From an uncultured Verrucomicrobiota bacterium (lineage in GTDB: Bacteria > Verrucomicrobiota > Kiritimatiellia > CAIQIC01 > Lenti-01), in assembly GCA_964399775.1 (NCBI GenBank), contig CAYNSH010000001.1:56370-120369 (forward strand): 64,000 nucleotides of DNA. The letters are read 5' to 3'. Of the stretch, positions 1 to 64,000 are shown piece by piece. Every line of letters starts with the position of its first letter. Positions within the stretch are counted from its first letter, which is position 1. Both the position numbers and the translations under genes were made by a program. The notes beneath the pieces are model-generated. The model had not been told where the DNA came from. It did not search any database and saw only the letters and a program-made list of their open reading frames with translations.

Positions 1-443
1 CCCTGCGCATGCCGCCGGAAGAGGTCGTCCGGATCGATATGGAGGATTCCTGCCGCCGGGCGATGTGGCGCGACAAGATCGAGCAGATGGCTGCGCATCC
101 GGACGACGACCGGCTCTATCCCTGTGCCGCGGGCCTCAACCAATTTCATGCGGATCCGTTTGGTGGGCTTACGCCCTGCCTGATGGCGACCGCCTTCCGC
201 GACGGGGGGGTGGACCGCCCGTTCCGCGAACGCTGGGAGCGCGGATTGGGCGCCATCCGCGAAGCGCGCCGCACGGGCACCGGCGGCAGCTTTGGCGGCG
301 AAATGCGCGGCGCCTGCACGCATTGCCCGGCCTTCAACCGACTGGAAACCGGCAGCGAGGAAATCGAATCGGAGTACATGCAGCGCACCACCCGCCTGCG
401 CTATGAAGCCGCCATGAGCGGTTCGGATGGAGAAGAGACATGA
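1..443 (+). CDS. Radical SAM/SPASM-domain maturase, C-terminal fragment; the gene continues upstream of the window (ORF track 9..443).
   Basis: The translation carries the SPASM/twitch Cys pattern CAAGLNQFHADPFGGLTPC and a downstream GACTHCPAF, as in PqqE/MftC-like peptide maturases. Its TGA stop overlaps the ATG of the next ORF in an ATGA. Confidence 0.6.
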   Translation, partial: LRMPPEEVVRIDMEDSCRRAMWRDKIEQMAAHPDDDRLYPCAAGLNQFHADPFGGLTPCLMATAFRDGGVDRPFRERWERGLGAIREARRTGTGGSFGGEMRGACTHCPAFNRLETGSEEIESEYMQRTTRLRYEAAMSGSDGEET

Positions 444-625
444 TGCCAGAAGCCCTTCAACGCATCCCGGTCGAGTCCGGGCTGGTCGCCCGGCGCCCTT
501 ACGAGAAGCCGCGGATCACCCGCGTGGACCTGGCCCTGGCCGAAACCCTATCGGAAGGCTGCAAACTGGAGACCAATCCGGGCTGCGTGGGACCGCCCAT
601 CACGGCCTACGAGGGAGGTTCGTGA
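440..625 (+). CDS. 61-aa protein, a candidate modified-peptide (RiPP-like) precursor with a C-terminal Ser (…AYEGGS), in an operon with the rSAM and the kinase.
   Basis: Its ATG overlaps the rSAM stop (acATGAtg), with GGAG 9 nt upstream. Its TGA overlaps the GTG start of the kinase (GTGA). The segment KPRITRVDLALAETLSE resembles the PqqA-type leader recognition motif, and the C-terminal Ser matches known substrates of HprK-like kinases in lasso-peptide clusters. Confidence 0.45.
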   Translation: MMPEALQRIPVESGLVARRPYEKPRITRVDLALAETLSEGCKLETNPGCVGPPITAYEGGS

Positions 626-1662
626 CCGGCAACGGTCATCTGGATATCGGTCCGCTGCGGTTCGCGCTGCGGACCGATCGGTCTGCCCCGGTGCGATATG
701 CCGACCCGGCGTATACGGGATTCTTTTCGACCTCCGGGGAGTTCAATATTCAATATTCAATATTCAATATTCAACATTCAAGGGTCGAGGGGTTGGCGCG
801 CTGGCCCAGCGCGCCGGGATGCGAAGACTTCGACATTCGACATTCGACATTCGACATTCAGCCTTCGAGGGAAGCGGTGGCCTGCGCTCCGCCTCCTGTC
901 CATCCCCTTCTCGAATTACCCGTGGCGATCACCGAAGGCGTTGGCGAAATACCTGCCACTCCGCCGCTGTGGCGCGCGGGGAACCACTGGGCGGTCTGGG
1001 ATGATGGGGCGGAACTGGCTTTCCACGTTGGCCTCGAAGCGCCGGAGGCGGTGCGGGCGTCGTGTCGCGTCGCGAAGAATGTATCGCGGGCGGAGCTGAC
1101 GGTGCATCCGTCGGCCTGGAAGGACGGCATCTGCCAATCGCCGTTGAAATATCCCCTGGACCAGATCTTGAGCTGGGGTCTGCTATCGAAAATCGGCGGG
1201 GCGCTCTTGCATGCGGCGGTGGCGGTGAAGGACGGGGTGGGGATCGTTTTCGCCGGCCGCAGCGGCGCGGGCAAATCGACGCTGGCGGGATTGTGCCATG
1301 CGGCGGGCTGGCGGATTTTGAACGACGACCGGGCGGTGGTGTTCCGTCGTGGCGGCGAATGGCGCGTGGCGGGTACGCCGTGGCACGGATCGGGGCGCTT
1401 TGCCGAAGCGGCCGAGGTGCCGCTGGGCGGCGTGTACCTGTTGAAACAGGCGCGGGAAAACCGGATCGAGCCGCTGGCCGCGGCGCAGGCCCGGCTGGCG
1501 TTGCTGGACGTGGCGGCGGTGCCGTGGTTCGCCGAGGAGTGGTCGCAGGGCATGTTGGACGGGCTGGACCGGCTGGTGCGCGAGGCCAAAGCCGCGCAAT
1601 TCCATTTCACGAAAACGGCGGCGGCGGTCGACGCGCTGGCGGGGGAGGCGGCGTGGACGTGA
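622..1662 (+). CDS. HPr-kinase-related P-loop kinase (HprK C-terminal-domain family, 'HprK-related kinase' type). The N-terminal region contains an in-frame 41-codon repeat element (742-861). An alternative start lies after the element, near GTG 922.
   Basis: Contains GIVFAGRSGAGKSTLAGL…NDDRAVV…GTPWHGSG, the HprK-like Walker A and capping motifs. The GTG at 622 follows a GGAGG and overlaps the upstream stop. The ORF-track version starting at 427 is probably an over-extension. Confidence 0.55.
   Translation: MTGNGHLDIGPLRFALRTDRSAPVRYADPAYTGFFSTSGEFNIQYSIFNIQHSRVEGLARWPSAPGCEDFDIRHSTFDIQPSREAVACAPPPVHPLLELPVAITEGVGEIPATPPLWRAGNHWAVWDDGAELAFHVGLEAPEAVRASCRVAKNVSRAELTVHPSAWKDGICQSPLKYPLDQILSWGLLSKIGGALLHAAVAVKDGVGIVFAGRSGAGKSTLAGLCHAAGWRILNDDRAVVFRRGGEWRVAGTPWHGSGRFAEAAEVPLGGVYLLKQARENRIEPLAAAQARLALLDVAAVPWFAEEWSQGMLDGLDRLVREAKAAQFHFTKTAAAVDALAGEAAWT
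742..861 (+). repeat. Composite repeat element, copy 1. It has (ATTCAAT)n, a GC-rich palindrome GGCGCGCTGGCCCAGCGCGCC, and (ATTCGAC)4. It lies in-frame within the kinase ORF.
   Basis: The tandem heptamers and the central palindrome are visible directly. A near-identical element lies at 1668-1796. Confidence 0.8.
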
Positions 1663-1667
1663 AGAGG

Positions 1668-1796
1668 GAATTCAATATTCAATATTCAATAATCCATCTT
1701 CAATCTTCAATGGGATTGCAAGGTAGGGCGCGCTGGCTCAGCGCGCCGGGATCCAAGAACTTCAACATTCGATATTCGATATTCGACATTCGGCGT
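1668..1796 (+). repeat. Composite repeat element, copy 2, with the same architecture as 742-861. It lies 6 nt downstream of the kinase stop and is followed by CACGAAT-type inverted arms (1815-1890).
   Basis: Reads (ATTCAAT)n … GGCGCGCTGGCTCAGCGCGCC … (ATTCGAY)n. Confidence 0.8.
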
Positions 1797-1958
1797 TCTG
1801 CCGAGCCGGGATGTGAACCACGAATGACACCAATGGACACGAATAGAAAGCAGGACAAGTTTTCCCCTTTCGTGGATTTTGCGTCTTTCGTAGTGGAACC
1901 GGCTGCCGGACTTTCATCCGTGGGCCGCCGCAGGCATCCGTGGGGGAACCCTCTTGGT

Positions 1959-2387
1959 TCAGCTCGCCGGGCGCTTCAAGACCGCCCGCGCCCAGCGCCG
2001 CAGCGGACGCGTGGTGTAGCGCAACAAGCCGGCCCAGCGCACGCGGCGGGTGTCCAACGGAACTTCGCGTCCGTTGCGGATCACCGATTCGGCCACGCCG
2101 AGGATGTCGTCGGCCGCAACCCAGTCGCCGCCTTCCAGCGCGGCATCGGCGACGGCGAAGATTCGATGGGCTCGCGTTGGGTTGTGAATCAGGCGGTGGG
2201 CGTTGAGCCGGCCATGGATGCGGTACAAGACGATGGAACCCGGTTTCAGCGATGCGGCGGACACCGGCCGGACGCGCAGAATCTGCCCATCGCGGATGGC
2301 GGGATTCATGCTCGGTCCATGGGCGCGAAAGGTCACCGGCGTTTGCTGGCGCAGGAGCGCTTCAATGACTTGCTGGGAGTCGGGCAT
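1959..2387 (-). CDS. S24/S26-family (signal-peptidase/LexA-like) serine peptidase domain protein.
   Basis: Contains GPSMNPAIRDGQIL…PGSIVLY…GRLNAHRLI, a Ser/Lys-dyad peptidase fold motif. The start is placed at MPDSQQ (codon 114 of ORF 1959..2726) to avoid a 300-bp antisense overlap with the hydrolase gene. A longer N-terminus with a TM-like segment is possible. Confidence 0.5.
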   Translation of the reverse strand: MPDSQQVIEALLRQQTPVTFRAHGPSMNPAIRDGQILRVRPVSAASLKPGSIVLYRIHGRLNAHRLIHNPTRAHRIFAVADAALEGGDWVAADDILGVAESVIRNGREVPLDTRRVRWAGLLRYTTRPLRRWARAVLKRPAS

Positions 2388-2427
2388 GACGGGTAAGGCG
2401 ATCCAGATGCAAAAGGTAGTACACGCC

Positions 2428-4308
2428 ATGAACAAGACAAGTCCTGTTTTGAAGAAAGCGGTCGCCGCCGGGCTGGCCGCGCTGGTGTCGATCCCGGTCT
2501 GGGCCGCGCCCCGGACCGGCGAATCGATTGTCGCGGTGCAGACGGGCCGGGCCGAGGCGCGCGTGTTTACCGGCCCGGTGCATGAGGGCCGGACGCAAAA
2601 GCGGAACCTGCACGAGGGGGCATCCGTCGGGGAAACCAGCCAAGTTATGACGGGGCGCGACGGGCGCCTCTGCCTGATCTGCTCGCCCGGGGCCATCTTG
2701 TGCGTGGCACCCAATACCTCGTTCACCTTCGATCAACTTCGGCATACCGCCGACGGGCTGCCGCGCCGCGAAGACGACCTGATTCGCCGCATCCATTTGG
2801 ACCTCCAGCGCGGCCGCATCCGCGTCCAGGCGCCCACGCCGGTGCCCACGCTGGATATCCGCATCACGACACCGGCCGGTCGGATTGAAGCCCAGGGCGG
2901 GGCGTTTGTCGTGGCCCAGGGAAGCGATCGGCGCTGGAACGTCTATTGCGATTCGGACGAATTGACCCTCGTGCCGCGCGATGGCGAGCCCGTTCGCTTG
3001 TCCGCCGGCGATTCCGCGCAGTTCTGGATCAATGAAGACGGCGAAGTGGAAGTGCGCCTGGGCGTTGACGTGGATCCGGATCTGTACCACTTCGAGGTCT
3101 GCAACGCGTTCTTCGAGGATCTGGAGCCGTTCATTGACCAGGAACGCCGCTTCGACCGGGCCGGGTTGGACCGCTACCTGGGCGGCAGCACGCCGATCCA
3201 GGTGCTGGACGACGGAGCGCTGGTCACGGATGTCAGTCCGACCATCCGTCCCTCCGTGGCGGGCCTGACGGTGCCCTCCTTGCCGCCGGGCGGCGGCGAT
3301 GAAGTTGGCGGCCGCTGGGGCGACCAGCGGATCTGGCAGTGGTATGAGCAGATTGGCGTCGTCAAGGGCGTAAACTACATCCCCCGCACCGCGGTCAACT
3401 CCGTCGAGATGTGGCAGCACGACACCTTCGATCCCGAGACCATCGACGAAGAACTCGGCTGGGCCGCCCGCATCGGCTATACGGCCCTCCGCGTCCAGCT
3501 TCAGGTTGCGGTCTGGCAGGACGATTCCAAGGGGTTCCTCGACCGGGTGGACCGGTTCCTCGACCTCGCGGCCAAGCATGGATTGCGAGTCGTTTTGGTG
3601 CTGTTCGACGATCTCGATAGGGCCGGCCAGCCGCCTCAAGTCGGTCCCCAGCCCCCGCCGGTCGAAGGCGAACACAACGCCCGCTGGGTGCCAAGCCCCG
3701 GCGCGGCAGCGGTCAAGGATCGCACCCAATGGGCCGGGCTGGAGCAGTACGTGAAGGACGTGATGGAGAAGTTCAAGCGCGACCGGCGCGTGCTCTACTG
3801 GGACCTCTACAACACGGCCGGCAATGCCGGATTGTGGGAAGATACGCTGCCGCTGCTGGACCAAACCTTCCAGTGGGCGCGCGCGGTCGACCCCTCCCAG
3901 CCCCTGGCCGTGGCGGTCTGGAAGGATTTTGGAAGCGCCATGGCCGCGCGCAAGTTGGAGCGTTCGGACCTGATCACATTCCAGAGCTTCGACAACGTGG
4001 AGAGCATCGAGGCGCGCTTGCTCGCGCTGCAGCGCTATAACCGGCCGATCATCTGCTCGGATTGGCTGATGCGGCAAGTGGGCAACAATTTCGAGAAGGT
4101 GCTGCCGGTGTTCGCCACCTACCGGGTGGGCTGGTTTAACCAGGGGTTGGTCAGCGGCAAAACCCATCGCTTTGTTCAGGACGCGCGCTATCGGGTGGAG
4201 ACCAGCCCCGACGTCTGGCAGCAGGACGTGCTGCAGAAAGATGGAACTCCCTATAGCGAGACGGAAATCGAATTGATCCAGGGATTCCAGTTCCTCGACA
4301 CCCCTTGA
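2428..4308 (+). CDS. Secreted protein with a FecR-like N-terminal domain and a GH5-like (TIM-barrel) glycoside hydrolase domain.
   Basis: Signal peptide MNKTSPVLKKAVAAGLAALVSIPVWAAP. GVNYIPRTAVNSVEMWQ…EELGWAARIGYTALRV are cellulase-family motifs. AAAGG lies upstream of ATG 2428. Confidence 0.6.
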   Translation: MNKTSPVLKKAVAAGLAALVSIPVWAAPRTGESIVAVQTGRAEARVFTGPVHEGRTQKRNLHEGASVGETSQVMTGRDGRLCLICSPGAILCVAPNTSFTFDQLRHTADGLPRREDDLIRRIHLDLQRGRIRVQAPTPVPTLDIRITTPAGRIEAQGGAFVVAQGSDRRWNVYCDSDELTLVPRDGEPVRLSAGDSAQFWINEDGEVEVRLGVDVDPDLYHFEVCNAFFEDLEPFIDQERRFDRAGLDRYLGGSTPIQVLDDGALVTDVSPTIRPSVAGLTVPSLPPGGGDEVGGRWGDQRIWQWYEQIGVVKGVNYIPRTAVNSVEMWQHDTFDPETIDEELGWAARIGYTALRVQLQVAVWQDDSKGFLDRVDRFLDLAAKHGLRVVLVLFDDLDRAGQPPQVGPQPPPVEGEHNARWVPSPGAAAVKDRTQWAGLEQYVKDVMEKFKRDRRVLYWDLYNTAGNAGLWEDTLPLLDQTFQWARAVDPSQPLAVAVWKDFGSAMAARKLERSDLITFQSFDNVESIEARLLALQRYNRPIICSDWLMRQVGNNFEKVLPVFATYRVGWFNQGLVSGKTHRFVQDARYRVETSPDVWQQDVLQKDGTPYSETEIELIQGFQFLDTP

Positions 4309-5606
4309 TGCGACTCTCCGCCTCCATCCGCACCTTGCTGGCGCTGGCCGTCCTGTCGACGCCGTCCATCGGCTTCGCGATCGGCGACAGCTTTTCGGAT
4401 GGGTTCTACACGCGCGGCGTCGAGGCCGCGAGCTACATCGATCAGGGCGGGGCCATCTATGATCCCTTTTACCTCCCGGTCCAGTCGTGGTCGCTCCTGC
4501 CACGCGTGTCCTTGACCGTCACGCACGAGGACAATGTGTTTCTCGAGCCGGAAGATGGCACGGCGAACACATCGGTGGCCCTGGTTCCCGGCCTGTTGGC
4601 GGTCTGGGGCCGGCCGGCGAACAACCACGTCTATGCCGACTACGGCGCCCGCTTCTCGCTGTATGAAAGCGAGGGCGAGGTGAACGACCGTCCCAGCCAC
4701 ATGCTGCGGCTGGGCGCCGTCTATCGCACGGGCAAGAGCCAGATCCAGGCGCAGGCCGGCTTCCGGCATGCGGAGGAAGCCGACGAAGTGCTGGGCGCGC
4801 GCGTGACCAAACGCAATTACAGCCTTGGGCTCGGCGCCGAACACCGGCTCAACGGCAAGAGCAGCCTGGGGCTTCAAGGCAACGTGGAACGCCACGAATA
4901 CGATGCGGAGCGCTACATCGACTACGATCGCATCTATGGCGCCGGACGCTACTACCGCCGCCTGACCCCCAAGAGCCAGGGTTTTGTCCAGGGGGGAATC
5001 GGCCGCGACGAACCGCATCGGTCCGAATATTCCGCCAGCGCCGCGGATTTTTATGACGTGTCGCTGGGGGTGCGCGGCAAGCAGACGCCCAAGATCGGCG
5101 CCGTCGGCCGGGTCGGCTACATGTGGCGGCTCTATGACGATGAGCATCGCGGCGACTACGAAAACTGGGTGGCTTCCTTGCGGGCCAGCAGTTCGCCCTT
5201 CGGTCTGACCACCCTGTCCGCCGAGCTGTATGCCGACATCACTCCGGCGGTCGACGCCGACGGGGTCGATGCGGTCAACCGCGGCTTGACTCTCAAGGCC
5301 AATCGGCGGTTATTCTTTGAACGGCTGCGTGGCAGTGGCTCCTTCACCCTCGGCCAAACGGAATATGTCGGCTTGTCGTCGGGTGCGGATGACGATGCCG
5401 GCACGACCAAGCCTCGCGACGGTCGCACCGACGATTATTGGGGCTTCTCCCTGGGCGTGGATTGGTGGACCAAGAAAAACGTCTCGGTGGGCCTGGCCTA
5501 TTCCTACACGCGCCGGGAGGGCAGCCGGGGCGACGACGCCGAAACACGCCGCGCAACTTCCTACGAATCCGGCCGCTGGACCTTGCGGGTCAGTTGGAAC
5601 TACTAA
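4305..5606 (+). CDS. Outer-membrane beta-barrel protein of the kind associated with polysaccharide export loci.
   Basis: Signal peptide, alternating amphipathic strands, and a C-terminal aromatic end …RVSWNY. ATGA overlap with the upstream gene. Confidence 0.6.
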   Translation: MMRLSASIRTLLALAVLSTPSIGFAIGDSFSDGFYTRGVEAASYIDQGGAIYDPFYLPVQSWSLLPRVSLTVTHEDNVFLEPEDGTANTSVALVPGLLAVWGRPANNHVYADYGARFSLYESEGEVNDRPSHMLRLGAVYRTGKSQIQAQAGFRHAEEADEVLGARVTKRNYSLGLGAEHRLNGKSSLGLQGNVERHEYDAERYIDYDRIYGAGRYYRRLTPKSQGFVQGGIGRDEPHRSEYSASAADFYDVSLGVRGKQTPKIGAVGRVGYMWRLYDDEHRGDYENWVASLRASSSPFGLTTLSAELYADITPAVDADGVDAVNRGLTLKANRRLFFERLRGSGSFTLGQTEYVGLSSGADDDAGTTKPRDGRTDDYWGFSLGVDWWTKKNVSVGLAYSYTRREGSRGDDAETRRATSYESGRWTLRVSWNY

Positions 5607-5651
5607 AATCCGGCATTCCCAGCCAGTCCGGGGTGTGGTAAGAAAAACGCG

Positions 5652-6689
5652 ATGGCCATGAATCCGTTTATGCGAAGAAAAGGCGTGCGCGCCTGGCTGC
5701 TCGGTGCGGCCATCGGGTGGCTGGCGGGCTGCGCCACGCCGGACTTCGGCCCCATGCCGCCAGGCGAGGTGGAGGGTGAGCCGGCGGAGACCCTCGATGC
5801 TTCGCTTCTGTTCCCGGGGGACTACCTCGATTCGCTGTCGAAAGAGGAAGCGGAAGAACCGCTCGGACAGGGCGTCACCCTTCTGCAGGACAAGGACTAT
5901 GTCGCCGCTATTCCCTACCTGGAGCGGGCGCTTCATCGCCAGCCCGAGAATGTACTCATCCTGGAGGCGCTTAGCCTGTGCCTCTATCAAACGGGCCAGC
6001 TGGATCGAATCACCGATCTGTGGGAGCGGCATCTGGAGCAGCAGCCGGACTCCCCAAAAGCCGACGAGTGGCTTGCCCGGGTCCACGAAGCCCGCATCGC
6101 GCCGGCTACCGAGCAAGGCAGGTCGCTGGCCGGGGACGAAGAAATGGCGGAATCCATGCCGCTCGGCGAAGATCCGTATTATTCCGGATATCTGCTCCAG
6201 ACCGGCGACGAGATCGACATCCAGATTTACCGTGAATTGGACCTGTCTGGCCCCTTCCGGATTACGCCCGCGGGCGACATTCGCCATCCGCTGGTGGGCG
6301 CCGTCCCGGTCGCCGGCAAAACCCTCAAGCAGGCGGAAGCCGACTTCACCGCTCTTCTGGCCCGGGATTTCCTCGTCAATCCCCGGGTCATCTTCAAGAT
6401 GCTTTCCACGCAAAGCTCGCAAATCGTCCTCCTGGGCGAGGTGCGCAAGCCCGGTGTGTATCCGCTGCCGGTGGGGGAGCCCATAACTCTGCTGCAGGCG
6501 GTGGCGGGCGCGGGCGGCTTCACCGATCTCGCCAGCCCCGACCGCGTGCGGATCGTTCGCCGTCTGCCGGACGGCCGGACGACCACGATCCGGGTGCGGG
6601 TTTCGCGCCTCCTGTCCGGCCGGGGACGCCAGGAGGACATGACCCTGGAAGCCAACGACGTCATCATGGTGCCGGAAGTGTTGTTTTAA
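5652..6689 (+). CDS. wza: Polysaccharide export lipoprotein, Wza family (Poly_export plus SLBB), with an N-terminal TPR-like segment.
   Basis: Lipobox LAGC. PLVGAVPVAGKTLKQAEADFTALLARDFLVNPRV…VLLGEVRKPGVYPL matches the Wza/GumB family. Confidence 0.75.
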   Translation: MAMNPFMRRKGVRAWLLGAAIGWLAGCATPDFGPMPPGEVEGEPAETLDASLLFPGDYLDSLSKEEAEEPLGQGVTLLQDKDYVAAIPYLERALHRQPENVLILEALSLCLYQTGQLDRITDLWERHLEQQPDSPKADEWLARVHEARIAPATEQGRSLAGDEEMAESMPLGEDPYYSGYLLQTGDEIDIQIYRELDLSGPFRITPAGDIRHPLVGAVPVAGKTLKQAEADFTALLARDFLVNPRVIFKMLSTQSSQIVLLGEVRKPGVYPLPVGEPITLLQAVAGAGGFTDLASPDRVRIVRRLPDGRTTTIRVRVSRLLSGRGRQEDMTLEANDVIMVPEVLF

Positions 6690-6690
6690 C

Positions 6691-8847
6691 ATGCCCGCCT
6701 CCCCCTTCATCGCCACGGAACGCCCCGGCCCCGACGAGCCCGCCAAGTCCTTCGACTGGCGCGAAATGGTGGCCATTGTCATGGAGCGTGCCTGGCTGGG
6801 GGTCGCGGTGTTTGCCGCGGTGTTCCTCTTCTTCACGTTCCAGGCGCGACGCCAGACACCGATTTACCGCAGCACCGCCACCCTGCTGGTGGAAGCGCAG
6901 ATCCCGCGGGTGCTGAACTACCAGGATGTCATGGCCTTCAACCTGCGCAGCCTCGAATATTTCAACACCCACATCAACGCGCTGCACAGCCACACCATGC
7001 TGGAACGGGCGCTCGAGCAAAGCGGACTGGCCGATCATCCGGGATTCTTTCCGGAGATCGAGTCGCGCGCCGGCAAGATCGGCGCGGCCCGCCGGCTGGT
7101 CGCCATTACGCCCATTGAAAAAAGCCGGATGATCCGGATTGTCGTGGAACATCCCGACCCCGCCATCGCCAGCGCCCTGGCCAATGCCATGGCCCGGGCC
7201 TACATCCAGCAGGATCTCGACAACCGCATGGGCACCACGATGGAGGCCGTCGAATGGCTGCGCGCCCGCGCCGAGGAATACCGCGCAAATCTCGAGGCCG
7301 GATTGCTTCAGCTTCAGCAATACCGCGAGGAAACCGGATCGGTCTCGCTCGAGGATGACCAGAATATCGTCATCGAAAAGCTGAAGGCCCTGAACAGCTC
7401 GCTGACGGGCGCGCAAACGGAACGCATTCGGGCCGAAACGGAATGGCAGGCCATTCAATCCCAACTGGCGGATGGGGTCCCGCTGGAGAACATCGTCCCC
7501 CTGCTGGGAGACGGTAGTCTTCAAGAAGCCCTCCGCCGGCTCCAGGAACAGCAGCGCGACGTGGCCCGCCTGCAACAGCGCTATCGCTCACGGCATCCGG
7601 ACTTGGAACAGGCGGTCGAATTGGAACAGAAACTCCAGCACCAGTTCGATCAGGCCGGTAGCAACGCCGTCCATGCCCTCCAAAGCCGGGTGGAGATGTT
7701 GGTGGACCGGGAACGCAACCTTCAGAAGGCGCTTCGGGAGCAGGAACAGGAAGCGTTCGATCTCGACCGGAAATTAGTCCGCTACAACGAACTCAAGCGC
7801 AACGTCGAAGCTGACCAAAGCATCCACCAGGCCGTCATTGCCCGCATGCGCGAAACCAGCATGTCGGAATCGACCCCGTCGGAAATCATCCGCCTGGCCG
7901 AAGAGGCCAGCCCGGGCCGGGTGCCGGTGCGTCCCAACTTGCGGCGGGAAATGATGCGCGGCGCCTCGTTCGGACTGGTGCTCGGGTTTGGCGCCATCTT
8001 CCTGTTCTACTACCTGGACCATCGCTTCCGCCGCAACGAAGAGGTCGAACGGTTGCTGGGCATTCCCGTCGTGGCCACCGTTCCCTTGATTACCGGCAAA
8101 ACGATTGCGGACCGCAGTACCGTGGCGGACCGCAAGCCTTCCGGCGAGGAAGCCGAAAGTTTTCGGACGCTTCGCGCCAGCCTGCTGTTGCGCGACGAGG
8201 TTCGCAAAGCCAAGGTTCTGATGATCACGAGTTCCGGCCCCGGCGACGGCAAGTCGCTGGTGGCCTCCAATCTGGCGATCAGCCTCGCGCAAGATGGTCG
8301 CCGGGTCCTGTTGGTGGGATGCGATCTGAGGCGCCCAATCTTGGATCGGGTATTTTCCGCCCCCTCCGATAAGCCGGGGCTCTCCGAGGTGCTGAAGGGC
8401 CAGGTGTCCTGGCCGGAGGCCTTGCGCCGCCAGGTGTTTATTCATCTCGACCTGCTGTCTTCCGGCTCGATTCCCTCCCACCCGTCGGAACTGCTGGGCA
8501 AACGCGCGTTCGTAGACCTGCTGGCCGAAGCGCGGGAGTTGTATGACCACGTGTTGATCGATGCGCCGCCAGTGCTGGGCGTGAGCGATGCGCTCGTCCT
8601 GCTGCCCAACATGGATGGCGTGTTGTTCATCGTGCGCTACGGCGCCACCCATAGCCTGGGCGCCAAGCATGCCATGGTCAAAATCCAGGCCAGCGGGACG
8701 CCCTGCCTGGGATGCGTCATGAACGGGGTCAATCTCAAATCCCTGGCCAACTACTACTACTATCGCCGCTACGGGGGCTATGCGTACCAACAGTACCAGG
8801 CTCACCCCTCCGCCCTCGGAGAAGCGGACCATCGCACCGAATCATGA
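6691..8847 (+). CDS. wzc: Polysaccharide co-polymerase / BY-kinase (Wzc/EpsB family, PCP-2a).
   Basis: N-terminal TM and Wzz-like domain with coiled coil. Walker A ITSSGPGDGKSLVASNLA, DxD, and a C-terminal Tyr-rich tail YYYYRRYGGYAYQQYQ. Confidence 0.8.
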   Translation: MPASPFIATERPGPDEPAKSFDWREMVAIVMERAWLGVAVFAAVFLFFTFQARRQTPIYRSTATLLVEAQIPRVLNYQDVMAFNLRSLEYFNTHINALHSHTMLERALEQSGLADHPGFFPEIESRAGKIGAARRLVAITPIEKSRMIRIVVEHPDPAIASALANAMARAYIQQDLDNRMGTTMEAVEWLRARAEEYRANLEAGLLQLQQYREETGSVSLEDDQNIVIEKLKALNSSLTGAQTERIRAETEWQAIQSQLADGVPLENIVPLLGDGSLQEALRRLQEQQRDVARLQQRYRSRHPDLEQAVELEQKLQHQFDQAGSNAVHALQSRVEMLVDRERNLQKALREQEQEAFDLDRKLVRYNELKRNVEADQSIHQAVIARMRETSMSESTPSEIIRLAEEASPGRVPVRPNLRREMMRGASFGLVLGFGAIFLFYYLDHRFRRNEEVERLLGIPVVATVPLITGKTIADRSTVADRKPSGEEAESFRTLRASLLLRDEVRKAKVLMITSSGPGDGKSLVASNLAISLAQDGRRVLLVGCDLRRPILDRVFSAPSDKPGLSEVLKGQVSWPEALRRQVFIHLDLLSSGSIPSHPSELLGKRAFVDLLAEARELYDHVLIDAPPVLGVSDALVLLPNMDGVLFIVRYGATHSLGAKHAMVKIQASGTPCLGCVMNGVNLKSLANYYYYRRYGGYAYQQYQAHPSALGEADHRTES

Positions 8848-10193
8848 TGCGCCTGATGTCTTCAGTCCGGTTGCTCTTGCTGCTGGGTTTGATGGGAGCA
8901 TGCGTGGGGCCCCTGCCCATTCCCGATCCCGGGCGTATCTGGGTCGTCCCCATTCTGGCCGTGCTGGCCGGCGCCGGTTTGCTGGTGGATCGCCGTCTGC
9001 CCGCCCGGATCTGGGCCGCCGCCGCCGCCGTTCTCGGGTTGCTGGCGCTGTATGCGGCCAACCCCTCCCACCGCTGGGCCGATGGAATCGGCTTGCTGCC
9101 CATCGACCATTGGACGGTTCTGCCCGCCGCCGCTTTTCGGGCGGGCGCCTGGCAGGTCATGACCTTGGCCACCGGCTTGTTGGCGGCGTATGCCTTGGCC
9201 TTTCGGCTTTCCGCCCGCCAGCGGCAAGCGCTGCTGGTCATCGCGACGGCCGGCGCCGTGGCCATGGCCATCGGGGTTTGGATTCAGCGGCTCGAGCCGC
9301 GTCGCCATCCGATCTATGAGCTGACCGGCGTTTTTGTGAATGAAAACCACTTTGCGGTGTTTGCCAACCTGCTATTGCCCGGGGTGCTGGCGCTGGCTTC
9401 GCGCGCACGGTTTCGGGCGGTTCAGTCGGGTAGCCTGTCGAGCCCGGCGGGACTCTTTTGGTTGTCCGGCGTGCTGCTGGCTGGCGCGGTGGTCCTGAGC
9501 CGGTCCCGGGCCGGCGTGGCTGTGATGGCCCTGCTGGTGTTGCTTCATGTTTGGCGCTGCCGGCGCCTGGTTCGGCAGTTTCCCTTCATGGATACGCCGG
9601 CCGCCGCCCGGTGGCGCGGTCTGGGCTGGTTGGCGGTTGCGGGCGCCGCGGCACTCGCGCTCGCCACCTTGACTCGTGAGTGGCGCTCAACGGGGGATCT
9701 TGTGCGGGAAGGGCATTTCCGCCTCGGCATGGCGAGGGATACCCTCCACATGTGGCGCGACCAGCCGACATGGGGCATCGGCCCGGGATCCTTTACAACG
9801 GTGTTTCCGTACTACCAATCGGACCTGTTTCGCGGCCGAACAATCCTGCATGCGCATTCCGAGCCGGTCCAGACGCTGTCCGAATACGGCTGGGCCGGCG
9901 TGCTCTGGTTGGCTGGCTTCGTGGGGCTGGCCCTGTCGGCCCGTCCTCGCGGCAACCCTCCTTCCGCAAATGGGGCGGCCGAAATCCCCGCCTTTGCCGA
10001 TCTGGAGCGTTCCGCGCTCGCGGCGGGCCTGTTGGCTCTGGTGCTTCACAGTTTAATCGACTTCCCCCTGCGCATCCCGCTGATCACAATGATCGCCGCG
10101 ACCTGGGCCGGCTTGTGGGCCGCCAGCCGCCCGCGGGAGGGCGCAGGCATCCCCGGGGATGCCGAACCGTCAACGGGAGGACCGTCGACATGA
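8844..10193 (+). CDS. O-antigen ligase / Wzy-like polymerase family membrane protein.
   Basis: Multipass membrane protein with the Wzy_C-like loop …LSRSRAGVAVMALLVLL…. The start is at codon 45 of ORF 8712, where ATGA overlaps the wzc stop. Confidence 0.6.
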   Translation: MMRLMSSVRLLLLLGLMGACVGPLPIPDPGRIWVVPILAVLAGAGLLVDRRLPARIWAAAAAVLGLLALYAANPSHRWADGIGLLPIDHWTVLPAAAFRAGAWQVMTLATGLLAAYALAFRLSARQRQALLVIATAGAVAMAIGVWIQRLEPRRHPIYELTGVFVNENHFAVFANLLLPGVLALASRARFRAVQSGSLSSPAGLFWLSGVLLAGAVVLSRSRAGVAVMALLVLLHVWRCRRLVRQFPFMDTPAAARWRGLGWLAVAGAAALALATLTREWRSTGDLVREGHFRLGMARDTLHMWRDQPTWGIGPGSFTTVFPYYQSDLFRGRTILHAHSEPVQTLSEYGWAGVLWLAGFVGLALSARPRGNPPSANGAAEIPAFADLERSALAAGLLALVLHSLIDFPLRIPLITMIAATWAGLWAASRPREGAGIPGDAEPSTGGPST

Positions 10194-11037
10194 AACCGTC
10201 GAGTAGATCCCAGCGGCCGATCGAGGTGGTGCGGCGGCCTCGGCACGGATGGTTTGACCTGGCGCTGGGCGAACTCTGGGCCTATCGCGACCTGCTGGGA
10301 ACGCTGGTCTGGCGCAACCTGACCGTGCGCTACAAGCAGAGCGTGATCGGCATTGCCTGGGCCATCCTCAAACCCGTCATGCAGATGATCGTTTTCAGCG
10401 TGGTGTTCGGCCGCCTGGCCAACCTGCCGTCGGACGGCATGCCCTATCCGATCTTCCTCTATGCCGGCCTGCTGCCGTGGACCTATTTCACCTCCACCAT
10501 CACCAGCGCCTCCGGCAGCCTCATCGGCGGCGGCAACATGATCAACAAGGTCTATTTTCCCCGCATGATCCTGCCGTTCTCCTATCTCTTCACCGGGCTG
10601 ATCGACTTGGCGCTGTCCATGCTGGTCCTGTTCGGGATGATGGCATGGTATCGCGCCGAGATGGTCTTCGGCCTGCAGATGCTGCTGTTTCCCGTGTTCC
10701 TGCTGCCGGCCATCGCCTTCGCCGGCGGCCTGTCGCTGTGGCTTAGCGCCACCGCCGTGCGCTATCGCGACATCCACCACCTGGTCCCGTACCTGCTCCA
10801 GATCGGCATGTTCGTCACGCCCGTGGTCTATGCCGTCAAGCTGCTGCCCGCGCGGTTCCAATGGCTGCTGCAGCTCAACCCTATGACCGGCGTCGTCGAA
10901 GGCTTCCGCTGGGCCCTGCTGGGCAAGCCCGTGCAAGGGTGGGGCATGATGGGCGCGGGCTTCCTGATTTCGCTCCTGCTGCTGTTTTCCGGAATGGTCT
11001 ATTTCCGGCGCGTGGAACGCACCGTGGCGGACATCAT

Positions 11038-11041
<4 letters not shown>
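10190..11041 (+). CDS. wzm: ABC-2 type polysaccharide exporter permease (Wzm/KpsM/TagG family).
   Basis: Six TM helices. WAYRDLLGTLVWRNLTVRYKQSVIGIAWAILKPV is the ABC-2 signature. GGGAGG lies 9 nt upstream, and ATGA overlap. Confidence 0.8.
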
Positions 11042-12305
<1,264 letters not shown>

Positions 12306-12309
<4 letters not shown>

Positions 12310-13331
12310 GCGCGTCGTCAGGCCTCGTTGCCGTCCTCACCACGATCCAGCCGCCCACGCCGGCCGTGCGCGAACTGCATCGACGGCTGGCGGAATCCGG
12401 CGGCCGCCTCGTCGTGGCTGGCGATCAGAAGGGTCCCGCCGCGTTTGATCTGCCCGATTGCGATTTTCTCAGCCTGGCCGACCAGCAATCCAGCGGGTTC
12501 GCTCTGGCGGAAAAGTTGCCGGTGGGCCACTACGCCCGCAAGAACATCGGCTATCTCCATGCCATCCGCGCCGGCGCGGCGTGCCTCTACGAAACCGACG
12601 ACGACAATGCGCCCCTGCCGGGGTGGGCGCCGCGCACCGAAATTGTGGACCATGCCCGGCGCATTTCCGGTTCGGGTTGGGTGAACGCGTATCGCCACTT
12701 CGCCGAGGATCCGCAAATTTGGCCCCGCGGCTTTCCCTTGGAACAACTGAATTCCATCATTCCATCATTCCATCATTCCATCCTCTCAGCCTCTCCTCTC
12801 CGCGCACCCATCCAGCAGGGGTTGGTCAATGGATCGCCCGACGTGGATGCCGTCTGGCGGCTGACGCAGGACCGCCCGTTTGATTTTGACGAAGCCGCGC
12901 CCCTTTGGCTCGGCCCGGGCCAATGGTGCCCGTTCAATACCCAAAGCACGTGGTGGTGGCCCGCCGCCTATCCGCTACTCTATGTGCCGAGCCACTGCTC
13001 CTTTCGCATGTGCGACATCTGGAAAAGCTTCATCGCCCAGCGCTGCCTGTGGGCCATGGGCTGCGGCGTGGTGTTCCATCCGCCCGAGGTGCTTCAGGAC
13101 CGCAACCCCCACGATTATCTCCGCGATTTCCAGGACGAGGTTCCCGGCTACCTCCAAAATGCACGCATCGCCGAGATTCTCTCCGGCCTGGAACTGGCCG
13201 AAGGCGAGGGGGCCGTGGCGGACAATCTCTTGGCCTGCTACCGAGCCTTGATCCAAGAGACTGTTTTTCCCCCCGAAGAATGGACGCTGGTCAAGGCTTG
13301 GGTGCGGGATGGCTTCACCAGATCACCTTGA
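12306..13331 (+). CDS. DUF288/STELLO-like putative glycosyltransferase-family protein. Carries an in-frame (ATTCCATC)4 repeat insertion (12751-12803).
   Basis: HYARKNIGYLHAIRAGAACLYETDDDN…WWWPAAYPLLYVPS. ATGA overlap with wzt. The internal octamer repeat encodes SIIPSFHHSILSASPL. Confidence 0.45.
12751..12803 (+). repeat. (ATTCCATC)4 plus a CT-rich tract, embedded in-frame in the CDS.
   Basis: Direct tandem octamers seen in sequence, from the same ATTC-core family as the intergenic arrays. Confidence 0.8.
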
Positions 13332-13698
13332 TGGGATAGAGCGGGAAATGATCATCGCTGGAACAAACCATCATGTTTTCGTGGATGGCTTGGGCGACAA
13401 TCAGCCGGTCGAACGGGTCCCGGTGATGAAAGGGGAGGTCGTTCAGCCCGCACAGGTGGGGTGGCTCGATGGGCAGATTCCGGAACCCCTCGGCCAGTCT
13501 TTTCGAGATGAACCGTTCGAGCGGATCGTCCAAGACCAATTTGCCCAGGCTGCACTTGATGGCGATTTCCCACCACGAGGCCATGCTGATGAACACCGTC
13601 GTGTCCGAGTCTTCGATGGCGGCTCGCGCCGTCGGACTCAGCCGTTCGTCTCCCCCTGCAAACCAGAGCAGGGCATGCGTATCCAGCAGCAATTTCAT
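13315..13698 (-). CDS. vapC: PIN-domain toxin VapC (type II TA).
   Basis: MKLLLDTHALLW…D…E…D are the PIN acidic residues. Paired with an upstream Phd/YefM antitoxin through a 4-nt overlap. Confidence 0.8.
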   Translation of the reverse strand: MKLLLDTHALLWFAGGDERLSPTARAAIEDSDTTVFISMASWWEIAIKCSLGKLVLDDPLERFISKRLAEGFRNLPIEPPHLCGLNDLPFHHRDPFDRLIVAQAIHENMMVCSSDDHFPLYPIKVIW

Positions 13699-13922
13699 TG
13701 CTCGTACTCGGCCATGTCACTCAACGGCGCGTCAAAATCGGGGGCCATGTGAATCCGGCCTTTGGCGCTGCCATAAACCGGCCGGTTTTCCCGGACTTCG
13801 CTGGGGCCCAGCGTGGCCACGGGTTTTCCGCGACGGGTCACGGTGAAAATTTCGCCGTGGACAACGCGCTCCAGCAACTCCGAGAAATGCGTCTTGGCTT
13901 CAAAGGCTCCAATGGTTTTCAT
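13695..13922 (-). CDS. Phd/YefM-family antitoxin.
   Basis: MKTIGAFEAKTHFSELLERV…GEIFTVTRRGKPVATL is the typical YefM fold. Overlaps the vapC start. Confidence 0.75.
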   Translation of the reverse strand: MKTIGAFEAKTHFSELLERVVHGEIFTVTRRGKPVATLGPSEVRENRPVYGSAKGRIHMAPDFDAPLSDMAEYEQ

Positions 13923-14010
13923 GCAACTAGTCTAACCGACTGGTCTGTTATTTGCAAGGGGCTTCTTCCTGTGGGTAAACCGATGCTTTTGTTGATGTAA
14001 TTATTTGTCT

Positions 14011-14967
14011 ATGAAAGAAATAAACAACAATTTTCATTTGGAGCCGCTGCCGCCCAATCCGCTGATTTCCATCGTGGTGCCCAGCTACAACCAGGGGGCA
14101 TTCATCCGCCAGACCCTCCAGGCCTGCCTCGACCAGGACTACCGGCCCATCGAGATCGTGGTCATGGATGGCGCCTCGACCGACCATACCGTGGAAGTGC
14201 TTAAATCTTTCGGCAATCTTCCCGAACTGCGCTGGGTGTCCGAACCCGACAAGGGCGTGGTGGACGCCGTCAACAAGGGGCTTCGCGCCGCACGCGGCGA
14301 CATCGCCTGCATCCAAAGCTCCGATGACTTCCATCGGCCGGGTTGTTTTTCCACCGTGACGGCGGCCTTCCGCGACAACCCCGAGGCCGGATTGGTCTTC
14401 GGCGATGTCGAGCGGGTGGACCCGGACAACCGCGTCGTTTATTCCCCGCGGCAGGCGCGGTTTTCGCTTGCGCGCCTGCTCGCGCGCCAACTCTACATCT
14501 ACCAGCCCACCGCATTTTTTCGCCGCGATCTGGCCCTGGAGCTTGGCGGCTGGAATCCGGATATCCCCTATGTGCCGGACATCGACCTGTGGATTCGCTT
14601 GGCCTTCCATGCCCCGGTGGTCCAGTGCGATGCCGTGCTCGCGGCCTACCGGACGCATCCCGGCCAGCGCGACCAGCACCGCGACCGGATCTACCGCGAC
14701 TACCGGCGCATGCTGGAGCTGTCCAAGGAACTGCCCGCGGCATCCCGGCGGTTGCGCCGCGCGGCGCAAGCGGGGGCCGAGCTGATGAAGTTCCGCTATG
14801 GCGGGCCGTGGACGAACGCCCAGTTGACTCGCGCCGCCTGGAAGGCCCTGTGGCTGCGGCCCAGCTTACTGTTCTCCCCCAAGCTGCCGTTCTACCGCCT
14901 CATCCCCGGTTATTTCACCCTGACCGGCTGGCGCCGCCAATGGCTCGGCCCGAAGAAAGGCGCCTGA
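14011..14967 (+). CDS. Family 2 glycosyltransferase.
   Basis: ISIVVPSYNQGAFIRQTL…VVMDGASTD…DDF. The first ATG follows an AT-rich putative promoter region (13923-14010). The ORF track starts at TTG 14005. Confidence 0.7.
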   Translation: MKEINNNFHLEPLPPNPLISIVVPSYNQGAFIRQTLQACLDQDYRPIEIVVMDGASTDHTVEVLKSFGNLPELRWVSEPDKGVVDAVNKGLRAARGDIACIQSSDDFHRPGCFSTVTAAFRDNPEAGLVFGDVERVDPDNRVVYSPRQARFSLARLLARQLYIYQPTAFFRRDLALELGGWNPDIPYVPDIDLWIRLAFHAPVVQCDAVLAAYRTHPGQRDQHRDRIYRDYRRMLELSKELPAASRRLRRAAQAGAELMKFRYGGPWTNAQLTRAAWKALWLRPSLLFSPKLPFYRLIPGYFTLTGWRRQWLGPKKGA

Positions 14968-15989
14968 TGGCTACGCTGCGGCAACAACTCGGTTGCTGGG
15001 TGCGCGAACGCGGGCGGATGGAGTTGGTCTTGCGCGCCCCGCGCCTCGCCGCGCGGTTTGGCTGCCGCTGGCAGGACCTGTGCAACCGCCATGAGCGTTT
15101 GTCGCGTGGCCCCGGCACCGCCCGCGGCTGCGCGTGGCCGGGATCTTCCTTTTTGACCGCCTGCAAAGTGTTTCCCAGCCTGGGCGGCCGCCTGCTGGAG
15201 CATGTCGCGCGAGAATATCCTTTTTCATTGGACCCGCAGTCGGAGGTCCCGCCGGTTTCCGCCATCCTCCCCGTGCGCGGCACCGACCGCCGCCCCGCGC
15301 TCGAATTCGTGGTGCGCGCCCTGTGCGCCGCCGGCGGGCCGCATGCCGAAGTGCTGGTATGCGAGCACGACACCCAGCCGCGCCTGGCGGACATCGCCTG
15401 GCCCGCCGGCGGCCGGCACCTCTTCATCCCGGCGGCGGAAGGGGAACTCTTCAACAAGAGCAAAGCCCTCAACGCCGGGGCCCTCGCGGCCCGCCATCCG
15501 CTCCTGCTGCTGCACGACGCCGATGTCTGGGTGCCCGCCGGCTATGTCGCGCGCAGCGCCGCGCTCATGGGAGAGGGTGGCTGGGAGGCGCTGCGCCCGA
15601 TCCGCTTCCTGTTCCTGCTCGATGAACCCCAGACCCGCGGCTGCCTGGCTACCGCCTCCATCCGCGGTATCCAGGAAATCATGCGCGTGCAGCAGAACAA
15701 TCCCGGTTTGTCGTCCTTCGTGCGCCGCGACACCTATCTGGAGATCGGCGGCCACGACGAGCGCTTCACCGGCTGGGGTTGGGAGGATGTCGAATTCCTC
15801 GATCGCCTCCACACTCGCCGCCTGCTGCCCGGATCGTTCCTGCCGGCCATCCATCTGTGGCATGCGCTGCCGGCCGCAAGGCAGGCGGGGGACGTGAACC
15901 AGCAGCGGCTCCACGAGATCCTACAAGAGCCCGTCGGGCAGCGCATCGAGGCTTGCCGCCGTCGCCTGGCCGCAGGGGGCGCACCATGA
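14967..15989 (+). CDS. Glycosyltransferase (GT2 / galactosyltransferase-like, GWGWEDVEF motif).
   Basis: SAILPVRGTDRR…LLHDADVWVP…ERFTGWGWEDVEFLDRL. The ATG overlaps the upstream stop (TGATG). Confidence 0.6.
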   Translation: MATLRQQLGCWVRERGRMELVLRAPRLAARFGCRWQDLCNRHERLSRGPGTARGCAWPGSSFLTACKVFPSLGGRLLEHVAREYPFSLDPQSEVPPVSAILPVRGTDRRPALEFVVRALCAAGGPHAEVLVCEHDTQPRLADIAWPAGGRHLFIPAAEGELFNKSKALNAGALAARHPLLLLHDADVWVPAGYVARSAALMGEGGWEALRPIRFLFLLDEPQTRGCLATASIRGIQEIMRVQQNNPGLSSFVRRDTYLEIGGHDERFTGWGWEDVEFLDRLHTRRLLPGSFLPAIHLWHALPAARQAGDVNQQRLHEILQEPVGQRIEACRRRLAAGGAP

Positions 15990-17005
15990 ATTGGCTGGTG
16001 ACACCGTCCCGGTTCGAGGGCCTGCCCGGCGCGGGCCAATGGAAGGACCTGCACGGTATCCGGCTCGTGCTCGACCGCCTCGGAATCGATTGGGGAGAGT
16101 TCCGCTTTTCCGGCGCGAACATCGGCGAGTTGGCCGACCGGATCGGAGAAGCGGCGGACACGGCCATCTGGTACTACACCTTTTGGCCCGAGGCCATGGC
16201 CGAGTTGAAACGCCGCTGCCCGCGTACGCGGATGGTCTTGCGCACCGTCAATGCCGAGGCTTTCCAGCACTGGCTGCGCGCCGGCAAGGACTGGACCCGC
16301 CTGCGCGGATTGCCGCGCGATGTCTATGGATTTGTGCGTTTGCTGTGGCGCGACCGCCGCTGTGCGCATCTCGCCGATGCGCTGGCGGGCATCAGCCCGT
16401 GGGACGACGCCCGCTACTGGCGCTGCCTGGCTGGACGCGACAAGGTGTTTTCCGCACCGTATCTATGTCCCTGGCCGGTGCTGCTGCCGACCGTTCTGCC
16501 GCGCCCCTGGGTGGAGCGCGAAGACCGGATCGTCTGCCTCGCTGGCGCGCGCGATGTCATTGGTCGCGCACACCTCGAAGGATTTGCCGCATTGGCCCGG
16601 CGTCCGGAATGGACTGGCTGGCAGTTTTCCGCAAGCCAGGGACTGATCGGCGACGGCCACGACGACCTGCCCGAAAACGTCGAGCGCCTCGGCTGCCTCG
16701 ACGAGCCCTGGTCGCTGCTCTGCCGGGCCAAGGCCGTGGCCGTGCTTTCGCCCGTCGGCTATGGCTTCAAGACCACCATCGCCGACGCGCTGGCCGCCGG
16801 TTGCCATGTCCTGGTCCATCCGCGCCAGCATGCCCGGCTGGCGCTGGAGGACCGATGCCGGACCCTCGCTTGCGAGCCGAACTCGGCCGACCTCCCCGCG
16901 CTGGCCGCGACACTTGCCGCGCCGCCGGAACTCACCGCCGCCGCGGCGCAGGCGGAGCAGCTCGAACGAACCATTGGCGCCTGGCGGCAGGTGCTGGCAG
17001 GATGA
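15986..17005 (+). CDS. Putative glycosyltransferase (GT-B / GT1-GT4-like C-terminal domain).
   Basis: ATGA overlap. A C-terminal Rossmann-like segment: LAGARDVIG…VLSPVGYGFKTTIADALAAGCHVLV. Assignment is weak. Confidence 0.4.
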   Translation: MNWLVTPSRFEGLPGAGQWKDLHGIRLVLDRLGIDWGEFRFSGANIGELADRIGEAADTAIWYYTFWPEAMAELKRRCPRTRMVLRTVNAEAFQHWLRAGKDWTRLRGLPRDVYGFVRLLWRDRRCAHLADALAGISPWDDARYWRCLAGRDKVFSAPYLCPWPVLLPTVLPRPWVEREDRIVCLAGARDVIGRAHLEGFAALARRPEWTGWQFSASQGLIGDGHDDLPENVERLGCLDEPWSLLCRAKAVAVLSPVGYGFKTTIADALAAGCHVLVHPRQHARLALEDRCRTLACEPNSADLPALAATLAAPPELTAAAAQAEQLERTIGAWRQVLAG

Positions 17006-17035
17006 GTCGCAGGCGGCTGGAAGGTATCCCGTGAA

Positions 17036-18343
17036 ATGAACGCCGAACAACAAAAACTAGTGGCCCAGCTCTGGCAGGAGCGCCCTAAACTCTATGTGCA
17101 TGGTGCGGGGACGGGATGCGTGGATTTGACCGGACAGGACGGCAAGGAGGAGGCCTGGCCGCTCTCGCCGGACGTGCTCAACTGGATGGCGGAGGTGGTC
17201 GCGCCGGGAGCCGTCACGCTCGAAACCGGCTGCGGCTATTCCACCATGTTGTTCGCCATTCTCGGCGCCCGGCATACCGCCATCGCGCCAGACTACCAGC
17301 AACATGGACGTATCACCGGCTGGTGCGAACGTCACGGCGTTTCCTGCGGCAACCTGCGCTTGATTGATGCCTGTTCGCAGGACGTGCTGCCGGGGCTGGC
17401 GCTCGACCCCCTGGATCTGGTGCTCATTGATGGTAGCCACGCATTCCCGGCGCCCTTCATCGATTGGTATTACACCGCCGAAAAACTCAAGCCGGGCGGA
17501 ATCCTCATCGTGGATGACTGCCATCTGGTGACCGGGAAAATCCTGGCCGATTTCCTCGAAGCGGAGAATGGACGCTGGGAATTGGTGCGTCGATTCGGCA
17601 AGACGAGCGTGTTCCGCAAGATCGCTGCCAATCCTGTGGTGGCGGGTTTTGAGTGGATCGATCAACCCTACTGCGCCAAGCGGCTGGGCGCTCCCCCCCC
17701 GCAGGGGCTTCGTGCCCGCCTGCGGCGGATGCTCCAGCCGCTGGGCCGGTTGAACTCCCAGCACTATCTCGCCTATCGCCTGGGCTTGGCGCGGCCGCGC
17801 ACCGAAACCACCGCCGCGGAACGCGCCTGCCTCCATCGCCATGCGGCCGGCCGGAAACGCCTGGCGGAAATTGGCGTCTTCCAGGGCGTCAACACGAAAG
17901 CCTTTCGCCAGGCGATGGCTTCCGACGGCGTGATCCTCGCGGTGGATCCCTTTCCGCGCTCCTTTTTTGGCATCCGCGGCTTTGGCTGGGCACGCCGCAT
18001 CGCCCACCGCGAAGTCGGCTTGGTCCCCAACGGCCGCGTGGTTTGGCTTGAATGCCGCGGCCAGGATGCGCCGGTCGCCGCGGCGGCTCGCCCGTTTCTG
18101 CCGGTGGATTTTCTGTTCATCGATGGCGACCACGGCTACGAGGGCCTGCGCGGCGACTGGGAAGCCTGGAAGGATCACATTGCGCCGGGCGGCATCGTCG
18201 CCCTGCACGATTCTCGCAACCGCCGCGGACGTGGCGCCGAGCGCTTCACCCATGAGGTGATTCGCCAGGACCCGGATTTCGTCCTGCTCGAGGAAGTGGA
18301 TTCCTTGACCGTCCTGCGCCGGCGTGGGCCCGAGGAAAGCTGA
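17036..18343 (+). CDS. Tandem class I SAM-dependent methyltransferase (two TylF/Methyltransf_24-like domains).
   Basis: LETGCGYST…LIDGSHAF appears in the first half and IDGDHGYEGLRGDWEAW…ALHD in the second half. Confidence 0.6.
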   Translation: MNAEQQKLVAQLWQERPKLYVHGAGTGCVDLTGQDGKEEAWPLSPDVLNWMAEVVAPGAVTLETGCGYSTMLFAILGARHTAIAPDYQQHGRITGWCERHGVSCGNLRLIDACSQDVLPGLALDPLDLVLIDGSHAFPAPFIDWYYTAEKLKPGGILIVDDCHLVTGKILADFLEAENGRWELVRRFGKTSVFRKIAANPVVAGFEWIDQPYCAKRLGAPPPQGLRARLRRMLQPLGRLNSQHYLAYRLGLARPRTETTAAERACLHRHAAGRKRLAEIGVFQGVNTKAFRQAMASDGVILAVDPFPRSFFGIRGFGWARRIAHREVGLVPNGRVVWLECRGQDAPVAAAARPFLPVDFLFIDGDHGYEGLRGDWEAWKDHIAPGGIVALHDSRNRRGRGAERFTHEVIRQDPDFVLLEEVDSLTVLRRRGPEES

Positions 18344-18350
18344 GGTCAGC

Positions 18351-19322
18351 GTGAGCGATACGACTCCAGCTTCCCCTGCCGTTTCCGTCGTGATGGGCGT
18401 GTTCAACGGCGCCCGCTGGCTGTCCGACACCCTCGACAGCCTGCAGGCGCAAACGGACGGCGACTGGGAATTGATCGTGGTCAACGACGGCTCCTCCGAG
18501 CCGCAGGTGGGGGACCTGCTGGCGGAGCGGGCCGCGCAAGATCCGCGCATCCGCGTGATCGCCAAATCCCACGAAGGCCTGACGCGGGCGTTGATGGACG
18601 GCTGCGCCGCCGCGCGCGGGGCCTATATCGCGCGCATAGACGCCGGCGACATCCTGTTGCCCGACCGCCTGCGCCGGCAGCGCGCGGTGCTGGACCGGCA
18701 TCCAGGCGTGGGTTTTGTCTCCTGCTGGACGGAATTCTGCGGGCCGGAGTGGGAGCCGCTCTATGTCCGCCAAGGCCGTGGCACACCCGAAGAGGGCGCC
18801 GACGTTCTGCCTATGCGCCCCGGCGAAAATCTAACCGACGGCCCCACCAGCCATGTCTCCGTGCTGTTCCGGAAAGAGCTGTACGATGCGGTCGGCGGCT
18901 ACCGGCCGGAGTTCTACTACGGCCAGGACTGGGACCTGTGGTATCGGCTGGCGGAACGCAGCCAGTTCTCAATGGTCCCCGAAGTCCTCGCCCGCGTGCG
19001 CCTCTTCCCGGAAAGCCTCAGCGCGGGCGCCCGCGAACGGCAGGAGCAGATCGGGCGCTGTTCCCTCGGCGCGTTCTGGGCGCGCCGCGAAGGCCGCCCC
19101 GAAGCCGAATGGCTCGCGCGCGCCGCGGTCCTCCGCCCGGAGGCCTCCGCGCGTGCGCCGCGGCCCTCCGGCGAAGGCGCTCGCTTCATCGGCGAACTGC
19201 TGCGGAAGAACGGCGATTCGCGCTGCCGGCGCTATTTCCGCGCCGCATTGCGGGCCGATCCCCTGGATGCGCGCGCGGCCTTCCGCCTGCTCCAGTCATT
19301 CCTTCCCGGAGGGAGCCGATGA
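18351..19322 (+). CDS. Family 2 glycosyltransferase.
   Basis: VSVVMGVFNGARWLSDTL…IVVNDGSSE…DAGD. GTG 18351 follows GAGG. The alternative start GTG 18324 overlaps the upstream gene. Confidence 0.6.
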   Translation: MSDTTPASPAVSVVMGVFNGARWLSDTLDSLQAQTDGDWELIVVNDGSSEPQVGDLLAERAAQDPRIRVIAKSHEGLTRALMDGCAAARGAYIARIDAGDILLPDRLRRQRAVLDRHPGVGFVSCWTEFCGPEWEPLYVRQGRGTPEEGADVLPMRPGENLTDGPTSHVSVLFRKELYDAVGGYRPEFYYGQDWDLWYRLAERSQFSMVPEVLARVRLFPESLSAGARERQEQIGRCSLGAFWARREGRPEAEWLARAAVLRPEASARAPRPSGEGARFIGELLRKNGDSRCRRYFRAALRADPLDARAAFRLLQSFLPGGSR

Positions 19323-20470
19323 AGATCCTCTTTGCCGCCGATGTGCATCCCGATCCGGATTCCGGCGCCGCCGGCACGGAGCTGCGCACCATCGAGGCGC
19401 TGCGGGAACTGGGCCACGACGTGGATGCGCTCTGGGCCGGCGACCTGCGCCGCCGCATCCGCCACGGCAACCTCCACTATCTGCTCGAACTGCCGTGGGC
19501 CTATCGCGACGCGATTGCGGCGCGCTCGGCGGAGAAACCCTACGACGTGGTCCACGTCAACCAGCCCCAGGCCTGGCTGGCGGCGCGGGAGCACCGTCGC
19601 CTGCGACGACCCGGCGTATTCGTCAACCGCAGCCACGGGTGGGAGCCGCGCATCGCCGAAGCCCTGCGGCCGTGGCGGTGGAAATACGGCGTGCCCGAGT
19701 GGCGCTTTCCGCGCGGCGTGGCCGGCCGCCCGGTCCGGTATGCGCTGCATGGCCTCTATCCGCGCTGGTGCGCCACCGCCAGTGACGGCGTCATCGTGAG
19801 CTGCTCCGAAGATCGCGAATATCTCCTGTCGCACTACGGATTGGCCCCAGACCGCGTCGCCTGCATCCCGCAGGCGCCCGCCCCGGTGTTCACGGCGACG
19901 CCGGTGCCGCCGATGACGCGCGCGCGGCTGAATCGCGTGCTCGTCGCCGGGCAGGTCGCATTCTTCAAGGCGCCGCATGTCGTTGCCGAGACGTTCTCCC
20001 TCCTCGCCGCCCGGAATCCGGATCTGTCGTTCACCTGGTGCTGCCCGGAATCCGCGCACGCCGAATGGCGGGCGCGCCTAACACCTGCCGCCCGCGCGCG
20101 CACCGCGTTCGTCGGCTGGATGCCGCAAGAGCAGCTTGTGCGCCTCTACGACGCGCACGGGATTTTCCTCTTCCCTTCCTACACGGAAGGCTTCGGCAAG
20201 GTCTTTCTCGAAGCCATGGCGCGGGGTCTGTGCGTGGTGGCCTCCGATGCCGCCGGCATGCGCGACGTGATCCGCGACGGCGCCACCGGCCACCTGGTGC
20301 CCCCCGGCCATGCCGCTGAATTCGCCGCGAAGATCGAAGCCGCGCTGGCGGATCCCGGCACGGCGGCGCTCGCCGCGAACGCCACCGCCGCCGCCCGCGC
20401 CTTCACGTGGCGGCGCGTCGCTGAAGAGACCGCCGCCTTCTATAACGGAGTCAGGCCGCGCCTTCTATAA
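19319..20470 (+). CDS. Family 4 (GT-B) glycosyltransferase.
   Basis: MKILFAAD…EGFGKVFLEAMARGLCVVASDAAGMRDVIRDGATGHLV is the EX7E-type motif. ATGA overlap. Confidence 0.75.
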   Translation: MKILFAADVHPDPDSGAAGTELRTIEALRELGHDVDALWAGDLRRRIRHGNLHYLLELPWAYRDAIAARSAEKPYDVVHVNQPQAWLAAREHRRLRRPGVFVNRSHGWEPRIAEALRPWRWKYGVPEWRFPRGVAGRPVRYALHGLYPRWCATASDGVIVSCSEDREYLLSHYGLAPDRVACIPQAPAPVFTATPVPPMTRARLNRVLVAGQVAFFKAPHVVAETFSLLAARNPDLSFTWCCPESAHAEWRARLTPAARARTAFVGWMPQEQLVRLYDAHGIFLFPSYTEGFGKVFLEAMARGLCVVASDAAGMRDVIRDGATGHLVPPGHAAEFAAKIEAALADPGTAALAANATAAARAFTWRRVAEETAAFYNGVRPRLL

Positions 20471-20530
20471 CGGGGTCAGGCCGTAACTATACACTCTAAG
20501 AGAAAAGTGTAAAGTTACGGCCTGACCCCG
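20471..20530. terminator. Long perfect stem-loop (17-bp stem CGGGGTCAGGCCGTAAC … GTTACGGCCTGACCCCG) between convergent genes. Likely a bidirectional terminator. No T-tract.
   Basis: The inverted repeat is seen directly. The loop contains a nested inverted repeat, ACACTCT…AGTGT. Confidence 0.55.
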
Positions 20531-20545
20531 TACGGCGCGGCGGGC

Positions 20546-21532
20546 TCAGCGGGGGCGGGGTTTTGGAAGCAGGCGCTTGAGGGCGACGTAGAGCCGGACG
20601 CCGGCGGGAACGCCGGCGAGGCGCGACAGCGCGCGGAGAATCCGGTTGGGTTCTCGGGGGCGGAAGCCGGACACCAGCTCCCGGCAATGAGCCCATGCGC
20701 GGGCCCATTCGGCGGGATCGTGGCGTGCGAGTACCTGGGCGTCGCGGTAGAAGTATTGCGCGAGGCGCCGCCGCCGTTCGGGCGTCAGCGCATCCTGCGC
20801 GCGCAATCCGTTTTCGACCATTCGGAGCAGTTGCTGGCGTGCGCGGGTGGAGCGCAGGACGACGTCGCCGCCGCGCGTGATGCGCCGGCCGGCGTGGTGG
20901 TTGTAGATGCACGAGGGCCGGTCGAGCGAATGGAACCGCGCGCCGGCCAGGCCAACGGTCAGCGCCCAGCCCCAGTCCTGCGCCTTGGTCCAGGCGGGAT
21001 CCCAGCGCAGCGGGCGGATGAAATCGGCCCGATACAGCGCGGCGTGCACGCACGGTGCAATGCCCAGCAGCATGTCGTCGATGCCGCCGGACAGGTCCGG
21101 CGCGGGACGAAGACGCCGCCGCGTTTCGTCTTCCATGCCATCCGCGCCGAACGTGCGCTCCTCCCATCCGGTCAGCAGGGCGTCGCAGCCAGAGGCGCGC
21201 GCGGCTTCTACTTCTTTCGCCAAGGCGCCAGGCAACAGCTCGTCATCGGAATCCAAAAACTTGACGAATGCCCCGCGCGCCAGCGCGAGGCCGGCATTGC
21301 GCGCGACGCAGGCGCCCTGGTTGTCCTGCCGGACCAGCCGGATGTCGCGGTCGAGCCGGTCGGGGAATTCGCGCGCGAGCGCGGCGCGGAGGTCGTCGGT
21401 GGAGCCGTCGTCCACCACGACGATTTCCACTGCGCCCGTTTGTTCGAGGCACGAGCGCACGGCGCGGCACAGCTCCGCCGGCCGGTTGAAAACCGGAATC
21501 ACCACGCTAACGTCGGGGCGTTCCGGGCTCAT
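20546..21532 (-). CDS. Family 2 glycosyltransferase.
   Basis: VSVVIPVFNRPAELCRAVRSCLEQT…VVVDDGSTDD. The start is at MSPERPD (codon 47 of ORF 20546..21670), which overlaps the stop of the upstream minus-strand gene in an ATGA. Confidence 0.7.
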   Translation of the reverse strand: MSPERPDVSVVIPVFNRPAELCRAVRSCLEQTGAVEIVVVDDGSTDDLRAALAREFPDRLDRDIRLVRQDNQGACVARNAGLALARGAFVKFLDSDDELLPGALAKEVEAARASGCDALLTGWEERTFGADGMEDETRRRLRPAPDLSGGIDDMLLGIAPCVHAALYRADFIRPLRWDPAWTKAQDWGWALTVGLAGARFHSLDRPSCIYNHHAGRRITRGGDVVLRSTRARQQLLRMVENGLRAQDALTPERRRRLAQYFYRDAQVLARHDPAEWARAWAHCRELVSGFRPREPNRILRALSRLAGVPAGVRLYVALKRLLPKPRPR

Positions 21533-22734
21533 GCGGAAGCCTCCGACAGGAACGTCTCCATGCGCCGCAGATATGGGAGGAAGCGCTCGCGGAACACGTC
21601 CGCATAGGCATACTCCGGGCGCCCGAGCTGGTAGTGGCCTAGGTTCAGGCCGACGAGCAGGAACAGCCATTCGGCGGCGCGTCGGATGTCCGGGTGGGCT
21701 TCCGGGCCATGGAAGCGGGCGATGGAGGTGGCGATGACGGCGGCAAGATCGCCGTCATGGAGCGCCAGCACCGACTCCAGGGCGTTGAAGAGGAAGTAGG
21801 CGAGGTCGTAGCTGAGGAACCCCATGCCGCCGCCGGCGTAGTCCAGCAGCACCAGCTCCCCGTCCTGCACCAGCAGGTTCTGGAGGCTGAAATCGCTGTG
21901 GTTGAAGCCTTCCGGCAGCGCCGCCAGCCGGGTTCGCACGCGGTCTTCATGGGCCGCCAGCCAGCCGAATACATGGCGGAACCGCGCCTGGTCCTCCGGT
22001 GGCAGTCCGTCTGGAATGTCGTCGGGGCGGATGGCAAACACGCTGGTGACCCGATCGCGCCGCCGCGCCACCCGCAGGGTCGAGAGCGTGCGGGCGAGGT
22101 CCACGACGGCATGAAATTCGTCCAGGGTCTTCAAGGGCGGGTGTCCGCCGGAAATGTACGGGTAGGCCGCGGCGGTGAATCCGCCGATGGGGCCGGTCCA
22201 CAGCAGCGCGGGCACGCGGATGCCGCGCTCATCGAGTTGGCGGCGGATGTCCGGGTTTTCTTCCAGATGTACGCAGACTTTCAGAAAGATGGTGGCGTCG
22301 TCGGCGTGGGTGCGCGCGATGGTCATTTTGTCCAGAAACAGGCTGGCCAGTCCGCGGTAGGGCAAGATGTCGTGGGTGAACCGCGTGGCGTCGGCGAAGC
22401 CGATGGCCTGGCACAAGCCCCGCAGGGCCACGGCGTGTGCATCGAGAAATCCGGTGGCGAGGATGGCGATGAAATCGCGGTAGGCGTCTTCGGGCAGATG
22501 GCTGCTCTTGGCGAGGTGGAAGAGGAAGCGCAGTTCGCCGGGGCGGAACCGGCCGGCCGGGTGGGCGGCGGTGGCGCGGCGCAGCGCCTCGGGGTCGCGC
22601 TCCAGCAGCGCGCGCAGCACGGCGGCGCGTCCGGCGAACAGCAGCGCGGGCGGCACCAGCCGGGACAGCAGCGGATGCGCATGGATTTTCCGGCGCAAGC
22701 GAAGTCCAAGAGCCTGGGGCAAGAGCGGGGTCAT
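21529..22734 (-). CDS. APH-like (aminoglycoside/choline-kinase fold) phosphotransferase.
   Basis: The C-terminal 401 aa of the long ORF 21529..24912. Brenner motif HSDFSLQNLLVQDGELVLLDYAGGG. Start MTPLLPQ overlaps the GT4 stop. Confidence 0.6.
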   Translation of the reverse strand: MTPLLPQALGLRLRRKIHAHPLLSRLVPPALLFAGRAAVLRALLERDPEALRRATAAHPAGRFRPGELRFLFHLAKSSHLPEDAYRDFIAILATGFLDAHAVALRGLCQAIGFADATRFTHDILPYRGLASLFLDKMTIARTHADDATIFLKVCVHLEENPDIRRQLDERGIRVPALLWTGPIGGFTAAAYPYISGGHPPLKTLDEFHAVVDLARTLSTLRVARRRDRVTSVFAIRPDDIPDGLPPEDQARFRHVFGWLAAHEDRVRTRLAALPEGFNHSDFSLQNLLVQDGELVLLDYAGGGMGFLSYDLAYFLFNALESVLALHDGDLAAVIATSIARFHGPEAHPDIRRAAEWLFLLVGLNLGHYQLGRPEYAYADVFRERFLPYLRRMETFLSEASA

Positions 22735-23861
22735 GGCCGGAGATCCGTCCGGAGGCTTTCGTAGAGGGCGGCGATGGCGCGGGCAACATCGGGCCAGCCG
22801 TGTGTTTGGCGGCGGGCGGCCAGCCGCGCGATCCGGGCCTGGTACTCTTCCGGCGCGGACTCGATCAGGCGTCGGGCCTGTCGCAGCGCTTCCTGCAGGC
22901 CGGCAACGGTGGGTTCGAAATAGAGAGCGGTGTCGCCCAGCACTTCCCGGGCATAGGGGGTGTCGGTGGTGAGTTGCGGCTTGAGAAATGTCTCGGACGT
23001 GTGCGGGCCGCCGCTGGTCAGTTGTTCGGGGTCCGGCGCGTAGAGCAGGAAATCGGCGGCGCGGACCGTGCGCGACAATCCGGCCTGGTCGAGGCGGCCC
23101 AGGAAGCGGACTCGGGGGCCGCCCCGCGCGGCAAGGGGGTTGAGTTCGGACGGGGAGCCACCCCCCACCACCAGCAGGCGGCAGTCGGAATTCGGCAATC
23201 CGGCGACGGCATCCACCAGCAACTCCAGGTTTTTTCGCGGTCCAATCGTGCCCACGGTCAGCAGCACCAGGCCGGCCGGGGGCAGGTCTAGATCGCGGCG
23301 GGCGGCGGCCGGGGTCAGGTCGGCCGGGGCTTCGTCGGGAAAGACGCCGAAGGGGATCACGGCGTGGCGGCAGCCGGGGCGGAAGGCATAGGCGGCCTGG
23401 GCCTGCGCTTCGCCCCAGCGGGAATGGTGGATGGCTCCATCCGCCCGCTCGGCCACCGCGCGGTACAACTGGTCGGCGGCGGCGAGTTCCTCCCCGGCGG
23501 CGCCGTGGGGCCGCAGGTTGTGCAGCGTCCAGACCAGGCGGATGCCGGCGGAGCGGATGTGCTCCAGCGCGCCGGTGGTTTCCCGGAGCCACCGCTCCCG
23601 TTCGCCGGTGCGGCCGGCAGCCAGCAACCGGATGCGCCGGACCAGCCGTGGGAAAAGCCCGTGCACGGCCTGGCGGCACCAGGCTTCGGGCCAGTGCAGA
23701 TGCACCACGTCGGGTTGGGCCGCCAAAACTCCAGGCAGCGCGTCGGGCAGGTAGGTGCCCCAGCCCCAGTCCCGCGGATCGACCGCGACGCCCGTCTCCC
23801 GCAATGCGCGGATCAGGGACTGCTGATACCAATGGGTGTTGGGGAGGTGGACGATCTTCAT
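22731..23861 (-). CDS. Family 4 glycosyltransferase.
   Basis: MKIVHLPNTHWYQQSLIRALRETG…FLLYAPDPEQ. Start at codon 14 of ORF 22731..23900. Confidence 0.65.
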   Translation of the reverse strand: MKIVHLPNTHWYQQSLIRALRETGVAVDPRDWGWGTYLPDALPGVLAAQPDVVHLHWPEAWCRQAVHGLFPRLVRRIRLLAAGRTGERERWLRETTGALEHIRSAGIRLVWTLHNLRPHGAAGEELAAADQLYRAVAERADGAIHHSRWGEAQAQAAYAFRPGCRHAVIPFGVFPDEAPADLTPAAARRDLDLPPAGLVLLTVGTIGPRKNLELLVDAVAGLPNSDCRLLVVGGGSPSELNPLAARGGPRVRFLGRLDQAGLSRTVRAADFLLYAPDPEQLTSGGPHTSETFLKPQLTTDTPYAREVLGDTALYFEPTVAGLQEALRQARRLIESAPEEYQARIARLAARRQTHGWPDVARAIAALYESLRTDLRP

Positions 23862-24006
23862 TCCACACCGAAGTCTGGCACATGGAGGGGGGCGAAACAA
23901 TTCGTTTGTGCAACGGGGTGTTTCCTGGGCGAAAGGAACTTGAATTGGCCTGCCCAGCCGCTACATTCAGGGACAACCGGATCCGCGGCGCGGAGAAAGG
24001 TCGGCG

Positions 24007-24789
24007 ATGAAGGGTGTCGGGTTTTTGCGGAACGTGTGGAAGGAACTGCCCCATTTGAACCTGGGGTCTTCGCTGCGCTACGTGCGGATGATGGCCGGGC
24101 GGGGCGGGGAGACCGTCCGCCTCCATCCCCGGCACCATCCCGGTCTCTCCTTCGATATCCGCGCTGCTGGCTCGGACCGCTGGACGTTTCGCGAAATCTT
24201 CGTGCACGAAGTCTATCGCGAGGTGGTGGAGCAGGTCGGGCACGCCCGGCGCTTCGTGGACCTGGGCGCGAATATCGGATTGGCCAGCCTCTATTTTCTG
24301 GAAAGATTCCCGGAGGCGCAGGGGCTCGCGGTCGAAGCCAATCCCGCCACCTTCGCCATGCTGGAGCGCAACCTGGCCGGCGAATGCGCCAAGGGCCGCG
24401 CCTGCCTGTTCCTGGGCGCCGCGTGGTCCCGGGATGGTGCGGTGGCGGGCGATGACGGCGGATCGCCGGACGGATTCAGCCGCTTCAGCGTGCGATCCGT
24501 TCCGGCGACGACGGCGGGCGGGGCCGGGCTCATCCCCGCGCGGCGCGTGGAAACCCTGCTGGATGCACAAGGCTGGGACCGGGTGGATTTGATCAAGATC
24601 GACATCGAAGGCGCCGAAGTCGAACTGTTCCGGGGCGGGGCGGATTGGCTGGAGCGTACGCACTGCGTGGCGATGGAATTCCACGACGATTCCGCCCGCC
24701 AGTGCGACTGGCCCGCCGTGCTGGCCCGCCACGGCATGCGGGAGATCAAAACGGGGGATCCCCACACCGCAATCGGAATCCGGGGCTGA
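24007..24789 (+). CDS. FkbM-family methyltransferase.
   Basis: FVDLGANIGLASLYF and …VDLIKIDIEGAEVELF are the FkbM signatures. Confidence 0.75.
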   Translation: MKGVGFLRNVWKELPHLNLGSSLRYVRMMAGRGGETVRLHPRHHPGLSFDIRAAGSDRWTFREIFVHEVYREVVEQVGHARRFVDLGANIGLASLYFLERFPEAQGLAVEANPATFAMLERNLAGECAKGRACLFLGAAWSRDGAVAGDDGGSPDGFSRFSVRSVPATTAGGAGLIPARRVETLLDAQGWDRVDLIKIDIEGAEVELFRGGADWLERTHCVAMEFHDDSARQCDWPAVLARHGMREIKTGDPHTAIGIRG

Positions 24790-24792
24790 ACC

Positions 24793-26268
24793 ATGGCCGG
24801 GTTCGAGATCAAGTGTGCGGATTGGCCGGGGCAGTTTTGCCTGTGCCGCGATTCGCGCGACGTGTCCTCCGACTGGCCGGTTCTCCGCTTGGCCGGATGG
24901 GTCTTGCGGCATTGTCCCACCTTGCCGGTAGCCCCCTTGGCCGATGCCGGCGGCCAGCCGGTTGGCTGGTTGCTAGGCTATCCAATCTCGCCGGAAGGCC
25001 GGTTGATCGAGAACGCCTGCGCGCTGGAGACCCAGGCGACAGACGCGAATTTCGCCGCCTCCGCCGAAGCTTGGATCGCGCGGTTGGCCGGCCGCTATGC
25101 GGCGATTCTCCTGGCACCATCATGTGCGCGTGTCTACACCGATCCGGGCGCGCAGCGCCCCGTCGTGTACCATGCGGCCGAACAGATCGTGGCGTCGTCC
25201 GTCTGCCTGGCCGCCCCGGACCCGGATTGGGATGAAAAGTTGATGGGAATTGTGGACGTGGTGCGGCGGGATGGCTGGTATCCGTTCGGCCTGTCGCCGG
25301 ATCGCCGGGTCCGGCGCCTGCTTCCCAACCACCGCCTGGACCTGGACGATTTCAGCGCGGCCCGCTTTTGGCCCGGCCCGCAGGACGTGGATTTCGGATG
25401 CGCCCGGGACATCCGCGAGTGCATTTCACGCATCGCGGCCAAGGCGGAAGCCAACATCGCGGCGGTGGCGGCGTGCCATCCAATCGACATGGCGCTCACC
25501 GGGGGGCGGGACTCCCGGATCCTGCTGGCTCTCTCGAAACGCCATTTGTCCCGCATCGACTTTTTTACAATCGGACTGCCCGATGCGTCGGGCGCGCGCG
25601 ATGGCCGCATCGCCACCGAACTGGCCCGGCGGTTCGGGCTCCGCCATCGGATACTGGAGTGGCGGGAGTCGTCGCGGGAGGTCCTGGACGTTTGGCAGAA
25701 GAGGGTGGGGTTGAGTTGTGCCGGCCGGACATGGAAATCGGCGACCACCCTGGTCCAACTGGATCCCACCCGGGCCGTGGCGTACGGATTTTTCGTCGAG
25801 GTGGGGCGCTGCCAGGGTTGGCGGGAGTCCGATTTTTCCGCCGGGCCCCTCGCGCCGGAGGAATTGCTGGAGCGGCAGAAGCTGCCCATCCAGGGGCGGC
25901 TGGTGGCGGAGGCGGCCCGGTGGCTGGCCGGCCTGCCTCTGGCCAGCCGGCTCGATGTTCTCAGCCTGGCCCACATCGAGTTAAAAATGGGCTGCTGGTC
26001 CGGTGTCGGCTTCGATGGCAATACGGGCCGGATCGTGATTCCGTTTTGCGACCGGGAAATCTTCCGCCGGATGCTTCAACTTCCGCCCCGCTACCGGTTC
26101 GAGCAGCGGATGACCCTCGATCTGATCCGGAGCCGCTGGCCCGCCCTGTTGCGGCTGCCGTTCAACCGCGAGCCTGGCTGGCGCAACGCCGTGGCGGAAT
26201 GGCTGGCCCAGCAGGCGCGTGAACATCCCCGGGCGGCCCGAACAGCCCGATTTTTGCTCCGGCGGTAA
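24793..26268 (+). CDS. Asparagine-synthetase-B-like PP-loop protein lacking an N-terminal glutaminase Cys (amidotransferase-like).
   Basis: ALTGGRDSRILLAL resembles the AsnB SGGLDSS PP-loop. No N-terminal MCG motif. Confidence 0.45.
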   Translation: MAGFEIKCADWPGQFCLCRDSRDVSSDWPVLRLAGWVLRHCPTLPVAPLADAGGQPVGWLLGYPISPEGRLIENACALETQATDANFAASAEAWIARLAGRYAAILLAPSCARVYTDPGAQRPVVYHAAEQIVASSVCLAAPDPDWDEKLMGIVDVVRRDGWYPFGLSPDRRVRRLLPNHRLDLDDFSAARFWPGPQDVDFGCARDIRECISRIAAKAEANIAAVAACHPIDMALTGGRDSRILLALSKRHLSRIDFFTIGLPDASGARDGRIATELARRFGLRHRILEWRESSREVLDVWQKRVGLSCAGRTWKSATTLVQLDPTRAVAYGFFVEVGRCQGWRESDFSAGPLAPEELLERQKLPIQGRLVAEAARWLAGLPLASRLDVLSLAHIELKMGCWSGVGFDGNTGRIVIPFCDREIFRRMLQLPPRYRFEQRMTLDLIRSRWPALLRLPFNREPGWRNAVAEWLAQQAREHPRAARTARFLLRR

Positions 26269-26296
26269 AGCGTCTCGGAGTCATGAGGAGGTCGGA

Positions 26297-27424
26297 ATGA
26301 GTGTTGCGGTTCGCTGGAGGACAGGGTTGGCCCGCCTGTCCTTGATGGGGCTGGCCCTAATGGCATCCCTGTTGCTGGCCGAAGGCATTGTGCGTGTGGT
26401 CGCCCCGCAACCGCTGAGCGGCTCCTGGCGCGTGGCGACTCCCTCCGGCCTGCTGGTCAACAAATCATCCGGTACGGCGCGGCATCAAGGCGGCGGGCGA
26501 ACGGTCCGGTACCGCTTTCATGAGCCCCATGTGCGGGATACGCCTTGGGTGCCGTCCGCGCGGCGGATTCTGCTCCTCGGCGATTCCTTCGCCTTTGGAT
26601 GGCTCCTGCATAAGGAAGAAACCATGGCCTGGCATCTGCAGCAACATGCGGATGCCGCCGTTGGAAAGGGGCAACTTCACTTCCTCAACGCGGCCGCCGG
26701 CGGGTGGGGTACGGCCCACTGCCTGGCGTTCCTGCAGGAGATCGGCGACCGGATTCAGCCGCATGCGGTCGTGGTCATTCTCAACACGGATGACATCGGG
26801 CGCAGCATTCGCAGCGGACTGTATGCGCGGAAGGACGGGGATCCGCCGCATTTGATCCGCCAAGCCGTCGGCCGCAGCCGGAAAAAGGAGCTGCTCAATG
26901 AGTGGCCCGGCTACCAATATCTCTTGGAGCATTCCCACCTGCTGCAGCTTGTCCGGCGCTATGAGGTGGCCAGGAGGCCGTCCGGCCGATCCGGAGGGCG
27001 CACGAGTGCGCCGTCAGCGGATCCATCCGTTCCGGATATTCCGATCCCGTCCTCCCAAGACATGGATGTGGCCGGCACAGAGGCCCAACGCTGGGGACGA
27101 GCGCTGTTTCGGGAAATCCAGCGCTGGTGCGCCGAACGGAATGTGGCCTTGTATGTCGCCACAACGGGGCGTCATGGCGCCATGCCCTCTACCCGGAACG
27201 AGGAACCCACCCATGCCTTCATGCGGCAGGCGTCCGCCATTTTTGCCGAAACGGGCATTCCGTTCCAGGACATCTCCCCGGACTTCCTGGCAATTCCCGA
27301 GCCGGATCGTGCGGCCCATTCGATTCCCGGCGATGGCCATCCTTCCCCGCTGGGCAGTCGCTTCATCGCCGAGCGAATCTGGACGACGCTTCTGAAAGAT
27401 CGATTGCTGGCGGATGGGATATAG
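26297..27424 (+). CDS. Membrane-anchored SGNH/GDSL hydrolase (putative polysaccharide O-acyl esterase/transferase).
   Basis: N-terminal TM helix. RILLLGDSFAFGW (block I) and GDGHPSP (block V). GAGGAGG lies upstream of the ATG at codon 27. Confidence 0.65.
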   Translation: MSVAVRWRTGLARLSLMGLALMASLLLAEGIVRVVAPQPLSGSWRVATPSGLLVNKSSGTARHQGGGRTVRYRFHEPHVRDTPWVPSARRILLLGDSFAFGWLLHKEETMAWHLQQHADAAVGKGQLHFLNAAAGGWGTAHCLAFLQEIGDRIQPHAVVVILNTDDIGRSIRSGLYARKDGDPPHLIRQAVGRSRKKELLNEWPGYQYLLEHSHLLQLVRRYEVARRPSGRSGGRTSAPSADPSVPDIPIPSSQDMDVAGTEAQRWGRALFREIQRWCAERNVALYVATTGRHGAMPSTRNEEPTHAFMRQASAIFAETGIPFQDISPDFLAIPEPDRAAHSIPGDGHPSPLGSRFIAERIWTTLLKDRLLADGI

Positions 27425-27476
27425 CCGCCCCGGCACGAATGGAAAGATGCAGGACACTGGCCACGAATGCCGGGAA

Positions 27477-28466
27477 ATGGTAGAAAACAAGCCAATTCCC
27501 ATGCAAACCTTCCAACAGCCTGAACGGGGAGATTCTTGCGTCGGCGTGGTCATTCCCACCTATCGGCGCGGCGCGGTGCTGCTGGAGACGCTGACGCATC
27601 TTCTTGAACTGGTTCCGCCGCCGGACGAAATCGTGGTGGTCGACCAAACCGAGGTCCATCCCCCCGATGTGGAAGAGACCTTGCAGGAGTGGGAGCGGGG
27701 GGGGCAGTTGCGGCGGTTGCGGATTTCGCCGCCCTCGATCCCGTGCGCGATGAATGCCGGCCTGCTGCAGGCCCGCGGTGGGATTGTCCTGTTTTTGGAC
27801 GACGATCTTGTGCCGGAGCCGGGGCTGATCGCGCACCACCGGCAAGCGCATGCGGAGCATCCCGACGCCTGGGCGGTCGTGGGCCAGGTGCTGCAGCCCG
27901 GAGAGGAGCCTTCCGCGTCGCCCCCGAGCCGCAAGGGGGGCAGCGCGCTCCGGCGCGATCTGGATTTTGCGTTCAATGGCATCGAACCGGCATGGGTGGA
28001 GAACGTCATGGCCGGCAATCTATCGGTCAAGCGCAGCCAGGCTTTGGCCGTTGGCGGATTCGATGAAAACTTCATCCCGCCGGTGTCGTTCCGATTTGAA
28101 ACCGAGTTTGCCCGGCGGCTGGTGGCCGCCGGCGGAAAAATCTGGTTCGAGCCGCAGGCGGCCATCCGCCATCTGCGTGCGGGCAGCGGCGGGACCCGCG
28201 CACGGGGAGGCCACATGGCCAGCGCTTCGCCCCTGCACGGCGTCGGCGACACCTACTATGCCCTGCGGCGCGGTCGCGGCTGGGACAGACTTTGGCATAT
28301 TCTCAAGCGGCCATTCCGCGAGGTCTGCACGAAATACCACCTGCGGCGTCCATGGTGGATTCCGGTCAAGTTCATCGGCGAACTCCGGGCGCTGGTGCTG
28401 GCGATCCGTCTGCATCGGGCAGGACCAAAGCTCCTAACCACGAAGGATGCGAGCGCGCACGAGTAG
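27477..28466 (+). CDS. Family 2 glycosyltransferase.
   Basis: CVGVVIPTYRRGAVLLETL…VVVDQTE…DDD. Start choice is uncertain: ATG 27447, 27477 and 27501 are all possible. Confidence 0.6.
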   Translation: MVENKPIPMQTFQQPERGDSCVGVVIPTYRRGAVLLETLTHLLELVPPPDEIVVVDQTEVHPPDVEETLQEWERGGQLRRLRISPPSIPCAMNAGLLQARGGIVLFLDDDLVPEPGLIAHHRQAHAEHPDAWAVVGQVLQPGEEPSASPPSRKGGSALRRDLDFAFNGIEPAWVENVMAGNLSVKRSQALAVGGFDENFIPPVSFRFETEFARRLVAAGGKIWFEPQAAIRHLRAGSGGTRARGGHMASASPLHGVGDTYYALRRGRGWDRLWHILKRPFREVCTKYHLRRPWWIPVKFIGELRALVLAIRLHRAGPKLLTTKDASAHE

Positions 28467-28633
28467 AAAACCATGACGATCCGGGGACCTGGCAACCACG
28501 AATGGCACGAATGAACACGAATAGAGAACGGATCCGGGGTTTTACCATTCGTGTAGATTCGAGTGATTCGTGGTTGGCTGTCTTGATAGAAATCCAGTAA
28601 CCACGAATAGCACGAATGAACACGAATAGGAGG
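28466..28633. repeat. Left copy of a ~170-bp repeat flanking the GxxExxY gene. It consists of CACGAAT(A/G)-type heptamer arms in inverted orientation around GAGAACGGATCCGGGGTTTTA.
   Basis: About 95% identical to 29046-29215. The internal inverted repeat AACCACGAAT…/…ATTCGTGGTT is seen directly. Confidence 0.8.
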
Positions 28634-28641
28634 GCATCAAA

Positions 28642-29019
28642 ATGACCGAACTCATCTACAAGGAGGAAGCCTATCAAATTGTCGGAGCCGCAATGGACGT
28701 ATACAACACGATGGGAAACGGGTTTGTTGAGCCGGTTTATCAAGAATGCGTGGAAATCGAACTTGGCCTGCGTGGAATTTCTTTTGAACAGCAGGTTCCC
28801 ATCCCGCTCGACTACAAGAGTCGTCGGCTGAAACAACAATATATTCCGGATTTGACCTGCTTTGGCAGTATCATTGTCGAGCTCAAGGCGGTCAAATCCA
28901 TCGTGGATGAGCATCGCGCCCAGCTTCTTAATTATTTGAAGGCGACCGGGCTGCACCTCGGCATGCTGGTGAACTTTGGGGCCTATCCCAAGCTGGAATG
29001 GGAGCGCATGGTACTTTGA
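28642..29019 (+). CDS. GxxExxY-family protein (small PD-(D/E)xK-like).
   Basis: MTELIYKEEAYQIVGAAMDVYNTMGNGFVEPVYQE…LLNYLKATGLHLGMLVNF matches the family. AGGAGGG lies upstream. Confidence 0.75.
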   Translation: MTELIYKEEAYQIVGAAMDVYNTMGNGFVEPVYQECVEIELGLRGISFEQQVPIPLDYKSRRLKQQYIPDLTCFGSIIVELKAVKSIVDEHRAQLLNYLKATGLHLGMLVNFGAYPKLEWERMVL

Positions 29020-29045
29020 GGCATACCCACGAATGGTTAGAGATA

Positions 29046-29255
29046 GAAAACCATGACGATCCGGAGACTTGGCAACCACGAATAGCACGAATGAACAAGA
29101 ATAGAGAACGGATCCGGGGTTTTACCATTCGTGTAGATTCGAGTGATTCGTGGTTGGCTGTCTTGATAGAAATCCAGTAACCACGAATAGCACGAATGAA
29201 CACGAATAGAGAACGGGTCGGAAGCTTAACATTCGTGTATATTCGAGTTATTCGT
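29046..29255. repeat. Right copy of the flanking repeat, with one extra degenerate unit.
   Basis: A direct repeat of 28466-28633. The GTG that opens ORF 29254 lies inside it. Confidence 0.8.
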
Positions 29256-29274
29256 GGTTAAATCAATCCCAGTG

Positions 29275-30399
29275 ATGCGAATTATCCTGTTGAACACGGC
29301 GCCTCCGGATCGGCCGGACGGCAGCATGGTCCGGTATGGCCGCATGGTCCGCGAGGCCTTGGAACGCCATGGCGGCGGGGCGTTCCAGGTGGAGGAAATC
29401 AACCTGGCTCCGGCGCAGGCTTGGTTGTCGCGGTTTCCGGCGCGCGTACAGACCCCCATCCGCTATGCCCGGATTGCGCTGGCCGCGAGGCGGCTGCTGC
29501 GCCGGGAGCACAACGCGATCCTTCACCTGCTGGATGGCAGCCACGCCTATCTGCTGGGTGTCGTTCGCCGTCTCCGCTCGCCGCTGGTGGTGACGGTCCA
29601 TGATCTAATCCCCCTCCTGCGGTTGCGCGGCGAGCTGGGCGATTTCCGGCCCGGGTGCATCGGCGGCTGGCTGGTCCGGCGCGCGGCGGACAACCTGGCG
29701 CGGGCGGATGCGGTGGCGGCAGTCAGCGCCAATACGCGCGCAGACGTGATTCGCCTGGCCGGCCTACCGCCGGAGCGCGTGCATGTCGTCCCCCATGCGA
29801 TGGACCTGGAGGCCGCCGTGCCGGCGCCGGGTCCACCCGCGTCGCCGCCCTATCTGCTCCACGTGGCGGGCAACAACACCTTCTATAAAAACCGGCAGGG
29901 CGTGGTGGAAGTGTTCAAACAGGTCCGGCGGTCCGAACCCGTGCGGCTCGTTCTGGCCGGTGCGCCGCCGGATGCCGCGCTTTCAGCGAAGGTGGCGGCC
30001 TCGGGCCTGGCATCGGAAATCGAATTTCGCCCCCACGTGACGGAGGCGGAATTGGCGTCGCTCTACCGGAATGCGGCGCTGTTGCTGTTCCCCAGCTTGT
30101 ACGAAGGCTTTGGTTGGCCGCCGCTGGAGGCGATGCTTCAGGGCTGCCCCGTGGTCTGCTCCGACGCCGGCTCGCTGCCCGAAGTCGTGGGCTCCGCCGC
30201 CTTGACCGCCCCGCCCGGCGACATCGCGGCCCTGGCCGGCCATGCGGTCCGGCTGTTGCGCGATCCCGGCCTGCGCCAGCGCCTGGCCGAAGAAGGCCTG
30301 CGGCATGTGCGGACTTTTACCTCCGAAGCGCTCGCATCCCGGCTCTGCGCGGTCTATCATCTGGCGGCTCAGGTGTTTTCAGGAAAAGGTCAGACGTGA
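29275..30399 (+). CDS. Family 4 glycosyltransferase.
   Basis: MRIILLNTAPP…LLLFPSLYEGFGWPPLEAMLQGCPVVCSDAGSLPEVV. Confidence 0.75.
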   Translation: MRIILLNTAPPDRPDGSMVRYGRMVREALERHGGGAFQVEEINLAPAQAWLSRFPARVQTPIRYARIALAARRLLRREHNAILHLLDGSHAYLLGVVRRLRSPLVVTVHDLIPLLRLRGELGDFRPGCIGGWLVRRAADNLARADAVAAVSANTRADVIRLAGLPPERVHVVPHAMDLEAAVPAPGPPASPPYLLHVAGNNTFYKNRQGVVEVFKQVRRSEPVRLVLAGAPPDAALSAKVAASGLASEIEFRPHVTEAELASLYRNAALLLFPSLYEGFGWPPLEAMLQGCPVVCSDAGSLPEVVGSAALTAPPGDIAALAGHAVRLLRDPGLRQRLAEEGLRHVRTFTSEALASRLCAVYHLAAQVFSGKGQT

Positions 30400-30401
30400 G
30401 C

Positions 30402-31835
30402 ATGGGGCAGATCAACGACATGCCGCTGGGGCCGGGCTTGCTCCACATGCCGCCGGGGCTTGGCGAGAATGCCCCGGGGACCATCCTGCCCATCGGGCCG
30501 CTGATGCGGCGGCTGGCCGAACGCCTCGATGCGGATGGGATCTTATGGGCCGTCCTTCGCCAGGCAGACGGATTGCCGGAGCATACCCGCTATGACGTGG
30601 ACTTGCTCGTCCGGCCACGCGACCGGGATGCGGCCATCCGGATCCTGACGGAGTGCGGCGCGGAAACTGGCTGGCGCATCGCGGGGAGAATCCACAAGGC
30701 GTTCTATGAGTGCCTGCTGCTGGTGCGCGGGTCGGCGGATGGGGATGGCGTCTTTTTCCCCATCGACCTGTTCACCGCGCTGGAGCATCGCGGATTGCGG
30801 TATCTCGACGTGGAGGAGGCCCTGCGCGGACGGGTGCGGCTGGCCAACGGCTTCTGGACGTTGCCGCCGGGCATGCAGGCGGCGGTCACCCTCTTGAAGG
30901 AACTCCTGCCCCATGCCAAGCTGAAGGAGAATTCGCGCGCACCGGTGCAGCGGCAGGCGGCGGCAGATCCCGAAGGATTCCGGCAGGCCCTCGAATCCGC
31001 CGCCGGTCCGGATGAAGCGGCGCGGTTGGTCGAGACCGTCCGGCAGGGAGCGTGGACATGGTCGAAGGTGGAGGAGGACCGCTTGCGCGCCGCCATACGC
31101 CGGCGTTCACCCGGCTGGCGCTTGGGATTGCTGCGGTCGGCGTGGGCCAACTGCCGGCACCTGTTGCGACCCGCCGCGGGCCGCGTCATTTGCCTGGCGG
31201 GCGCGGACGGCTCGGGCAAGACCACGCTGGCGCGCGGATTGTTTGCGCACCTGTACAAGCAGCCGTTCAAGGCCTGCCGCTATCTCCACGGCAACGCCGT
31301 CGTCCTGCCGCGATTCCGCGACCTGCGCGCCGGTTTGCGCCGTCTCGTCGGCCGGCCGGGTCCCACAGCCGTTGCGGAGTCCTTCGATCCGCCGCTGAAA
31401 GGGATGATGGTGCCGGTGGCCGCATGGAAATCCATCGCCCTGGCGTTCTACTATGCCGTGGATTGGATGCTGGCCCGCCCGCTCCTGCGCCGCTGGCGCG
31501 GGCAGTGGACGCTGGTGATCCTCGACCGCTCGTTCTACGATTTTTATTTTCAACTCGGCCATCGGCGCTGCCCGCGGGGCGTGTTGAATCTCCTGTCGCA
31601 CTTGGTGCCCAAACCGGATCTCTTGCTGTGCATCGAGGGCGATCCGCCGCAGATCCACGCCCGCAAGCCGGAATTGACGGTCGAGGAAATCCGCATCGAG
31701 CAGGAAATCCTGCGGGAATTGGCCAGTCGCCTGCCGTTTGCCTGCCGTCTGGATGCCTCGGGCGGCATCGAGGCCATGGTCGCGACGGCCCGTGCGCTGG
31801 TGTGGAAGGAACTGCTGGGGGAGGGAGAGCCATGA
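30402..31835 (+). CDS. Two-domain protein: an N-terminal pol-beta-superfamily nucleotidyltransferase-like domain plus a C-terminal P-loop kinase-like (dNMP/thymidylate-kinase-like) domain.
   Basis: The N-terminus has RYDVDLLVRPRD (DxD). The C-terminus has LAGADGSGKTTLARGL…ILDRSFYD. Start at codon 97 of ORF 30114, preceded by GGAAAAGG. Confidence 0.5.
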   Translation: MGQINDMPLGPGLLHMPPGLGENAPGTILPIGPLMRRLAERLDADGILWAVLRQADGLPEHTRYDVDLLVRPRDRDAAIRILTECGAETGWRIAGRIHKAFYECLLLVRGSADGDGVFFPIDLFTALEHRGLRYLDVEEALRGRVRLANGFWTLPPGMQAAVTLLKELLPHAKLKENSRAPVQRQAAADPEGFRQALESAAGPDEAARLVETVRQGAWTWSKVEEDRLRAAIRRRSPGWRLGLLRSAWANCRHLLRPAAGRVICLAGADGSGKTTLARGLFAHLYKQPFKACRYLHGNAVVLPRFRDLRAGLRRLVGRPGPTAVAESFDPPLKGMMVPVAAWKSIALAFYYAVDWMLARPLLRRWRGQWTLVILDRSFYDFYFQLGHRRCPRGVLNLLSHLVPKPDLLLCIEGDPPQIHARKPELTVEEIRIEQEILRELASRLPFACRLDASGGIEAMVATARALVWKELLGEGEP

Positions 31836-32737
31836 CGTCCCCGGCCGGCACGAAGCTGTGTTGCTGGAACCGGGGTTCCCGCCCCCTGCTGGCCTATGCG
31901 GCGGGCCCGCCTGCGCAACGCCTGCGCGCCGTGGACCTGTTTCCGCGCGGGTCGTTTCAGCGGCGCGCGGCCCATGCGGGCATCCGCCTGCTGGCGCGGC
32001 TCGGACTGGATGCCCGGGGAGAGATCGCGGATCTGCCGGCGGACGGCCTGCTGTCCATGGCGGATCTCTCCGACCTGCTGGACGAGTTGAGGCAGGGCGG
32101 CGCCACGCCCGCCGAGTGGCTGGTCACGTGGCCGGCCCGGCCGGAGCGCCGACGCCTGTATCTGGTGTTCCGCGATGCCGCCACGGGCCGCATCGGCGTG
32201 GTCAAGATCGGCGCTGGCGAATTCAATCGCGCCCAGTTCGGCAATGAAACCGCATTTCTCCGGCAGCTCGACGGCGGCCGCCATCCCTTTGCCATTCCTT
32301 CCGTGCTCTTCATGCGGGAACTGGACGATGGACGCTCGATCCTCGCGCTTGGCGGGTTTCCCTCGCGTCTCCGTCCGACCTCGCGCTTCCGGGCCGCCCG
32401 CTGGAGCGCGCAGGCGATCGGCCATCTTCAGTCGATGGGCCCGACGGGAATCGCGCATGGCGACCTCGGGCCGGGCAACATGCTCGTGGACGACAACGGT
32501 GGCTTGTTCCTCTTCGATTGGGAAAATGCCTCGGCGACCGCGCCGCCGCGAGTGGATGAAGTGGGTTTCTGGCTCTCCCTGCGACAAGCGCGCGCGTTGC
32601 GCCATCCGCGCCATCTGGCGGCGGAGATGCGCCGGCATTTCCATTCCGTGCCGGACCAAGATTTGCTCGCCGCGCTGGAGTTCCTTCGCGCGCGCGACAA
32701 CCTGGCCGCGGCGAAAATCCTGGAGGCGTGGCGATGA
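31832..32737 (+). CDS. APH-like phosphotransferase (small-molecule kinase fold).
   Basis: IAHGDLGPGNMLVDDNGGLFLFDWENA. ATGA overlap with the upstream gene. Confidence 0.6.
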   Translation: MTSPAGTKLCCWNRGSRPLLAYAAGPPAQRLRAVDLFPRGSFQRRAAHAGIRLLARLGLDARGEIADLPADGLLSMADLSDLLDELRQGGATPAEWLVTWPARPERRRLYLVFRDAATGRIGVVKIGAGEFNRAQFGNETAFLRQLDGGRHPFAIPSVLFMRELDDGRSILALGGFPSRLRPTSRFRAARWSAQAIGHLQSMGPTGIAHGDLGPGNMLVDDNGGLFLFDWENASATAPPRVDEVGFWLSLRQARALRHPRHLAAEMRRHFHSVPDQDLLAALEFLRARDNLAAAKILEAWR

Positions 32738-33936
32738 AGTACAAGCTCGCCATCGTCGAAACGCACCCCATCCAATACAAGGCTCCCTTGTTTCGGAAGT
32801 TGGCGGCGCATCCGCTGATCAAGCCGACGGTCTTGTACGCGATGATTCCCGATGCCGCGCAGCAGGGTTCCGGCTTCGGTGTGGCCTTTTCGTGGGACAT
32901 CCCCCTGCTGGATGGATATCCCTACCATGTGCTGGAGAACCGGGCGAAGAATCCCGCGCCCAACCGGTTCGGCGGGTGCGACACCCCGGGGTTGCATGCC
33001 TGGCTCAAGGAGAACCGCCCCGATGCCGTGCTGGTCAATGGCTGGGTGGTGAAGACCTGCCTGCAGGCGCTGTGGGCCTGCAAGCGCCTGGGCATCCCGT
33101 GCCTGGTTCGCGGCGAAGCCAATCTGCTGCGCCCTCGCGCGGTCTGGAAGTACGCGTTCCACCGGCTGCTGCTGCACCGCTATGACGCCTTTCTGGCAAT
33201 TGGGTCCGCCAACCACGAGTTCTACCGGGTCCACGGTTGCCGCGAGGATCGGATCTTCTTTGCCCCCTATGCGGTGGACAACGACTTCTTCGCCGCGCAG
33301 GCGGCGGAACGGGCCGGGCGTCGGCAAGCCTTGCGCGCGTCCTTCGGCATTTCTCCGGCCTCCGCGGTGTTTCTGTTCGCCGGAAAACTGGTGGCCAAAA
33401 AGCGCCCGGCGGATCTGCTGGAGGCGATTGCGCGCCTACCGGGGGATGTGCGCGGCCGGGCCCATGCGTTGATCGCCGGCGACGGCCCCCTGCGCGGGGA
33501 GTGCGAGCGCGTTGCACGCGCACACGGGTTGGCGACTACATTCGCCGGATTCCTGAACCAGTCGCAGTTGCCCGACGCCTATGCGGCGGCCGACGTCCTG
33601 GTGCTGCCCTCGGATGCCGGCGAAACGTGGGGGCTGGTGGTGAACGAAGCCATGGCGTCGGGGCGTCCCGCCGTCGTGTCCCGTGCGACCGGCGGCTGTG
33701 CCGACCTCATCGTGGAGGGCGAAACCGGGCACGCCTTCGCCTTGGGCGATGTTCAAGAGCTTGCCGGGATCTTTGCGGGGTATGGGGCCGATCTGGACCA
33801 GGCCGCCCGGCAGGGGAGGGCTGCCGCCCGGCACATTCAATCGTTCTGTCATGAAGGGATCATCGATGGCATACTGGACGCCATGCATCGTGTTGTTCCA
33901 GGACCGCAGGAATCGCCGGAACGTTCATCATGCTGA
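32734..33936 (+). CDS. Family 4 glycosyltransferase.
   Basis: …VLVLPSDAGETWGLVVNEAMASGRPAVVSRATGGCADLIVEGETG. ATGA overlap. Confidence 0.75.
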   Translation: MKYKLAIVETHPIQYKAPLFRKLAAHPLIKPTVLYAMIPDAAQQGSGFGVAFSWDIPLLDGYPYHVLENRAKNPAPNRFGGCDTPGLHAWLKENRPDAVLVNGWVVKTCLQALWACKRLGIPCLVRGEANLLRPRAVWKYAFHRLLLHRYDAFLAIGSANHEFYRVHGCREDRIFFAPYAVDNDFFAAQAAERAGRRQALRASFGISPASAVFLFAGKLVAKKRPADLLEAIARLPGDVRGRAHALIAGDGPLRGECERVARAHGLATTFAGFLNQSQLPDAYAAADVLVLPSDAGETWGLVVNEAMASGRPAVVSRATGGCADLIVEGETGHAFALGDVQELAGIFAGYGADLDQAARQGRAAARHIQSFCHEGIIDGILDAMHRVVPGPQESPERSSC

Positions 33937-35327
33937 ATGTGATGCTATTTCTCATTCTGGCGGGCTGCGTCGTTGCGTGGGTCAACTGGCGCTGGGGCGT
34001 GGCCGCGGCCATTGTCGTCGGGCTGGCGCAGGATCCGCTGCGCAAGTTGATCCCGGGCACCCCGGCCTATCTGGCAATGGCGTCGGTGCCGGTATGGGTG
34101 GCCGCGCTGGTCTCCGCCATCCGCGTCCATCCGTTGTTTGTCAACGGATTCTTCACCCAATTCCCGCGCCTGGCCAGGTGGATGAAGCTGTTCGGTTTCT
34201 ATCTGGTCATTCCCGCCGCGATCTCCGCCACCTGGGGCGCCGGGACGTGGAAAATCACCGTCCTTGGCATCATCGTCTATTCCGCCACGTTTCTGGCCAT
34301 GGTGGCGGGCTGGCGATTCGTCCGGCGCCCGGAAGACATCGGGCGTTTATTGGGTTTCTATGCCCTGGTGACGGGCCTTTTCCTGATCGGCGGCCCGCTG
34401 GATTCCCTGGGCTGGAGCGAACGGTTCCCGGCGATTGGCACCGCCGCGATGGGCCACATCTGGGTGACGTATCGGACCGGGGCGCCGGTGTACATGCTGG
34501 CCGGCCTGTTTCGCGGGCCGGACGTGATGGGCTGGCATGCGTCGCTGGTCTTCATGGTGGCGGTCGTCATGGCGTTGCGTTCCAAAGGCGTGACGCGCTG
34601 GCTGTGGATCGTCTTGGCCGCTTGGGGCGTGCTCAACATCTGGTTGTGCGGCCGCCGCAAAATGCTGGCCATGTTGCCGGTTTTCGCCGGATGCTATGTG
34701 TTTTTGATTTTCCAGTTCAAGAGCCTCCGTCGTCTCGTGGCGGTTCTGGGCATCGTGGCGGTCGTGGGAGGATTGGGCTGGTATGTGATTTCGTCTCTTT
34801 TCCAGGACGACGCCGTCGAGCGGTTCTATCTGACCACGATCACGGAGGCGGAGGACCGCGCCTACCGGCACGGATACCAGTCCATATTCAGCACGGTGCG
34901 CCAGGCCGGGTTCTGGGGCTATGGGTTGGGCATGTCCCAGCAGGGCGTCCACAATATTCAGGCCGAAAAGCCGCGTTTGTACCAGGAAAGCGGCCCGCCC
35001 AAACTCTTCGCCGAACTGGGGATCCCCGGCGCTTTTCTTTTCCTGGCCATGGGAAGCATGCTGCTGGCCACGGCCTACCAGGTCATCCGGTACACCCGGC
35101 GCGACCCGGCCTTTTACTACATGGCCGGCATTCTTTCGATCATTGTGGCCAATGCCATCTCGGGGATCGTCTCGGCCCAGATCTACGGGGATCCCCTGGT
35201 GGTGCTGCTGTTGGCATTCTTGATGGGGCTCTTGTTTTCGGGGGCCCGCATCGGGGTCCCACCCGTCGCCGCAGCGGGGCGTCTGTTGGATGAGCCGATC
35301 GTGAACCCATCGGGGAGTGCGCCATGA
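33930..35327 (+). CDS. Second O-antigen-ligase/Wzy-like polymerase family membrane protein.
   Basis: About 11 TM segments plus a periplasmic loop, typical of Wzy/WaaL. Overlaps the upstream stop. Confidence 0.55.
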   Translation: MLNVMLFLILAGCVVAWVNWRWGVAAAIVVGLAQDPLRKLIPGTPAYLAMASVPVWVAALVSAIRVHPLFVNGFFTQFPRLARWMKLFGFYLVIPAAISATWGAGTWKITVLGIIVYSATFLAMVAGWRFVRRPEDIGRLLGFYALVTGLFLIGGPLDSLGWSERFPAIGTAAMGHIWVTYRTGAPVYMLAGLFRGPDVMGWHASLVFMVAVVMALRSKGVTRWLWIVLAAWGVLNIWLCGRRKMLAMLPVFAGCYVFLIFQFKSLRRLVAVLGIVAVVGGLGWYVISSLFQDDAVERFYLTTITEAEDRAYRHGYQSIFSTVRQAGFWGYGLGMSQQGVHNIQAEKPRLYQESGPPKLFAELGIPGAFLFLAMGSMLLATAYQVIRYTRRDPAFYYMAGILSIIVANAISGIVSAQIYGDPLVVLLLAFLMGLLFSGARIGVPPVAAAGRLLDEPIVNPSGSAP

Positions 35328-35902
35328 CCCAACCCAATCCTCCATCCCGGGTCCGCGTGGACCGGGCCGCCTGTCCGAGTCCCCATTCCCGGGCGAACCA
35401 ATGGGCGCGCCTGCTCTGGCAGGCGGCGTGGCTGTTTCTGTTTCGCCCGGTCCCCTGGTTCTGGCACGCCCCCCGGCGCTTGCTGCTGCGACTCTTCGGC
35501 GGGCGTGTGGGGCGAGGCGTGCAGATCATGCCCTCGGCGCGGATCTGGGCTCCGTGGAATCTGGCGCTGGGCGACTACGCCACCATCAGCCACGGCGTAG
35601 ACCTCTACAGCGTGGATCGCATCGAGATCGGCGCCCACGCCACCATCAGCCAGCGCGCGTTCCTCTGCACGGCCACGCACGACGTCGATCATCCGAACAT
35701 GCCGCTCGTCACCGCGCCCATCGACATCGGCGATGGCGCGTGGGTCTGCGCCGAGGCCTATGTGCATCCCGGGGTGTCCATCGGCGCCGATGCCGTCGCC
35801 GGCGTGCGCGCCGTCGTGCTGCACGACGTGCCGCCGGGGCAGATCGTGGGCGGCAACCCCGCAAAATTCCTGCGGATGCGCAATCTCCCGGAATCGGGGT
35901 GA
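35324..35902 (+). CDS. Hexapeptide-repeat (LbH) acetyltransferase, WcaF/NeuD-like.
   Basis: Repeating [LIV]G-x4 hexads: IGDGAWVCAEAYVHPGVSIGADAVAGVRAVV. ATGA overlap. Confidence 0.75.
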   Translation: MTQPNPPSRVRVDRAACPSPHSRANQWARLLWQAAWLFLFRPVPWFWHAPRRLLLRLFGGRVGRGVQIMPSARIWAPWNLALGDYATISHGVDLYSVDRIEIGAHATISQRAFLCTATHDVDHPNMPLVTAPIDIGDGAWVCAEAYVHPGVSIGADAVAGVRAVVLHDVPPGQIVGGNPAKFLRMRNLPESG

Positions 35903-35905
35903 ACG

Positions 35906-36739
35906 ATGGCGGAGCCGGTCCCCATCTCGGCGGTGGTGTTATCGCACAACGAGGCGGCCAACCTGCCGCGCTGCTTGCGCGCCTTGCGCGGCTGCGCCGA
36001 GATCGTTGTCGTGGACGACGGCAGCACCGACGACAGTCCGCGCATCGCCGCCGACTGCGGCGCGCGCGTCGTGGCGCACCCGTTCACCTCTTTTGCCGAC
36101 CAGCGCAACTGGGCGATGGCGGAAGCCGGGTTGCACAACGCCTGGGCACTGCATTTGGATGCCGACGAAGTGATCACGCCGGCGCTGCTAGAGGAGATCC
36201 GCGCGCGGCTGGCGTCGATGGCGCCCGGCGCGGCCGGTTTTTTCGCCCGCAAGGTGATGCTGGGGGAGAAGTGGCTGAAACACAGCGCGGACTATCCGGT
36301 CTTTGTGCCGCGCCTCCTCCACCGCGACGGCCCGCGCTTCGCCATGCGCGGCCACGGCGACGTGCTCGCGTCCGAGCCGGCCGAATCGGTGTTCTTCGCC
36401 GAGCCCATGCTCCATTACAATTTTTCCAAGGGCTGGGCGGACTGGCGCGCGCGGCACCGGCGCTATGCCGCCGCCGAAGCCACGCGCATCCGCAGCGGGG
36501 CGGCTCCGCTTTCCCTGCGCGCGCTGGTTTCCGGAAACCGCACGGCGCGCCGTTCCGCCTTGCGCGCGCTGTCCTACCGATTGCCCGGTCGCCCCATCCT
36601 TCGTTTCCTGTATGCCTATGTGGTTCGCCTGGGATTCCTCGATGGCCGGGAGGGACTGCAGTTCTGCCGCGCCATGGCCGCCTATGAACGCATGATCGAC
36701 CGTGCGCTCCGGTCGCCGTCCGAAACCGCCGCGCCATGA
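35906..36739 (+). CDS. Family 2 glycosyltransferase.
   Basis: ISAVVLSHNEAANLPRCL…VVVDDGSTDDS…LDADE. Confidence 0.7.
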   Translation: MAEPVPISAVVLSHNEAANLPRCLRALRGCAEIVVVDDGSTDDSPRIAADCGARVVAHPFTSFADQRNWAMAEAGLHNAWALHLDADEVITPALLEEIRARLASMAPGAAGFFARKVMLGEKWLKHSADYPVFVPRLLHRDGPRFAMRGHGDVLASEPAESVFFAEPMLHYNFSKGWADWRARHRRYAAAEATRIRSGAAPLSLRALVSGNRTARRSALRALSYRLPGRPILRFLYAYVVRLGFLDGREGLQFCRAMAAYERMIDRALRSPSETAAP

Positions 36740-37938
36740 ACCTTGTGTTGATCAACCAGTTCTTTCCCCCGGCGCAGGCCCCGACCGGAATCCTGCTGGC
36801 GGACCTTGCCGATGAACTGTCCCGGCGCGGCCACACCGTGACCGTGATCGCCTCGGCGGCGGGCTATGGCGCCGAGGCGGGGGGGACGGCGGGTGCCGCC
36901 CCCGGCGTCCACGTGGTGCGCGTAGGTCCGGCGCAGCGCCATCGCAGCGGGCTCGCGGCGAAAGCGCGCGACTATCTCGGATTCTACCGGTGCGCCTGGC
37001 GCGCGCTGCAAGGTCTGCCGGAACGGCCCGACGTCCTCGTGTTCATGACCACGCCGCCGTTCATCGGCCTGATCGGCGCGCATCTGCGAAAGCGCCGGGG
37101 CATTCCCTATGTCCTGTGGAGCATGGATCTCTATCCCGAAGCCCTTGCGGCCCATGGGGTCCTGCGCGATTGGAATCCCCTCAAGCCCCTCCTGCGCGGA
37201 CTGGCCCGCATCGAACGGGGCCGCGCCGCATGCGTGGTGGCCCTCGGCCCGGACATGGCCGCCCGCCTGGACGCTTCCGGCGCATCGCGCGTGGAAACCG
37301 TGCCCGTGTGGAGTTCCCTGTCCGCGACGCCCGACGCGCAGACCTCGGCCCGCGCCCTGCGCCGCGCGCGCGGTTGGGCCGACGACGACATCGTCCTGCT
37401 CTACAGCGGCAACATGGGCCGGGCCCACCGCGCGGAGGAATTCGCCGCGCTGGCCGAACACCTGCGCGGACAGGCCCCGCGCTGCCGGTTCGTGTTCGCG
37501 GGCGATGGCCCGCAGCGCGCCGGATGGGAGCGGCGGTGGGGGGGGGTCTTCGAATTCGGTCCGGCCGTTCCCGGAGAGGCCGTGGTGGCCCATCTGCTCG
37601 CGGCCGACGTGCATCTGGTTTCCCAGCAGCCCGAGTGGCTGGGCGTGGTGGTGCCGAGCAAGTTCCAGGCCGCCTGCGCCCTCGGCCGTCCCACCGTCTT
37701 TGCCGGGCCGCCGCAAAGCTCCATCGGCGGTTGGCTGTCGGAGGCCGATGCGGGCTGGCTCCTGCCGCCGGGCGATGCCGCTGCCATCGGGATGGCGGCG
37801 GAGGGCATCCTCGATGCGCCCCTTCGCGCTGAAAGGGGCGCGAAGGCCGCCCGGTTGTTCGAACGGCGGTTTTCGAAATCCGCGAATGGTGGTAGACTGG
37901 CCGAGTTGGTCGAATCCGCGGCGAAAGAGAATCCATGA
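36736..37938 (+). CDS. Family 4 glycosyltransferase (WcaI-like). Contains a G9 homopolymer at 37538-37546.
   Basis: MNLVLINQFFPP…GT-B fold. ATGA overlap. Confidence 0.7.
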   Translation: MNLVLINQFFPPAQAPTGILLADLADELSRRGHTVTVIASAAGYGAEAGGTAGAAPGVHVVRVGPAQRHRSGLAAKARDYLGFYRCAWRALQGLPERPDVLVFMTTPPFIGLIGAHLRKRRGIPYVLWSMDLYPEALAAHGVLRDWNPLKPLLRGLARIERGRAACVVALGPDMAARLDASGASRVETVPVWSSLSATPDAQTSARALRRARGWADDDIVLLYSGNMGRAHRAEEFAALAEHLRGQAPRCRFVFAGDGPQRAGWERRWGGVFEFGPAVPGEAVVAHLLAADVHLVSQQPEWLGVVVPSKFQAACALGRPTVFAGPPQSSIGGWLSEADAGWLLPPGDAAAIGMAAEGILDAPLRAERGAKAARLFERRFSKSANGGRLAELVESAAKENP

Positions 37939-39842
37939 CGCTCGAAGCCATCCTGAAATATCCCGCAGTATTCCTGGCGGGCCTGCTGGCCGCGCTGGTG
38001 GTGACGCCGCTCTGGCGGCGCCTTGCGCCGCGCCTGGGCTTTCTCGATCGTCCGGGCGAGCGGAAAATCCATCGCCAGGCCGTGCCGCGCGGCGGCGGCC
38101 TCGCGCTGTTCATCGGCTTCCATGTAGCCTGCGCCATCGTCTTCCTCGTGCCGTGGAAGCCGTTTGCGGGTCAACTGTCCATCGGCTGGTGGTTTCGCTT
38201 CCTGCCGCTGAGCGCGGGGGTGGTGGCGCTGGGCCTGCTCGACGACCGGTTCGACTTGAAGCCGCTGACCAAACTGGCGGGGCAGATCGCGCTGGCCGCC
38301 GCCACCTATGCCCTCGGCATCCGGCTCCAAAACATCCTGGGAATGGCTATGCCCGGCTGGGTGGATTTCGTCGCCACCCTCTTCTGGTTTGTCGCGCTGA
38401 TGAACGCCTTCAACCTGATCGACGGGCTCGATGGCCTGGCCACCGGCATCGCCCTGATCGCCGCCACCGGCATCGGGCTTTCGCTGGTATTTCGCGGCGA
38501 ACCCGGCGATGTGCTGCTGTTCATGGGCTTTGCCGGCGCCTGCCTCGGGTTCCTGCGCTACAATTACTACCCCGCCAATGTGTTTCTGGGCGATACCGGC
38601 AGCCTGTTTCTGGGCTTCACCTTGGCGGCCTTGTCGATATCGACGAACTCGAAAGCCTCGTTCATGGCCGGCATCGGCGTCCCGATGCTGGCCGTTGGCG
38701 TGCCGCTGTTCGACGCGGTGCTGGCCGTTTGGCGCCGCACCGCCCGCCGCCTTCTGTCCCGGGCCCCCGGAGAGGATGAAGCGCCGGGAATCGAGCGGGC
38801 CGATGCCGACCACCTGCACCACCGCCTCCTGAAGCGGGGGCGCGGCCAACATCAGGTGGCCTGGCTGCTCTATGCCGCCACCTTTGCCCTGGTGATCGTG
38901 GGGCTGCTGGCCAGTATCTTCAACGACCGCGCCCTCGGAATCCTGGTTCTGGCCTTCCTGCTGGCCGCCTACACCATCGTTCGCCACCTGGCCGACATCG
39001 AATTGCGCGAAAGCGGCAAGGTCGTGTTGCAGGGGCTTTCCCGTCCCGTCCGCCGCAATCGAACCCTGATCCTCTACCTGTTCGGAGATCTCCTGATCCT
39101 GAGCCTGGCTCTTCTCGCGGCCCACTATCTGTTGCAGGGGCAGGACCGCCTGTCGGATGTCTGGCTCAAGCGGGTTTGGCTGCGCGCCGGTCCCCTGGAT
39201 GTCTTCATCCCCTTCGCCTTGCTGCTGCTGTTTCGCTCCTACTCCCGCGTCTGGTATCTCGCGCGCGTGTCGGAATATGCCGCCACCGGCCTGGCGGTGG
39301 TGCTGGGCTATGCCGTCGCTTTCGGGGTACGTTGGCTGGGCGCGCCGGACCCCGCCGGGGCGGGGCATTCGGTCATCCGCTATTTCCTGATGGCCGGCAT
39401 GGCCGCGCCAGCCATCGTCATGACCCGCGCCGCTTTGCGGATGGTGCAAGACTACATGCCTCGATTGCTGCACGGCGTGGCGGCGCCCGGTGGCGCGCCG
39501 CCCGTGCGGGCCCTGGTTTGCGGCGCGGGATACCGCACCACGCTTTTCCTGCGCGAAATCGCTTTCCGAATCCGCGATCAAGTGCCGTTGGAGATCGTCG
39601 GCTTGATCAGCGAAGATCCGGCCATTGCCGGCCACGACGTCCACGGCATCCGCGTCCTCGGCACCTGCCACGAACTGCCCGCGCTGATCCGGCTCCATCG
39701 CGTGGATACCCTGTATCTGGTCGAACCCGTCGACGAGGTAGGCCTCCAGCAGATATTTCGCTTGTTGCAACAAGTGAAATTGCGTGTCATCCGCTGGGAC
39801 ATCGTCGAGACGGAACTGTCGACTCATGAGAACATACCGTAA
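37935..39842 (+). CDS. Initiating polyprenyl-phosphate sugar-1-phosphate transferase (WecA/MraY/WbpL family) with a C-terminal CoA-binding-like extension.
   Basis: NAFNLIDGLDGLATG and NVFLGDTGSLFLGF are the MraY/WecA motifs. 11 TM segments. The C-terminus has LVCGAGYRTTLFLREI…. Confidence 0.8.
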   Translation: MTLEAILKYPAVFLAGLLAALVVTPLWRRLAPRLGFLDRPGERKIHRQAVPRGGGLALFIGFHVACAIVFLVPWKPFAGQLSIGWWFRFLPLSAGVVALGLLDDRFDLKPLTKLAGQIALAAATYALGIRLQNILGMAMPGWVDFVATLFWFVALMNAFNLIDGLDGLATGIALIAATGIGLSLVFRGEPGDVLLFMGFAGACLGFLRYNYYPANVFLGDTGSLFLGFTLAALSISTNSKASFMAGIGVPMLAVGVPLFDAVLAVWRRTARRLLSRAPGEDEAPGIERADADHLHHRLLKRGRGQHQVAWLLYAATFALVIVGLLASIFNDRALGILVLAFLLAAYTIVRHLADIELRESGKVVLQGLSRPVRRNRTLILYLFGDLLILSLALLAAHYLLQGQDRLSDVWLKRVWLRAGPLDVFIPFALLLLFRSYSRVWYLARVSEYAATGLAVVLGYAVAFGVRWLGAPDPAGAGHSVIRYFLMAGMAAPAIVMTRAALRMVQDYMPRLLHGVAAPGGAPPVRALVCGAGYRTTLFLREIAFRIRDQVPLEIVGLISEDPAIAGHDVHGIRVLGTCHELPALIRLHRVDTLYLVEPVDEVGLQQIFRLLQQVKLRVIRWDIVETELSTHENIP

Positions 39843-39941
39843 TACCACGGCTCACCCGGAGGGTTCGCCCTACCCAAGACGTCGAGAGGGTTTGGGGTAG
39901 GGCGAGGCATCCCTGCCGAGCCGGTCTCCAAGATTCCGCCC

Positions 39942-41099
39942 ATGCCAATGCAAGAGTCTAACCCAGTCGCTCGTCTGCTGGTCAACGCGCTCTCGGTGAC
40001 GAACCAAAGCGGCCTGCATGTGCTCCTGGGCCACATGGACCAGGTGGCGGACGCCCTGGCCGGAAGCGTCCGGCTCGTCGTGGTGTGCCGCAAGGACATG
40101 GCCGGCTTGCGCCGCGGGCTGGAGGGCCGCGCGGACTGGGAATTCGCGCCCGCCGCGACCCGCCGTTGGCTGTTCCGCGCCGCGTGGGAGCGAGTGAACC
40201 TCGCGCGGATCGCGCGCCGCCACCAGGCGTTCGCCTATTTCACTCCCAACGGCATCGCCGCGCATCTGCCACCGCAGATCAAGCAAATCGTTTTCTGCCA
40301 GAATCCCTGGGCGCTGGTGTCCGCCGCCCGCCGCCGGCGGGATGCGCCCAAGGCGGGACTCCAGCGCCGCGCCTATCGCCGCGCCATGCGCGTGGCGGAG
40401 GCCATGGTCTTCAACTCCCGCTACATGCAGGAGGCTTACCGCGCCAACGCCGGCTTCGAGGAAAAGCGCGGACTCGTCGTCCACCAGGCCGCGGACGACG
40501 CCGTCCGGGCGCGCGCCACGGAGGCGGCGGACATTCCGCGCCGGCGCGAACAGATCCTCAGCGTCTCCGCCATGGCGCCGCACAAGAACGCCGAGACGCT
40601 GGTGCGGGCGATTGCCATCGTCCGCACCACGCAACCGCAAGCCCGCCTCGTGCTCGCCGGTGCCTGGCCCGATGCCGGATACGAGCGCAGAATCCGTAGG
40701 TTGGCCGCGGCCATCGACCAGGGCGACGCCGTCGAATTCACTGGCCACGTCTCGCGGGAAAAGCTGGATCAACTGTATGCCGAGTCGCGCGTGTTTGGCC
40801 TGATGAGCCGGTGCGAATCGTTCGGCATTCCCGCCATCGAGGCGCAGCTCTTCGGGATCCCCGTCGTCACCTCCACCGTCTGCGCCATGCCCGAGATCGG
40901 CGGCGCCGGCGGGGTCTACCGCGATCCCGACGACATTCCCGGCATCGCCGCCGCGCTGAACCGTTTGCTCGACGACGACGCGGAGTGGGCGAGGCTTTCG
41001 GCCTTGGCCCGGATCAACGCAGAGCGTTTTGCCTGGAGCCGTTGCTCCCGCCCGCTGGTGGATCTCTTCGCGGAACTGGCCGGGGTGGTGGATACGTGA
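39942..41099 (+). CDS. Family 4 glycosyltransferase.
   Basis: …VFGLMSRCESFGIPAIEAQLFGIPVVTSTVCAMPEIGG. Confidence 0.7.
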   Translation: MPMQESNPVARLLVNALSVTNQSGLHVLLGHMDQVADALAGSVRLVVVCRKDMAGLRRGLEGRADWEFAPAATRRWLFRAAWERVNLARIARRHQAFAYFTPNGIAAHLPPQIKQIVFCQNPWALVSAARRRRDAPKAGLQRRAYRRAMRVAEAMVFNSRYMQEAYRANAGFEEKRGLVVHQAADDAVRARATEAADIPRRREQILSVSAMAPHKNAETLVRAIAIVRTTQPQARLVLAGAWPDAGYERRIRRLAAAIDQGDAVEFTGHVSREKLDQLYAESRVFGLMSRCESFGIPAIEAQLFGIPVVTSTVCAMPEIGGAGGVYRDPDDIPGIAAALNRLLDDDAEWARLSALARINAERFAWSRCSRPLVDLFAELAGVVDT

Positions 41100-41118
41100 A
41101 GAGGAGGTCGCAGATGGC

Positions 41119-41988
41119 ATGAGAACAACGATGAACCCAAAATGGCGGTGGGCCTTGTGTGGACTGGTCCTGGCCGCGGGGCTGTCGGCGGGTTGCAGCG
41201 GCAGCAATGACGACGAGGAGGATCCCGTCCTGGATGGATTGGGGGCCGGCGACGCCGGGAATCCCCTGGCCGCCTATTTCCCCGATGGATTGCACCCCAA
41301 CAGCAAGGCGAACGACATCATCGCGGGGCAGTTTGCCAAGCATATTCCTTCCGCCGGCAAGTCGGCAGCCAGGAACGGGGCGGATGCCGGCGGCGATGCG
41401 CCGGCCGAAGTTGATGACGTGGCTGGACTGCCCGACGGCGACGACGCCGGCGGGGATCCGGGGGGAACCACCGACGGGGAATCGGCCGGCGGCGCCCAAA
41501 CGGGCGGCGGTGACCAGTCGGGCGGTGGCGACGGGGGGGCAGGCGGAGGAACCTCGCCCCCCGCGGGCAACACCGGTTCGGTGGTCTGCCTGGGCGACAG
41601 CATTACGCAGTCGGGGTATCCCGATGTCTTGGCCCGCCGGACCGGACGGGCCGTGATCAATGCGGGAATCGCCGGGGAAGCCAGCGGTCGGGGCGCTCAA
41701 CGCGTAGAGGCCTTGCTGTCCACCTATCGCCCCTCCTATCTGTGTGTGCTATATGGCGCCAATGACGTGATCGGCGGCAAGGCCACTCCCCAGGAAGTGG
41801 CCGCCAATCTGGAATCGATCGTCCGGGCGGCCCGGGCCAACGGAACGGTGGTCATTGTGGGGACCCTGACCCCGATGTCCGGCCGTCGCGAGCCGTATGC
41901 CAACGATGCCCGCGCGGTCAGCGCCGCCATCCGTTCCATGGTCTCCCGCAGCGGAGCGCGTCTGGCCGACCTGGAAAAGGCCTTCTGA
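41119..41988 (+). CDS. Secreted lipoprotein SGNH/GDSL hydrolase with a Gly/Asp-rich linker.
   Basis: Lipobox LSAGC. VVCLGDSITQSGYP…LYGANDV. Confidence 0.65.
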   Translation: MRTTMNPKWRWALCGLVLAAGLSAGCSGSNDDEEDPVLDGLGAGDAGNPLAAYFPDGLHPNSKANDIIAGQFAKHIPSAGKSAARNGADAGGDAPAEVDDVAGLPDGDDAGGDPGGTTDGESAGGAQTGGGDQSGGGDGGAGGGTSPPAGNTGSVVCLGDSITQSGYPDVLARRTGRAVINAGIAGEASGRGAQRVEALLSTYRPSYLCVLYGANDVIGGKATPQEVAANLESIVRAARANGTVVIVGTLTPMSGRREPYANDARAVSAAIRSMVSRSGARLADLEKAF

Positions 41989-42043
41989 GCCAACCAGCCA
42001 CGCAAGATGACCAACGGCGAACCTCCCGCTTTTGGAATTCGGG

Positions 42044-43120
42044 TCAACGCCGGCCGTAGAGCATTCCCCGGATCGGACGCAAGGGCCAATACAGGAAGCG
42101 CAGCGCCGCGGGCAGCGCCATCCAGAGAAAATCGCCATCACCGGGGATGAAGATCCGCCGCATGAGATAGATTCGCTTTTCCGCGCCGGTCATGAACTGT
42201 TCGTGAAAAGCGCGGAGTTCGGGACCATGCAGCGCGCGTTGGGTTCCATCGAGCAGCCGGACGGCCTGGTCCACGATGGATTCGGGCGCACGGGCCGCGC
42301 AAATCCCCGGGCCGAACAACGCCTCCGCCAGCGCGCCGCTTGTCGACAGCGCTTGCCGGGCGCAAGCGCAGGATGCCGCCCATTCCATCGCCTGAGAGAA
42401 GGCCTCCGGATGCCGTACGAGCAGCCCCGCGATATCGGCCATCCAAGACAGCCGGGCCCAGCCATGCCAAATCGCATGCAGCGAGCAAAGCAGCAGGTGC
42501 AGGGACGGCGACGGGGCGCGCACGGTCCGATGATCCAGCGGTTGGCGGATAAATGCCGAATTCCGCTGCGCGTCCAATCCGCTCGGCCAGGGATAGTGCG
42601 GGGCCATGAACCGGAATTTGAACTCGACCAGGAATCCCTCCGGATGGCGGAAGGCCATCCCCCAGCCATAATGCCAGCGGTGGGCCCGCCGCCGGGCGTC
42701 CGCGAGGGCGGGCTGGTATCCGGCCCGCGCCATGCCGGCCTGGATCCGGTGGCCATCGCGCCGCGCGCACAGGAAATCCAGGTCGTCAAAACTTCGCAGG
42801 GCCGGGTCGGGCCAGGCCTGACGGGCCAGCGATGGCCCTTTGATCAGCGCGAGCGAGGGGATCGATGGCGAGAGCAACTCGAACAACCGCTCGGCTTCCG
42901 TCGTCCAGCGCGCCGAATGATGCGCCCTGCCGAAGGCCGCGGATTGCAGGGCCAGGCCCTCCTCCGGCAACCCCGCATGCAGCATGGCCTGGATGCGGTG
43001 GGCGTGGGCCCAGTCGTTCAGGTCTGCCGGCTGGAAATCGCCAAACGCCGGCGCCGGTCCGGCGTCCAATCCCTGGACCCGTCGGAACGACTCACGCGCG
43101 AAACAGAGAGGATTGTCCAT
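42044..43120 (-). CDS. Nucleotidyltransferase-family protein (NTP_transf_5-like, pol-beta superfamily).
   Basis: …LRSFDDLDFLCARRD… has the DxD core within a roughly 350-aa all-alpha protein, typical of this family. Confidence 0.5.
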   Translation of the reverse strand: MDNPLCFARESFRRVQGLDAGPAPAFGDFQPADLNDWAHAHRIQAMLHAGLPEEGLALQSAAFGRAHHSARWTTEAERLFELLSPSIPSLALIKGPSLARQAWPDPALRSFDDLDFLCARRDGHRIQAGMARAGYQPALADARRRAHRWHYGWGMAFRHPEGFLVEFKFRFMAPHYPWPSGLDAQRNSAFIRQPLDHRTVRAPSPSLHLLLCSLHAIWHGWARLSWMADIAGLLVRHPEAFSQAMEWAASCACARQALSTSGALAEALFGPGICAARAPESIVDQAVRLLDGTQRALHGPELRAFHEQFMTGAEKRIYLMRRIFIPGDGDFLWMALPAALRFLYWPLRPIRGMLYGRR

Positions 43121-43437
43121 GGGCGCCTATTCCACACCCGATCGGTAAGTGAATGCAACAAGATCTGTCCCGCGGATGCCTGCGGCGGCCCACGGATGAA
43201 AAACCATTTCGATCGCCATTTGCGCATGGAAGCCCATCCATCTGTCAGGTGAGCCCAGTCGAGCCCCCCCTTCTCGTTTCGTATTCTTCATCCGTGGGAT
43301 TCTGGTTTTTATGAGGAATCTTGTCTTGCGCCCCATGGACATATCCTGGACTTGCCCGGGAAACTTTCCCGAGGCACAATTGGGCTGGACAGCAGGGGCG
43401 GGCTATGGCTCAATGCGCCGTTTTTTAACCAGACCCC

Positions 43438-43710
43438 ATGCAAACCAGACACGCCACCATTGCCAACGCCCAGGGGATCCATTGCCGTCCATCGGCATTG
43501 ATCGTGAAGGAATTCCAGGGCTATTCCGGCCAGGTCAAGATCACCAACGGCAATGGATCCTGTGATCTCAGCTCCATCATGCAACTGCTCTCGCTGGAAA
43601 TGCACAAGGGCAATGTGGTCACCGTCGAAGTCGAGGGCGAAAACGAATCCGCCATGGCCGACCGGCTGGCGGAAATGCTTCAAACCAACTTCGATTTTCC
43701 CCCGGCCTGA
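43438..43710 (+). CDS. ptsH: Phosphocarrier protein HPr.
   Basis: GIHCRPSALIV has the His-15 motif. GSCDLSSIMQLLSLEMHKG has the regulatory Ser-46 region. 90 aa. Confidence 0.8.
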   Translation: MQTRHATIANAQGIHCRPSALIVKEFQGYSGQVKITNGNGSCDLSSIMQLLSLEMHKGNVVTVEVEGENESAMADRLAEMLQTNFDFPPA

Positions 43711-44852
43711 GCGGAGTCCCTTCGTCGGGACGGGCCCGGCTTCTCGAACGCAAACCGGTAGGCCTTCAGCCCCAGCGCGTCGCGCATGGCGATCATTTCC
43801 AGCCGGGTCTCGCGGTTGACGGGGACGCCATTGCGCAACCGCTCGCACTCGGTCAGGTATTCTTTTTCTCCGGCGGTATAAATGCGCTTGGCGCCGGGCA
43901 TCTTGCGCGAGGCGCGGAGCTGGCGCAAGATCTCGCCGGCGGTCTTCTTGAAGGCGATCAGCGGCGTGAAGTGCCGGATGTCGATGGCCAGAAAGAAGTG
44001 GCCAATGGGACAGGGGGCGGGGTTGCCGTTGCGGTCGCGCCCGCTGAGCATGTGCAGGAAGGCGCCCTGTTGCAGGGCCGCGCACAGGATTTCCACGGCC
44101 GTCGCATAGCCATAGCCCTTGTAGCCGGACCACTCTTCTCCGGCGCCGCCGAGCGGCAGCAGCGCCGCCTGGCCGCGGAGCAGATCCTCCAGCACCTGGT
44201 GCGGATCGGTGCGGGCGGAACCGTCCGGCCCGATCACCCACCCGGACGACAGCGGCTTGTCCAGCTTGGCATGCACTTCGACTTTGCCGCGCTGAATGGT
44301 CGATGTGGCGCAATCCAGCAGAAACGGGAACGGCTCATCCGTGGGCATGCCGAAGGTCAGGGGATTGGTCCCCAGCATGTTTTGCGTTCCAAAGGTCGGC
44401 GCCATGGAAGGCCGCGCATTGGTGCCCGTGATTCCGATCATGCCCGCCCGGACCGCCATCAGCGGATAATAGCCTGCGATGCCGTAATGGGTGGAGTTGC
44501 GCACCGCCACCATGCCCAGGCCATGGGTTTTCGCCTTGCGGATCGCCAGCGCCATCGCTTTTTTGGCCACGACGTGACCCATGCCGTTGCCACCGTCGAG
44601 TACGGCCGTCGCCCCCGCGTCCGCGATCTTTCGCAGACGGGTCCGGGGATGCTGGATCCCCTGCCGGATGCGGTCGTAGTAGATCGGCTTCAAGCGAGAA
44701 ATCCCATGCGAATCAAATCCCAACCGGTCGGCGGCGGCCAACACATCCGCGCAGATGGCGGCATCGGCCTTCGGCACCCCCAGACCGATGAATACGTCGC
44801 GCATGAAGCACTGTAGGGTATCCAGGGGTATGCGGGCGGATTTAGATTTCAT
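43680..44852 (-). CDS. Ldh_2-family (malate/L-lactate/sulfolactate dehydrogenase type 2) oxidoreductase.
   Basis: …LGFDSHGISRLKPIYYDRI…VRNSTHYGIAGYY…. Start at MKSKS (codon 41 of ORF 43680..44972), 8 nt after AGGAGA. Confidence 0.65.
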   Translation of the reverse strand: MKSKSARIPLDTLQCFMRDVFIGLGVPKADAAICADVLAAADRLGFDSHGISRLKPIYYDRIRQGIQHPRTRLRKIADAGATAVLDGGNGMGHVVAKKAMALAIRKAKTHGLGMVAVRNSTHYGIAGYYPLMAVRAGMIGITGTNARPSMAPTFGTQNMLGTNPLTFGMPTDEPFPFLLDCATSTIQRGKVEVHAKLDKPLSSGWVIGPDGSARTDPHQVLEDLLRGQAALLPLGGAGEEWSGYKGYGYATAVEILCAALQQGAFLHMLSGRDRNGNPAPCPIGHFFLAIDIRHFTPLIAFKKTAGEILRQLRASRKMPGAKRIYTAGEKEYLTECERLRNGVPVNRETRLEMIAMRDALGLKAYRFAFEKPGPSRRRDSAQAGGKSKLV

Positions 44853-44973
44853 AAACATGTCTCCTGACGATCGAAGGTAGGCTACTGGCAAAACGGGGTC
44901 AAGTGAAGGGATGGGCCCCGGTTGCGAAAAGCCCGCTATCCTCTTCTCAGGCCACGCTTCATCGATCAACAAT

Positions 44974-44996
44974 AAAATGTTTAATTAAACATTTGA
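44974..44996. promoter_or_regulatory. 18-bp perfect palindrome AATGTTTAATTAAACATT, operator-like site 1.
   Basis: Seen in sequence. AT-rich in a GC-rich genome. Repeated at 45084-45106. Confidence 0.55.
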
Positions 44997-45083
44997 TGCG
45001 AATAACGGCCAAGATAATTGAAATATTCATTGTAACGCCAATTCTATGAGATAGATAAAGTACAAGCAGGTTAAGCCATGACT

Positions 45084-45106
45084 TCAATGTTTAATTAAAC
45101 ATTTTA
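45084..45106. promoter_or_regulatory. Second copy of the AATGTTTAATTAAACATT palindrome, about 110 bp from the first and about 85 bp upstream of the PaaK-like gene.
   Basis: Seen in sequence. Confidence 0.55.
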
Positions 45107-45187
45107 TAGACCTTGTTGGACGGTATCCGCAGTATGGCGGGTTTCGGATTGAAGCGCATCCCTCCGAGCGGGTAGAGTGGGCGGCCT

Positions 45188-46519
45188 ATGAAGAACGCCA
45201 CAAGACCCGCGAATCGCATTTGGAATCCGGCCTGCGAATGCCTGCCGCGAAAAGAATTGAACGCGCTCCAACTCGACCGCTTGAAACAGGTAGTGCGGCT
45301 GGCCTGGGAGAAGGTGCCCTACTATCGCGCCAAGATGGAGGCGGCCGGCCTGCGGCCCGACGAGATCCGTTCGCTGGCGGACCTTCCCAAGCTGCCGTTC
45401 ACCACCAAGGATGACCTGCGCGGCTGTTTTCCCTACAAGGCCTTCGCGGTGCCGATGGAGGAGGTGATCCGGATCCATGCGTCGTCGGGAACAACTGGGC
45501 AGGCCACCGTCGTGGGCTATACCCGCGGGGACATGGAAACCTGGACCGAGCTGATGGCGCGCCTGCAGACCGCCGCCGGGGTGACCAACGCCGACATCGT
45601 CCAGATCGCCTTCGGCTACGGCTTCTTTACCGGCGGCCTGGGGCACCACTATGGCGTGGAATGCGTGGGCGCGGCGGTGCTGCCCGTCTCCTCCGGCCGC
45701 AGCGAGCGCCAGATCCAGATCATGAAGGACTACCAGTCCACCGTCCTGATCTGCACCCCCTCCTACGGCATGTACCTCGGCGAGTTGATCGACAAGCTGG
45801 GCGCCGCCGGCGACATCCGCCTGCGCCTGGGACTCTTTGGCGGCGAGGCCTGGACCGACGCCATGCGCCAGGCCCTCCAGAAGCATCTCGGCGTCTTCGC
45901 CACCGACAACTACGGCCTCAGTGAGGTGATGGGGCCCGGCGTTTCCTGCGAGTGCGTCGAACAAAACGGCATGCACATTGCCGAAGATCATTTCCTGCCG
46001 GAGTGGATCGATTCGCAAAGCGGCGAACCGGCGCCGGATCCCTCCGGTGCCGGCGGCGAACTGGGCATCACCACCTTGACGAAAGAGGCCATCCCCGTCA
46101 TCCGCTACCGCACCCGCGACCTGTGCACCCTCCTGCCCGGCGAGTGCCCCTGCGGGCGCACCGGCCGGCGCATGAGCAAGGTGTCGGCGCGCAGCGACGA
46201 CATGCTCATCATTCGCGGGGTGAATGTCTATCCGCAGCAGATCGAGGAGGCCCTGCTGGCGATCGAGGGCGTGGCCCCGCACTACCAGATCGTCGTCAGC
46301 CGCCAGGGCGCGCTCGACGAACTGGAAGTGCTCGTCGAAGTGACGGAACACCTGTTCTTCGACGAAATGACCAAGCAGCAGAAGTTCAAGGAGATGATCG
46401 AGCACAAGCTGGCGACCTCGCTGGCGGTGCATGCCAAGGTGCGCCTGGTCGAGCCGGGCCACACGCCGCGATCGGAAGGCAAGGCCGTCCGGGTGATCGA
46501 CCAGCGCCCCAAGGGTTGA
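45188..46519 (+). CDS. Phenylacetate-CoA ligase (PaaK/F390-synthetase) family adenylate-forming enzyme.
   Basis: KVPYYRAKMEAAGLRP…IRIHASSGTTGQATVVGYT…YGLSE match the PaaK family. Confidence 0.75.
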   Translation: MKNATRPANRIWNPACECLPRKELNALQLDRLKQVVRLAWEKVPYYRAKMEAAGLRPDEIRSLADLPKLPFTTKDDLRGCFPYKAFAVPMEEVIRIHASSGTTGQATVVGYTRGDMETWTELMARLQTAAGVTNADIVQIAFGYGFFTGGLGHHYGVECVGAAVLPVSSGRSERQIQIMKDYQSTVLICTPSYGMYLGELIDKLGAAGDIRLRLGLFGGEAWTDAMRQALQKHLGVFATDNYGLSEVMGPGVSCECVEQNGMHIAEDHFLPEWIDSQSGEPAPDPSGAGGELGITTLTKEAIPVIRYRTRDLCTLLPGECPCGRTGRRMSKVSARSDDMLIIRGVNVYPQQIEEALLAIEGVAPHYQIVVSRQGALDELEVLVEVTEHLFFDEMTKQQKFKEMIEHKLATSLAVHAKVRLVEPGHTPRSEGKAVRVIDQRPKG

Positions 46520-46540
46520 GGGGCCGGGACATGCGGCGCA

Positions 46541-47251
46541 ATGGAAACGGCTGAAAGCCTGCGGGGGAAGGTGGCGCTGGTGACGGCCGGCGCCCGGCGC
46601 ATCGGGGCGTCCATCTGCCGCGAGCTGGCGGCGCGCGGCGCCAGCGTGGTTGTGCATTACCACCACTCCGAGGGCGAGGCGCTCGCGTTGAACCGCTCGC
46701 TGGGTCGCGGCGTGTTTTCGGTGCGCGGCGACCTGTCCACCGCCCAGGGCTGCGAATGGGTCTTCCACGAAGCCGTCGAATGGATGGGGCGGGTGGATAT
46801 TCTGGTCAACAACGCCTCGCTTTTCGCCCGCGACGGCGAAATGGAGCCGCCGGCCCTGCGCGCCATCAACGTCGAGGCTCCCCTGCACCTCGCGGGGAGG
46901 GTGGCCGCGCAACCGTCCGGCGGATGCGTCATCCATCTGCTCGACAGCCGCATCGCCCGCGCGGAACCAGGCGGTTTCTCCGCCTACGCCGCGACCAAGC
47001 GCGAACTGGCCGAGTCGGTGCCGCGCTGCGCCCGCGAATGGGCCCCGCGCGTCCGCGTCAACGGCGTCGCCCCCGGCCCCGTCCTGGCGCCGGAAGGCGT
47101 CCGCGAACCCGCCGGCGACCTCCCCCTCGGGCGGCGACCCGATCCCGAAGACGTCGCCCGCGCCGTCGCGTTTCTTGCCGAAGCCGGCGCCGTTACCGGT
47201 CAAATCCTGTTTGTCGACGGCGGGCAGCATCTGGGGAATAAGCTGGAATGA
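46541..47251 (+). CDS. SDR-family oxidoreductase.
   Basis: GKVALVTAGARRIGASI (TGxxxGxG-like) and NNAS…YAATK are the catalytic YxxxK elements. Confidence 0.75.
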   Translation: METAESLRGKVALVTAGARRIGASICRELAARGASVVVHYHHSEGEALALNRSLGRGVFSVRGDLSTAQGCEWVFHEAVEWMGRVDILVNNASLFARDGEMEPPALRAINVEAPLHLAGRVAAQPSGGCVIHLLDSRIARAEPGGFSAYAATKRELAESVPRCAREWAPRVRVNGVAPGPVLAPEGVREPAGDLPLGRRPDPEDVARAVAFLAEAGAVTGQILFVDGGQHLGNKLE

Positions 47252-47295
47252 TGGAATGTGGGAATGCTGGAATGTGGGAATGATGGAATAATGGA
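47252..47295. repeat. (TGGAATGN)n tandem array, the GGAAT orientation of the ATTCC family.
   Basis: gatggaatgtgggaatgctggaatgtgggaatgatggaataatgg. Confidence 0.75.
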
Positions 47296-47304
47296 TTGCT
47301 GAAA

Positions 47305-47952
47305 ATGCGAAAGACCCGGGCAGTCGCAACATACGAAGAGATACCCATCCAGGACCGCATCCTGACCCTCCGCGGGGAGAAGGTCATGCTGGATACGGAC
47401 TTGGCGGAACTTTACGGCGTTGCCACCAAGGTTTTGAACCAGGCCGTGAAGCGAAATACCGATAAATTTCCGGCCGACTTCATGTTTCAGCTTACACCGC
47501 AGGAGATTGCGGTCTTGAAGTCACAAATTGTGACTTCAAGTTTTGGATACATGCGGACGCAAACTAAGTCCGCATCAGGTCACGGTGGCCGAAGGAAAAT
47601 ACCGTTTGCTTTCACCGAGCATGGGGCGATCATGGCGGCGACAGTGCTGAACAGCCCGCGGGCCGTTCAAATGAGCGTGTTCGTGGTTCGGGCGTTTGTT
47701 CGCATGCGCGCGGCTTTTTCGGACACGACGGCGCTGGCGCGCAAGCTGGCCGAGCTGGAGCGCGAGGTGAAGGCCCGGCTCGATACCCACGATACCGCCA
47801 TCATAGATATCCTGCGCCGGTTCATGGAACTCCTCGATCCGCCGGTCCCCCCTGATCCCCCGCCGAAGCCCATCGGCTTCGGCGTGAAGGAAAAGCCGGG
47901 AAGCTACCGGACGCGAAAGACAGCAGGCGGTAAGCGGCAGGTGGTAGAATGA
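47305..47952 (+). CDS. ORF6N-domain protein (KilA-N-related DNA-binding protein, often linked to mobile elements).
   Basis: IPIQDRILTLRGEKVMLDTDLAELYGVATKVLNQAVKRNTDKFPADFMFQLTPQE. Confidence 0.7.
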   Translation: MRKTRAVATYEEIPIQDRILTLRGEKVMLDTDLAELYGVATKVLNQAVKRNTDKFPADFMFQLTPQEIAVLKSQIVTSSFGYMRTQTKSASGHGGRRKIPFAFTEHGAIMAATVLNSPRAVQMSVFVVRAFVRMRAAFSDTTALARKLAELEREVKARLDTHDTAIIDILRRFMELLDPPVPPDPPPKPIGFGVKEKPGSYRTRKTAGGKRQVVE

Positions 47953-47987
47953 GCGCAATCCCGGCGATGAAGGCAGTCGATGAACAT

Positions 47988-48112
47988 TTTCCACGGCGTG
48001 GAAAACAGTTTTCCACAGCGTGGAAAAATCCGCGAACAGTTTTCCATGGCGTGGAAAAAAACGGCGAAAGTTTTCCACGGCGTGGAAAACAGTTTTCCAT
48101 AGCGTGGAAAAC
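47988..48112. repeat. Array of five 19-20-bp palindromes TTTTCCAYRGCGTGGAAAAM (cluster A).
   Basis: Five copies with 2-11 nt spacers. Each resembles two inverted DnaA-box-like 9-mers (TTTTCCACA/G). Confidence 0.85.
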
Positions 48113-48140
48113 CGGGGATGGGGGAGTGGAAGGGTGAATC

Positions 48141-50720
48141 ATGCCTAAGAACAACGTGCCGATGGATACGTCGGGGCTGCCGGAGCTGGACCGGGCGCTG
48201 TGCGGCATCCTGGCGGGCGACAACATCGTCTGGAACGTGGACGACGTGGAGCAGTACCGGCGCGTGGCGCGGCCCTACGCCGAGGCGGCGAAGCGCGACG
48301 GGCGCCAGCTGGTGTATTTCCGCTTTGCACGCCACGAGCGCCTCGTGCCCGAGGGCTTCTGCGAAGAGTGCCGGCTGGAGCCGGAAGCCGGCTTCGAGGT
48401 GTTTCTGCACAAGATCCACGAAGTGGTCGGCGACAAAGGCCTCGGGGCCTATTACCTCTTCGACTGCCTCTCCGACCTGGCCACGAACTGGTGCTCGGAC
48501 GCCATGGTCGGCAACTTCTTCATGCTGACGTGCCCGTACCTCTATCGTCTCGAAACGATCGCCTATTTCGGCCTGCTGCGCGGGCGTCATTCGCGCCACG
48601 CGGTGGACCCGGTGCGGGCCACCACCCAGCTCTTCCTCGAAATCTACGGCCACGGCCAGCGGACGTTCGTGCTGCCCATCAAGACCCAGTTCCGCCATTC
48701 GCCGACCATCCACCTGATGCTGGAGTGGGACGGGGCGGAGGCCTTTGCGGTGGTGCGATCGAGCGCGGAGCTGACGCAGGTGCTCGGCCGCGTGCAGCCC
48801 AATTCGACGCGCATCGAGACCTACGGCGACGACGTGGTGCGCCGCGCGGAGGAATGCTTGCGCGCCGGGGCGTCCGACGAAGAAATCGCCGGCCTCAAGC
48901 GCCAGCTCGTGGGCATGATGGTCACCCGCGACGAATCCATCCTGCCGCTGGTCGAGAAGTACCTGACGCTGGAAGACCTGCTCGAGGTGCGCTGGCGCAT
49001 GTTCGGCACCGGGCTGATCGGCGGCAAGGCGGTCGGCATGCTGCTTGCGCGCCGGATCGCCGAGCGCGAATGCCCCGAGCTGGGCGACAAGCTCGAAGCC
49101 CACGACTCGTTCTATATCGGCTCGGACGTGTTCTACAGCTTTCTCGTCCGCAACGGCCTGTGGGAGATCCGCGAAAAACAGCACTCGCCCGATACGTTCC
49201 TCGACGGCGTGGAAGAGGCCCAGGAGCGCATCCTGACGGGAAAATTCTCCAGCTACGAAATCGGCCTGTTCGAGAAGATGCTCGACTACTTCGGGCAGTA
49301 TCCCGTCATTGTGCGCTCCAGCTCGCTGCTGGAGGACGCCTACGGCAATTCGTTCGCGGGCAAGTACGACAGCGTGTTCTGCGCCAACCAGGGCGCGCTC
49401 GAAGAACGGCTGCGCTCGTTCCTCGACGCCATCCGCCACGTCTATGCCAGCAGCATGAGCCGCGAAGCGCTCTCGTACCGCGAGCGCCACGGCCTGCTCA
49501 AGCGCGACGAGCAGATGGCGTTGCTGGTGATGCGCGTCACCGGCGAGCTCCAGGGCCGGGCCTTTTATCCGCACCTCGCCGGCGTGGGCTTCTCCTACAA
49601 TCCGTTCGTCTGGGGCCCCGAGATTGATCCCACGGCCGGCGTCCTGCGCCTGGTCTTTGGTCTGGGCACCCGCGCCGTGGACCGCGTGGACGACGACTAT
49701 ACCCGCGTCGTGGCCCTCAACGCCCCCCTGCGACGACCCGAAGGCAGCTTCGACGAAATCGTCCGCCACACCCAGCGCCGGGTGGATTTCGTGGATCTCG
49801 ACGCCGGACATCTCTCCGCCGGCGAGTTCTCCGAGTTGCTGCCCTCGGCCCAAGGCGTGCCCGTGGACCTTTTCACCACCGAAACGCCTGAGGGCGGACG
49901 GTTCCTGACCTTCGACGGACTCCTGACCCGCACCGATTTCGTGAAGGATTTCCATGCCTTGCTCAAAACCCTCGAAGGCGTGTACGGCAAGCCGGTGGAT
50001 ATCGAATTCGCCGTGAATTTCCTGCCCGACGGCCAAAGCTACCTGGTCAACCTGCTGCAATGCCGCGCGCTGCAGGTGCAGGGCACCCACAATCCCAAGG
50101 TGCCGCAGGTGGAATGTCCGGTCGAGGGCGTGCTGGCGGCGGGGAAGGGGGCCATGGTGGGGCACAGCCGCGTCGAGCGGCTCGACTGGCTCGTGCTGGT
50201 GGTGCCGGAGGTGTATGGCTCCATGCCCGAGCGCGACCGCCACGGCGTGGCCCGCGCCGTCGGCGCCGTCAACCGCGCCCTCGCCGTCGTCGAAGTCGGC
50301 GCGCTCGCCATCGGCCCCGGCCGCTGGGGCACCCACATGGCCTCCCTCGGCGTCCCCGTGCGCTTCTCCGAAATCAGCCACATGAGCGCCATCTGCGAGC
50401 TGATGATGATGCACGAATTCCTGACCCCCGACGTCTCGCTGGGCACCCATTTCTTTGGCGAACTCGTCGAAATGAACATCCTCTACTTCGCGCTCTTCCC
50501 CGGCCGCGAGGGCAACCGCCTCAACCTGGCGGCGCTGATGGCCGCGCCCAACCGCCTCGCCGAGCTGGCTCCCGCCGCCGCCGACCGGAGCGACGTCCTG
50601 CGCGTCGTCCGCGCCGACGACCTCAATCCCGACGGCGTCTGGCTGGTCGCCGACGGCATCCAGCGCCAAGTCACCGTCACCCTCTGCCCCCCCATGCTCC
50701 GCGAATCCGTGGGGGTGTGA
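48141..50720 (+). CDS. PEP-utilising-enzyme family protein with a PPDK_N (pyruvate phosphate dikinase / PEP synthase nucleotide-binding) domain. No obvious phospho-His swivel domain.
   Basis: …FGTGLIGGKAVGMLLARRI… and …VIVRSSSLLEDAYGNSFAGKYDSV are PPDK_N motifs. Confidence 0.6.
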   Translation: MPKNNVPMDTSGLPELDRALCGILAGDNIVWNVDDVEQYRRVARPYAEAAKRDGRQLVYFRFARHERLVPEGFCEECRLEPEAGFEVFLHKIHEVVGDKGLGAYYLFDCLSDLATNWCSDAMVGNFFMLTCPYLYRLETIAYFGLLRGRHSRHAVDPVRATTQLFLEIYGHGQRTFVLPIKTQFRHSPTIHLMLEWDGAEAFAVVRSSAELTQVLGRVQPNSTRIETYGDDVVRRAEECLRAGASDEEIAGLKRQLVGMMVTRDESILPLVEKYLTLEDLLEVRWRMFGTGLIGGKAVGMLLARRIAERECPELGDKLEAHDSFYIGSDVFYSFLVRNGLWEIREKQHSPDTFLDGVEEAQERILTGKFSSYEIGLFEKMLDYFGQYPVIVRSSSLLEDAYGNSFAGKYDSVFCANQGALEERLRSFLDAIRHVYASSMSREALSYRERHGLLKRDEQMALLVMRVTGELQGRAFYPHLAGVGFSYNPFVWGPEIDPTAGVLRLVFGLGTRAVDRVDDDYTRVVALNAPLRRPEGSFDEIVRHTQRRVDFVDLDAGHLSAGEFSELLPSAQGVPVDLFTTETPEGGRFLTFDGLLTRTDFVKDFHALLKTLEGVYGKPVDIEFAVNFLPDGQSYLVNLLQCRALQVQGTHNPKVPQVECPVEGVLAAGKGAMVGHSRVERLDWLVLVVPEVYGSMPERDRHGVARAVGAVNRALAVVEVGALAIGPGRWGTHMASLGVPVRFSEISHMSAICELMMMHEFLTPDVSLGTHFFGELVEMNILYFALFPGREGNRLNLAALMAAPNRLAELAPAAADRSDVLRVVRADDLNPDGVWLVADGIQRQVTVTLCPPMLRESVGV

Positions 50721-50744
50721 CCTTCTTCACCCCTGGCGCAAGGC

Positions 50745-50772
50745 CGCGGGGGTCTACAAAATAGACCCCTAA
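50745..50772 (+). terminator. Stem-loop GGGGGTCTA-CAAAA-TAGACCCCT downstream of the PPDK_N gene.
   Basis: The inverted repeat is seen directly. No strong U-tract. Confidence 0.45.
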
Positions 50773-51109
50773 TCAAGGGAACAGCCGGAGGACGTTTTAG
50801 ACAGGATGAACAGGATTTTTCAGGATTCACAGGATTGAACAGCCGATTGGCCACAAAGCTTTCCAAGCCGCAGGCATGGAGCACAAAGAGGTTTTGGCTC
50901 CAGGCCTCCAATCGTGTCGCTCTCTGTGTTCTATGTGCTCTATGTGGCTGATTCATTTTTCCTTTGTTTCCTGTGTTCCTGCTTGGGCTTTCTGCCCGAC
51001 CTGATTCACCCCTGCCACGAGGGCATGGGGGTCTTTTTGGGCGTTGTGGATTGACGGGGGGTTGGATAGAGTGGGCGGCCCGATTGGGTTGAACGGAAAG
51101 AGGCCGCGC

Positions 51110-53674
51110 ATGAAGATCCATGACTTTTTAAAGACGAATCGCCTGCTGGTGGACGGGGCGATGGGCACGCAGATCCAGAACCGCCATCCGGGGGCGGCGG
51201 CTTGGGGCGAGTACGAGGGCTGCAACGAGTGGCTGAATTTGACGGCGCCGGAGATCATCCGCGACATCCACCTGGGCTATTTCCGAGCCGGCAGCGACGC
51301 GGTGGAGACCAACAGCTTCGGTTCGTCGCCGATGACGCTGGGGGAGTATGACCTGAGCGCGCGGGCGAAGGAGATTTCGCGGGCGGCGGCGGAGATCGCG
51401 CGCGGCGCGGCCGACGCGGCGCAGGCGGAGGACGGGCGTCCGCGGTTTGTGCTGGGTTCGGTGGGGCCGGGAACCAAGCTGGCCACGCTGGGGCAGGCGA
51501 GCTATGACGACCTCTACGGGGGCTATCAGGAGCAGATGGGCGGGCTGCTGGAGGGCGGGGCGGATGGGCTCATTATCGAAACCTGCCAGGACCTCTTGCA
51601 GATCAAGGCGGCGGTGGGGGCGGCCATGGCTTTGCTGGGCGGGAGCCGCGACAAGCTGCTGTATGTGTCGGTGACGGTGGAAACGACGGGGACGCTGCTG
51701 GTGGGGTCGTCCATCTGGGCGGTGCTGGCGGCGCTGGAGCCGTACCCGATTGATGTGCTGGGGATGAATTGCGCGACGGGGCCGGAGGCCATGCAGCGGC
51801 ATCTGGAGGCGATCGCCCGCCAGTGGCGGGGGAGGATCGGCTGCATGCCGAACGCGGGTCTGCCCACGCTGAAGGACGGCCAGGTGCATTATCCGCTTGG
51901 CCCGGTCGAATTCGCCCAGGTGTTTGCGCCGATGGTGAAAGCGATCGGCCTGAACGTGGCGGGGGGCTGCTGCGGGACGACGCCGGAGCATATCCACGCC
52001 CTGCGCGAAGCGCTGGGCGACCCCGGCGCCCCCGCGGCTCGGGAGGCCATCGCGCCCGAGCAGGTGTGCAGTCTGTTTTCGCCGATGGACCTGGCGCAGG
52101 AGCCCCCGCCGCTCTACGTGGGCGAACGGGCGAATGCCACGGGCTCCAAAAAATTCCGCGAGGCGCTCTTGGCGGAGCGGCTGGACACGGCCTTCGACCT
52201 GCTGACGGAGCAGGACGAGGGGGTGGCGCATGTGCTGGACCTGAGCGTGGCCTACGCCGGGCGCGACGAGCTGGCGGATATGACGACGCTGGTGGCGCGC
52301 GCCGCCCGTGAGTGCCGCCTGCCGCTCATGGTGGACAGCACGCAGCTGGACGTGGTCGAGGCGGCGCTGAAGCTGTACGGCGGCCGGATGCTGATCAATT
52401 CGATCAATTTCGAGTCGGGCGAGGAAAAGGCCGAAAAGCTGGTGGCGCTGGCGCGACAGTTCGGGGCCGGCCTGGTGGCGCTGACCATCGACGAGGTGGG
52501 CATGGCCATGACGGCCGACCGCAAGGTGGAGATCGCCCGGCGCCTGGTGGACTTCTGCGTGCACCGCGGGATGCGCCCCGGCGACCTGCTGATTGATACG
52601 CTGACGTTCACGGTCGGCAGCGGCGACCCCTCGCTCAAGTCCGCCGCGGTCGAGACGATCGCGGCCATCCGGCGCATCAAGGCCGAAATTCCCGGCGTGC
52701 GGACGCTGCTGGGACTTTCCAATATCTCCTTCGGCTTGAAGCCAGCGGCGCGCAAGGTGCTCAATACGCTGTTCCTGGACCGCTGCATCAAGGCGGGCCT
52801 GGATGCGTGCATTATCAATACGGCGACGCTGGTGCCGCTGACCGACCTGCCCGCCGAGTCGGTCGAGCTGGCCGCGAAGCTGCTCGACAACGACGCGTCC
52901 AACGGCGATCCGCTGGAAAACTACATTCAACACTTCGAGGCGGCGGTGCCCGAGGAAGAGGCGGGCGCGGCCGGGGCGATCCTGTCGCCGGAGGAACAGG
53001 TGCAGGCGGCCCTGGTCAAGGGCAAGGCCGCCCTGCTGGAAACCTCCATCCCCGCGCTGCTGGAGAGGATGGCGGCGGAGGACGTGCTGAACAACCACCT
53101 GATCCCGGGCATGAAGGAGGTCGGGCGGCTGTTCAACGACGGCATTCTGCAGCTTCCGTTCGTGCTGAAGTCGGCCGAGGTGATGAAAAAGGCCGTTGCG
53201 ATGATCAAGCCCTTCCTGAAGGCCGGGGAGGCGAAGGCGGCCGGCACGCTGGTGATCGGCACCGTGGCGGGCGACGTGCACGACATCGGCAAGAACCTGG
53301 TGGACATCATTCTGTCCAACAACGGCTACCGGGTGGTGAACCTCGGGGTCAAGGTGCCCATCGAGAAAATGCTCGCGGCGGTCAAGGAGTCCAACGCCGA
53401 CATGCTGGGGATGAGCGGCCTGCTGGTGAAGTCGGTGCAGGTGATGCGCGAAAACCTCAAGGCGATGGAAACGGCGGGGCTGAAGATCCCGGTGCTGCTG
53501 GGCGGCGCCGCGCTGACGGACGATTTTGTCCTGAAGGACTGCCAGCCGGCCTATTCGGGACCGGTGCGCTACTGCAAGGACGCCTTTGACAGCATTACGT
53601 GCTTCCGCGAGCTGGAGGAGACGGGCCGCCTCGCGCCGTCGCCGCCCTACCAGGCCAAACCGGCGCAAACTTGA
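51110..53674 (+). CDS. metH: Cobalamin-dependent methionine synthase MetH lacking the C-terminal activation domain (Hcy-binding, pterin-binding and B12-binding modules).
   Basis: DGAMGT, GGCCGTTPEHI, pterin-binding and B12-binding motifs including GTVAGDVHDIGKNLV. 854 aa, where full-length MetH is about 1200 aa. Confidence 0.85.
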   Translation: MKIHDFLKTNRLLVDGAMGTQIQNRHPGAAAWGEYEGCNEWLNLTAPEIIRDIHLGYFRAGSDAVETNSFGSSPMTLGEYDLSARAKEISRAAAEIARGAADAAQAEDGRPRFVLGSVGPGTKLATLGQASYDDLYGGYQEQMGGLLEGGADGLIIETCQDLLQIKAAVGAAMALLGGSRDKLLYVSVTVETTGTLLVGSSIWAVLAALEPYPIDVLGMNCATGPEAMQRHLEAIARQWRGRIGCMPNAGLPTLKDGQVHYPLGPVEFAQVFAPMVKAIGLNVAGGCCGTTPEHIHALREALGDPGAPAAREAIAPEQVCSLFSPMDLAQEPPPLYVGERANATGSKKFREALLAERLDTAFDLLTEQDEGVAHVLDLSVAYAGRDELADMTTLVARAARECRLPLMVDSTQLDVVEAALKLYGGRMLINSINFESGEEKAEKLVALARQFGAGLVALTIDEVGMAMTADRKVEIARRLVDFCVHRGMRPGDLLIDTLTFTVGSGDPSLKSAAVETIAAIRRIKAEIPGVRTLLGLSNISFGLKPAARKVLNTLFLDRCIKAGLDACIINTATLVPLTDLPAESVELAAKLLDNDASNGDPLENYIQHFEAAVPEEEAGAAGAILSPEEQVQAALVKGKAALLETSIPALLERMAAEDVLNNHLIPGMKEVGRLFNDGILQLPFVLKSAEVMKKAVAMIKPFLKAGEAKAAGTLVIGTVAGDVHDIGKNLVDIILSNNGYRVVNLGVKVPIEKMLAAVKESNADMLGMSGLLVKSVQVMRENLKAMETAGLKIPVLLGGAALTDDFVLKDCQPAYSGPVRYCKDAFDSITCFRELEETGRLAPSPPYQAKPAQT

Positions 53675-53709
53675 AACTGGAAACTGGAAACTTGGAAAAA
53701 AGGGGGTAG

Positions 53710-53840
53710 GGTTCCACGCTATGGAAAACAGTTTTCCACAGTATGGAAAAAAGTGGCGCCGGTTTTCCACGGCATGGAAAATCCGTACGCTTTTTTTCCA
53801 CGGCATGGATCCGGCATCTGCCGGACCACAGCATGGAAAA
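53710..53840. repeat. Array of about five TTTTCCACRGYATGGAAAA palindromes (cluster B), partly degenerate.
   Basis: Same family as 47988-48112. Lies between metH and the activation-domain gene. Confidence 0.8.
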
Positions 53841-53928
53841 CCCGGGACGAGGGCGTCCCGGCTCCAGAACGCGGGACGAGGGCGTCCCGGCTCCAACTGA
53901 CCTCTGAACCCCGACCCCCCAAACCGCC

Positions 53929-54705
53929 ATGACGACAGAACCCACACCCGTCACGCCTGTTGATGAACCGATCACGCCGCCCTTTTGGGGCGCGCAAGTC
54001 TGGGACCCGCCCATGGAGGAGGTGAATCCGTTCATCGAGCGGATGTCGCTGCTGGTGGGGCGCTGGGGGTATAAGAAAGGAAACCTGTCCGAGGGCGAAT
54101 ACCGCCAGATTCTCGAGGGGGAGGCGCAGGGGCATTTTCAGCGGCTCGTGCGGGAAAACATGGAGCGCCGCTTGTTCTTCCCCCGGGCGGCGGTGGCGTG
54201 GCTCACGTGCAAGCCGGATGGTGACACCTTGATCGTATATCCGCACGGTGGCGGGGGGCCGGTGACGCTTTCCTTCCCGCGCCAACAGATTGGCCAGAAG
54301 CTGAGCATTCCGGATTTCTATGCCCAAGACGGCGACATCCTGGGGGTGTTCACGGTGACAGTCGGCAGTCCGGAGGCCTCGGCGGAAATGGAACGGCTTC
54401 AGGACAACGGGGAATACCAGGAATATTTCTTTTGGACGGGGTTTGCGGCGGAATATGCGGATGCGGTGGCGGAGTGGGCCCACCGCCAGATGCTCGAGCC
54501 CATCGGCGGCAAGCGCGGGGCGCGCTTCGGCCCGGGCTATCCGTCGTGTCCGGACATGAGCCTCAGCCGCTGGATCTGCGAGTGGTCGCAAGCGCACCGC
54601 ATCGGAGTTTCGGTGACGGATTCCGACATGCTGGAGCCCGAGATGAGCACCAGCGCGATCCTGGCCCACCGGCCCCGGGCGCGGATCTTCAACCGCCTGG
54701 AATAG
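53929..54705 (+). CDS. Stand-alone methionine-synthase activation domain (AdoMet-binding, Met_synt_B12).
   Basis: …ARFGPGYPSCPDMS… matches the RxxxGYPACPD motif of the MetH reactivation domain. Confidence 0.7.
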   Translation: MTTEPTPVTPVDEPITPPFWGAQVWDPPMEEVNPFIERMSLLVGRWGYKKGNLSEGEYRQILEGEAQGHFQRLVRENMERRLFFPRAAVAWLTCKPDGDTLIVYPHGGGGPVTLSFPRQQIGQKLSIPDFYAQDGDILGVFTVTVGSPEASAEMERLQDNGEYQEYFFWTGFAAEYADAVAEWAHRQMLEPIGGKRGARFGPGYPSCPDMSLSRWICEWSQAHRIGVSVTDSDMLEPEMSTSAILAHRPRARIFNRLE

Positions 54706-54852
54706 GCGGGAATGGGGCCGGCGCCCCGGCTCGGGACTTCCCGCGGAAATGGCGGTTGACGGAATCGGCGGGCTCCCCCTATACTTCCGAAAATTGTGCA
54801 GGGCGGCCATTTCGGTTTTTCCGAGTGGGCGACGGTGTGCAGGAGGCAGAAA

Positions 54853-55464
54853 ATGAAGCATCCAATTCGGACGATGACACTGGCGGGAGCCGCGATCCTG
54901 GTTCTGGTTGTCTTGGTGGGCGACGTGGCGTTCGGCCAGCTGGCCCCGGCGCCGGCCGTCCCGGCGGGCGAAATCCTGCGCACGCGCCAGCCCCCGGCCT
55001 TCACGACCGAAAAGACGCCGGTGTTCCAGACCTCGATGCGGACGCAGTCATCGGCCCGCCCGCCGGACTGGGGCCGGGTGGTCTTTCAATTCGAAACGCA
55101 GCCGGACTGGCTGGACGAGTTGGAGTTCACGTTTTACGTTTATGTTAAGGACCAGAGTGCGCGCGGCGCCGAGGTGATGTTGCGCGGGGTGGTGACCTAT
55201 CTCAACGTGGCGAAGGGCCGTCACCAGGCCGATATTTTCATGCATCCGTCCACCCTGTCCCGGATGGGGCGTCCCGAGCAGTTTGCCGTGGTGATCCGGC
55301 ATCGCGGCGCGGTCGTGGCCTCCGGCTCGACGGCGACGACGCCCAACTGGTGGGAACGGTTTCCGCCGGTGGATGGCGTGCTGTTGACGCGCGCGCAGAC
55401 CCCGTTCGCGCTGATCGAGTACGACGCGTACAACCTGATCAAGCCCGCCGCCGCCGCCCGCTAG
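54853..55464 (+). CDS. Secreted hypothetical protein, first gene of the pilus-like locus.
   Basis: Signal peptide MKHPIRTMTLAGAAILVLVVLVG. GCAGGAGG lies upstream. Confidence 0.5.
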   Translation: MKHPIRTMTLAGAAILVLVVLVGDVAFGQLAPAPAVPAGEILRTRQPPAFTTEKTPVFQTSMRTQSSARPPDWGRVVFQFETQPDWLDELEFTFYVYVKDQSARGAEVMLRGVVTYLNVAKGRHQADIFMHPSTLSRMGRPEQFAVVIRHRGAVVASGSTATTPNWWERFPPVDGVLLTRAQTPFALIEYDAYNLIKPAAAAR

Positions 55465-55485
55465 ACCCGGCAAGGAACCTCCCCC

Positions 55486-57201
55486 ATGGCGAAAAAGCCC
55501 ATACTGACGCTGGACATTGGCTCGCACAGCCTCAAGCTGGCCGAGTTCATGGATGTACGCGGCGGGCTGGAGATGACCCGCTACGCGGTGAGCGAACTGG
55601 GCGTTGATCCGCAAAGCGACACGGACCGCTCCCAGTACATCATCACCACCATCCACGACCTGATCCGCGAGTCGGGTTGCAAGCCCGGGCCGGTACAAGT
55701 CACCATTTCGGGCCATTCGGTTTTTTCGCGGTTTGTGAAGCTGCCGCCGGTGGAGCCGGAAAAGGTCTTCCAGATCATCCAGTACGAAGCGCAGCAGAAC
55801 GTGCCGTTCCCGATGAACGAGGTGGTCTGGGACTACCAGCTCATCAGCGGCGCCAGCGGCGATGTCGACGTGATGCTGGCGGCGATCAAGTCGGACATCA
55901 TCGACGGAATATGCGATTGCGTGCGGTTCACGGGGCTGGTGCCGATTCTGGTGGATGTGGCCCCGATGGCGCTGTACAACGCGGTGCGCTACAACTACGA
56001 CAACCTGCCGGCGTGCACGCTGGTGGTGGATATCGGGGCGCGCTCGACCGATTTGATCTTCATCGAGGCGGGCCGGATCTTCAGCCGCAGCGTGCCGGTG
56101 GCCGGCAACCAGATCACCCAGTTGATCATGAACGAGTTCGCGATCTCGTTCGACGACGCCGAGGCGATGAAGAAAGCCCACGCCTACGTGGCGTTCGGCG
56201 GGGCCTATGAAGGCCCGCAGAGCGAGACCGTCGACAAGGTCTCCAAGAGCGTGCGCAGCATGATGACGCGCCTGCACCAGGAGCTGAACCGCTCGATCAA
56301 CTTCTATCGCAGCCAGCAGGGCGGCCAGCAGCCGGCGCTGCTGCTGTTGACCGGCGGCAGTTCGGTCATTCCGTATACGGACACCTTCCTGCGCGAAAAG
56401 CTGCGCGTCGAGACCGACTACTTCAATCCGTTCAACAACGTGGCCGTGGCCGAGCAGATCCCCGCCGAGCAGGTGGGGGCCCACGCCTGCGAGATGGGGC
56501 AGTTGGTGGGATTGGCCCTGCGCCAGTTGCATACTTGCCCGATCGAAGTCAACCTCCTGCCCCCGAAGGCCGAGGAGGAAAAGAAGTTCAAGCAGAAGCA
56601 ACCCCTGTTCGCCCTGGCGGCCGCAACCGTTTTGATGATTCTGGCGATTTGGATCGCGTACTACGCGCGATCGGCCAAGGCCACCGAAATCATCCGCGGC
56701 CGCATCGAGTCGCGCGTCTCGGAGTTGACCACCATCGAACGGAACTTGATTGAAGCCGAAACCGCGATGAGCGGGGTGGAGAGTCGAATCGGCAAACTGA
56801 CCCGCCTGGAGGCCAGCCGCGGGGTTTGGCGCAACCTGCTGGGTGAAATCAGCGGCGCCTTGACCGACGGCATGTGGCTGGTCCGGATTCGTCCGCTGGA
56901 GAGCCTGCCGGGCGAGACGCCGGTCGTTCCCGCGGCTCCCGCCGCGCGGGGGCGCCGGGGCGAGCCGGCCCCGCCATCCCCGGTCTCGGCCACCCGCGTC
57001 GCCGGCATTGAAATCGAAGGCATCGGCTACCGCGACAAGATCCGGTCCGGCGAAGAAATCAGCCAGTATCGCGACAAACTGCGCGAGTCGCCGCTGTTTT
57101 CCGAGAAGACGGAAATCACCTGGCAGCCCCCGGCCCGGCCGGATGCCAGCATCCTCGAGTTCAAGATTTTGGCCGTATTAGAGGAGCCGCAGGAGCTATG
57201 A
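55486..57201 (+). CDS. pilM: Type IV pilus assembly PilM (actin-like ATPase) fused to a PilN-like TM/coiled-coil domain.
   Basis: ILTLDIGSHSLKLAEF…LVVDIGARSTDL. A TM helix LFALAAATVLMILAIWIAYY lies about residue 370, followed by a periplasmic coiled coil. Confidence 0.75.
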   Translation: MAKKPILTLDIGSHSLKLAEFMDVRGGLEMTRYAVSELGVDPQSDTDRSQYIITTIHDLIRESGCKPGPVQVTISGHSVFSRFVKLPPVEPEKVFQIIQYEAQQNVPFPMNEVVWDYQLISGASGDVDVMLAAIKSDIIDGICDCVRFTGLVPILVDVAPMALYNAVRYNYDNLPACTLVVDIGARSTDLIFIEAGRIFSRSVPVAGNQITQLIMNEFAISFDDAEAMKKAHAYVAFGGAYEGPQSETVDKVSKSVRSMMTRLHQELNRSINFYRSQQGGQQPALLLLTGGSSVIPYTDTFLREKLRVETDYFNPFNNVAVAEQIPAEQVGAHACEMGQLVGLALRQLHTCPIEVNLLPPKAEEEKKFKQKQPLFALAAATVLMILAIWIAYYARSAKATEIIRGRIESRVSELTTIERNLIEAETAMSGVESRIGKLTRLEASRGVWRNLLGEISGALTDGMWLVRIRPLESLPGETPVVPAAPAARGRRGEPAPPSPVSATRVAGIEIEGIGYRDKIRSGEEISQYRDKLRESPLFSEKTEITWQPPARPDASILEFKILAVLEEPQEL

Positions 57202-58202
57202 GCCGCAAAAACATGCCGTTGTTGATCGGGATGGGAGCGGTCCTGCTGCTGGTGGTCCTGCTGGGCTACGTGCTCATCAATGTCCGGGGAAGCTACGAAG
57301 AAAGCCACATGGCGCTGAATCAGGCGCAGCGGCGACTGAACGACCTTTCCAGCCGCCCGGTCTTCCCCTCCGCCGGCAATGTGCAGGCCTTGCGGGAGCA
57401 GCAGGAGATCTTCGAGGACTACCTCGACGGGCTGTTTGCCTTCATGCGCGAAGGCCAGCGCCCGATGGATGCGCCGGACCGCGACCGCTTTCGCCAGCTT
57501 CTCGAGCAGACCCTCAATCGCCTGGTGCAGAATGCCCGGGCCAAGAACATCACCCTGCCGCCCGATTTCGCCTTTGGGTTCCAGCGCTACGTGGCGGGCA
57601 ACCCGCCCGCCGACGGCGAACTCGGCCGATTGGCCGACCAGTTGCGGTCCGTCGCCATTCTCTGCCAGATTCTCTATGACGCGGGCATTGGTGAACTGGT
57701 CTCCGTGGAGCGCACCGTGTTCGAACGCGACGCCATGGCCGCTCCGCCGCCGGTGGAGGAGGAGTTTGTCCGCCGCCGCGGCCGCGGCCGCGAAGAGCCG
57801 GAAGCGCCGGTCGTGGACACGACCGCCCTGGTGCGGGATCCCGATGGCCTGTTTACCCGCGAGCGGTATGTGTTGACCTACCGCGCCCAGGACGCGACCC
57901 AATGGACCGTGCTGGAGCGCCTGTCGCGCGGCTCCCCGTTCGTGGTGGTCACCAAGGTGGATATCACCAACAGCTCCCGCCCGGCGGTGGTGCCGCCGCG
58001 GACCGAAGCGGCGGCCCCGGGCGCGGGCGCGGCTCCGGGCGGGCCGGCCGCTGCGCAACGCCCCGGCGCGGCGCGCGAAACGGAAATTCTTCCACGCGAA
58101 TTGCGCGTGGTCGCCGGCCAGGAAATGCCCTTGGTGCGGCTCGAAGTGGATGTGTATCAGTTTGTCGACGCCTCCGTCGCGACAGGGGAGGAATCGTTGT
58201 GA
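57198..58202 (+). CDS. PilO/Amuc_1100-like pilus-associated protein.
   Basis: N-terminal TM (LLIGMGAVLLLVVLLGYVLI), coiled coil, about 330 aa. The position matches Amuc_1100 in the Akkermansia Amuc_1098-1102 locus. ATGA overlap. Confidence 0.55.
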   Translation: MSRKNMPLLIGMGAVLLLVVLLGYVLINVRGSYEESHMALNQAQRRLNDLSSRPVFPSAGNVQALREQQEIFEDYLDGLFAFMREGQRPMDAPDRDRFRQLLEQTLNRLVQNARAKNITLPPDFAFGFQRYVAGNPPADGELGRLADQLRSVAILCQILYDAGIGELVSVERTVFERDAMAAPPPVEEEFVRRRGRGREEPEAPVVDTTALVRDPDGLFTRERYVLTYRAQDATQWTVLERLSRGSPFVVVTKVDITNSSRPAVVPPRTEAAAPGAGAAPGGPAAAQRPGAARETEILPRELRVVAGQEMPLVRLEVDVYQFVDASVATGEESL

Positions 58203-59266
58203 GCCAGGCACCCCGCGGGAAACATGACTGGATTCGGGAGCACTATGAAAAGATGCTCCTGCTGGTGGCCCTGATTGCCCTGCTGGTGTCCAGTGTGCTG
58301 CTGGTCCAGCGCATTCAGGTCGGCAAGGAAACCGCCGCCTTCAGCCTGCAGCGCATCGGCTGGCGGGGGAGCCAGATCGCCCTGCGCGATACGGTGCCTT
58401 TCGACACCGTTTTGGCCGAGGCCCGCGCCGCGGCCACCGCGTCGATCTCCACGTCGCCGCGCACCACCGTCAGCGAAATGCGCGTCTCGTGCGTCAAGTG
58501 CGGCCGGCCCATTCCCTACGAGGCCGCCGAGTGCCCCTTCTGCCTGGCGGAACAGCCCGCCATCATCTCGATCCAGGAACTCGACACCGATGGCGACGGC
58601 ATCCCCGACTGGTGGGAGCTGGAGCATGGCATGGACCCGCTTGATCCGAGCGATGCACACAAGGACCTCGATGGCGATGGCTTCACCGCGATCGAGGAAT
58701 TCCAGGCCGGCACCGATCCGCGCGACCCCCAGTCCTTCCCCGATCCCATCGTGAAGCTCCGCGTGGGTGGCATCCGCCCCGTTCCCTTCTACCTGCGTTT
58801 CGTGGGCACCCAGCGCATGCCGGACGGCACCGAGCGCTACCAGCTCAACCTGCAGGCGGCCGACCGGACCTATTTCGCCCGCCTCGGCGAAGTCATTCTC
58901 GGGTACAAGGTCGAGGAGTACAACCCCAGCGGCCGCGGGGGCGAAACAATCACCATGGTCCGGCAATCCGACCAGTATTCCGTGGTGCTCGTCAAGGGGC
59001 GCCCGGTCACCGAGCAGGAACTGGCCATCCGCTTGGTCTGCCTGCTGGACCGGACGGCCTTGCCGGTGCTGCGCCTGAACGATGTCTTGACCCATCGCGG
59101 GGTCAATTACAAAATCGTTTACATCCACCGCGATAGCGTGGTAGTAAAACACGAAACATCCGGCGAAGAAGTGACCGTGCCCCTTCTGCGTTCAGAGGAG
59201 CGCTCGTTGTTGTCCGGTCGCCCGGCGGCTCCCGCCGCGGGGGCGGCGGCGGATTCGCCATGGTGA
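58199..59266 (+). CDS. Membrane-anchored hypothetical protein with a zinc-ribbon (CVKCGRPIPYEAAECPFC) and thrombospondin-type-3-like Ca-binding repeats (DTDGDGIPDWWE / DLDGDGFTAIEE).
   Basis: GTG start after GGGGAGG. GTGA overlap with the upstream gene. Confidence 0.5.
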   Translation: MSQAPRGKHDWIREHYEKMLLLVALIALLVSSVLLVQRIQVGKETAAFSLQRIGWRGSQIALRDTVPFDTVLAEARAAATASISTSPRTTVSEMRVSCVKCGRPIPYEAAECPFCLAEQPAIISIQELDTDGDGIPDWWELEHGMDPLDPSDAHKDLDGDGFTAIEEFQAGTDPRDPQSFPDPIVKLRVGGIRPVPFYLRFVGTQRMPDGTERYQLNLQAADRTYFARLGEVILGYKVEEYNPSGRGGETITMVRQSDQYSVVLVKGRPVTEQELAIRLVCLLDRTALPVLRLNDVLTHRGVNYKIVYIHRDSVVVKHETSGEEVTVPLLRSEERSLLSGRPAAPAAGAAADSPW

Positions 59267-59354
59267 AGGCTTTTGAATGGAACCAGTAATGCAGATCCCG
59301 GGCGGGCGGTGCGGTTTTCCGCGCCCCCAGTCAGTCTCTAAGGAGGAAATCCTG

Positions 59355-62300
59355 ATGAAATGGTGCATGGTCGCAGTGATGGCGGTGTCTTTCCTGATCG
59401 GTGGCGTGTCCCACGCCCAGACGGACGACTTTGATCTCGATGCCCTGCTGGGCGACTTTGACTCTCCCCCGGAGCAGGTCGACGACACCGTGGAAGCGGC
59501 CGAGGACCCGTTTGCGGAAGAAGCCGTGGAAGCGGCCGTCGATCCGTTTGCCGATGCCGCCGATTGGGACGCTGCACCTGAAGAGGAAATGGCGGACGAT
59601 TTCGGCCTGGACGTCGACGTGGATGAAGCGCCTGTCGCGGACCTGGACTGGGATGCGCCGGCGGATGACGTCGCCGCGGTGGCCGCCACGGATGACTGGG
59701 ATGCCGACGACGACTGGGCCGCTCCGGCACCCGCCGCCGATGACTTCGATCTCGGGCTCGACCTCGACGACGGCGAGGATGCCATCGCGGACGTTGATGA
59801 TTTTCTCGGCGATTTCCTGACCGACGACGAACCCATGGCGGCGACGCCGGCCGTGGCGTCCGATCCGTTTGATTCTTTTGACTCCTTCGCTCCGGTCGCC
59901 ATGCCGGAGGAAGACGACTTCGAAATGGGGTTCTACGATGACGAAGACGTCCTGGCCGAAGAGTCCTTTGCGCCGGTCGCGACGCCGACGCCGACGGTTG
60001 GCGCCCGGCGCCTTCCCCCGGAAGCAGTCCAGGGAATTGCCCGCGAAACCGCCCAGCAGGAAGAAGTCCGCCGCCAGGCCGCCGAAGCCTCCGCCCGCCG
60101 ATCCGCCGAAAGCGGATTCCGCGCCCTCGGCGATGGCAACTTCGTCGCCGCCGAGAATGCGTTTGCCAGCGCCCTGTCGAATCTGCCGGATCGTCCCCAG
60201 ACCGCCGACTTGCGCCAGCAGATCACCTGGGGCCTCGCCGAAGCCCGCTACCTGCGCGCCCGCGGCATGGTCCAGCGCCAGGAGCGCCTGGCGGATGCGC
60301 GCAAACTGATCGATAGCGCCCTCAAGGGGGTCCCCGATCACCGCGGTGCCCAGGCCTTGGATCGCCGCCTGACCCGGCTCGAAGCCCAGATGGCCCAGCC
60401 CAAGTCGCCGGCCATGCAGCCCGCCACCATCGAAAAGGCCAAGACGATTTCCCAGATGTTTGACGAAGCCCGTCAGTGGTACATGGTCAAGGACTATGAC
60501 CGCGCTTCCGCCCTGTTCGAGCAGATCCTCCTGCGCGATCCCTATCACCGCAGTTCCATGCGCTATCTGCGCAAAATCGAGGAAGACAAGTTCAAGCTGG
60601 CCACGGTGGAGCGCCAGGCCCGCGTCCAGGGCATGCTGACCGATGTGCGCCGCAGTTGGAGCCCGCCCATTCGCGCCCAGATCGAAATCCCGGCGGAACT
60701 CGAAGGCGCCCCGGGCCGCGATCCGCGCCCCGAAGCCGAGCAGTTGATCGACAAGATGCAGCGCATCATCATTCCGGAAGTCCAGTTCCGCCAGGCCAAC
60801 ATCAGCGATGTCGTCAACTTCCTGGTCGATGCCTCCATCGCCGCCGATGCGGAAGGCGAGGGCGTCAACATCATCCTGAACCTGGGTGCGGGCACGGCGG
60901 GACCCGCCGCGCCCGCTCCGGCCGCGGCGCCGGCCTTTGATGACGATTGGGGCGATTTCGGCGGCTTCGACAGCCCCGCGCCCTCCGCGTCCATTCCCGG
61001 CATCCGCGATATCACCCTCAATCTCCGTCGCGTCAACATGCTCGACGCCATCAAGTACATCACCGAAGTGGCCGGCCTGAAGTACCGCATTGAAGGCCGC
61101 GCGGTCATGATCACCCCGCTCGACGCGCCCGTCGGCAACATCATCACGCGCATGTATCCCGTGCAGCCGTCCTTCATGGATGTCGTCATCGAGCGCTCCG
61201 CCCGCGATGACCGGGATTCCGAGTTCCAATCCATCGGCTCCCAGGTCAGCGTGACCCGCTCCGATGTGAAGGAATTCTTCGAGCGCACCGGCGTGCGCTT
61301 CCCCGCCGGCGCCTCCATCACCTACAATGCCACCATCAGCCAGCTCATCGTGGCCAACACCGCCGACAATCTCGAAACCTTTGAGCGCATTCTCCAGCAG
61401 ATCAACGTGGTGCCCAACCAGGTTGAAATCGAGGCGCGCTTCATCGAAGTCGACCAGACCGACCTCGAAGAGCTCGGCTTGCAATGGATCCTCAACGACA
61501 ACTGGGAAGTGGCCACGAGGAACGATGGCTCCGGCGGCCGTCTCCAGGTCAACGCCAATCGCTTTGGCGCCAGCCAGGGCCTGCGGTTCTTCGGCCAGGA
61601 CACCGGCACCCTCGCCATCAATCCGGTTTCGTCGGTCGCCCGGTCCAGCTCCCAGAGCATGCTGGGCGGCATTCTCAGCGCCTCCAGCGTCCTGACCAAT
61701 CCCGAGGTGAGCATCGTGCTCCAGGCGCTCTCGCAGCACGGCGGCACCGACCTCCTCTCCGCTCCGCGCGTCACCACCCGCAGCGGCGTCAACGCCCAGA
61801 TCCAGGTCGTCAAGGAAATCATCTACCCCACCGAATTCTCCGTCACCCAGCCGTCCGTCGACAGCGACGGCAACGTGACCATGGGCCCGATTTCCGAGCC
61901 CGGCCAGTTTGAAACCCGCGAGACCGGCGTCATTCTCAATGTCACGCCCACGGTGGGGCCCGACGGCTATACCATCGACCTCGTCATGGCCCCGGAAGTG
62001 GCTGAACTGGTCGACTGGATTCAGTACGGCTCCGTCATCGAAATCCCGAGCGAATTCGGGTCGCAGCTTTGGACTTACAACATGCCCATGCCGGTCTTCA
62101 CCAGCCGCAACGTCACCACCTCCATCGTGATTTGGGATGGCCAGACCGTGGTCATGGGTGGGCTCATCCGCGAAGAACTGACCACCATCAAGGACAAGAT
62201 CCCGCTCCTCGGCGACATTCCGCTGCTGGGCCGTCTCTTCCGTTCGGAGGGTCAGTACAGCCGCAAGATGAATCTGTTGATTTTCGTCACTGCGCGGCTG

Positions 62301-62390
62301 GTAGACCCCGCCGGCCGGCCCATCCATCGCGAAGGCGTCATGGCCATGCCCGGCGCCGGGGTGGATACCGAGCTGGATTCCATGATGTAG
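59355..62390 (+). CDS. Secretin (PilQ/GspD family) with a long acidic low-complexity N-terminal region and TPR-like segment.
   Basis: The C-terminal secretin domain reads …VIWDGQTVVMGGLIREELTTIKDKIPLLGDIPLLGRLFRSEGQYSRKMNLLIFVTARLV. Signal peptide MKWCMVAVMAVSFLIGGVSHAQ. GGAGG upstream. Confidence 0.8.
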   Translation: MKWCMVAVMAVSFLIGGVSHAQTDDFDLDALLGDFDSPPEQVDDTVEAAEDPFAEEAVEAAVDPFADAADWDAAPEEEMADDFGLDVDVDEAPVADLDWDAPADDVAAVAATDDWDADDDWAAPAPAADDFDLGLDLDDGEDAIADVDDFLGDFLTDDEPMAATPAVASDPFDSFDSFAPVAMPEEDDFEMGFYDDEDVLAEESFAPVATPTPTVGARRLPPEAVQGIARETAQQEEVRRQAAEASARRSAESGFRALGDGNFVAAENAFASALSNLPDRPQTADLRQQITWGLAEARYLRARGMVQRQERLADARKLIDSALKGVPDHRGAQALDRRLTRLEAQMAQPKSPAMQPATIEKAKTISQMFDEARQWYMVKDYDRASALFEQILLRDPYHRSSMRYLRKIEEDKFKLATVERQARVQGMLTDVRRSWSPPIRAQIEIPAELEGAPGRDPRPEAEQLIDKMQRIIIPEVQFRQANISDVVNFLVDASIAADAEGEGVNIILNLGAGTAGPAAPAPAAAPAFDDDWGDFGGFDSPAPSASIPGIRDITLNLRRVNMLDAIKYITEVAGLKYRIEGRAVMITPLDAPVGNIITRMYPVQPSFMDVVIERSARDDRDSEFQSIGSQVSVTRSDVKEFFERTGVRFPAGASITYNATISQLIVANTADNLETFERILQQINVVPNQVEIEARFIEVDQTDLEELGLQWILNDNWEVATRNDGSGGRLQVNANRFGASQGLRFFGQDTGTLAINPVSSVARSSSQSMLGGILSASSVLTNPEVSIVLQALSQHGGTDLLSAPRVTTRSGVNAQIQVVKEIIYPTEFSVTQPSVDSDGNVTMGPISEPGQFETRETGVILNVTPTVGPDGYTIDLVMAPEVAELVDWIQYGSVIEIPSEFGSQLWTYNMPMPVFTSRNVTTSIVIWDGQTVVMGGLIREELTTIKDKIPLLGDIPLLGRLFRSEGQYSRKMNLLIFVTARLVDPAGRPIHREGVMAMPGAGVDTELDSMM

Positions 62391-62537
62391 ATTCTATCGG
62401 CGCGGCGCTTGCCCCCTTCGGCCTTGTGCGTTGGGGGCGGCAACGTGGTTTTTTCCCAAGGGGCCCGGGCGGGGGATGCCGCCGGGCCGGGAGATTCTTT
62501 TGGCGGGAACGGTTCACGTCCCTGTGTTGCCGCGCTC

Positions 62538-62648
62538 TTCCATCCCAACATTTTACCATTCCACCATTCCACCATTCCACCATTCCAATATCCCAATATT
62601 CCATCATTCCATTCCTCCAGTATTCCCTCTCCCCATCCCCCCCCCCCC
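62538..62648. repeat. (ATTCCAC)4 / ATTCCAT heptamer array ending in a C12 homopolymer that abuts the exonuclease ATG.
   Basis: ccattccaccattccaccattccaccattccaatatcccaatattccatcattccatt…cccatcccccccccccATG. Confidence 0.8.
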
Positions 62649-63590
62649 ATGCCCGCCCAGGAATCATCCGTGCCTGACTCCGTCTTGATCGTGGATGGAA
62701 CCGCGGTCGCCTATCGCGCCTTTTATGCCGTGCGCGACCTGTCCACGCGCGATGGCACGCCCACCAATGCCCTCTTCGGCTTTGTCCGCATGTTGCACCA
62801 ACTCGAGGCCCGATGGCGCCCGGCGCGCATCGTGGTGACATTCGACGGCGGCTCGCCCGCCCACCGCCTGGAAAAATGCCCGGCCTATAAAGCCCAGCGC
62901 GCCCCCATGCCGGATGAGTTGCGCTCCCAACTGGCCCTCATCAACGAGTATCTGGATGCGGCGGGCGTTCCGCGGCTGTTGATCCCGCACCAGGAGGCCG
63001 ACGACGTCATGGCCACGCTGGCCGCTCGCGCCGCCAATGCGGGGGCCACGGTCCGCCTGGCCACCAGCGACAAAGATCTCATGCAACTCGTCACCGACCG
63101 CATTCGCATCGTTCCGCCCGCCAAGGCGGATGCCGAAATGGGGCCCGCGGCGGTCGAGGCGAAAACCGGCGTCCCTCCCGGCCGCATTGTCGACTGGCTG
63201 GCCCTGATCGGCGACGCCTCGGACAACATTCCGGGCGTGCGCGGCATCGGCCCCAAAACCGCCACGCAACTCCTGGTTCGATTCGGTTCCCTGGAGAATT
63301 GCCTGGCCGGGATCGACCAGATCGAGTCCAGCAGTCTTCGCGAGAAACTGCGCGATGGAGAGGCCACGGCCCGCCTGAATGTGGAACTCATGCAACTGGA
63401 TTTCCATGTTCCCGGTGTGCCGGAGTGGGGCGCCATCCCGCCCCCCGCGCCCGAACCCGCCAAGCTCAAGGCCTTTTTTGAAAAATACGAACTGCATCGG
63501 TTCGTCGCCGAGATGGGGGCCCCCCGGCCAGCGGCCGCGGCGGCAACCCCGGCGCCCCCCCCGTCCGATGGTCAACTCAGCCTGTTTTAG
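62649..63590 (+). CDS. 5'-3' exonuclease (Pol I N-terminal / FEN-like, stand-alone).
   Basis: LIVDGTAVAYRAFYA…PTNALFGFVRML…HQEADDVMATLA…DKDLMQL…IPGVRGIGPKTA (H3TH). An alternative GTG start at 62670 has a better RBS (AGGAA). Confidence 0.75.
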   Translation: MPAQESSVPDSVLIVDGTAVAYRAFYAVRDLSTRDGTPTNALFGFVRMLHQLEARWRPARIVVTFDGGSPAHRLEKCPAYKAQRAPMPDELRSQLALINEYLDAAGVPRLLIPHQEADDVMATLAARAANAGATVRLATSDKDLMQLVTDRIRIVPPAKADAEMGPAAVEAKTGVPPGRIVDWLALIGDASDNIPGVRGIGPKTATQLLVRFGSLENCLAGIDQIESSSLREKLRDGEATARLNVELMQLDFHVPGVPEWGAIPPPAPEPAKLKAFFEKYELHRFVAEMGAPRPAAAAATPAPPPSDGQLSLF

Positions 63591-63614
63591 AATCCGGAAA
63601 GAAAGGAATCGGCA

Positions 63615-63947
63615 ATGAAGCGAATACACGGGATGCTCTTGACTCTGGCAATCCTTGGCGCCGTCGGCGTGGCCTTCGCGGCGGTCACCTGCGAAACCGT
63701 CAAAATGAACGACCAAACCTGTGGCGCGCAGATGTGGCAGTGCAACCAGTGCGGCGCGGTCGGCTGCGACGATCTTTCGCGGGAATGCCCCGCCCTGCTC
63801 CAGGATCTCCATGCCGCGGAACGCCAGTGCGTCTATTGCGGCAGCAACGACTGGGCACCCCTCGAAGCGCCCGTCCCCGAAGCCCCGGACCCCGCCGAGT
63901 TGAACGGTTTCCATGGCGTGGAAAATTCCCCCCAAAGTTTTCCATAG
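63615..63947 (+). CDS. Small secreted Cys-rich protein. The C-terminal codons and the stop lie inside palindrome array C.
   Basis: Signal peptide MKRIHGMLLTLAILGAVGVAFA. About 10 Cys. AAGGAA upstream. Confidence 0.4.
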   Translation: MKRIHGMLLTLAILGAVGVAFAAVTCETVKMNDQTCGAQMWQCNQCGAVGCDDLSRECPALLQDLHAAERQCVYCGSNDWAPLEAPVPEAPDPAELNGFHGVENSPQSFP

Positions 63948-64000
63948 CGTGGAAAAATGACGAAAAAGTTTTCCATGGCGTGGAAAACTGCCCTTGGATA
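63907..64000. repeat. Array of three or more TTTTCCATRGCGTGGAAAA palindromes (cluster C), truncated by the window end.
   Basis: Same family as clusters A and B. Confidence 0.8.

What the first reader, a model, noticed from the sequence alone, without database searches (positions are those of the whole stretch)
1..2387. A radical-SAM/SPASM maturase, a 61-aa Ser-terminated peptide and an HPr-kinase-like kinase are translationally coupled, with an S24/S26 peptidase nearby. This looks like a candidate phosphorylated RiPP-like system.
Three ORFs are chained by stop/start overlaps: rSAM TGA overlapping ATG (acATGAtg), then peptide TGA overlapping the kinase GTG (cGTGAcc). Each has an upstream GGAG-type site. 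This argues the 61-aa ORF is genuinely translated and co-expressed with both enzymes.

The peptide ends in …AYEGGS. HPr-kinase homologues are known to phosphorylate the C-terminal Ser of lasso-peptide precursors, as in the paeninodin/ThcoK-type clusters. rSAM/SPASM enzymes such as PqqE, MftC and sactisynthases modify small peptides bound through PqqA-like leader motifs. KPRITRVDLALAETLSE resembles the PqqA KPxxxDLRLGxEVT scaffold.

I do not know of a described rSAM/SPASM combined with a Ser-kinase peptide system. The divergent S24/S26 peptidase could be the leader peptidase. The window starts inside the rSAM, so further partners (a PqqD/RRE, a transporter) may lie upstream.
Basis: partly seen in the sequence, partly recalled or inferred. 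Interest (0 to 1): 0.85.

Follow-up and report, generated by a model that had tools for sequence, protein, structure and literature searches.

The report
Ser-terminated peptide maturation cassette with kinase
The 61-residue ORF is a real, conserved precursor peptide that always ends in serine and travels across several bacterial phyla with a peptide-binding chaperone, a radical-SAM enzyme, an HPr-kinase-like protein and a small peptidase, an uncharacterised but widespread peptide-modification system.

Summary
The radical-SAM gene stops at 441-443 and overlaps the peptide ATG at 440. The peptide stop at 623-625 overlaps the GTG at 622 of a 346-aa HprK-like protein. A soluble S24/S26-type peptidase lies convergent at 1959-2387.

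Same-organism contigs show what lies upstream: a PqqD chaperone, also joined by an ATGA overlap, and before it a giant C25 peptidase.

The peptide is under purifying selection. It recurs in every related Kiritimatiellia locus examined. It also recurs in Nitrospirota, Planctomycetota and Chloroflexi MAGs and in soil metagenomes, sometimes with a different gene order. Every one of about 60 distinct peptides keeps a Cys-Lys or Cys-Gly-Lys motif, a second Cys and a C-terminal Ser.

The kinase keeps the HprK His, P-loop and Asp-Asp motifs, and its model has the HprK/PEPCK fold.

- The radical-SAM enzyme has only four auxiliary Cys (Twitch-like), not a full SPASM domain.
- No PqqA similarity is detectable.
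- PqqD + rSAM + HprK-like cassettes are already catalogued (SynChlorMet ScmC, Pfam PF27840), although this family passes none of their curated cut-offs.

The chemistry (C-terminal phospho-Ser, Cys crosslinks) is inferred, not shown. In this organism a 129-nt repeat element sits in-frame inside the kinase gene.

The parts
1..443 (+). 3' part (last 146 codons, frame of 3..443) of a 365-aa radical-SAM enzyme. Its C-terminal domain has four invariant Cys (Twitch-like, a truncated SPASM). Stop TGA at 441-443.
   Evidence: The full gene is seen on same-organism contigs L001-L004. Pfam Radical_SAM 80 bits, no SPASM hit. Invariant Cys are C38/C42/C45 plus C260, C278, C324, C327 in 24 homologues. Nearest solved relatives are PqqE 6c8v and SkfB 6efn.
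440..625 (+). 61-aa precursor-type peptide. It has a variable N-terminus, a conserved leader RRPYEKPxIxRVDLALAETLSxG, and a core C41-K42...C49...G60-S61-stop.
   Evidence: 39 clusters; pN/pS 0.25 leader, 0.38 core; invariant residues use several synonymous codons.
622..1662 (+). HprK-like (ScmC-family, PF27840) two-domain protein, 346 aa, GTG start overlapping the peptide stop. His197, P-loop 212-220, D235-D236, GTPWHG 251-256.
742..859 (+). In-frame insertion of a repeat element inside the kinase gene: (TTCAATA)x5, GC hairpin GGCGCGCTGGCCCAGCGCGCC at 795-815, then (TTCGACA)x4. It encodes a disordered loop (residues ~42-80).
   Evidence: homologues lack it or carry other inserts at this site; pLDDT <50.
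1670..1792 (+). Second copy of the same repeat element, in the convergent intergenic region just after the kinase stop.
   Evidence: No canonical terminator was found.
1959..2387 (-). Soluble 142-aa S24/S26-type peptidase with invariant G-x-S-M-x-P (Ser26), H64-R65 and D80-A-A. It resembles ER/archaeal-type signal peptidase I and is a candidate leader peptidase.
   Evidence: sigpep_I_arch E 4e-5; PF00717 26.1 bits; SEC11A, weak.
2428..10193 (+). Facultative neighbours, not part of the core module: secreted FecR/GH5-like protein (2428-4308), BBP2 beta-barrel (4305-5606), Wza-type exporter (5652-6689), Wzc-like (6691-8847), Wzy_C (8712-10193).
   Evidence: Syntenic in all Kiritimatiellia loci and in L037, but absent next to the module in L035, L036, L069 and L070.

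Best explanation
This is the 3' half of a ribosomal-peptide maturation operon: giant C25 peptidase, pqqD, radical-SAM, precursor peptide, HprK-like kinase, then a convergent S24-type peptidase.

Proposed sequence of events:
1. The PqqD protein (an RRE) binds the conserved leader YEKPxIxRVDLALAETL of the 61-aa peptide and presents it to the enzymes.
2. The radical-SAM enzyme, with one auxiliary Fe-S cluster, introduces one or more crosslinks in the core. These are most probably thioethers from the two invariant Cys (C41, C49).
3. The ScmC-family HprK-like protein uses ATP (or PPi) to phosphorylate the hydroxyl of the invariant C-terminal Ser61. HprK homologues do this to lasso-peptide precursors.
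4. The soluble S24/S26-type Ser/His peptidase removes the leader, plausibly just before Cys41. There the -3/-1 residues are small ([AS]-x-G or A-L-A).

Shown here: gene order and translational coupling; conservation and coding selection of the peptide; the invariant C-terminal Ser; the kinase motifs and fold; cross-phylum co-occurrence of the five genes.

Inferred: every chemical step, the cleavage site, and the role of the C25 protease and the adjacent polysaccharide genes.
For: - Coupling: ATGA/GTGA overlaps link pqqD, rSAM, peptide and kinase. The overlap is kept in homologues.
- Real peptide: 39 clusters of 60-63 aa. pN/pS is 0.25 (leader) and 0.38 (core) with pS ~0.65. The C-terminal Ser is encoded by TCG/TCT/TCA/TCC.
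- Synteny: the same order holds in 20 of 21 Kiritimatiellia loci.
- Independent support from other phyla: the same C25-PqqD-rSAM-peptide-ScmC-S24 module occurs in Nitrospirota, Planctomycetota and Chloroflexi MAGs and other metagenome contigs, without the polysaccharide genes.
- A more distant set has a rearranged order, ScmC-PqqD-rSAM-peptide-S24.
- All peptides, in both orders, keep C-K or C-G-K, a second Cys and a terminal Ser. This holds even where the peptide is not followed by the kinase gene, so the Ser is not a by-product of the overlapping start codon or Shine-Dalgarno site.
- Precedent: HprK homologues phosphorylate the C-terminal Ser of linear lasso precursors with little other sequence requirement (PMC8498205, read).
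- PqqD: Pfam 53 bits.
- rSAM: nearest relatives are peptide-modifying PqqE, SkfB and MftC.
- Peptidase role: in L059 the S24 gene is replaced by a Transglut_core3 (lasso-B2-type) protease.
Against: - No chemistry was observed.
- The kinase, rSAM and PqqD all score far below the curated cut-offs of every named NCBIfam family, so function is transferred only at superfamily level.
- No exporter or immunity gene belongs to the conserved core, which is unusual for a secreted RiPP.
- The tight linkage to a giant C25 protease is not explained by a simple RiPP model.
- L038 and L041 show no peptidase gene right after ScmC.
- Two of 24 Kiritimatiellia-clade peptides have Asp just before the invariant Glu of the leader. 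The residues proposed as -1 to the cleavage site include one Phe (L044).
- In this organism the kinase carries a 43-aa insert, and one population variant is frameshifted. The kinase may therefore not be essential.
Confidence: 0.6

Rival explanations
1. The peptide is a sacrificial scaffold for a small peptide-derived cofactor or metabolite, as in the PQQ or mycofactocin pathways. The rSAM enzyme and kinase modify a few invariant residues (Cys-Lys, or the C-terminal Gly-Ser). The peptidases (S24, C25) then excise the modified fragment, which could be further decorated by the neighbouring glycosyltransferases.
For: - The closest full-length rSAM matches are MftC and PqqE.
- The architecture of PqqD chaperone plus rSAM plus peptidase mirrors MftB/MftC/MftE (established knowledge).
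- Only a handful of core residues are invariant while the rest of the core varies freely.
- There is no exporter in the core module.
- A polysaccharide/glycosyltransferase locus is adjacent in Kiritimatiellia.
Against: - Scores to MftC (99 bits against cut-off 265) and PqqE (88 against 381) are far below family level.
- No PqqB/C or MftD/E/F homologues were seen in the loci.
- The leader-plus-variable-core layout with 2-3 Cys is more typical of crosslinked RiPPs.
- The polysaccharide genes are absent from the module in other phyla.
Confidence: 0.12
2. The HprK-like protein phosphorylates Ser/Thr only to activate it for elimination. This would give a dehydro-amino acid that reacts with a Cys (lanthionine-like), or a C-terminal dehydroalanine that decays to a C-terminal amide. 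The final product would carry no phosphate.
For: - Invariant Cys residues and an invariant Thr/Ser (E-T-L-S) lie near the core.
- Phosphorylation followed by elimination is the established route in class III/IV lanthipeptide synthetases (established knowledge).
Against: - No lyase or cyclase domain is present in any of the loci examined.
- The Ser of E-T-L-S is Gly or Ala in some Kiritimatiellia-clade peptides, and the motif is replaced by E-E-V-L/D-E-V-L outside Kiritimatiellia and by Y/F-E-T/S-x-x-L in the rearranged set.
- The only universally conserved hydroxyl residue is the terminal Ser, which matches the characterised specificity of lasso HprK-type kinases.
Confidence: 0.1
3. The enzymes act mainly on the giant C25 protein or on the surface polysaccharide. 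The small peptide would be an accessory: an inhibitor or chaperone of the protease, or a regulator, rather than the substrate.
For: - C25 is co-oriented with pqqD and often overlaps or abuts it in Kiritimatiellia, Nitrospirota, Planctomycetota and other loci.
- An extra peptide copy sits between two C25 genes in L013.
Against: - The rearranged (type 2) loci keep peptide, ScmC, PqqD, rSAM and S24 with no C25 in the available flanks.
- PqqD-family proteins are peptide-leader binders.
- The peptide's strongly conserved leader is what such a chaperone would recognise.
Confidence: 0.08

Closest known systems
SynChlorMet (SCM) cassette of TIGRFAMs/NCBIfam (ScmC, ScmD PqqD-like, ScmE/ScmF rSAM/SPASM) and Pfam PF27840 'ScmC'
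   Same: The same three protein kinds stand side by side: a PqqD-family chaperone, radical-SAM enzyme(s) of the SPASM lineage, and a ~300-aa HprK-related protein. The window protein carries precomputed PF27840 hits. It matches TIGR04249 over the nucleotide-binding core.
   Different: Scores are far below the curated cut-offs: ScmC 41.7 against 125, ScmD 23.5 against 100, ScmF 82 against 400, ScmE 66 against 400. There is one rSAM enzyme rather than two, and its SPASM domain is truncated. S24 and C25 peptidases are attached. I could not retrieve a true SCM locus to compare its peptide. No experimental work on SCM was found.
HprK-type kinases of lasso-peptide clusters (paeninodin PadeK, ThcoK, pseudomycoidin PsmK; probably NCBIfam HprK-related kinase A)
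   Same: An HprK-like P-loop kinase is encoded next to a PqqD/RRE gene and a precursor whose only shared feature is a C-terminal Ser. Those kinases act on the linear precursor and recognise little beyond the terminal Ser (PMC8498205; PMC6993621, listed). One related locus (L059) even carries a lasso-B2-type Transglut_core3 protease.
   Different: No lasso cyclase (Asn-synthetase homologue) occurs in any locus. A radical-SAM enzyme takes its place. TIGR04352 scores 42 bits against a cut-off of 200. The peptide has a long conserved leader and invariant Cys residues.
Radical-SAM thioether RiPPs with an RRE (sactipeptides such as SkfA/SkfB, ranthipeptides) and the PqqE/MftC cofactor maturases
   Same: A PqqD/RRE plus an rSAM enzyme with an auxiliary cluster acts on a short Cys-containing peptide. 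SkfB (Twitch-type) and PqqE are the nearest solved structures. MftC is the longest NCBIfam alignment.
   Different: Every family-level cut-off is missed. No kinase is known in those pathways. Here the C-terminal Ser and the Cys-Lys motif are the invariant features.
GeoRSP system and HprK-related kinase B (NCBIfam TIGR04302/04303/04355)
   Same: A PqqD-family chaperone, an rSAM/SPASM protein and an HprK-related kinase are named as in-silico families. Weak hits to all three were found.
   Different: Scores are 23 against 100, 79 against 400 and 27 against 200. That these families co-occur as one system rests on my memory and was not checked here.

Membership tests
Pfam PF27840 (ScmC family of HprK-related proteins) | Significant match to the family HMM | tested here: met
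   Precomputed PF27840 hits for the window protein (P0040) and all 120 listed relatives. The local Pfam copy lacks this model.
SynChlorMet cassette (NCBIfam TIGR04248-04251) | ScmC, ScmD, ScmE and ScmF equivalog scores above curated cut-offs | tested here: not met
   ScmC 41.7/125, ScmD 23.5/100, ScmE 66.5/400, ScmF 82.2/400. Only one rSAM gene is present.
HprK-related kinase A / B (TIGR04352 / TIGR04355) | Equivalog score >= 200 bits | tested here: not met
   42.1 and 26.6 bits. Second-tier relatives also score 27-42 bits.
HPr kinase/phosphorylase superfamily (catalytic core) | His before the P-loop, Walker A GxSGxGKS/T, Asp-Asp after it, and the HprK/PEPCK-like fold | tested here: met
HPr kinase/phosphorylase superfamily (activity) | ATP/PPi-dependent phosphorylation of a Ser hydroxyl | not testable with these tools
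   Needs an enzyme assay or MS.
Radical SAM superfamily | CX3CX2C cluster motif and Pfam PF04055 | tested here: met
   C38/C42/C45 are invariant. PF04055 scores 80 bits. This part lies upstream of the window, on L002.
SPASM-domain rSAM enzymes | Seven-Cys motif CX9-15GX4C ... CX2CX5CX3C ... C binding two auxiliary clusters | tested here: not met
   Only C260, C278, C324 and C327 are invariant (C-x17-C ... C-x2-C). There is no SPASM Pfam hit. The pattern equals that of Twitch enzymes such as BtrN (my knowledge). The distant type-2 relatives do carry CxxCx5Cx2C.
RRE-dependent RiPP pathway | A PqqD-family recognition element encoded next to the modifying enzyme and a short precursor with a conserved leader | tested here: met
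   PqqD PF05402 scores 53.3 against 23.4. It lies directly upstream with an ATGA overlap. The leader is conserved.
Lasso peptides | Asn-synthetase-like lasso cyclase plus B1/B2 | tested here: not met
   No cyclase was seen among called genes within up to 8-10 kb (where the contig allowed) of any locus.
PqqA / PQQ pathway | PqqA family match; Glu-x3-Tyr core; pqqB/C/E genes | tested here: not met
   No Pfam or NCBIfam hit for the peptide or any of 39 relatives at E<=10. PqqE scores 88 against 381.
Mycofactocin | MftA C-terminal Gly-Val-Tyr; MftC equivalog | tested here: not met
   The peptide ends Gly-Gly-Ser. MftC scores 99 against 265.
Peptidase S24/S26 (LexA / signal peptidase I clan) | Pfam PF00717 above gathering score; conserved nucleophilic Ser and general base | tested here: met
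   26.1 against 23.3 bits. G-x-S-M-x-P and H-R are invariant in 21 homologues. His replaces Lys as in ER/archaeal SPases: sigpep_I_arch E 4e-5, and 46.4 against 51.85 bits for a type-2 homologue. The SEC11A alignment is weak. Peptidase activity was not tested.
Sactipeptide / ranthipeptide | Cys-to-carbon thioether installed by the rSAM enzyme | not testable with these tools
   Only the invariant Cys residues and the nearest-relative enzymes point this way.

The most novel reading that the evidence does not exclude
The cassette may be the peptide arm of a previously unrecognised cell-surface system. The crosslinked, C-terminally phosphorylated ~20-residue peptide would be handed to the co-transcribed giant C25 (PorU/gingipain-like) protein. 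That protein might cleave after the invariant Lys, or act as a sortase-like transpeptidase that couples the peptide to the envelope or to the polysaccharide made by the adjacent Wza/Wzc/Wzy locus. On this reading the peptide is a structural or priming component, not an antibiotic.
Probability: 0.15. Interest if true: 0.85.

Novelty: new variant of a known kind. Interest (0 to 1): 0.66.

Why it matters
If the inference holds, this is a large, multi-phylum class of ribosomal peptides that nobody has characterised. The ScmC-like profile finds 743 representatives at 50% clustering with E<=1e-30 and 6,691 with E<=1e-10.

The class would combine radical-SAM crosslinking with C-terminal serine phosphorylation. 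That phosphorylation is so far known only as a tailoring step of lasso peptides.

The system comes with a clear, cheap experiment: four or five small genes and a mass shift of +80 Da on one defined residue. It would also give a first function to Pfam family PF27840.

Its constant linkage to giant C25 proteases, and in Kiritimatiellia to a polysaccharide export locus, suggests a role at the cell surface rather than in antibiosis. That would be a new biological use for a RiPP.

Tried and rejected
- Chance ORF: rejected by conservation and pN/pS.
- C-terminal E-G-G-S conserved only because it encodes the kinase's Shine-Dalgarno site and start: rejected. Gly and Ser use all synonymous codons. Type-2 peptides, which are not followed by the kinase gene, still end in Ser.
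- Kinase N-terminus (622 to about 870) non-coding because a repeat element lies in it: rejected. Homologues start at the same overlapping codon and share the N-terminal domain. The element is an in-frame insert in a loop.
- Membership of the SCM, GeoRSP, HprK-rel-A/B, PQQ, mycofactocin or lasso systems: each failed its cut-offs or lacked defining genes.
- Polysaccharide genes as part of the module: rejected as obligatory, because they are absent in L035, L036, L069 and L070.
- Literature searches for SynChlorMet, GeoRSP, 'HPr kinase + radical SAM + PqqD', Kiritimatiellia + rSAM + EPS, and C25 + rSAM + PqqD found nothing relevant. The Haft & Basu paper (PMC3133131, id recalled from memory) is not held.
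- The consensus promoter/terminator scan of 1-2600 found nothing.
- The listing of cluster members gave no names or accessions.
I could not model complexes.


Full report
**1. The observation**

- A frame-3 ORF that runs in from the left edge stops at TGA 441-443, inside 'acATGAtg'.
- A 61-codon ORF starts at ATG 440 and ends at TGA 623-625 (MMPEALQRIPVESGLVARRPYEKPRITRVDLALAETLSEGCKLETNPGCVGPPITAYEGGS).
- That stop overlaps GTG 622-624 ('tcGTGAcc'), which opens a 346-codon ORF ending at 1662.
- GGAG lies at 429-432 and GAGGGAGG at 611-618, upstream of the two starts.
- On the opposite strand, 1959-2387 encodes a 142-aa protein that passes the Pfam gathering score for Peptidase_S24 (26.1 against 23.3). 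It also weakly matches archaeal-type signal peptidase I.

**2. What lies upstream**

An exact-sequence look-up of the peptide returned ten contigs of the same organism.
- They show pqqD (97 aa, PF05402 53 bits), a radical-SAM gene (365 aa, PF04055 80 bits), the 61-aa ORF and the ScmC-family protein, in that order.
- pqqD and the rSAM gene also overlap by ATGA, so four genes are chained by 4-nt overlaps.
- Further upstream is a 1259-aa protein with a Peptidase_C25 domain (214 bits) and SdrD_B repeats.
- A 220-nt spacer separates it from pqqD. The spacer holds five copies of the palindrome TTTCCACRGCGTGGAAA.

**3. The 61-aa ORF is a real gene**

- A search of 5.8 billion proteins found 39 clusters of 51-63 residues.
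- Their alignment has a variable N-terminus of about 16 residues. It then has an almost invariant block R-x-x-Y-x-x-P-x-x-x-R-V-D-L-A-L-A-E-T-L-S-x-G-C-K, a second Cys, G-P-P and a terminal G-S.
- I made a codon alignment of 24 loci. Synonymous differences are near saturation (pS 0.65-0.69). pN/pS is 0.25 in the leader, 0.38 in the core and 0.75 in the N-terminal tail.
- Invariant residues use several synonymous codons. The terminal Ser uses TCG, TCT, TCA and TCC, and the preceding Gly uses all four codons. This is selection on the protein, not on an overlapping signal.

**4. Distribution and synteny within Kiritimatiellia**

- A scan of one genome per species (GTDB) found the peptide in 17 MAGs. 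All are labelled Kiritimatiellia/Kiritimatiellae or 'Verrucomicrobia'.
- tblastn mapping and further contexts at 43-49% kinase identity show one fixed order: giant C25, PqqD, rSAM, peptide, ScmC, S24 (opposite strand), a FecR/GH5-like secreted protein, a BBP2 barrel, Wza, Wzc-like, Wzy_C and an ABC2/Wzt transporter.
- The window itself continues with these polysaccharide genes and with glycosyl- and methyltransferases.
- The single exception is L013, where a 51-aa copy of the peptide sits between two C25 genes.
- The most divergent peptides of the clade keep the leader but have different cores. Examples are CKLDGECNMPPINIRDEVGS, CKMTEPCPIEEPGFFEPGS, CKVSGDGGECDPDPGFADPTSELGS and CKLAGVCDDPFEPISEAGS. 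All still carry C-K, a second Cys and G-S-stop.

**5. Beyond Kiritimatiellia: the independent test**

Synteny within one clade could be mere inheritance, so I looked further out.
- A profile of 76 ScmC-like proteins was run against 1.84 billion cluster representatives. It gave 15 close representatives, then a gap, then a very large second tier of full-length ~300-aa relatives. In total 743 scored E<=1e-30 and 6,691 scored E<=1e-10.
- None of the second tier reaches any NCBIfam cut-off.
- Where named, they come from Nitrospirota, Planctomycetota, Chloroflexi, Deltaproteobacteria, Verrucomicrobia and CSSED10-310 MAGs.
- Their contexts again show C25, PqqD, rSAM, a 56-59-aa ORF, ScmC and an S24-like gene, all co-oriented.
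- The polysaccharide genes follow in only one of five of these loci.
- The peptides are homologous to the window's:
  - ...VYEKPMLRVIELTADEVLAIGCKTSQSGAAPIKPPPCMAHRCSKAGS
  - ...AYSRPRVRVIELAAEEVLAKGCKTFASTAPGQFSPPCWLTMCADQGS
  - ...VYEKPRLRVIELVAEEVMGVGCKTLSSVGPLTVCNVLNCFNTGS
  - ...PYEKPRLTTIELAAEEVLGVGCKLELGATAFGVSPCPSNNCMLAGS (not called by the annotators)
  - ...PYEKPRLRIIELAAEEILAVGCKTSLRDPSGKLASGCTNPLCSIATGS

**6. A rearranged, more distant set**

- A metagenome scan added loci in which the kinase is only about 30-35% identical and the order is different: (S24), ScmC, PqqD, rSAM, peptide, (S24).
- Here the small ORFs read, for example...KKPYTKPSVASEPIYETLALACGKLPGQGGVCNAAPRRS...KKPYQKPEFRFERVFETRALTCGKVNPTQSSCTHNRKHS and ...RRPYEPPKIQSETIFETTALACGKRPGQQFTCMTRPQNS.
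- They keep P-Y-x-K-P, E-T, C-G-K, a second Cys and a terminal Ser.
- In these loci the peptide gene is not followed by the kinase gene. The terminal Ser therefore cannot be a side effect of the overlapping start codon or Shine-Dalgarno sequence.
- Gene-order shuffling with retention of the same five partners is the strongest evidence that peptide, PqqD, rSAM, ScmC and the S24-type peptidase form one functional unit.
- C25 belongs to the 'type 1' arrangement only. The polysaccharide genes are a lineage-specific neighbourhood.

**7. The kinase-like protein**

- At sequence level it matches HprK-related kinase A, ScmC and HprK-related kinase B only across the nucleotide-binding core, far below their cut-offs.
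- A family profile finds L. casei HprK/P (1jb1, 2qmh) at E 1e-5. The alignment G-x-G-x-x-x-x-G-x-S-G-x-G-K-S...G-x-R-x-x-x-D-D-R is fully matched.
- In 76 sequences H197, S214, G215, G217, K218, T220, D235, D236, R237 and G-T-P-W-H-G are invariant.
- The AlphaFold2 model is confident (pLDDT 87, pTM 0.83) except for residues 42-80.
- Characterised HprK homologues in lasso clusters phosphorylate the C-terminal Ser of the linear precursor and need little else in the substrate (PMC8498205).
- An invariant terminal Ser next to an HprK-like protein, across two gene orders and several phyla, is what that specificity predicts. This is an inference by analogy, and the enzyme is only a distant relative.

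**8. The radical-SAM enzyme**

- The window holds its last 146 residues.
- In 24 homologues the invariant Cys are the CX3CX2C triad plus C260, C278, C324 and C327 (C-x17-C ... C-x2-C).
- The CX5CX3C part and the last Cys of the SPASM motif are missing, and no SPASM Pfam hit appears.
- Four Cys in this pattern suggest one auxiliary cluster, as in Twitch-domain enzymes. This comparison is from my knowledge of BtrN and SkfB.
- The type-2 relatives keep CxxCx5Cx2C.
- The nearest solved structures are PqqE and SkfB. The best NCBIfam alignments are AhbD, TIGR04053, MftC and PqqE, all far below cut-off.
- With 2-3 invariant Cys in the core, thioether formation is the most economical guess. Nothing here tests it.

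**9. The peptidases**

- The S24-like protein has no hydrophobic segment.
- It keeps G-x-S-M-x-P, H-R and D-A-A in 21 homologues. This is a Ser/His arrangement like ER/archaeal signal peptidases.
- It accompanies the cassette in both gene orders.
- In L059 its place is taken by a Transglut_core3 protein, the family of lasso leader peptidases. That argues for a leader-peptidase role.
- The residues before the invariant Cys are A-L-A in type 2 and [A/S]-x-G in type 1, which fits the -3/-1 rule of signal peptidases. This is only a suggestion, and L044 has Phe at -1.
- The role of C25 is open.

**10. Comparison with known systems, and novelty**

- The combination of PqqD, rSAM and an HprK-like protein is not unprecedented. 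NCBIfam names the SynChlorMet cassette (ScmC, ScmD, ScmE, ScmF) and the GeoRSP and HprK-related kinase families. Pfam PF27840 'ScmC' covers this protein.
- Every curated cut-off is missed by a wide margin.
- The peptide family has no model.
- I found no paper on any of these systems.
- I therefore classify it as a new variant of a known kind. It is an RRE-dependent rSAM RiPP-like cassette that has recruited an HprK-type kinase and a signal-peptidase-like protease, defined by a Cys-Lys...Cys...Ser-COOH core.

**11. The repeat element in the kinase gene**

- The window's kinase is 43 residues longer than its homologues.
- A ~129-nt element sits in-frame at 742-859. It consists of (TTCAATA)5, a 21-nt GC hairpin and (TTCGACA)4.
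- A second copy follows the stop codon, at 1670-1792.
- The insert is predicted to be disordered. The same loop carries related or different inserts in other species.
- Of eight same-organism contigs spanning it, seven have 5+4 heptamers. One (L005) has 5+3, which shifts the frame and made the gene caller start the kinase 85 codons later.
- Three other contigs end inside the element.
- Whether this is phase variation or a rare variant needs read-level data.

**12. Verdict**

The finding is real and its interpretation holds up as far as sequence analysis can take it. The chemistry is untested. The system is larger (PqqD, C25) and much more widespread than the window suggested, and the class is catalogued in outline but not characterised.

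Noticed in passing
window 742-859 and 1670-1792; L005 1923-2048: A composite repeat element (heptamer array, GC hairpin, heptamer array) is inserted in-frame in the kinase gene and again just after it. One population contig has one TTCGACA unit fewer, which frameshifts the kinase. Three contigs break inside the element. This could be phase variation.
   Followed up: partly
window 47988-48110, 53733-53780, 63908-63986; L002 3860-3990: There are tandem arrays (2-5 copies, 22-31-nt spacing) of the imperfect palindrome TTTCCACRGCGTGGAAA. Ten matches were found where zero are expected. One array fills the spacer between the C25 gene and pqqD. It may be an operator or a REP-like element.
   Followed up: partly
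window 12751-12782, 28497-28629, 29077-29260, 47244-47295, 62540-62626: The otherwise GC-rich sequence holds many short AT-richer tandem repeats of 7-10 nt sharing an ATTC/GAAT core: ATTCCATC, CACGAATAG, TGGAATGA, CCATTCCA. At least the first appears to lie inside an ORF.
   Followed up: no
L013 8001-8156: An extra 51-aa copy of the precursor peptide lies between two giant C25 peptidase genes, with no PqqD, rSAM or ScmC within 8 kb. A ScmC homologue (P0099) is recorded on a contig of the same length.
   Followed up: partly
L059 8932-9357 (- strand): In one type-1 locus the S24-like gene is replaced by a Transglut_core3 protein (70.7 bits), the lasso-B2 leader-peptidase family.
   Followed up: yes
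alignment A3, columns 54-115 (residues ~40-85 of the window kinase): The same loop of the ScmC-like protein carries unrelated inserts in other species, for example 'GRTVPVSRD...' in P0044, P0046 and P0088. That insert looks like a translated GC-rich repeat. The loop seems to be an insertion hot spot.
   Followed up: no
window 2428-4308: A secreted 626-aa protein has an N-terminal FecR-like domain and a weak GH5 cellulase-like region. It is conserved directly after the S24 gene in all Kiritimatiellia loci but not in other phyla.
   Followed up: partly
L046, L058 (type-2 loci): The rearranged relatives have an rSAM enzyme with a fuller SPASM cysteine pattern (CxxCx5Cx2C). The C25-linked type has lost it. 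A legume-lectin-domain protein follows the cassette in L046.
   Followed up: partly
L069 1166-1321: The precursor peptide gene in the Chloroflexi MAG GCA_001795115.1 is not among the called genes, although it is intact. Such peptides are likely under-annotated in public genomes.
   Followed up: yes

Follow-up and report, generated by a model that had tools for sequence, protein, structure and literature searches.

Does a repeat that lies in frame near the beginning of a kinase-like gene belong to the encoded protein, or does it mark a place where the true start was lost? The question arises in a 64-kb stretch of DNA from an uncultured bacterium of the Kiritimatiellia (the whole analysed stretch of 64,000 nucleotides, hereafter the window), where a gene for an HprK-related, ScmC-like P-loop protein contains a composite element made of two heptanucleotide arrays and a hairpin (Table 1). 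The reading favored here, with a probability of roughly 0.8, is that a composite REP-type repeat sits in an insertion-tolerant loop of the protein and is translated from GTG 622 as a disordered extra loop that is tolerated.

Table 1. Features of the kinase-like locus and its two repeat copies, in window coordinates
Feature	Position	Strand	Remarks
Conserved 61-aa ORF upstream of the kinase-like gene	440..625	+	TGA 623-625 overlaps GTG 622 as GTGA
HprK-related / ScmC-like P-loop protein gene	622..1662	+	346 aa; start GTG 622, stop TGA 1660-1662
Composite element copy 1 (array-hairpin-array)	742..861	+	120 nt; encodes residues 41-80
Left heptanucleotide array, TTCAATA x5.7	742..781	+	TRF; 17.5% GC against 65.5% GC for the window; ends in the conserved junction CAAGGG
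REP-like hairpin GGCGCGCTGgccCAGCGCGCC	795..815	+	9-bp perfect stem, 3-nt loop; GTAG tag degenerate, GTTG at 792-795
Right heptanucleotide array, TTCGACA x4.4	829..859	+	TRF; one unit absent in assembly L136
Remainder of the expanded linker	862..921	+	Junction CCTTCGAGGG; weak palindrome at ~870-896 (by eye); in-frame GTG 877
GTG	922..924	+	Displaced-start candidate of the original prediction; codes for an internal, nearly invariant Val; no SD-like motif upstream
Composite element copy 2	~1666..1795	+	Left array 1670-1711, GTAG 1723-1726, hairpin 1727-1747, right array 1767-1792

The original prediction placed a 120-bp repeat in frame inside the kinase-like gene, read through from a GTG coupled to the upstream peptide. 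Sequence and ORF reading agree on this point: the ORF from GTG 622 runs through element copy 1 without a stop. An alternative offered at the same time, that the true start had moved to GTG 922 and the coupling had been broken, is contradicted by the orthologues, which were expected in that case to start at the equivalent of residue ~100. A protein search returned 278 homologues, mostly of ~300 aa with 96-99% query coverage; those that have a taxon label are assigned to Kiritimatiellia or Lentisphaerae. About 100 orthologues, most of them ~300 aa long, align from residue 1. The homologue alignment contains a conserved N-terminal block (GHLDIGPLRFALRT..VRYxDPAYAGFF, residues 5-35), and conservation resumes at PLxELPVDV (about residue 95) and onward. 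The first 40 codons differ from those of the two closest full-length relatives, L003 and L001, by 3/4/14 and 7/7/15 nucleotides at the three codon positions, respectively.

The translational context points the same way. An SD-like GGGAGG precedes GTG 622, whereas a comparable motif is absent before GTG 922. The 4-nt start/stop overlap (GTGA, once ATGA) is kept in L001, L003, L123, L124, L125, L115 and L147, and an upstream ORF of 60-61 aa with the same overlap is called in L001, L003 and L123-L125; the exact 61-aa upstream protein was found in six contigs. In an AlphaFold2 model of the protein (pLDDT 86.4, pTM 0.83), residues 1-40 have a pLDDT of 90-94 and form strands at 2-9 and 12-18, residues 48-88 fall below 50, a disorder that partly reflects the lack of homologous alignment columns there, and the next strand lies at 97-105. 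Since the N-terminus is conserved, substitutions are biased toward third codon positions and the N-terminal strands are confidently modelled, the true start is GTG 622, not GTG 922, and the element lies within the coding sequence.

Pfam PF27840 (ScmC) is precomputed on all homologues, and the P-loop GRSGAGKST is invariant in the alignment. Matches to the NCBIfam models for ScmC, HprK_rel_A and HprK_rel_B are weak: TIGR04249, TIGR04352 and TIGR04355 scored 41.7, 42.1 and 26.6 bits and did not reach their cut-offs of 125, 200 and 200 bits. Foldseek matched the model to PEPCK and HprK/P chains (E 6e-6 to 1e-3, with low TM-scores of 0.2-0.5), and the protein combines a predicted PEPCK/HprK-type fold with the P-loop. 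Judged by these scores, the 346-aa product is a relative and not an equivalog.

Within this protein the element occupies a poorly conserved position. Alignment against orthologous proteins, a check suggested with the original prediction, shows that the inserted residues are absent from most of them: the element falls in a gap in ~17 of 22 aligned sequences, with conserved blocks on both sides, and the variable loop that holds it measures only ~5-20 residues in most aligned orthologues.

Copy 1 consists of two heptanucleotide arrays on either side of a perfect palindrome, GGCGCGCTG-gcc-CAGCGCGCC. The hairpin occurs twice in the window (0.12 occurrences expected in shuffles) and dominates predicted RNA folds. 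None of the three forward frames of copy 1 is closed, although only two had been stated to be open, and every reverse frame is closed; its 120 nt (742-861) correspond to 40 codons rather than the 41 first counted. A gathering-threshold scan of the whole window against Rfam returned no family match. A scan of positions 400-2100 found neither a sigma-70-like promoter nor an intrinsic terminator; since the terminator scan came up empty, the hairpins are not classical U-tailed terminators. Assignment as a MITE was considered and rejected: the arms are direct repeats (TTCAATA and TTCGACA lie on the same strand) without terminal inverted repeats, and no target-site duplication is visible by eye at 735-741 or 862-870.

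The second copy, reported earlier as lying just past the kinase stop, does so: it begins 3-7 nt after TGA 1660-1662, is 86% identical to copy 1, and lies between convergent genes. Only one of its forward frames is open. An array with or without a hairpin also follows the orthologous stop codon in L001, L003, L123, L115 and L147, so that copy 2 and five other lineages share the extragenic 3'-end placement of GTAG REPs. Composite units of array, GGTAG and hairpin are intergenic in L097, L115 and L147; in L097 and L115 tandem units of this kind lie between the gene for a giant SdrD_B/CLIPPER protein and PqqD in the same cluster. More generally, related MAGs repeatedly contain NTYCAAY arrays that end in CAAGGG or CAATGGG and lead into a GC palindrome whose sequence varies (for example, GGCGCGCTGGCCCAGCGCGCC, GGACGGCGCGCCGCGCCGTCC and TTTTCCACGCCATGGAAAA), and the CAAGGG/CAATGGG junction is found at arrays in L001, L003, L018, L070, L097, L115, L146 and L147.

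Searching GTDB genomes for the hairpin gave at least 119 loci. Among the matches listed, GTAG stands directly 5' of the hairpin in 28 of 37 loci from the PVC superphylum and, counted separately, in all 11 found in MAG JAZDKY01; it does so in none of the 68 that come from other phyla. The latter look like chance matches in coding sequence, mostly with a GCG loop. The hairpin is present on at least 7 contigs of MAG RZYG01, at least 11 of JAZDKY01 and at least 3 of JBFXHR01. By its published definition, the GTAG REP superfamily combines a GTAG tag with a GC-rich palindrome, and the PVC superphylum is among the groups in which it has been reported (Di Nocera et al. 2013, PMC3733652). Both hairpins of the window are short GC-rich palindromes of this type, with the tag intact in copy 2 and changed to GTTG in copy 1. 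From its sequence and distribution, the hairpin would belong to a PVC-specific family of GTAG-tagged, REP-like repeats.

Other searches for the element and its possible mobilizing enzyme were negative. Ten small ORFs of the window scanned against Pfam gave no match to a RAYT/Y1 transposase, and a protein search with the 46-aa peptide encoded by the element yielded no candidates. In a metagenome DNA collection, which apparently lacks the source contigs, a gapped pattern of array plus hairpin had no matches, and a pattern of hairpin plus GGGAT matched seven loci, none of them an informative array-bearing copy.

Two classes of dispersed bacterial repeats resemble parts of the element. Enterobacterial BIMEs are REP palindromes arranged in mosaics with other short conserved motifs at operon ends; unlike the element described here, their additional motifs are not tandem heptamer tracts and they are essentially extragenic. 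The STRRs of heterocystous cyanobacteria are dispersed tandem arrays of a 7-nt unit, mostly outside genes, but their unit sequences and phylum differ, and we know of no STRR joined to a GTAG hairpin.

Among the closest known counterparts are the GTAG REPs themselves. They share with the present repeat not only the tagged palindrome and the superphylum but also a mostly extragenic location near 3' ends, between convergent or unidirectional genes, and the occurrence of some in-frame intragenic copies of tens of residues that are argued to form flexible loops (PMC3733652). The verrucomicrobium Opitutus terrae has the largest number of intragenic copies, with encoded segments of 20-30 aa and up to 43-82 aa; some of these insertions, in the authors' suggestion, may be neutral owing to their position in flexible linkers or loops (PMC3733652). 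The families of that study are not described with array flanks, whereas the present hairpin has heptanucleotide arrays on both sides and a CAAGGG junction, and the tag of its intragenic copy is degenerate. Small repeats fused in frame with protein-coding genes, the Rickettsia RPEs among them, have been reviewed (PMC3184786). As summarized in PMC3184786 and PMC3733652, the RPEs (Ogata et al. 2000) are likewise in-frame repeats of 100-150 bp that are translated in intact proteins; they differ in phylum and sequence and are not known to have tandem heptamer arrays. Some RPEs of R. conorii (RPE-4 and RPE-6) are CGTC-tagged (PMC3733652). We did not find a GTAG hairpin between polar heptanucleotide arrays with a CAAGGG junction described in the literature.

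The same loop carries repeat-derived modules in several relatives. L001 (74% protein identity) has only a TTCAATA array at the site, followed by a different GC-rich module, and L003 (69%) has only a TTCGACA array, followed by the same GC-rich module as L001; the start nucleotide of the array is identical in the window, L001 and L003. The window and L003 differ by an indel of 87 nt (29 codons) that comprises the left array and the hairpin (737-823). The loop of L147 (62%) holds three GTAG-tagged modules, two of them direct (GGTAGGGCGAACCGTCCCGGTGAGCC) and one inverted (...GCCTCGCCCTACC). VGRTVPVSRD, the translation of GTAGGGCGAACCGTCCCGGTGAGCCGCGAT from a GTAG-tagged module of that loop, recurs in the loop of several other orthologues. 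All loop modules of L001, L003 and L147 are in frame. The insertion had been described as possibly recent; because relatives at 69-74% protein identity have array modules at exactly the same site, and in frame, it is instead old and has been remodelled by in-frame gain and loss of modules.

Comparison of assemblies revealed one length variant. Over 1.7-4.7 kb, nine further assemblies of this strain (from JGI, ENA and Logan) show no mismatch to the window. One assembly in ten, L136, differs: it has no mismatches and a single 7-nt gap in 2,487 nt, and the gap is exactly one TTCGACA unit. Since the 31-nt array is far shorter than the assembler k-mer (contig names begin with k141), an assembly error that removes precisely one unit seems unlikely. 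The L136 allele is frameshifted and yields a 156-aa product from GTG 622, and automated gene calling instead gives a 261-aa protein that begins at GTG 877, preceded by CGAGGGA, which resembles the native RBS. The arrays are thus demonstrably able to slip. In the same assemblies neither the left array of copy 1 nor copy 2 varies in length; elsewhere in the window, an array at 47244-47295 is unchanged relative to four other assemblies and one at 62540-62611 relative to one other assembly. The array-bearing protein encoded at 12306-13328 has no other member in its cluster and no length variant. Its array at 12751 was considered as a net insertion and rejected, as the loop has the same length in homologues.

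Three other readings bear on these observations. If the insertion had disrupted the N-terminus, the functional protein would begin at GTG 922 or GTG 877, and the 100 codons ahead of it would form a leader that is untranslated or has no meaning. Both positions do hold an in-frame GTG, and gene callers chose downstream starts in some relatives (P0006, P0064, P0092 and P0272), but the 40 N-terminal residues show family-wide conservation, are subject to purifying selection in this frame and are modelled as confident beta-strands, and the strong SD-like motif and the conserved stop/start overlap are both found at 622 and neither is found before 922. Nor do short orthologue calls count as evidence for a downstream start when the DNA is inspected: in L125 the gene stays in frame from an overlapping ATGA, the short call in L124 is explained by a linker G-run that carries a frameshift, and that in L123, the closest relative (84% identity), by an out-of-frame deletion of ~270 nt that removes the whole region. 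Displacement of the start, or pseudogenization, is extremely unlikely for the gene in the window; the kinase-like locus may be decaying in some lineages, such as L123 and L124. A different fate was foreseen in the suggestion that the element had been exapted as a low-complexity linker, and this holds in part. The element does form a variable linker and, from the conservation around it, is very probably translated. For exaptation proper, the encoded peptide (FNIQYSI.../FDIRHST...) would have to have gained a role that selection maintains, such as that of a flexible tether or interaction motif. Repeat-derived peptides do persist at the loop in at least four lineages, and copy 1 is open in three sense frames against one in the intergenic copy 2. 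On the other hand, a heptamer tract with no stop among its seven cyclic triplets is automatically open in all three frames, the peptide is not conserved, module content and sequence differ between lineages while most orthologues manage with the 5-20-residue loop, and the segment is predicted to be disordered. Selected function is accordingly judged very unlikely, and 'tolerated' fits the element better than 'exapted'.

The third reading, that the arrays act as a contingency switch, is compatible with the main explanation. Non-triplet heptamer tracts would gain or lose units by slipped-strand mispairing and the gene would thereby alternate between ON, when in frame, and OFF or N-terminally shortened, when frameshifted. 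The ORF does contain two tracts of a 7-nt unit, as expected of an SSR contingency locus; the loss of one unit is the only difference of L136 in 2,487 nt, the -7 allele offers the 261-aa ORF from GTG 877 with its RBS-like CGAGGGA, and a second gene of the window has an in-frame octamer tract (12751-12782). Heptanucleotide tracts are known phase-variation devices in Haemophilus; at HMW1A of Haemophilus influenzae, in the account of PMC8262952, slippage in a non-triplet tract likewise changes the number of units and alters expression. Relative to the tract as described there, the present ones are much shorter (4-6 units), a single variant allele has been seen, and the organism is an environmental bacterium rather than a host-adapted pathogen. 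The other arrays compared show no length variation, and the loop differences between lineages are in-frame module indels, not changes in unit number. A switch of this kind is therefore unlikely, if less so than the two preceding readings. A broader proposal, which is improbable and should be taken as speculative, would make array-hairpin-array units a distinct, undescribed class of PVC repeats whose sense strand is stop-free in all frames and so able to colonize protein loops. Their heptamer tracts would serve as built-in slippage switches and, in an environmental bacterium that is not a pathogen, confer phase variation on the RiPP-type PqqD/radical-SAM/ScmC cluster and perhaps also on the glycosyltransferase-like gene at 12306-13331.

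For the preferred reading, a translated and tolerated REP-type insertion, the following course of events can be proposed. The element would be a unit of three parts: a polar heptanucleotide array of consensus NTYCAAY with CAAGGG at its end, a palindrome rich in GC that belongs to the PVC-wide GTAG class, and a second array. Its usual home would be intergenic regions and operon boundaries, such as the position after the stop of this gene in six lineages, where the hairpin, by analogy with proposals for REPs, probably acts at the RNA level. One copy probably entered a surface loop of low conservation, which is flanked by the N-terminal beta-hairpin (residues 1-18, together with PAYxGFF) and the strand at 97-105, either by REP-type mobilization or by ectopic copying of the 3' copy. 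Translation from the coupled GTG 622 would then pass through the element and add ~40-46 disordered residues. The protein would continue intact because the sense strand of the arrays is free of stops in any frame, the element is a multiple of three in length and the loop tolerates changes in length. Later changes of modules, such as the 87-nt difference between the window and L003, appear to have come about through in-frame indels, and selection on the downstream P-loop domain would hold such indels in frame. We infer a neutral or tolerated insertion, not a functional one.

These results settle the gene model: the gene starts at the coupled GTG 622 and encodes a 346-aa product, and the stretch beginning FNIQYSI... 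is a repeat-derived loop, not a mis-called start or the mark of a pseudogene. The one-unit deletion allele indicates that arrays of this type can inactivate or shorten their host gene by slippage. In-frame intragenic REPs, known from Rickettsia, Opitutus and proteobacteria, are extended to the Kiritimatiellia, in which one and the same loop of this protein has acquired no fewer than three different repeat modules across lineages and so provides a natural example of an insertion-tolerant site.

A short tandem array also lies inside a second coding sequence of the window, a DUF288/STELLO-like gene of glycosyltransferase type, which carries four copies of an octamer in frame (see table). The array occupies a variable loop bounded by WPRGFPL on one side and PIQQGL on the other. 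Because this loop is equal in length to that of the homologues, the array is a substitute for loop sequence with no net addition. No length variants of the array were found in the protein cluster of this gene.

In the ScmC-like (HprK-related) gene, the entire repeat-bearing loop is missing from the closest orthologue (L123 606-700, JGI 3300078362; 84% identity), in which approximately 270 nucleotides, from LRFALRT to PLWRAG, are deleted out of frame. This deletion marks either a pseudogene or a misassembly. In the window, the 3' junction of the right heptamer array, CCTTCGAGGGAAGCG, is followed by an in-frame GTG at 877 (862-879), an arrangement similar to the native ribosome binding site and start codon of the gene, TACGAGGGAGGTTCGTG at 606-624. 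Judging by this similarity, internal initiation at GTG 877 could occur in the frameshifted allele, which has one TTCGACA unit fewer.

Repeat features of the window and related assemblies (window coordinates unless an assembly is named)
Feature	Position	Location or property
Octamer array (ATTCCATC)x4	12751-12782	Inside gene 12306-13331 (+); in frame, reads NSIIPSFHHSIL
(TGGAATGA)x6.5 array	47244-47295	Between SDR gene and ORF6N gene
(CCATTCCA)x9 array, then C-rich run	62540-62626	Directly upstream of 5'-3' exonuclease gene (ATG 62649)
Palindrome TTTTCCAC-NGC-GTGGAAAA, clusters	47983-48112; 53712-53754; 63908-63987; L133 2680-2850; L146 past window end	
Inverted-repeat elements of CACGAAT / ATTCGTG units	1815-1900; 28490-28630; 29070-29260	
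29-nt GC-rich unit AACCCGGGACGAGGGCGTCCCGGCTCCAG, 2 tandem copies	53839-53895	Unit includes hairpin

Two further arrays lie at gene boundaries. The SDR stop codon (47249-47251) falls within the first unit of the array that follows this gene, which is unchanged in four other assemblies; the array preceding the exonuclease gene is unchanged in one. Inverted-repeat elements of CACGAAT / ATTCGTG units lie on either side of a PD-(D/E)XK (PDDEXK_3) gene (28633-29019), and another adjoins copy 2 of the composite element.

In the window's strain, up to about seven copies of the palindrome stand in tandem in the stretch that separates PqqD from the gene for the giant surface protein. Just beyond the window end, one of its clusters follows a TTCAATA array that carries the CAAGGG junction. 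The palindrome may represent a second family of REP-like repeats or a protein-binding site.

The genes around the ScmC-like gene (window 1-1662, compared with L001, L124, L125 and L133) form a set conserved across Kiritimatiellia and Lentisphaerae, composed of a giant SdrD_B/CLIPPER repeat protein, PqqD, a radical SAM enzyme, a 61-amino-acid ORF that has no family match and no annotation, and the ScmC-like protein. This conserved set resembles a RiPP-type maturation cassette.

Follow-up and report, generated by a model that had tools for sequence, protein, structure and literature searches.

The window analyzed here, a stretch of 64,000 nucleotides from an uncultured Verrucomicrobiota bacterium, contains at 622–1662 on the forward strand a gene for a ScmC-like HprK-related kinase of 346 aa (PF27840, ScmC, on the called gene), whose product also shows partial matches to TIGR04249 and TIGR04352. 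This gene, scmC, heads a surface-polysaccharide locus, and its GTG start overlaps the termination codon of a 61-aa ORF located upstream (GTGA). The convergent neighbor at 1959–2309 on the reverse strand is, according to the gene calls, an S24/S26-like peptidase (116 aa as called). An identical 346-aa ScmC-like product is called in at least seven metagenome assemblies. The scmC region itself is 100% identical across at least six assemblies from different samples, probably representing one strain, and neither movement nor copy-number change was observed among them. The strain is carried by the samples ERZ27252296-304, SRR10872584, SRR10872647 and JGI 3300033177.

Two composite repeats of about 135 nt each are located at scmC, 932 nt apart and 83% identical over 87 nt. 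Both contain the 21-nt core GGCGCGCTGGCYCAGCGCGCC at 795–815 and 1727–1747 with 0 mismatches (chance expectation 0.12), and none of 100 shuffles yielded as many copies; the 64-kb window contains only these two cores. The core consists of a perfect 9-bp stem and a 3-nt loop with a folding energy of −17.1 kcal/mol as RNA. It is flanked by heptamer tracts of 3.7–6 copies with 85–100% matches according to Tandem Repeats Finder. An earlier note on this DNA had rightly recognized the shared architecture of stem core and heptamer arms, but it described the hairpins as built from the heptamer arms. Left and right arm consist of related units in direct and not in inverted orientation, so that a robust hairpin is formed by the core alone, as seen in every fold. 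A long arm-to-arm hairpin was rejected, as the arms pair weakly and inconsistently in the folds.

With head-to-tail units and a length exceeding chance, the arrays can be classified as heptanucleotide simple-sequence repeats (LSSR/STRR-like). The window contains eight arrays of period 7–8 compared to a mean of 0.23 in composition-preserving shuffles, and arrays of a similar kind were found in seven of the related sequences (L006, L007, L010, L012, L019, L021 and L037). Unit number and unit sequence differ in orthologues from other species; among the at least six assemblies that probably stem from one strain no heptamer copy-number variation was found.

Copy 1 lies at 737–871 on the forward strand and is intragenic and in frame, encoding about GEFNIQYSIFNIQHSRVEGLARWPSAPGCEDFDIRHSTFDIQPSRE. 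Its left arm, (TTCAATA)x5.7 with a GC content of 17%, covers 742–781 and is followed by the core GGCGCGCTGGCCCAGCGCGCC at 795–815, where the GTAG tag has decayed to GGGTT, and by the right arm (TTCGACA)x4.4 at 829–859 (arms by Tandem Repeats Finder). Since this copy is situated within the coding sequence 622–1662 and not upstream of it, the two copies do not bracket the kinase gene as had been assumed. The possibility that translation starts downstream of copy 1, leaving the element extragenic, was rejected, as residues 1–35, upstream of the insert, are conserved in all homologues; this reading is also opposed by the modelling of these residues as strands of the fold at pLDDT 85–94 and by the overlap of the GTG start with the upstream stop.

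Copy 2 (1666–1803, forward strand) is located in the convergent intergenic region and begins 8 nt past the scmC stop. Its left arm (ATTCAAT)x6 at 1670–1711 includes conserved irregular units (AATAATCCATCTTCAATCTTCAAT) and leads into the junction GGGATTGCAAG at 1712–1726, which holds an inverted copy of the last heptamer, followed by a GTAG tag at 1723–1726 (GGTAG at 1722–1726). The core GGCGCGCTGGCTCAGCGCGCC at 1727–1747 comes next, and then the right arm (ATTCGAT/C)x3.7 at 1767–1792; both arms were again delimited by Tandem Repeats Finder. Copy 2 is thereby placed where REPs usually sit, straight after a stop codon and between convergent genes.

Two further features occupy the region 3' of copy 2. 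The segment at 1792–1810 on the forward strand (GGCGTTCTGCCGAGCCGGG; compare GGCATCCCTGCCGAGCCGG at 39900) probably represents what is left of a 5'-truncated member of a second GTAG-REP family (direct-repeat family D5/D7), as judged by sequence comparison. At 1808–1897, likewise on the forward strand, alignment and folds revealed a diverged, approximately 90-nt member of a hairpin family of the form (CACGAAT)3...(ATTCGTG)3. The CACGAAT/ATTCGTG structure described in the earlier note is thus real and belongs to a family of which the alignment shows three better copies, at 28488, 29068 and 29173, but it is itself decayed and folds weakly (z = −1.0, compared to z = −7.8 for an intact family copy).

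When the core plus GGG was searched in a species-representative genome collection, 14 stretches were recovered, 11 of them from four Kiritimatiellia/Verrucomicrobiota MAGs. These 11 loci hold 13 copies of the core, which is consequently a dispersed repeat and not a local duplication only, the outcome by which the earlier note would have been refuted. The four MAGs, all fragmentary, contain 5, 3, 3–4 and 1 core loci, and a fifth assembly, reached through a protein homologue, has the core behind its scmC stop as well. Twelve of the 13 copies in the PVC MAGs carry GTAG (GGTAG) and one carries GCAG, whereas the three non-PVC matches are without tag. In 144 kb of PVC sequence, about 36 of 39 GTAGGG[CA][GC] sites were seen by reading to lead into palindromes.

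A gap-free alignment of 11 core variants showed a stem that is 100% paired, with seven of the nine pairs changed on both sides and not a single one-sided change. None of 500 shuffles matched the observed values on four of the five measures, and eight of 500 did so for the number of further pair types. Among the 99 stem cells there are no G-T (G-U) pairs. Such strictly Watson-Crick variation on both strands without G-U intermediates points to a palindrome maintained at the DNA level. Inverted dimers with the tags inside are present in four of the related sequences (L003, L005, L009 and L011), and an alternating or tandem cluster was observed in L010/L012. Both copies at scmC are singletons. Within the window an inverted tags-inside dimer is present for the second GTAG-REP family only, at 39846–39924 (GGTAGGGCGA-N4-TCC(C)-N4'-GAGCCG).

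A short stem-loop palindrome of 20–40 bp, an unpaired GTAG, compensatory sub-families and the pairing of opposed units (as dimers in relatives) are the characteristics of GTAG-tagged REPs. On the sequence evidence the core is such a GTAG-tagged REP, of a superfamily whose members preserve the palindrome via paired changes. The statement of the earlier note that the architecture is not that of REP/BIME repeats is not supported, as tag, short perfect stem-loop, compensatory sub-families and inverted dimers in relatives match the GTAG REPs of the PVC superphylum (PMC3733652). The elements do not form a CRISPR array: the two cores are 932 nt apart, in and beside the kinase gene, and no cas gene was found among the retrieved Pfam-annotated neighbors.

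GTAG REPs have been described in the PVC superphylum, where they are found for the most part downstream of ORFs, the adjacent genes being convergent or unidirectional (Di Nocera, De Gregorio & Rocco 2013, PMC3733652). The verrucomicrobium Opitutus terrae is reported to have the largest number of intragenic in-frame REPs, with REP clusters that encode 43–82 aa (PMC3733652). The described families and the repeats analyzed here share an unpaired 5' GTAG, a stem of 6–13 bp (here 9) and a loop of 2–3 nt, sub-families with complementary changes, the occurrence as singletons, inverted dimers and clusters, a location near the 3' end of ORFs between convergent genes and the presence of in-frame intragenic copies. 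In contrast to the described families, the copies at scmC are joined to conserved arms of heptamer arrays, the intragenic copy has lost its tag, and G-T pairs, common in the described families, are absent from all 99 stem cells. A further difference concerns the REP/RAYT system (Nunvar 2010, PMC2817692), as no RAYT flanked by these REPs was found in the about 270 kb searched, where tblastn with E. coli RayT gave no match. The sole Y1_Tnp gene seen (L004, 127–1140), noticed via a weak match, is flanked by 25-nt TIRs and not by GTAG REPs. Between two opposed REPs of L005 there is a putative GTP cyclohydrolase I gene, as judged from the sequence.

We compared the composite as a whole between genomes. 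Arm, junction and core of copy 2 are identical in 78 of 82 nt (95%) to L006 and to 92% to L007b, in both cases at a non-orthologous site. The scmC coding DNA is only 75% identical to that of L007, and in the closest relative (L020) the orthologous element after the stop reaches 77% identity. An identity of 95% at a non-orthologous site versus 75% in scmC coding DNA identifies the composite as a dispersed unit. The same arm leads into a different hairpin in L006a and L007b. After the scmC stop, L007 shows an array without REP and L037 an array together with a different REP dimer. As arrays also occur alone and REPs with other partners, the whole resembles a BIME-like mosaic. All arm-bearing core copies found so far are located at the pqqD-rSAM-scmC cassette, in five organisms, and the position of the array straight after the scmC stop is conserved in five species. 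This restriction to the cassette and the positional conservation could reflect a cassette-specific function instead of selfish spread.

Searches for further copies were also performed at the peptide level. A word index yielded no candidates for the element-encoded peptide, and a search of 1.84 billion representatives returned 12 weak matches without a second full composite. The weak matches that were inspected look like spurious ORFs over tandem repeats, e.g. SIFNIQYSIFNIQYS and TFDIRHPTFDIRRS; one of the matching ORFs runs through the same core three times in tandem (GRARWPSAPG). A metagenome scan with the junction pattern CAATGGGRTTGSAAGGTAGGG gave one match, in an apparent coding sequence of an unrelated AT-rich marine contig, which was judged to be due to chance. 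A multi-copy GxxExxY gene was rejected as well, since all recovered contigs represent the same locus.

The intragenic copy 1 extends the linker of the kinase to 60 aa, compared to 8–11 aa in most of 60 homologues in the alignment. In the AF2 model of the ScmC-like kinase (pTM 0.83) pLDDT drops below 50 at residues 44–85. Copy 1 is open in all three forward frames and contains stops in all three reverse frames. Its position in the sole stop-free orientation suggests that it is read through, as a loop of about 49 residues predicted by the model to be disordered. The peptide encoded by the insert, at about residues 40–90 of the scmC product, is of the FNIQYSIFNIQHSR type. The orthologue L021 has the right arm of copy 1 and lacks its left arm and core. 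A REP of the second family, encoding GRIVPVSRD or GRTVPVSRD, occupies the same ScmC linker in L007, P0009, P0049 and P0005. On these alignments the ScmC linker is a recurrent hot spot that two REP families have colonised independently.

Taken together, the elements are likely REP/BIME-like mosaic repeats combined with heptanucleotide simple repeats, both of which are common, as separate kinds of repeat DNA, in this Kiritimatiellia-type genome. Immediately ahead of the GTAG tag the heptamer array closes with its own unit in inverted orientation, and array, junction and REP would travel jointly as a conserved unit of about 85 nt that is encountered at unrelated sites in different genomes. Spread of the REP type may be mediated by a Y1/HUH RAYT-like enzyme recognizing the single-strand hairpin and/or by recombination between copies, while the arrays would grow by replication slippage. 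Copy 1 may have landed in, or been copied into, the variable surface linker of the ScmC-like kinase. The composite repeat is probably selfish or neutral, and the GC hairpin would at most have a side effect on mRNA stability at the 3' end.

Several known systems resemble parts of this mosaic. E. coli BIMEs (bacterial interspersed mosaic elements) combine intergenic REPs with other short conserved motifs. As in BIMEs several module types are chained at scmC, although alternating Y/Z REP pairs are absent from the locus and the linkers are tandem heptads rather than S/L/A/B motifs. We know of no IHF or gyrase site at the scmC-locus elements as present in BIMEs. Heptanucleotide repeats comparable to the arrays are known from cyanobacteria as STRR heptamers. 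Intergenic heptanucleotide direct repeats constitute a described class, with the TAACTGA repeats of Beggiatoaceae, cyanobacteria and Bacteroidetes (MacGregor 2015, PMC4679880) and the LSSRs of Mrazek 2007, as cited in PMC4679880. They share with our arrays the 7-nt unit in 2–6 or more copies, the concentration at gene boundaries, the presence of several heptamer types per intergenic region and occasional ORF copies in the stop-free orientation only, at the periphery of the fold. In contrast to the described repeats, our arrays differ in unit sequence, contain conserved irregular units and an inverted terminal unit, are joined to a GTAG REP, and are found after stop codons and not just before start codons. 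Read-through of a palindrome as an extra peptide, at a surface site where a conserved protein tolerates it and with the fold otherwise intact, also links copy 1 to the Rickettsia palindromic elements (RPE), which are cited in PMC3733652 as selfish DNA inserted in frame in protein genes. Relative to the RPE as cited there, sequence family and host lineage are unrelated, and the insert is a mosaic of REP and simple repeat.

Instead of being selfish or neutral, the elements might act in cis as functional signals, RNA or DNA, for the scm RiPP/EPS operon, with the GC hairpin ending or stabilizing the scmC transcript and the A/U-rich heptads serving as an unstructured platform for an RNA-binding protein (cold-shock protein or S1). 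We consider this possible albeit unlikely. In five species an array stands right behind the scmC stop with position and orientation preserved, and a GTAG hairpin comes next in the window, L019/L020 and L037. A role as RNA elements is assumed for REPs, which in general lie at 3' ends (PMC3733652), and CSP, S1 or CsrA binding has been proposed for heptamer repeats (PMC4679880). However, U-tract terminators and Rfam families are lacking: no terminator-like site was found in 400–2600, where the core is followed by GGGAT and not by a U/T run, and Rfam gave no match at gathering score in the 64 kb, the sole match in 600–2000 being at chance level (E = 0.94). Our scan also found no promoter-like consensus. 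Unit sequence and hairpin family vary among species at the same site, and the distant orthologues L036 and L038 have nothing there. The Watson-Crick variation of the stem on both strands, free of G-U intermediates, and the location of one copy within the coding region further argue against an RNA signal. A cis-acting role would be compatible with a REP origin.

It is improbable, in our view, that the heptamer arrays are landing pads, i.e. that a REP-mobilising enzyme inserts GTAG hairpins beside a short heptad target (e.g. TCAAT or CCAAT), so that arrays attract several REP families. In seven of seven array-linked cases the array is found at the GTAG side of the REP and shares its strand, the same arm is followed by different REP families, the array after the scmC stop in L007 appears 'empty' with a junction-like end, and some REP families are known to reside in specific target repeats (PMC3733652). 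Against this, most core copies in relatives lack an array, the mobilising enzyme is hypothetical, and the near-identity of arm and core between genomes equally fits co-propagation as one unit.

Quite improbable is the further proposition that Kiritimatiellia harbor a distinct composite element that propagates actively and consists of the unit of about 85 nt (heptad arm, inverted heptad, GTAG, palindrome). The heptad array would then be the recognition or landing platform for the REP machinery or a heptad-binding protein, and it would be owing to a functional link with the pqqD-rSAM-scmC cassette rather than to chance that the element was captured repeatedly in the ScmC linker and at both cassette ends.

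A phase-variation switch, in which slippage by one 7-nt unit shifts the scmC frame and turns the kinase off or on, is very unlikely. Seven is not a multiple of three, the intragenic tracts are near-perfect (96–100% matches), and scmC stands at the head of a surface-polysaccharide locus. However, the tracts are short (4–6 units), copy numbers are identical in at least six independent assemblies, and orthologues hold the frame despite different unit numbers. Within the element each of the three forward frames is open, but this does not extend beyond it, so a frame shift would kill the protein. A MITE, as the earlier note had suggested, or a purely local duplication without a wider family is extremely unlikely: the window holds just two copies 932 nt apart at one gene, but the core is present at 13 sites in four other genomes, the composite is 95% identical at a non-orthologous site, the arms are direct, and there are neither terminal inverted repeats nor a target-site duplication.

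The mosaic of REP and heptanucleotide repeats that we favor represents bacterial repeat DNA of a known type; no new kind of system is revealed. Our analysis extends GTAG-tagged REPs to Kiritimatiellia-type genomes known from metagenomes only and shows a conserved coupling of REP and heptanucleotide array; the REP survey states that the association of REPs with other repeats was not examined in detail (PMC3733652). Copy 1 provides a clean example of repeat DNA that is predicted to be read through as a disordered protein loop. Such modules lead to too many predicted ORFs and to additional low-complexity segments in annotated proteins. They also break metagenome assemblies, with contigs ending at window positions 1749 and 1942.

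Within the window, whose G+C content is 65.5%, two AT-richer islands at 737-871 (50% GC) and 1666-1803 (46% GC) each hold a composite element in which a GC palindrome lies between two arms of heptamer repeats. Tandem Repeats Finder delimited the arms as (TTCAATA)x5.7 at 742-781 and (TTCGACA)x4.4 at 829-859 in copy 1, and as (ATTCAAT)x6.0 at 1670-1711 and (ATTCGAT)x3.7 at 1767-1792 in copy 2. The core, GGCGCGCTGGCYCAGCGCGCC, is found at 795-815 and 1727-1747 with 0 mismatches, against 0.12 matches expected by chance, and folds into a perfectly paired 9-bp stem closed by a 3-nt loop (-17.1 kcal/mol); the two composites share 83% identity across 87 nt. The pair of elements described in an earlier note is therefore real and statistically solid. 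Contrary to that note, the arms themselves do not form a hairpin: in both composites they are same-strand direct repeats of related heptamers, and the core hairpin is the sole constant structure in folds of either strand. The CACGAAT/ATTCGTG structure noticed at about 1815-1890 does belong to a hairpin family of about 90 nt, (CACGAAT)3...(ATTCGTG)3, with three better copies in the window at 28488, 29068 and 29173, but this member (1808-1897) is diverged and folds weakly (z-score -1.0 versus -7.8 for an intact copy). Elsewhere, a GxxExxY / PDDEXK_3 gene (28642-29019) lies between 97% identical 170-nt direct repeats (28461-28629 and 29040-29209), each made of a (CACGAAT)n/(ATTCGTG)n hairpin element and a half array (region 28461-29266); the arrangement suggests a small gene that was inserted into this repeat family or duplicated along with it.

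The core is a GTAG-tagged REP. A scan with the core plus GGG, covering one genome per species, returned 14 stretches, 11 of which (13 core copies) come from four Kiritimatiellia/Verrucomicrobiota MAGs. GGTAG precedes 12 of these 13 copies. The three non-PVC matches are untagged, one apparently in coding sequence, and we read them as chance. When all GTAGGG[CA][GC] sites in the window and 13 PVC loci (144 kb) were listed, a palindrome followed in about 36 of 39, as judged by eye. The 21-nt unit occurs in eleven distinct variants that can be aligned gap-free, and all 99 cells of the 9-bp stem are paired, with two-sided changes at seven of nine stem pairs and no one-sided (G-U type) change. The observed stem values were matched by 0 of 500 shuffles for four of five measures and by 8 of 500 for further pair types. 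The lack of G-U steps and the strict two-strand symmetry of the stem favor a constraint at the DNA level over an RNA-only one. Core units in relatives also pair up as tags-inside dimers (L003, L005, L009, L011) and build alternating clusters (L010/L012). Di Nocera et al. (PMC3733652) defined GTAG REPs by the GTAG tag, stems of 6-13 bp and loops of 2-3 nt; complementary sub-families and dimers, a position shortly downstream of ORFs, between genes that are convergent or unidirectional, and presence in the PVC superphylum were described as well. The core family shows the defining properties (tag, stem-loop, complementary variants, dimers), and the former view that the architecture is not that of REPs fails for the core. 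A second GTAG-tagged REP family, GGTAGGGCGA-N4-TCC(C)-N4'-GAGCCG, forms an inverted (tags-inside) dimer at 39846-39924; from copy to copy, its inner 4-bp stem varies in a compensatory manner (GGCA/TGCC, ACCC/GGGT, ATCG/CGAT, GGCG/CGCC).

Period-7/8 arrays number 8 in the window against a mean of 0.23 in shuffles, their units including ATTCCATC, TGGAATGA, CCATTCCA and AAACTGG, and are also present in related MAG loci. Intergenic heptanucleotide direct repeats have been described before, among them the LSSRs of Mrazek and the TAACTGA repeats found in Beggiatoaceae, cyanobacteria and Bacteroidetes; such repeats now and then lie within ORFs in a stop-free orientation (PMC4679880). The left arm of copy 2 is more than a microsatellite. 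Its junction repeats the last heptamer in inverted form, and left arm, junction and core together are 95% identical (78/82) to a copy in MAG RZYG01 (L006) and 92% to another in JBFXHR01 (L007); the two copies lie upstream of pqqD, non-orthologous to the copy 2 site. For comparison, scmC coding DNA is 75% identical between the window and L007, and the post-stop element at the orthologous site in L020, the closest relative, 77%. A different hairpin, GGACGGCGCGCCGCGCCGTCC, comes after the same type of arm and junction in L006a and L007b. The arm-junction-GTAG-palindrome unit is thus dispersed and modular, and the elements have undergone modular turnover between species. Of the proposed MITE-like mobile repeats, what stands is that the repeats are dispersed and possibly mobile; the composites are a mosaic of REP and simple repeat, neither a MITE nor a new class.

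The kinase gene, scmC (622-1662, plus strand), encodes a ScmC-like HprK-related protein (PF27840; partial matches to TIGR04249 and TIGR04352) and stands last in a pqqD / radical-SAM / 61-aa ORF / scmC cassette that heads a polysaccharide locus. The gene starts with a GTG at 622 that overlaps the 61-aa ORF's stop (GTGA), and gene calls in at least seven independent metagenome assemblies give the identical 346-aa product; copy 1 hence lies within scmC, in frame. The elements therefore do not bracket the gene as first thought, copy 2 starting 8 nt past the stop codon. All three forward frames of copy 1 are open and all three reverse frames closed, so that this orientation alone could survive in a gene; intragenic in-frame GTAG REPs are most numerous in the verrucomicrobium Opitutus terrae (PMC3733652). 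Between the conserved PAYxGFF and LxELPV motifs, the linker measures 8-11 aa in most of 60 homologues and 60 aa in the window ScmC, a surplus of about 147 nt. In the AlphaFold2 model, which is confident overall (pTM 0.83; 267 residues at pLDDT >=90), residues 1-40 form strands of the fold, and residues 44-85, the stretch encoded by copy 1, have pLDDT <50; copy 1 lies in frame and encodes a predicted disordered loop. At the same linker position, the two closest orthologues (74% and 69% aa identity) have heptamer arrays that differ in content: L019 has a TTCAAYA arm and then other sequence, L021 a TTCGACA arm only. In a further set of orthologues, L007, P0009, P0049 and P0005 (twice in P0005), a second-family REP encoding GRI/TVPVSRD occupies the linker. 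The linker is thus a recurrent permissive site. We regard its repeated colonization, and the way a conserved heptad arm is coupled to GTAG REPs, as modest novelties from a poorly studied lineage.

Copy 2 is located in the 296-nt gap between scmC and a convergent S24-like peptidase gene. An array directly follows the scmC stop in five species (window, L019/L020, L021, L037, L007); next to it comes the same core in L019/L020, a dimer of a different GTAG REP in L037, and no REP in L007. More distant scmC orthologues have no array or REP at this position. A regulatory role at the operon 3' end is possible given the position kept in five species, but neither a U-tract terminator nor an Rfam family match was found, and the sequence at the site turns over. 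The source population is invariant: recovered assemblies are 100% identical over the parts each covers. Contig ends tend to fall in the elements (window positions 1749 and 1942).

These results establish the anatomy and family relationships of the elements. Propagation has probably followed a REP-type route, through either a Y1/HUH RAYT that would act on the single-stranded hairpin with its GTAG tag or recombination among copies. The arrays would have expanded through replication slippage, possibly favored beside a stable hairpin, and fitness effects would be weak or absent. The search for a cognate transposase gave no tblastn match to E. coli RayT in the approximately 270 kb searched. The sole Y1_Tnp gene seen (L004 127-1140; PF01797, E = 9e-13) encodes an IS200-like HUH protein of 337 aa and has 25-nt terminal inverted repeats, GGGGTCAGTCCTATGAAATGATGTT, on both sides (MAG CAYMTY01 contig 57, 1-1160). 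Di Nocera et al. (PMC3733652) call such flanking the 'TIRYT' arrangement, and we rejected the gene as a REPtron. It lies about 3 kb from a REP core copy, and a segment of about 55 nt upstream of it is duplicated, 72 nt apart.

The 61-aa ORF (440-625; L007 6677-6862) is conserved between the radical-SAM/SPASM gene and scmC, with the consensus ...RRPYEKPxxxRVDLALAETLSxGCKLExxxxCVGPPITAxEGGS. It had no Pfam or NCBIfam match and is possibly the precursor peptide of this SCM-like RiPP cassette at the head of the EPS locus. A 19-bp palindrome, TTTTCCAC-N3-GTGGAAAA, has 11 window sites against 0.03 expected. Its tandem clusters (47987-48111, 53710-53781, 63907-63987) occupy intergenic DNA upstream of genes, in three species also upstream of pqqD, a placement which suggests a candidate operator or promoter-associated motif; further sites are L015 1-60, L019 4350-4420, L037 1355-1400 and L010 3130-3261. 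A 29-nt hairpin unit, AACCCGGGACGAGGGCGTCCCGGCTCCAG, is present twice in tandem at 53839-53895; with the related hairpin CCGGCACGAGGGCGTGCCGGCTCC in another MAG (L007 5236-5262) it probably represents one more dispersed palindrome family.

A second simple repeat translated into protein is (ATTCCATC)x4 at 12751-12782, inside a STELLO-family glycosyltransferase gene (about 12306-13331), where it encodes NSIIPSFHHSIL; the variable linker that holds it is bounded by the conserved motifs WPRGFPLE and RAPxQQGLVNGSPD. Unusual inserts of other kinds are present in the homologues P0124, P0183 and P0189, in this linker or in other variable linkers of the family. A PIN (VapC-like) / PhdYeFM antitoxin pair lies within the glycosyltransferase cluster (13315-13922, minus strand). 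The window also holds further short-unit arrays: (TGGAATGA)x6.5 at 47244-47295 between a gene end and an ORF6N-domain gene, opposed arrays of ACAGGAT-type and TTTCCTGTG-type units at 50801-50981, (AAACTGG)x4.4 at 53667-53698, and (CCATTCCA)x9 at 62540-62626 just upstream of an apparent 5'-3' exonuclease gene.
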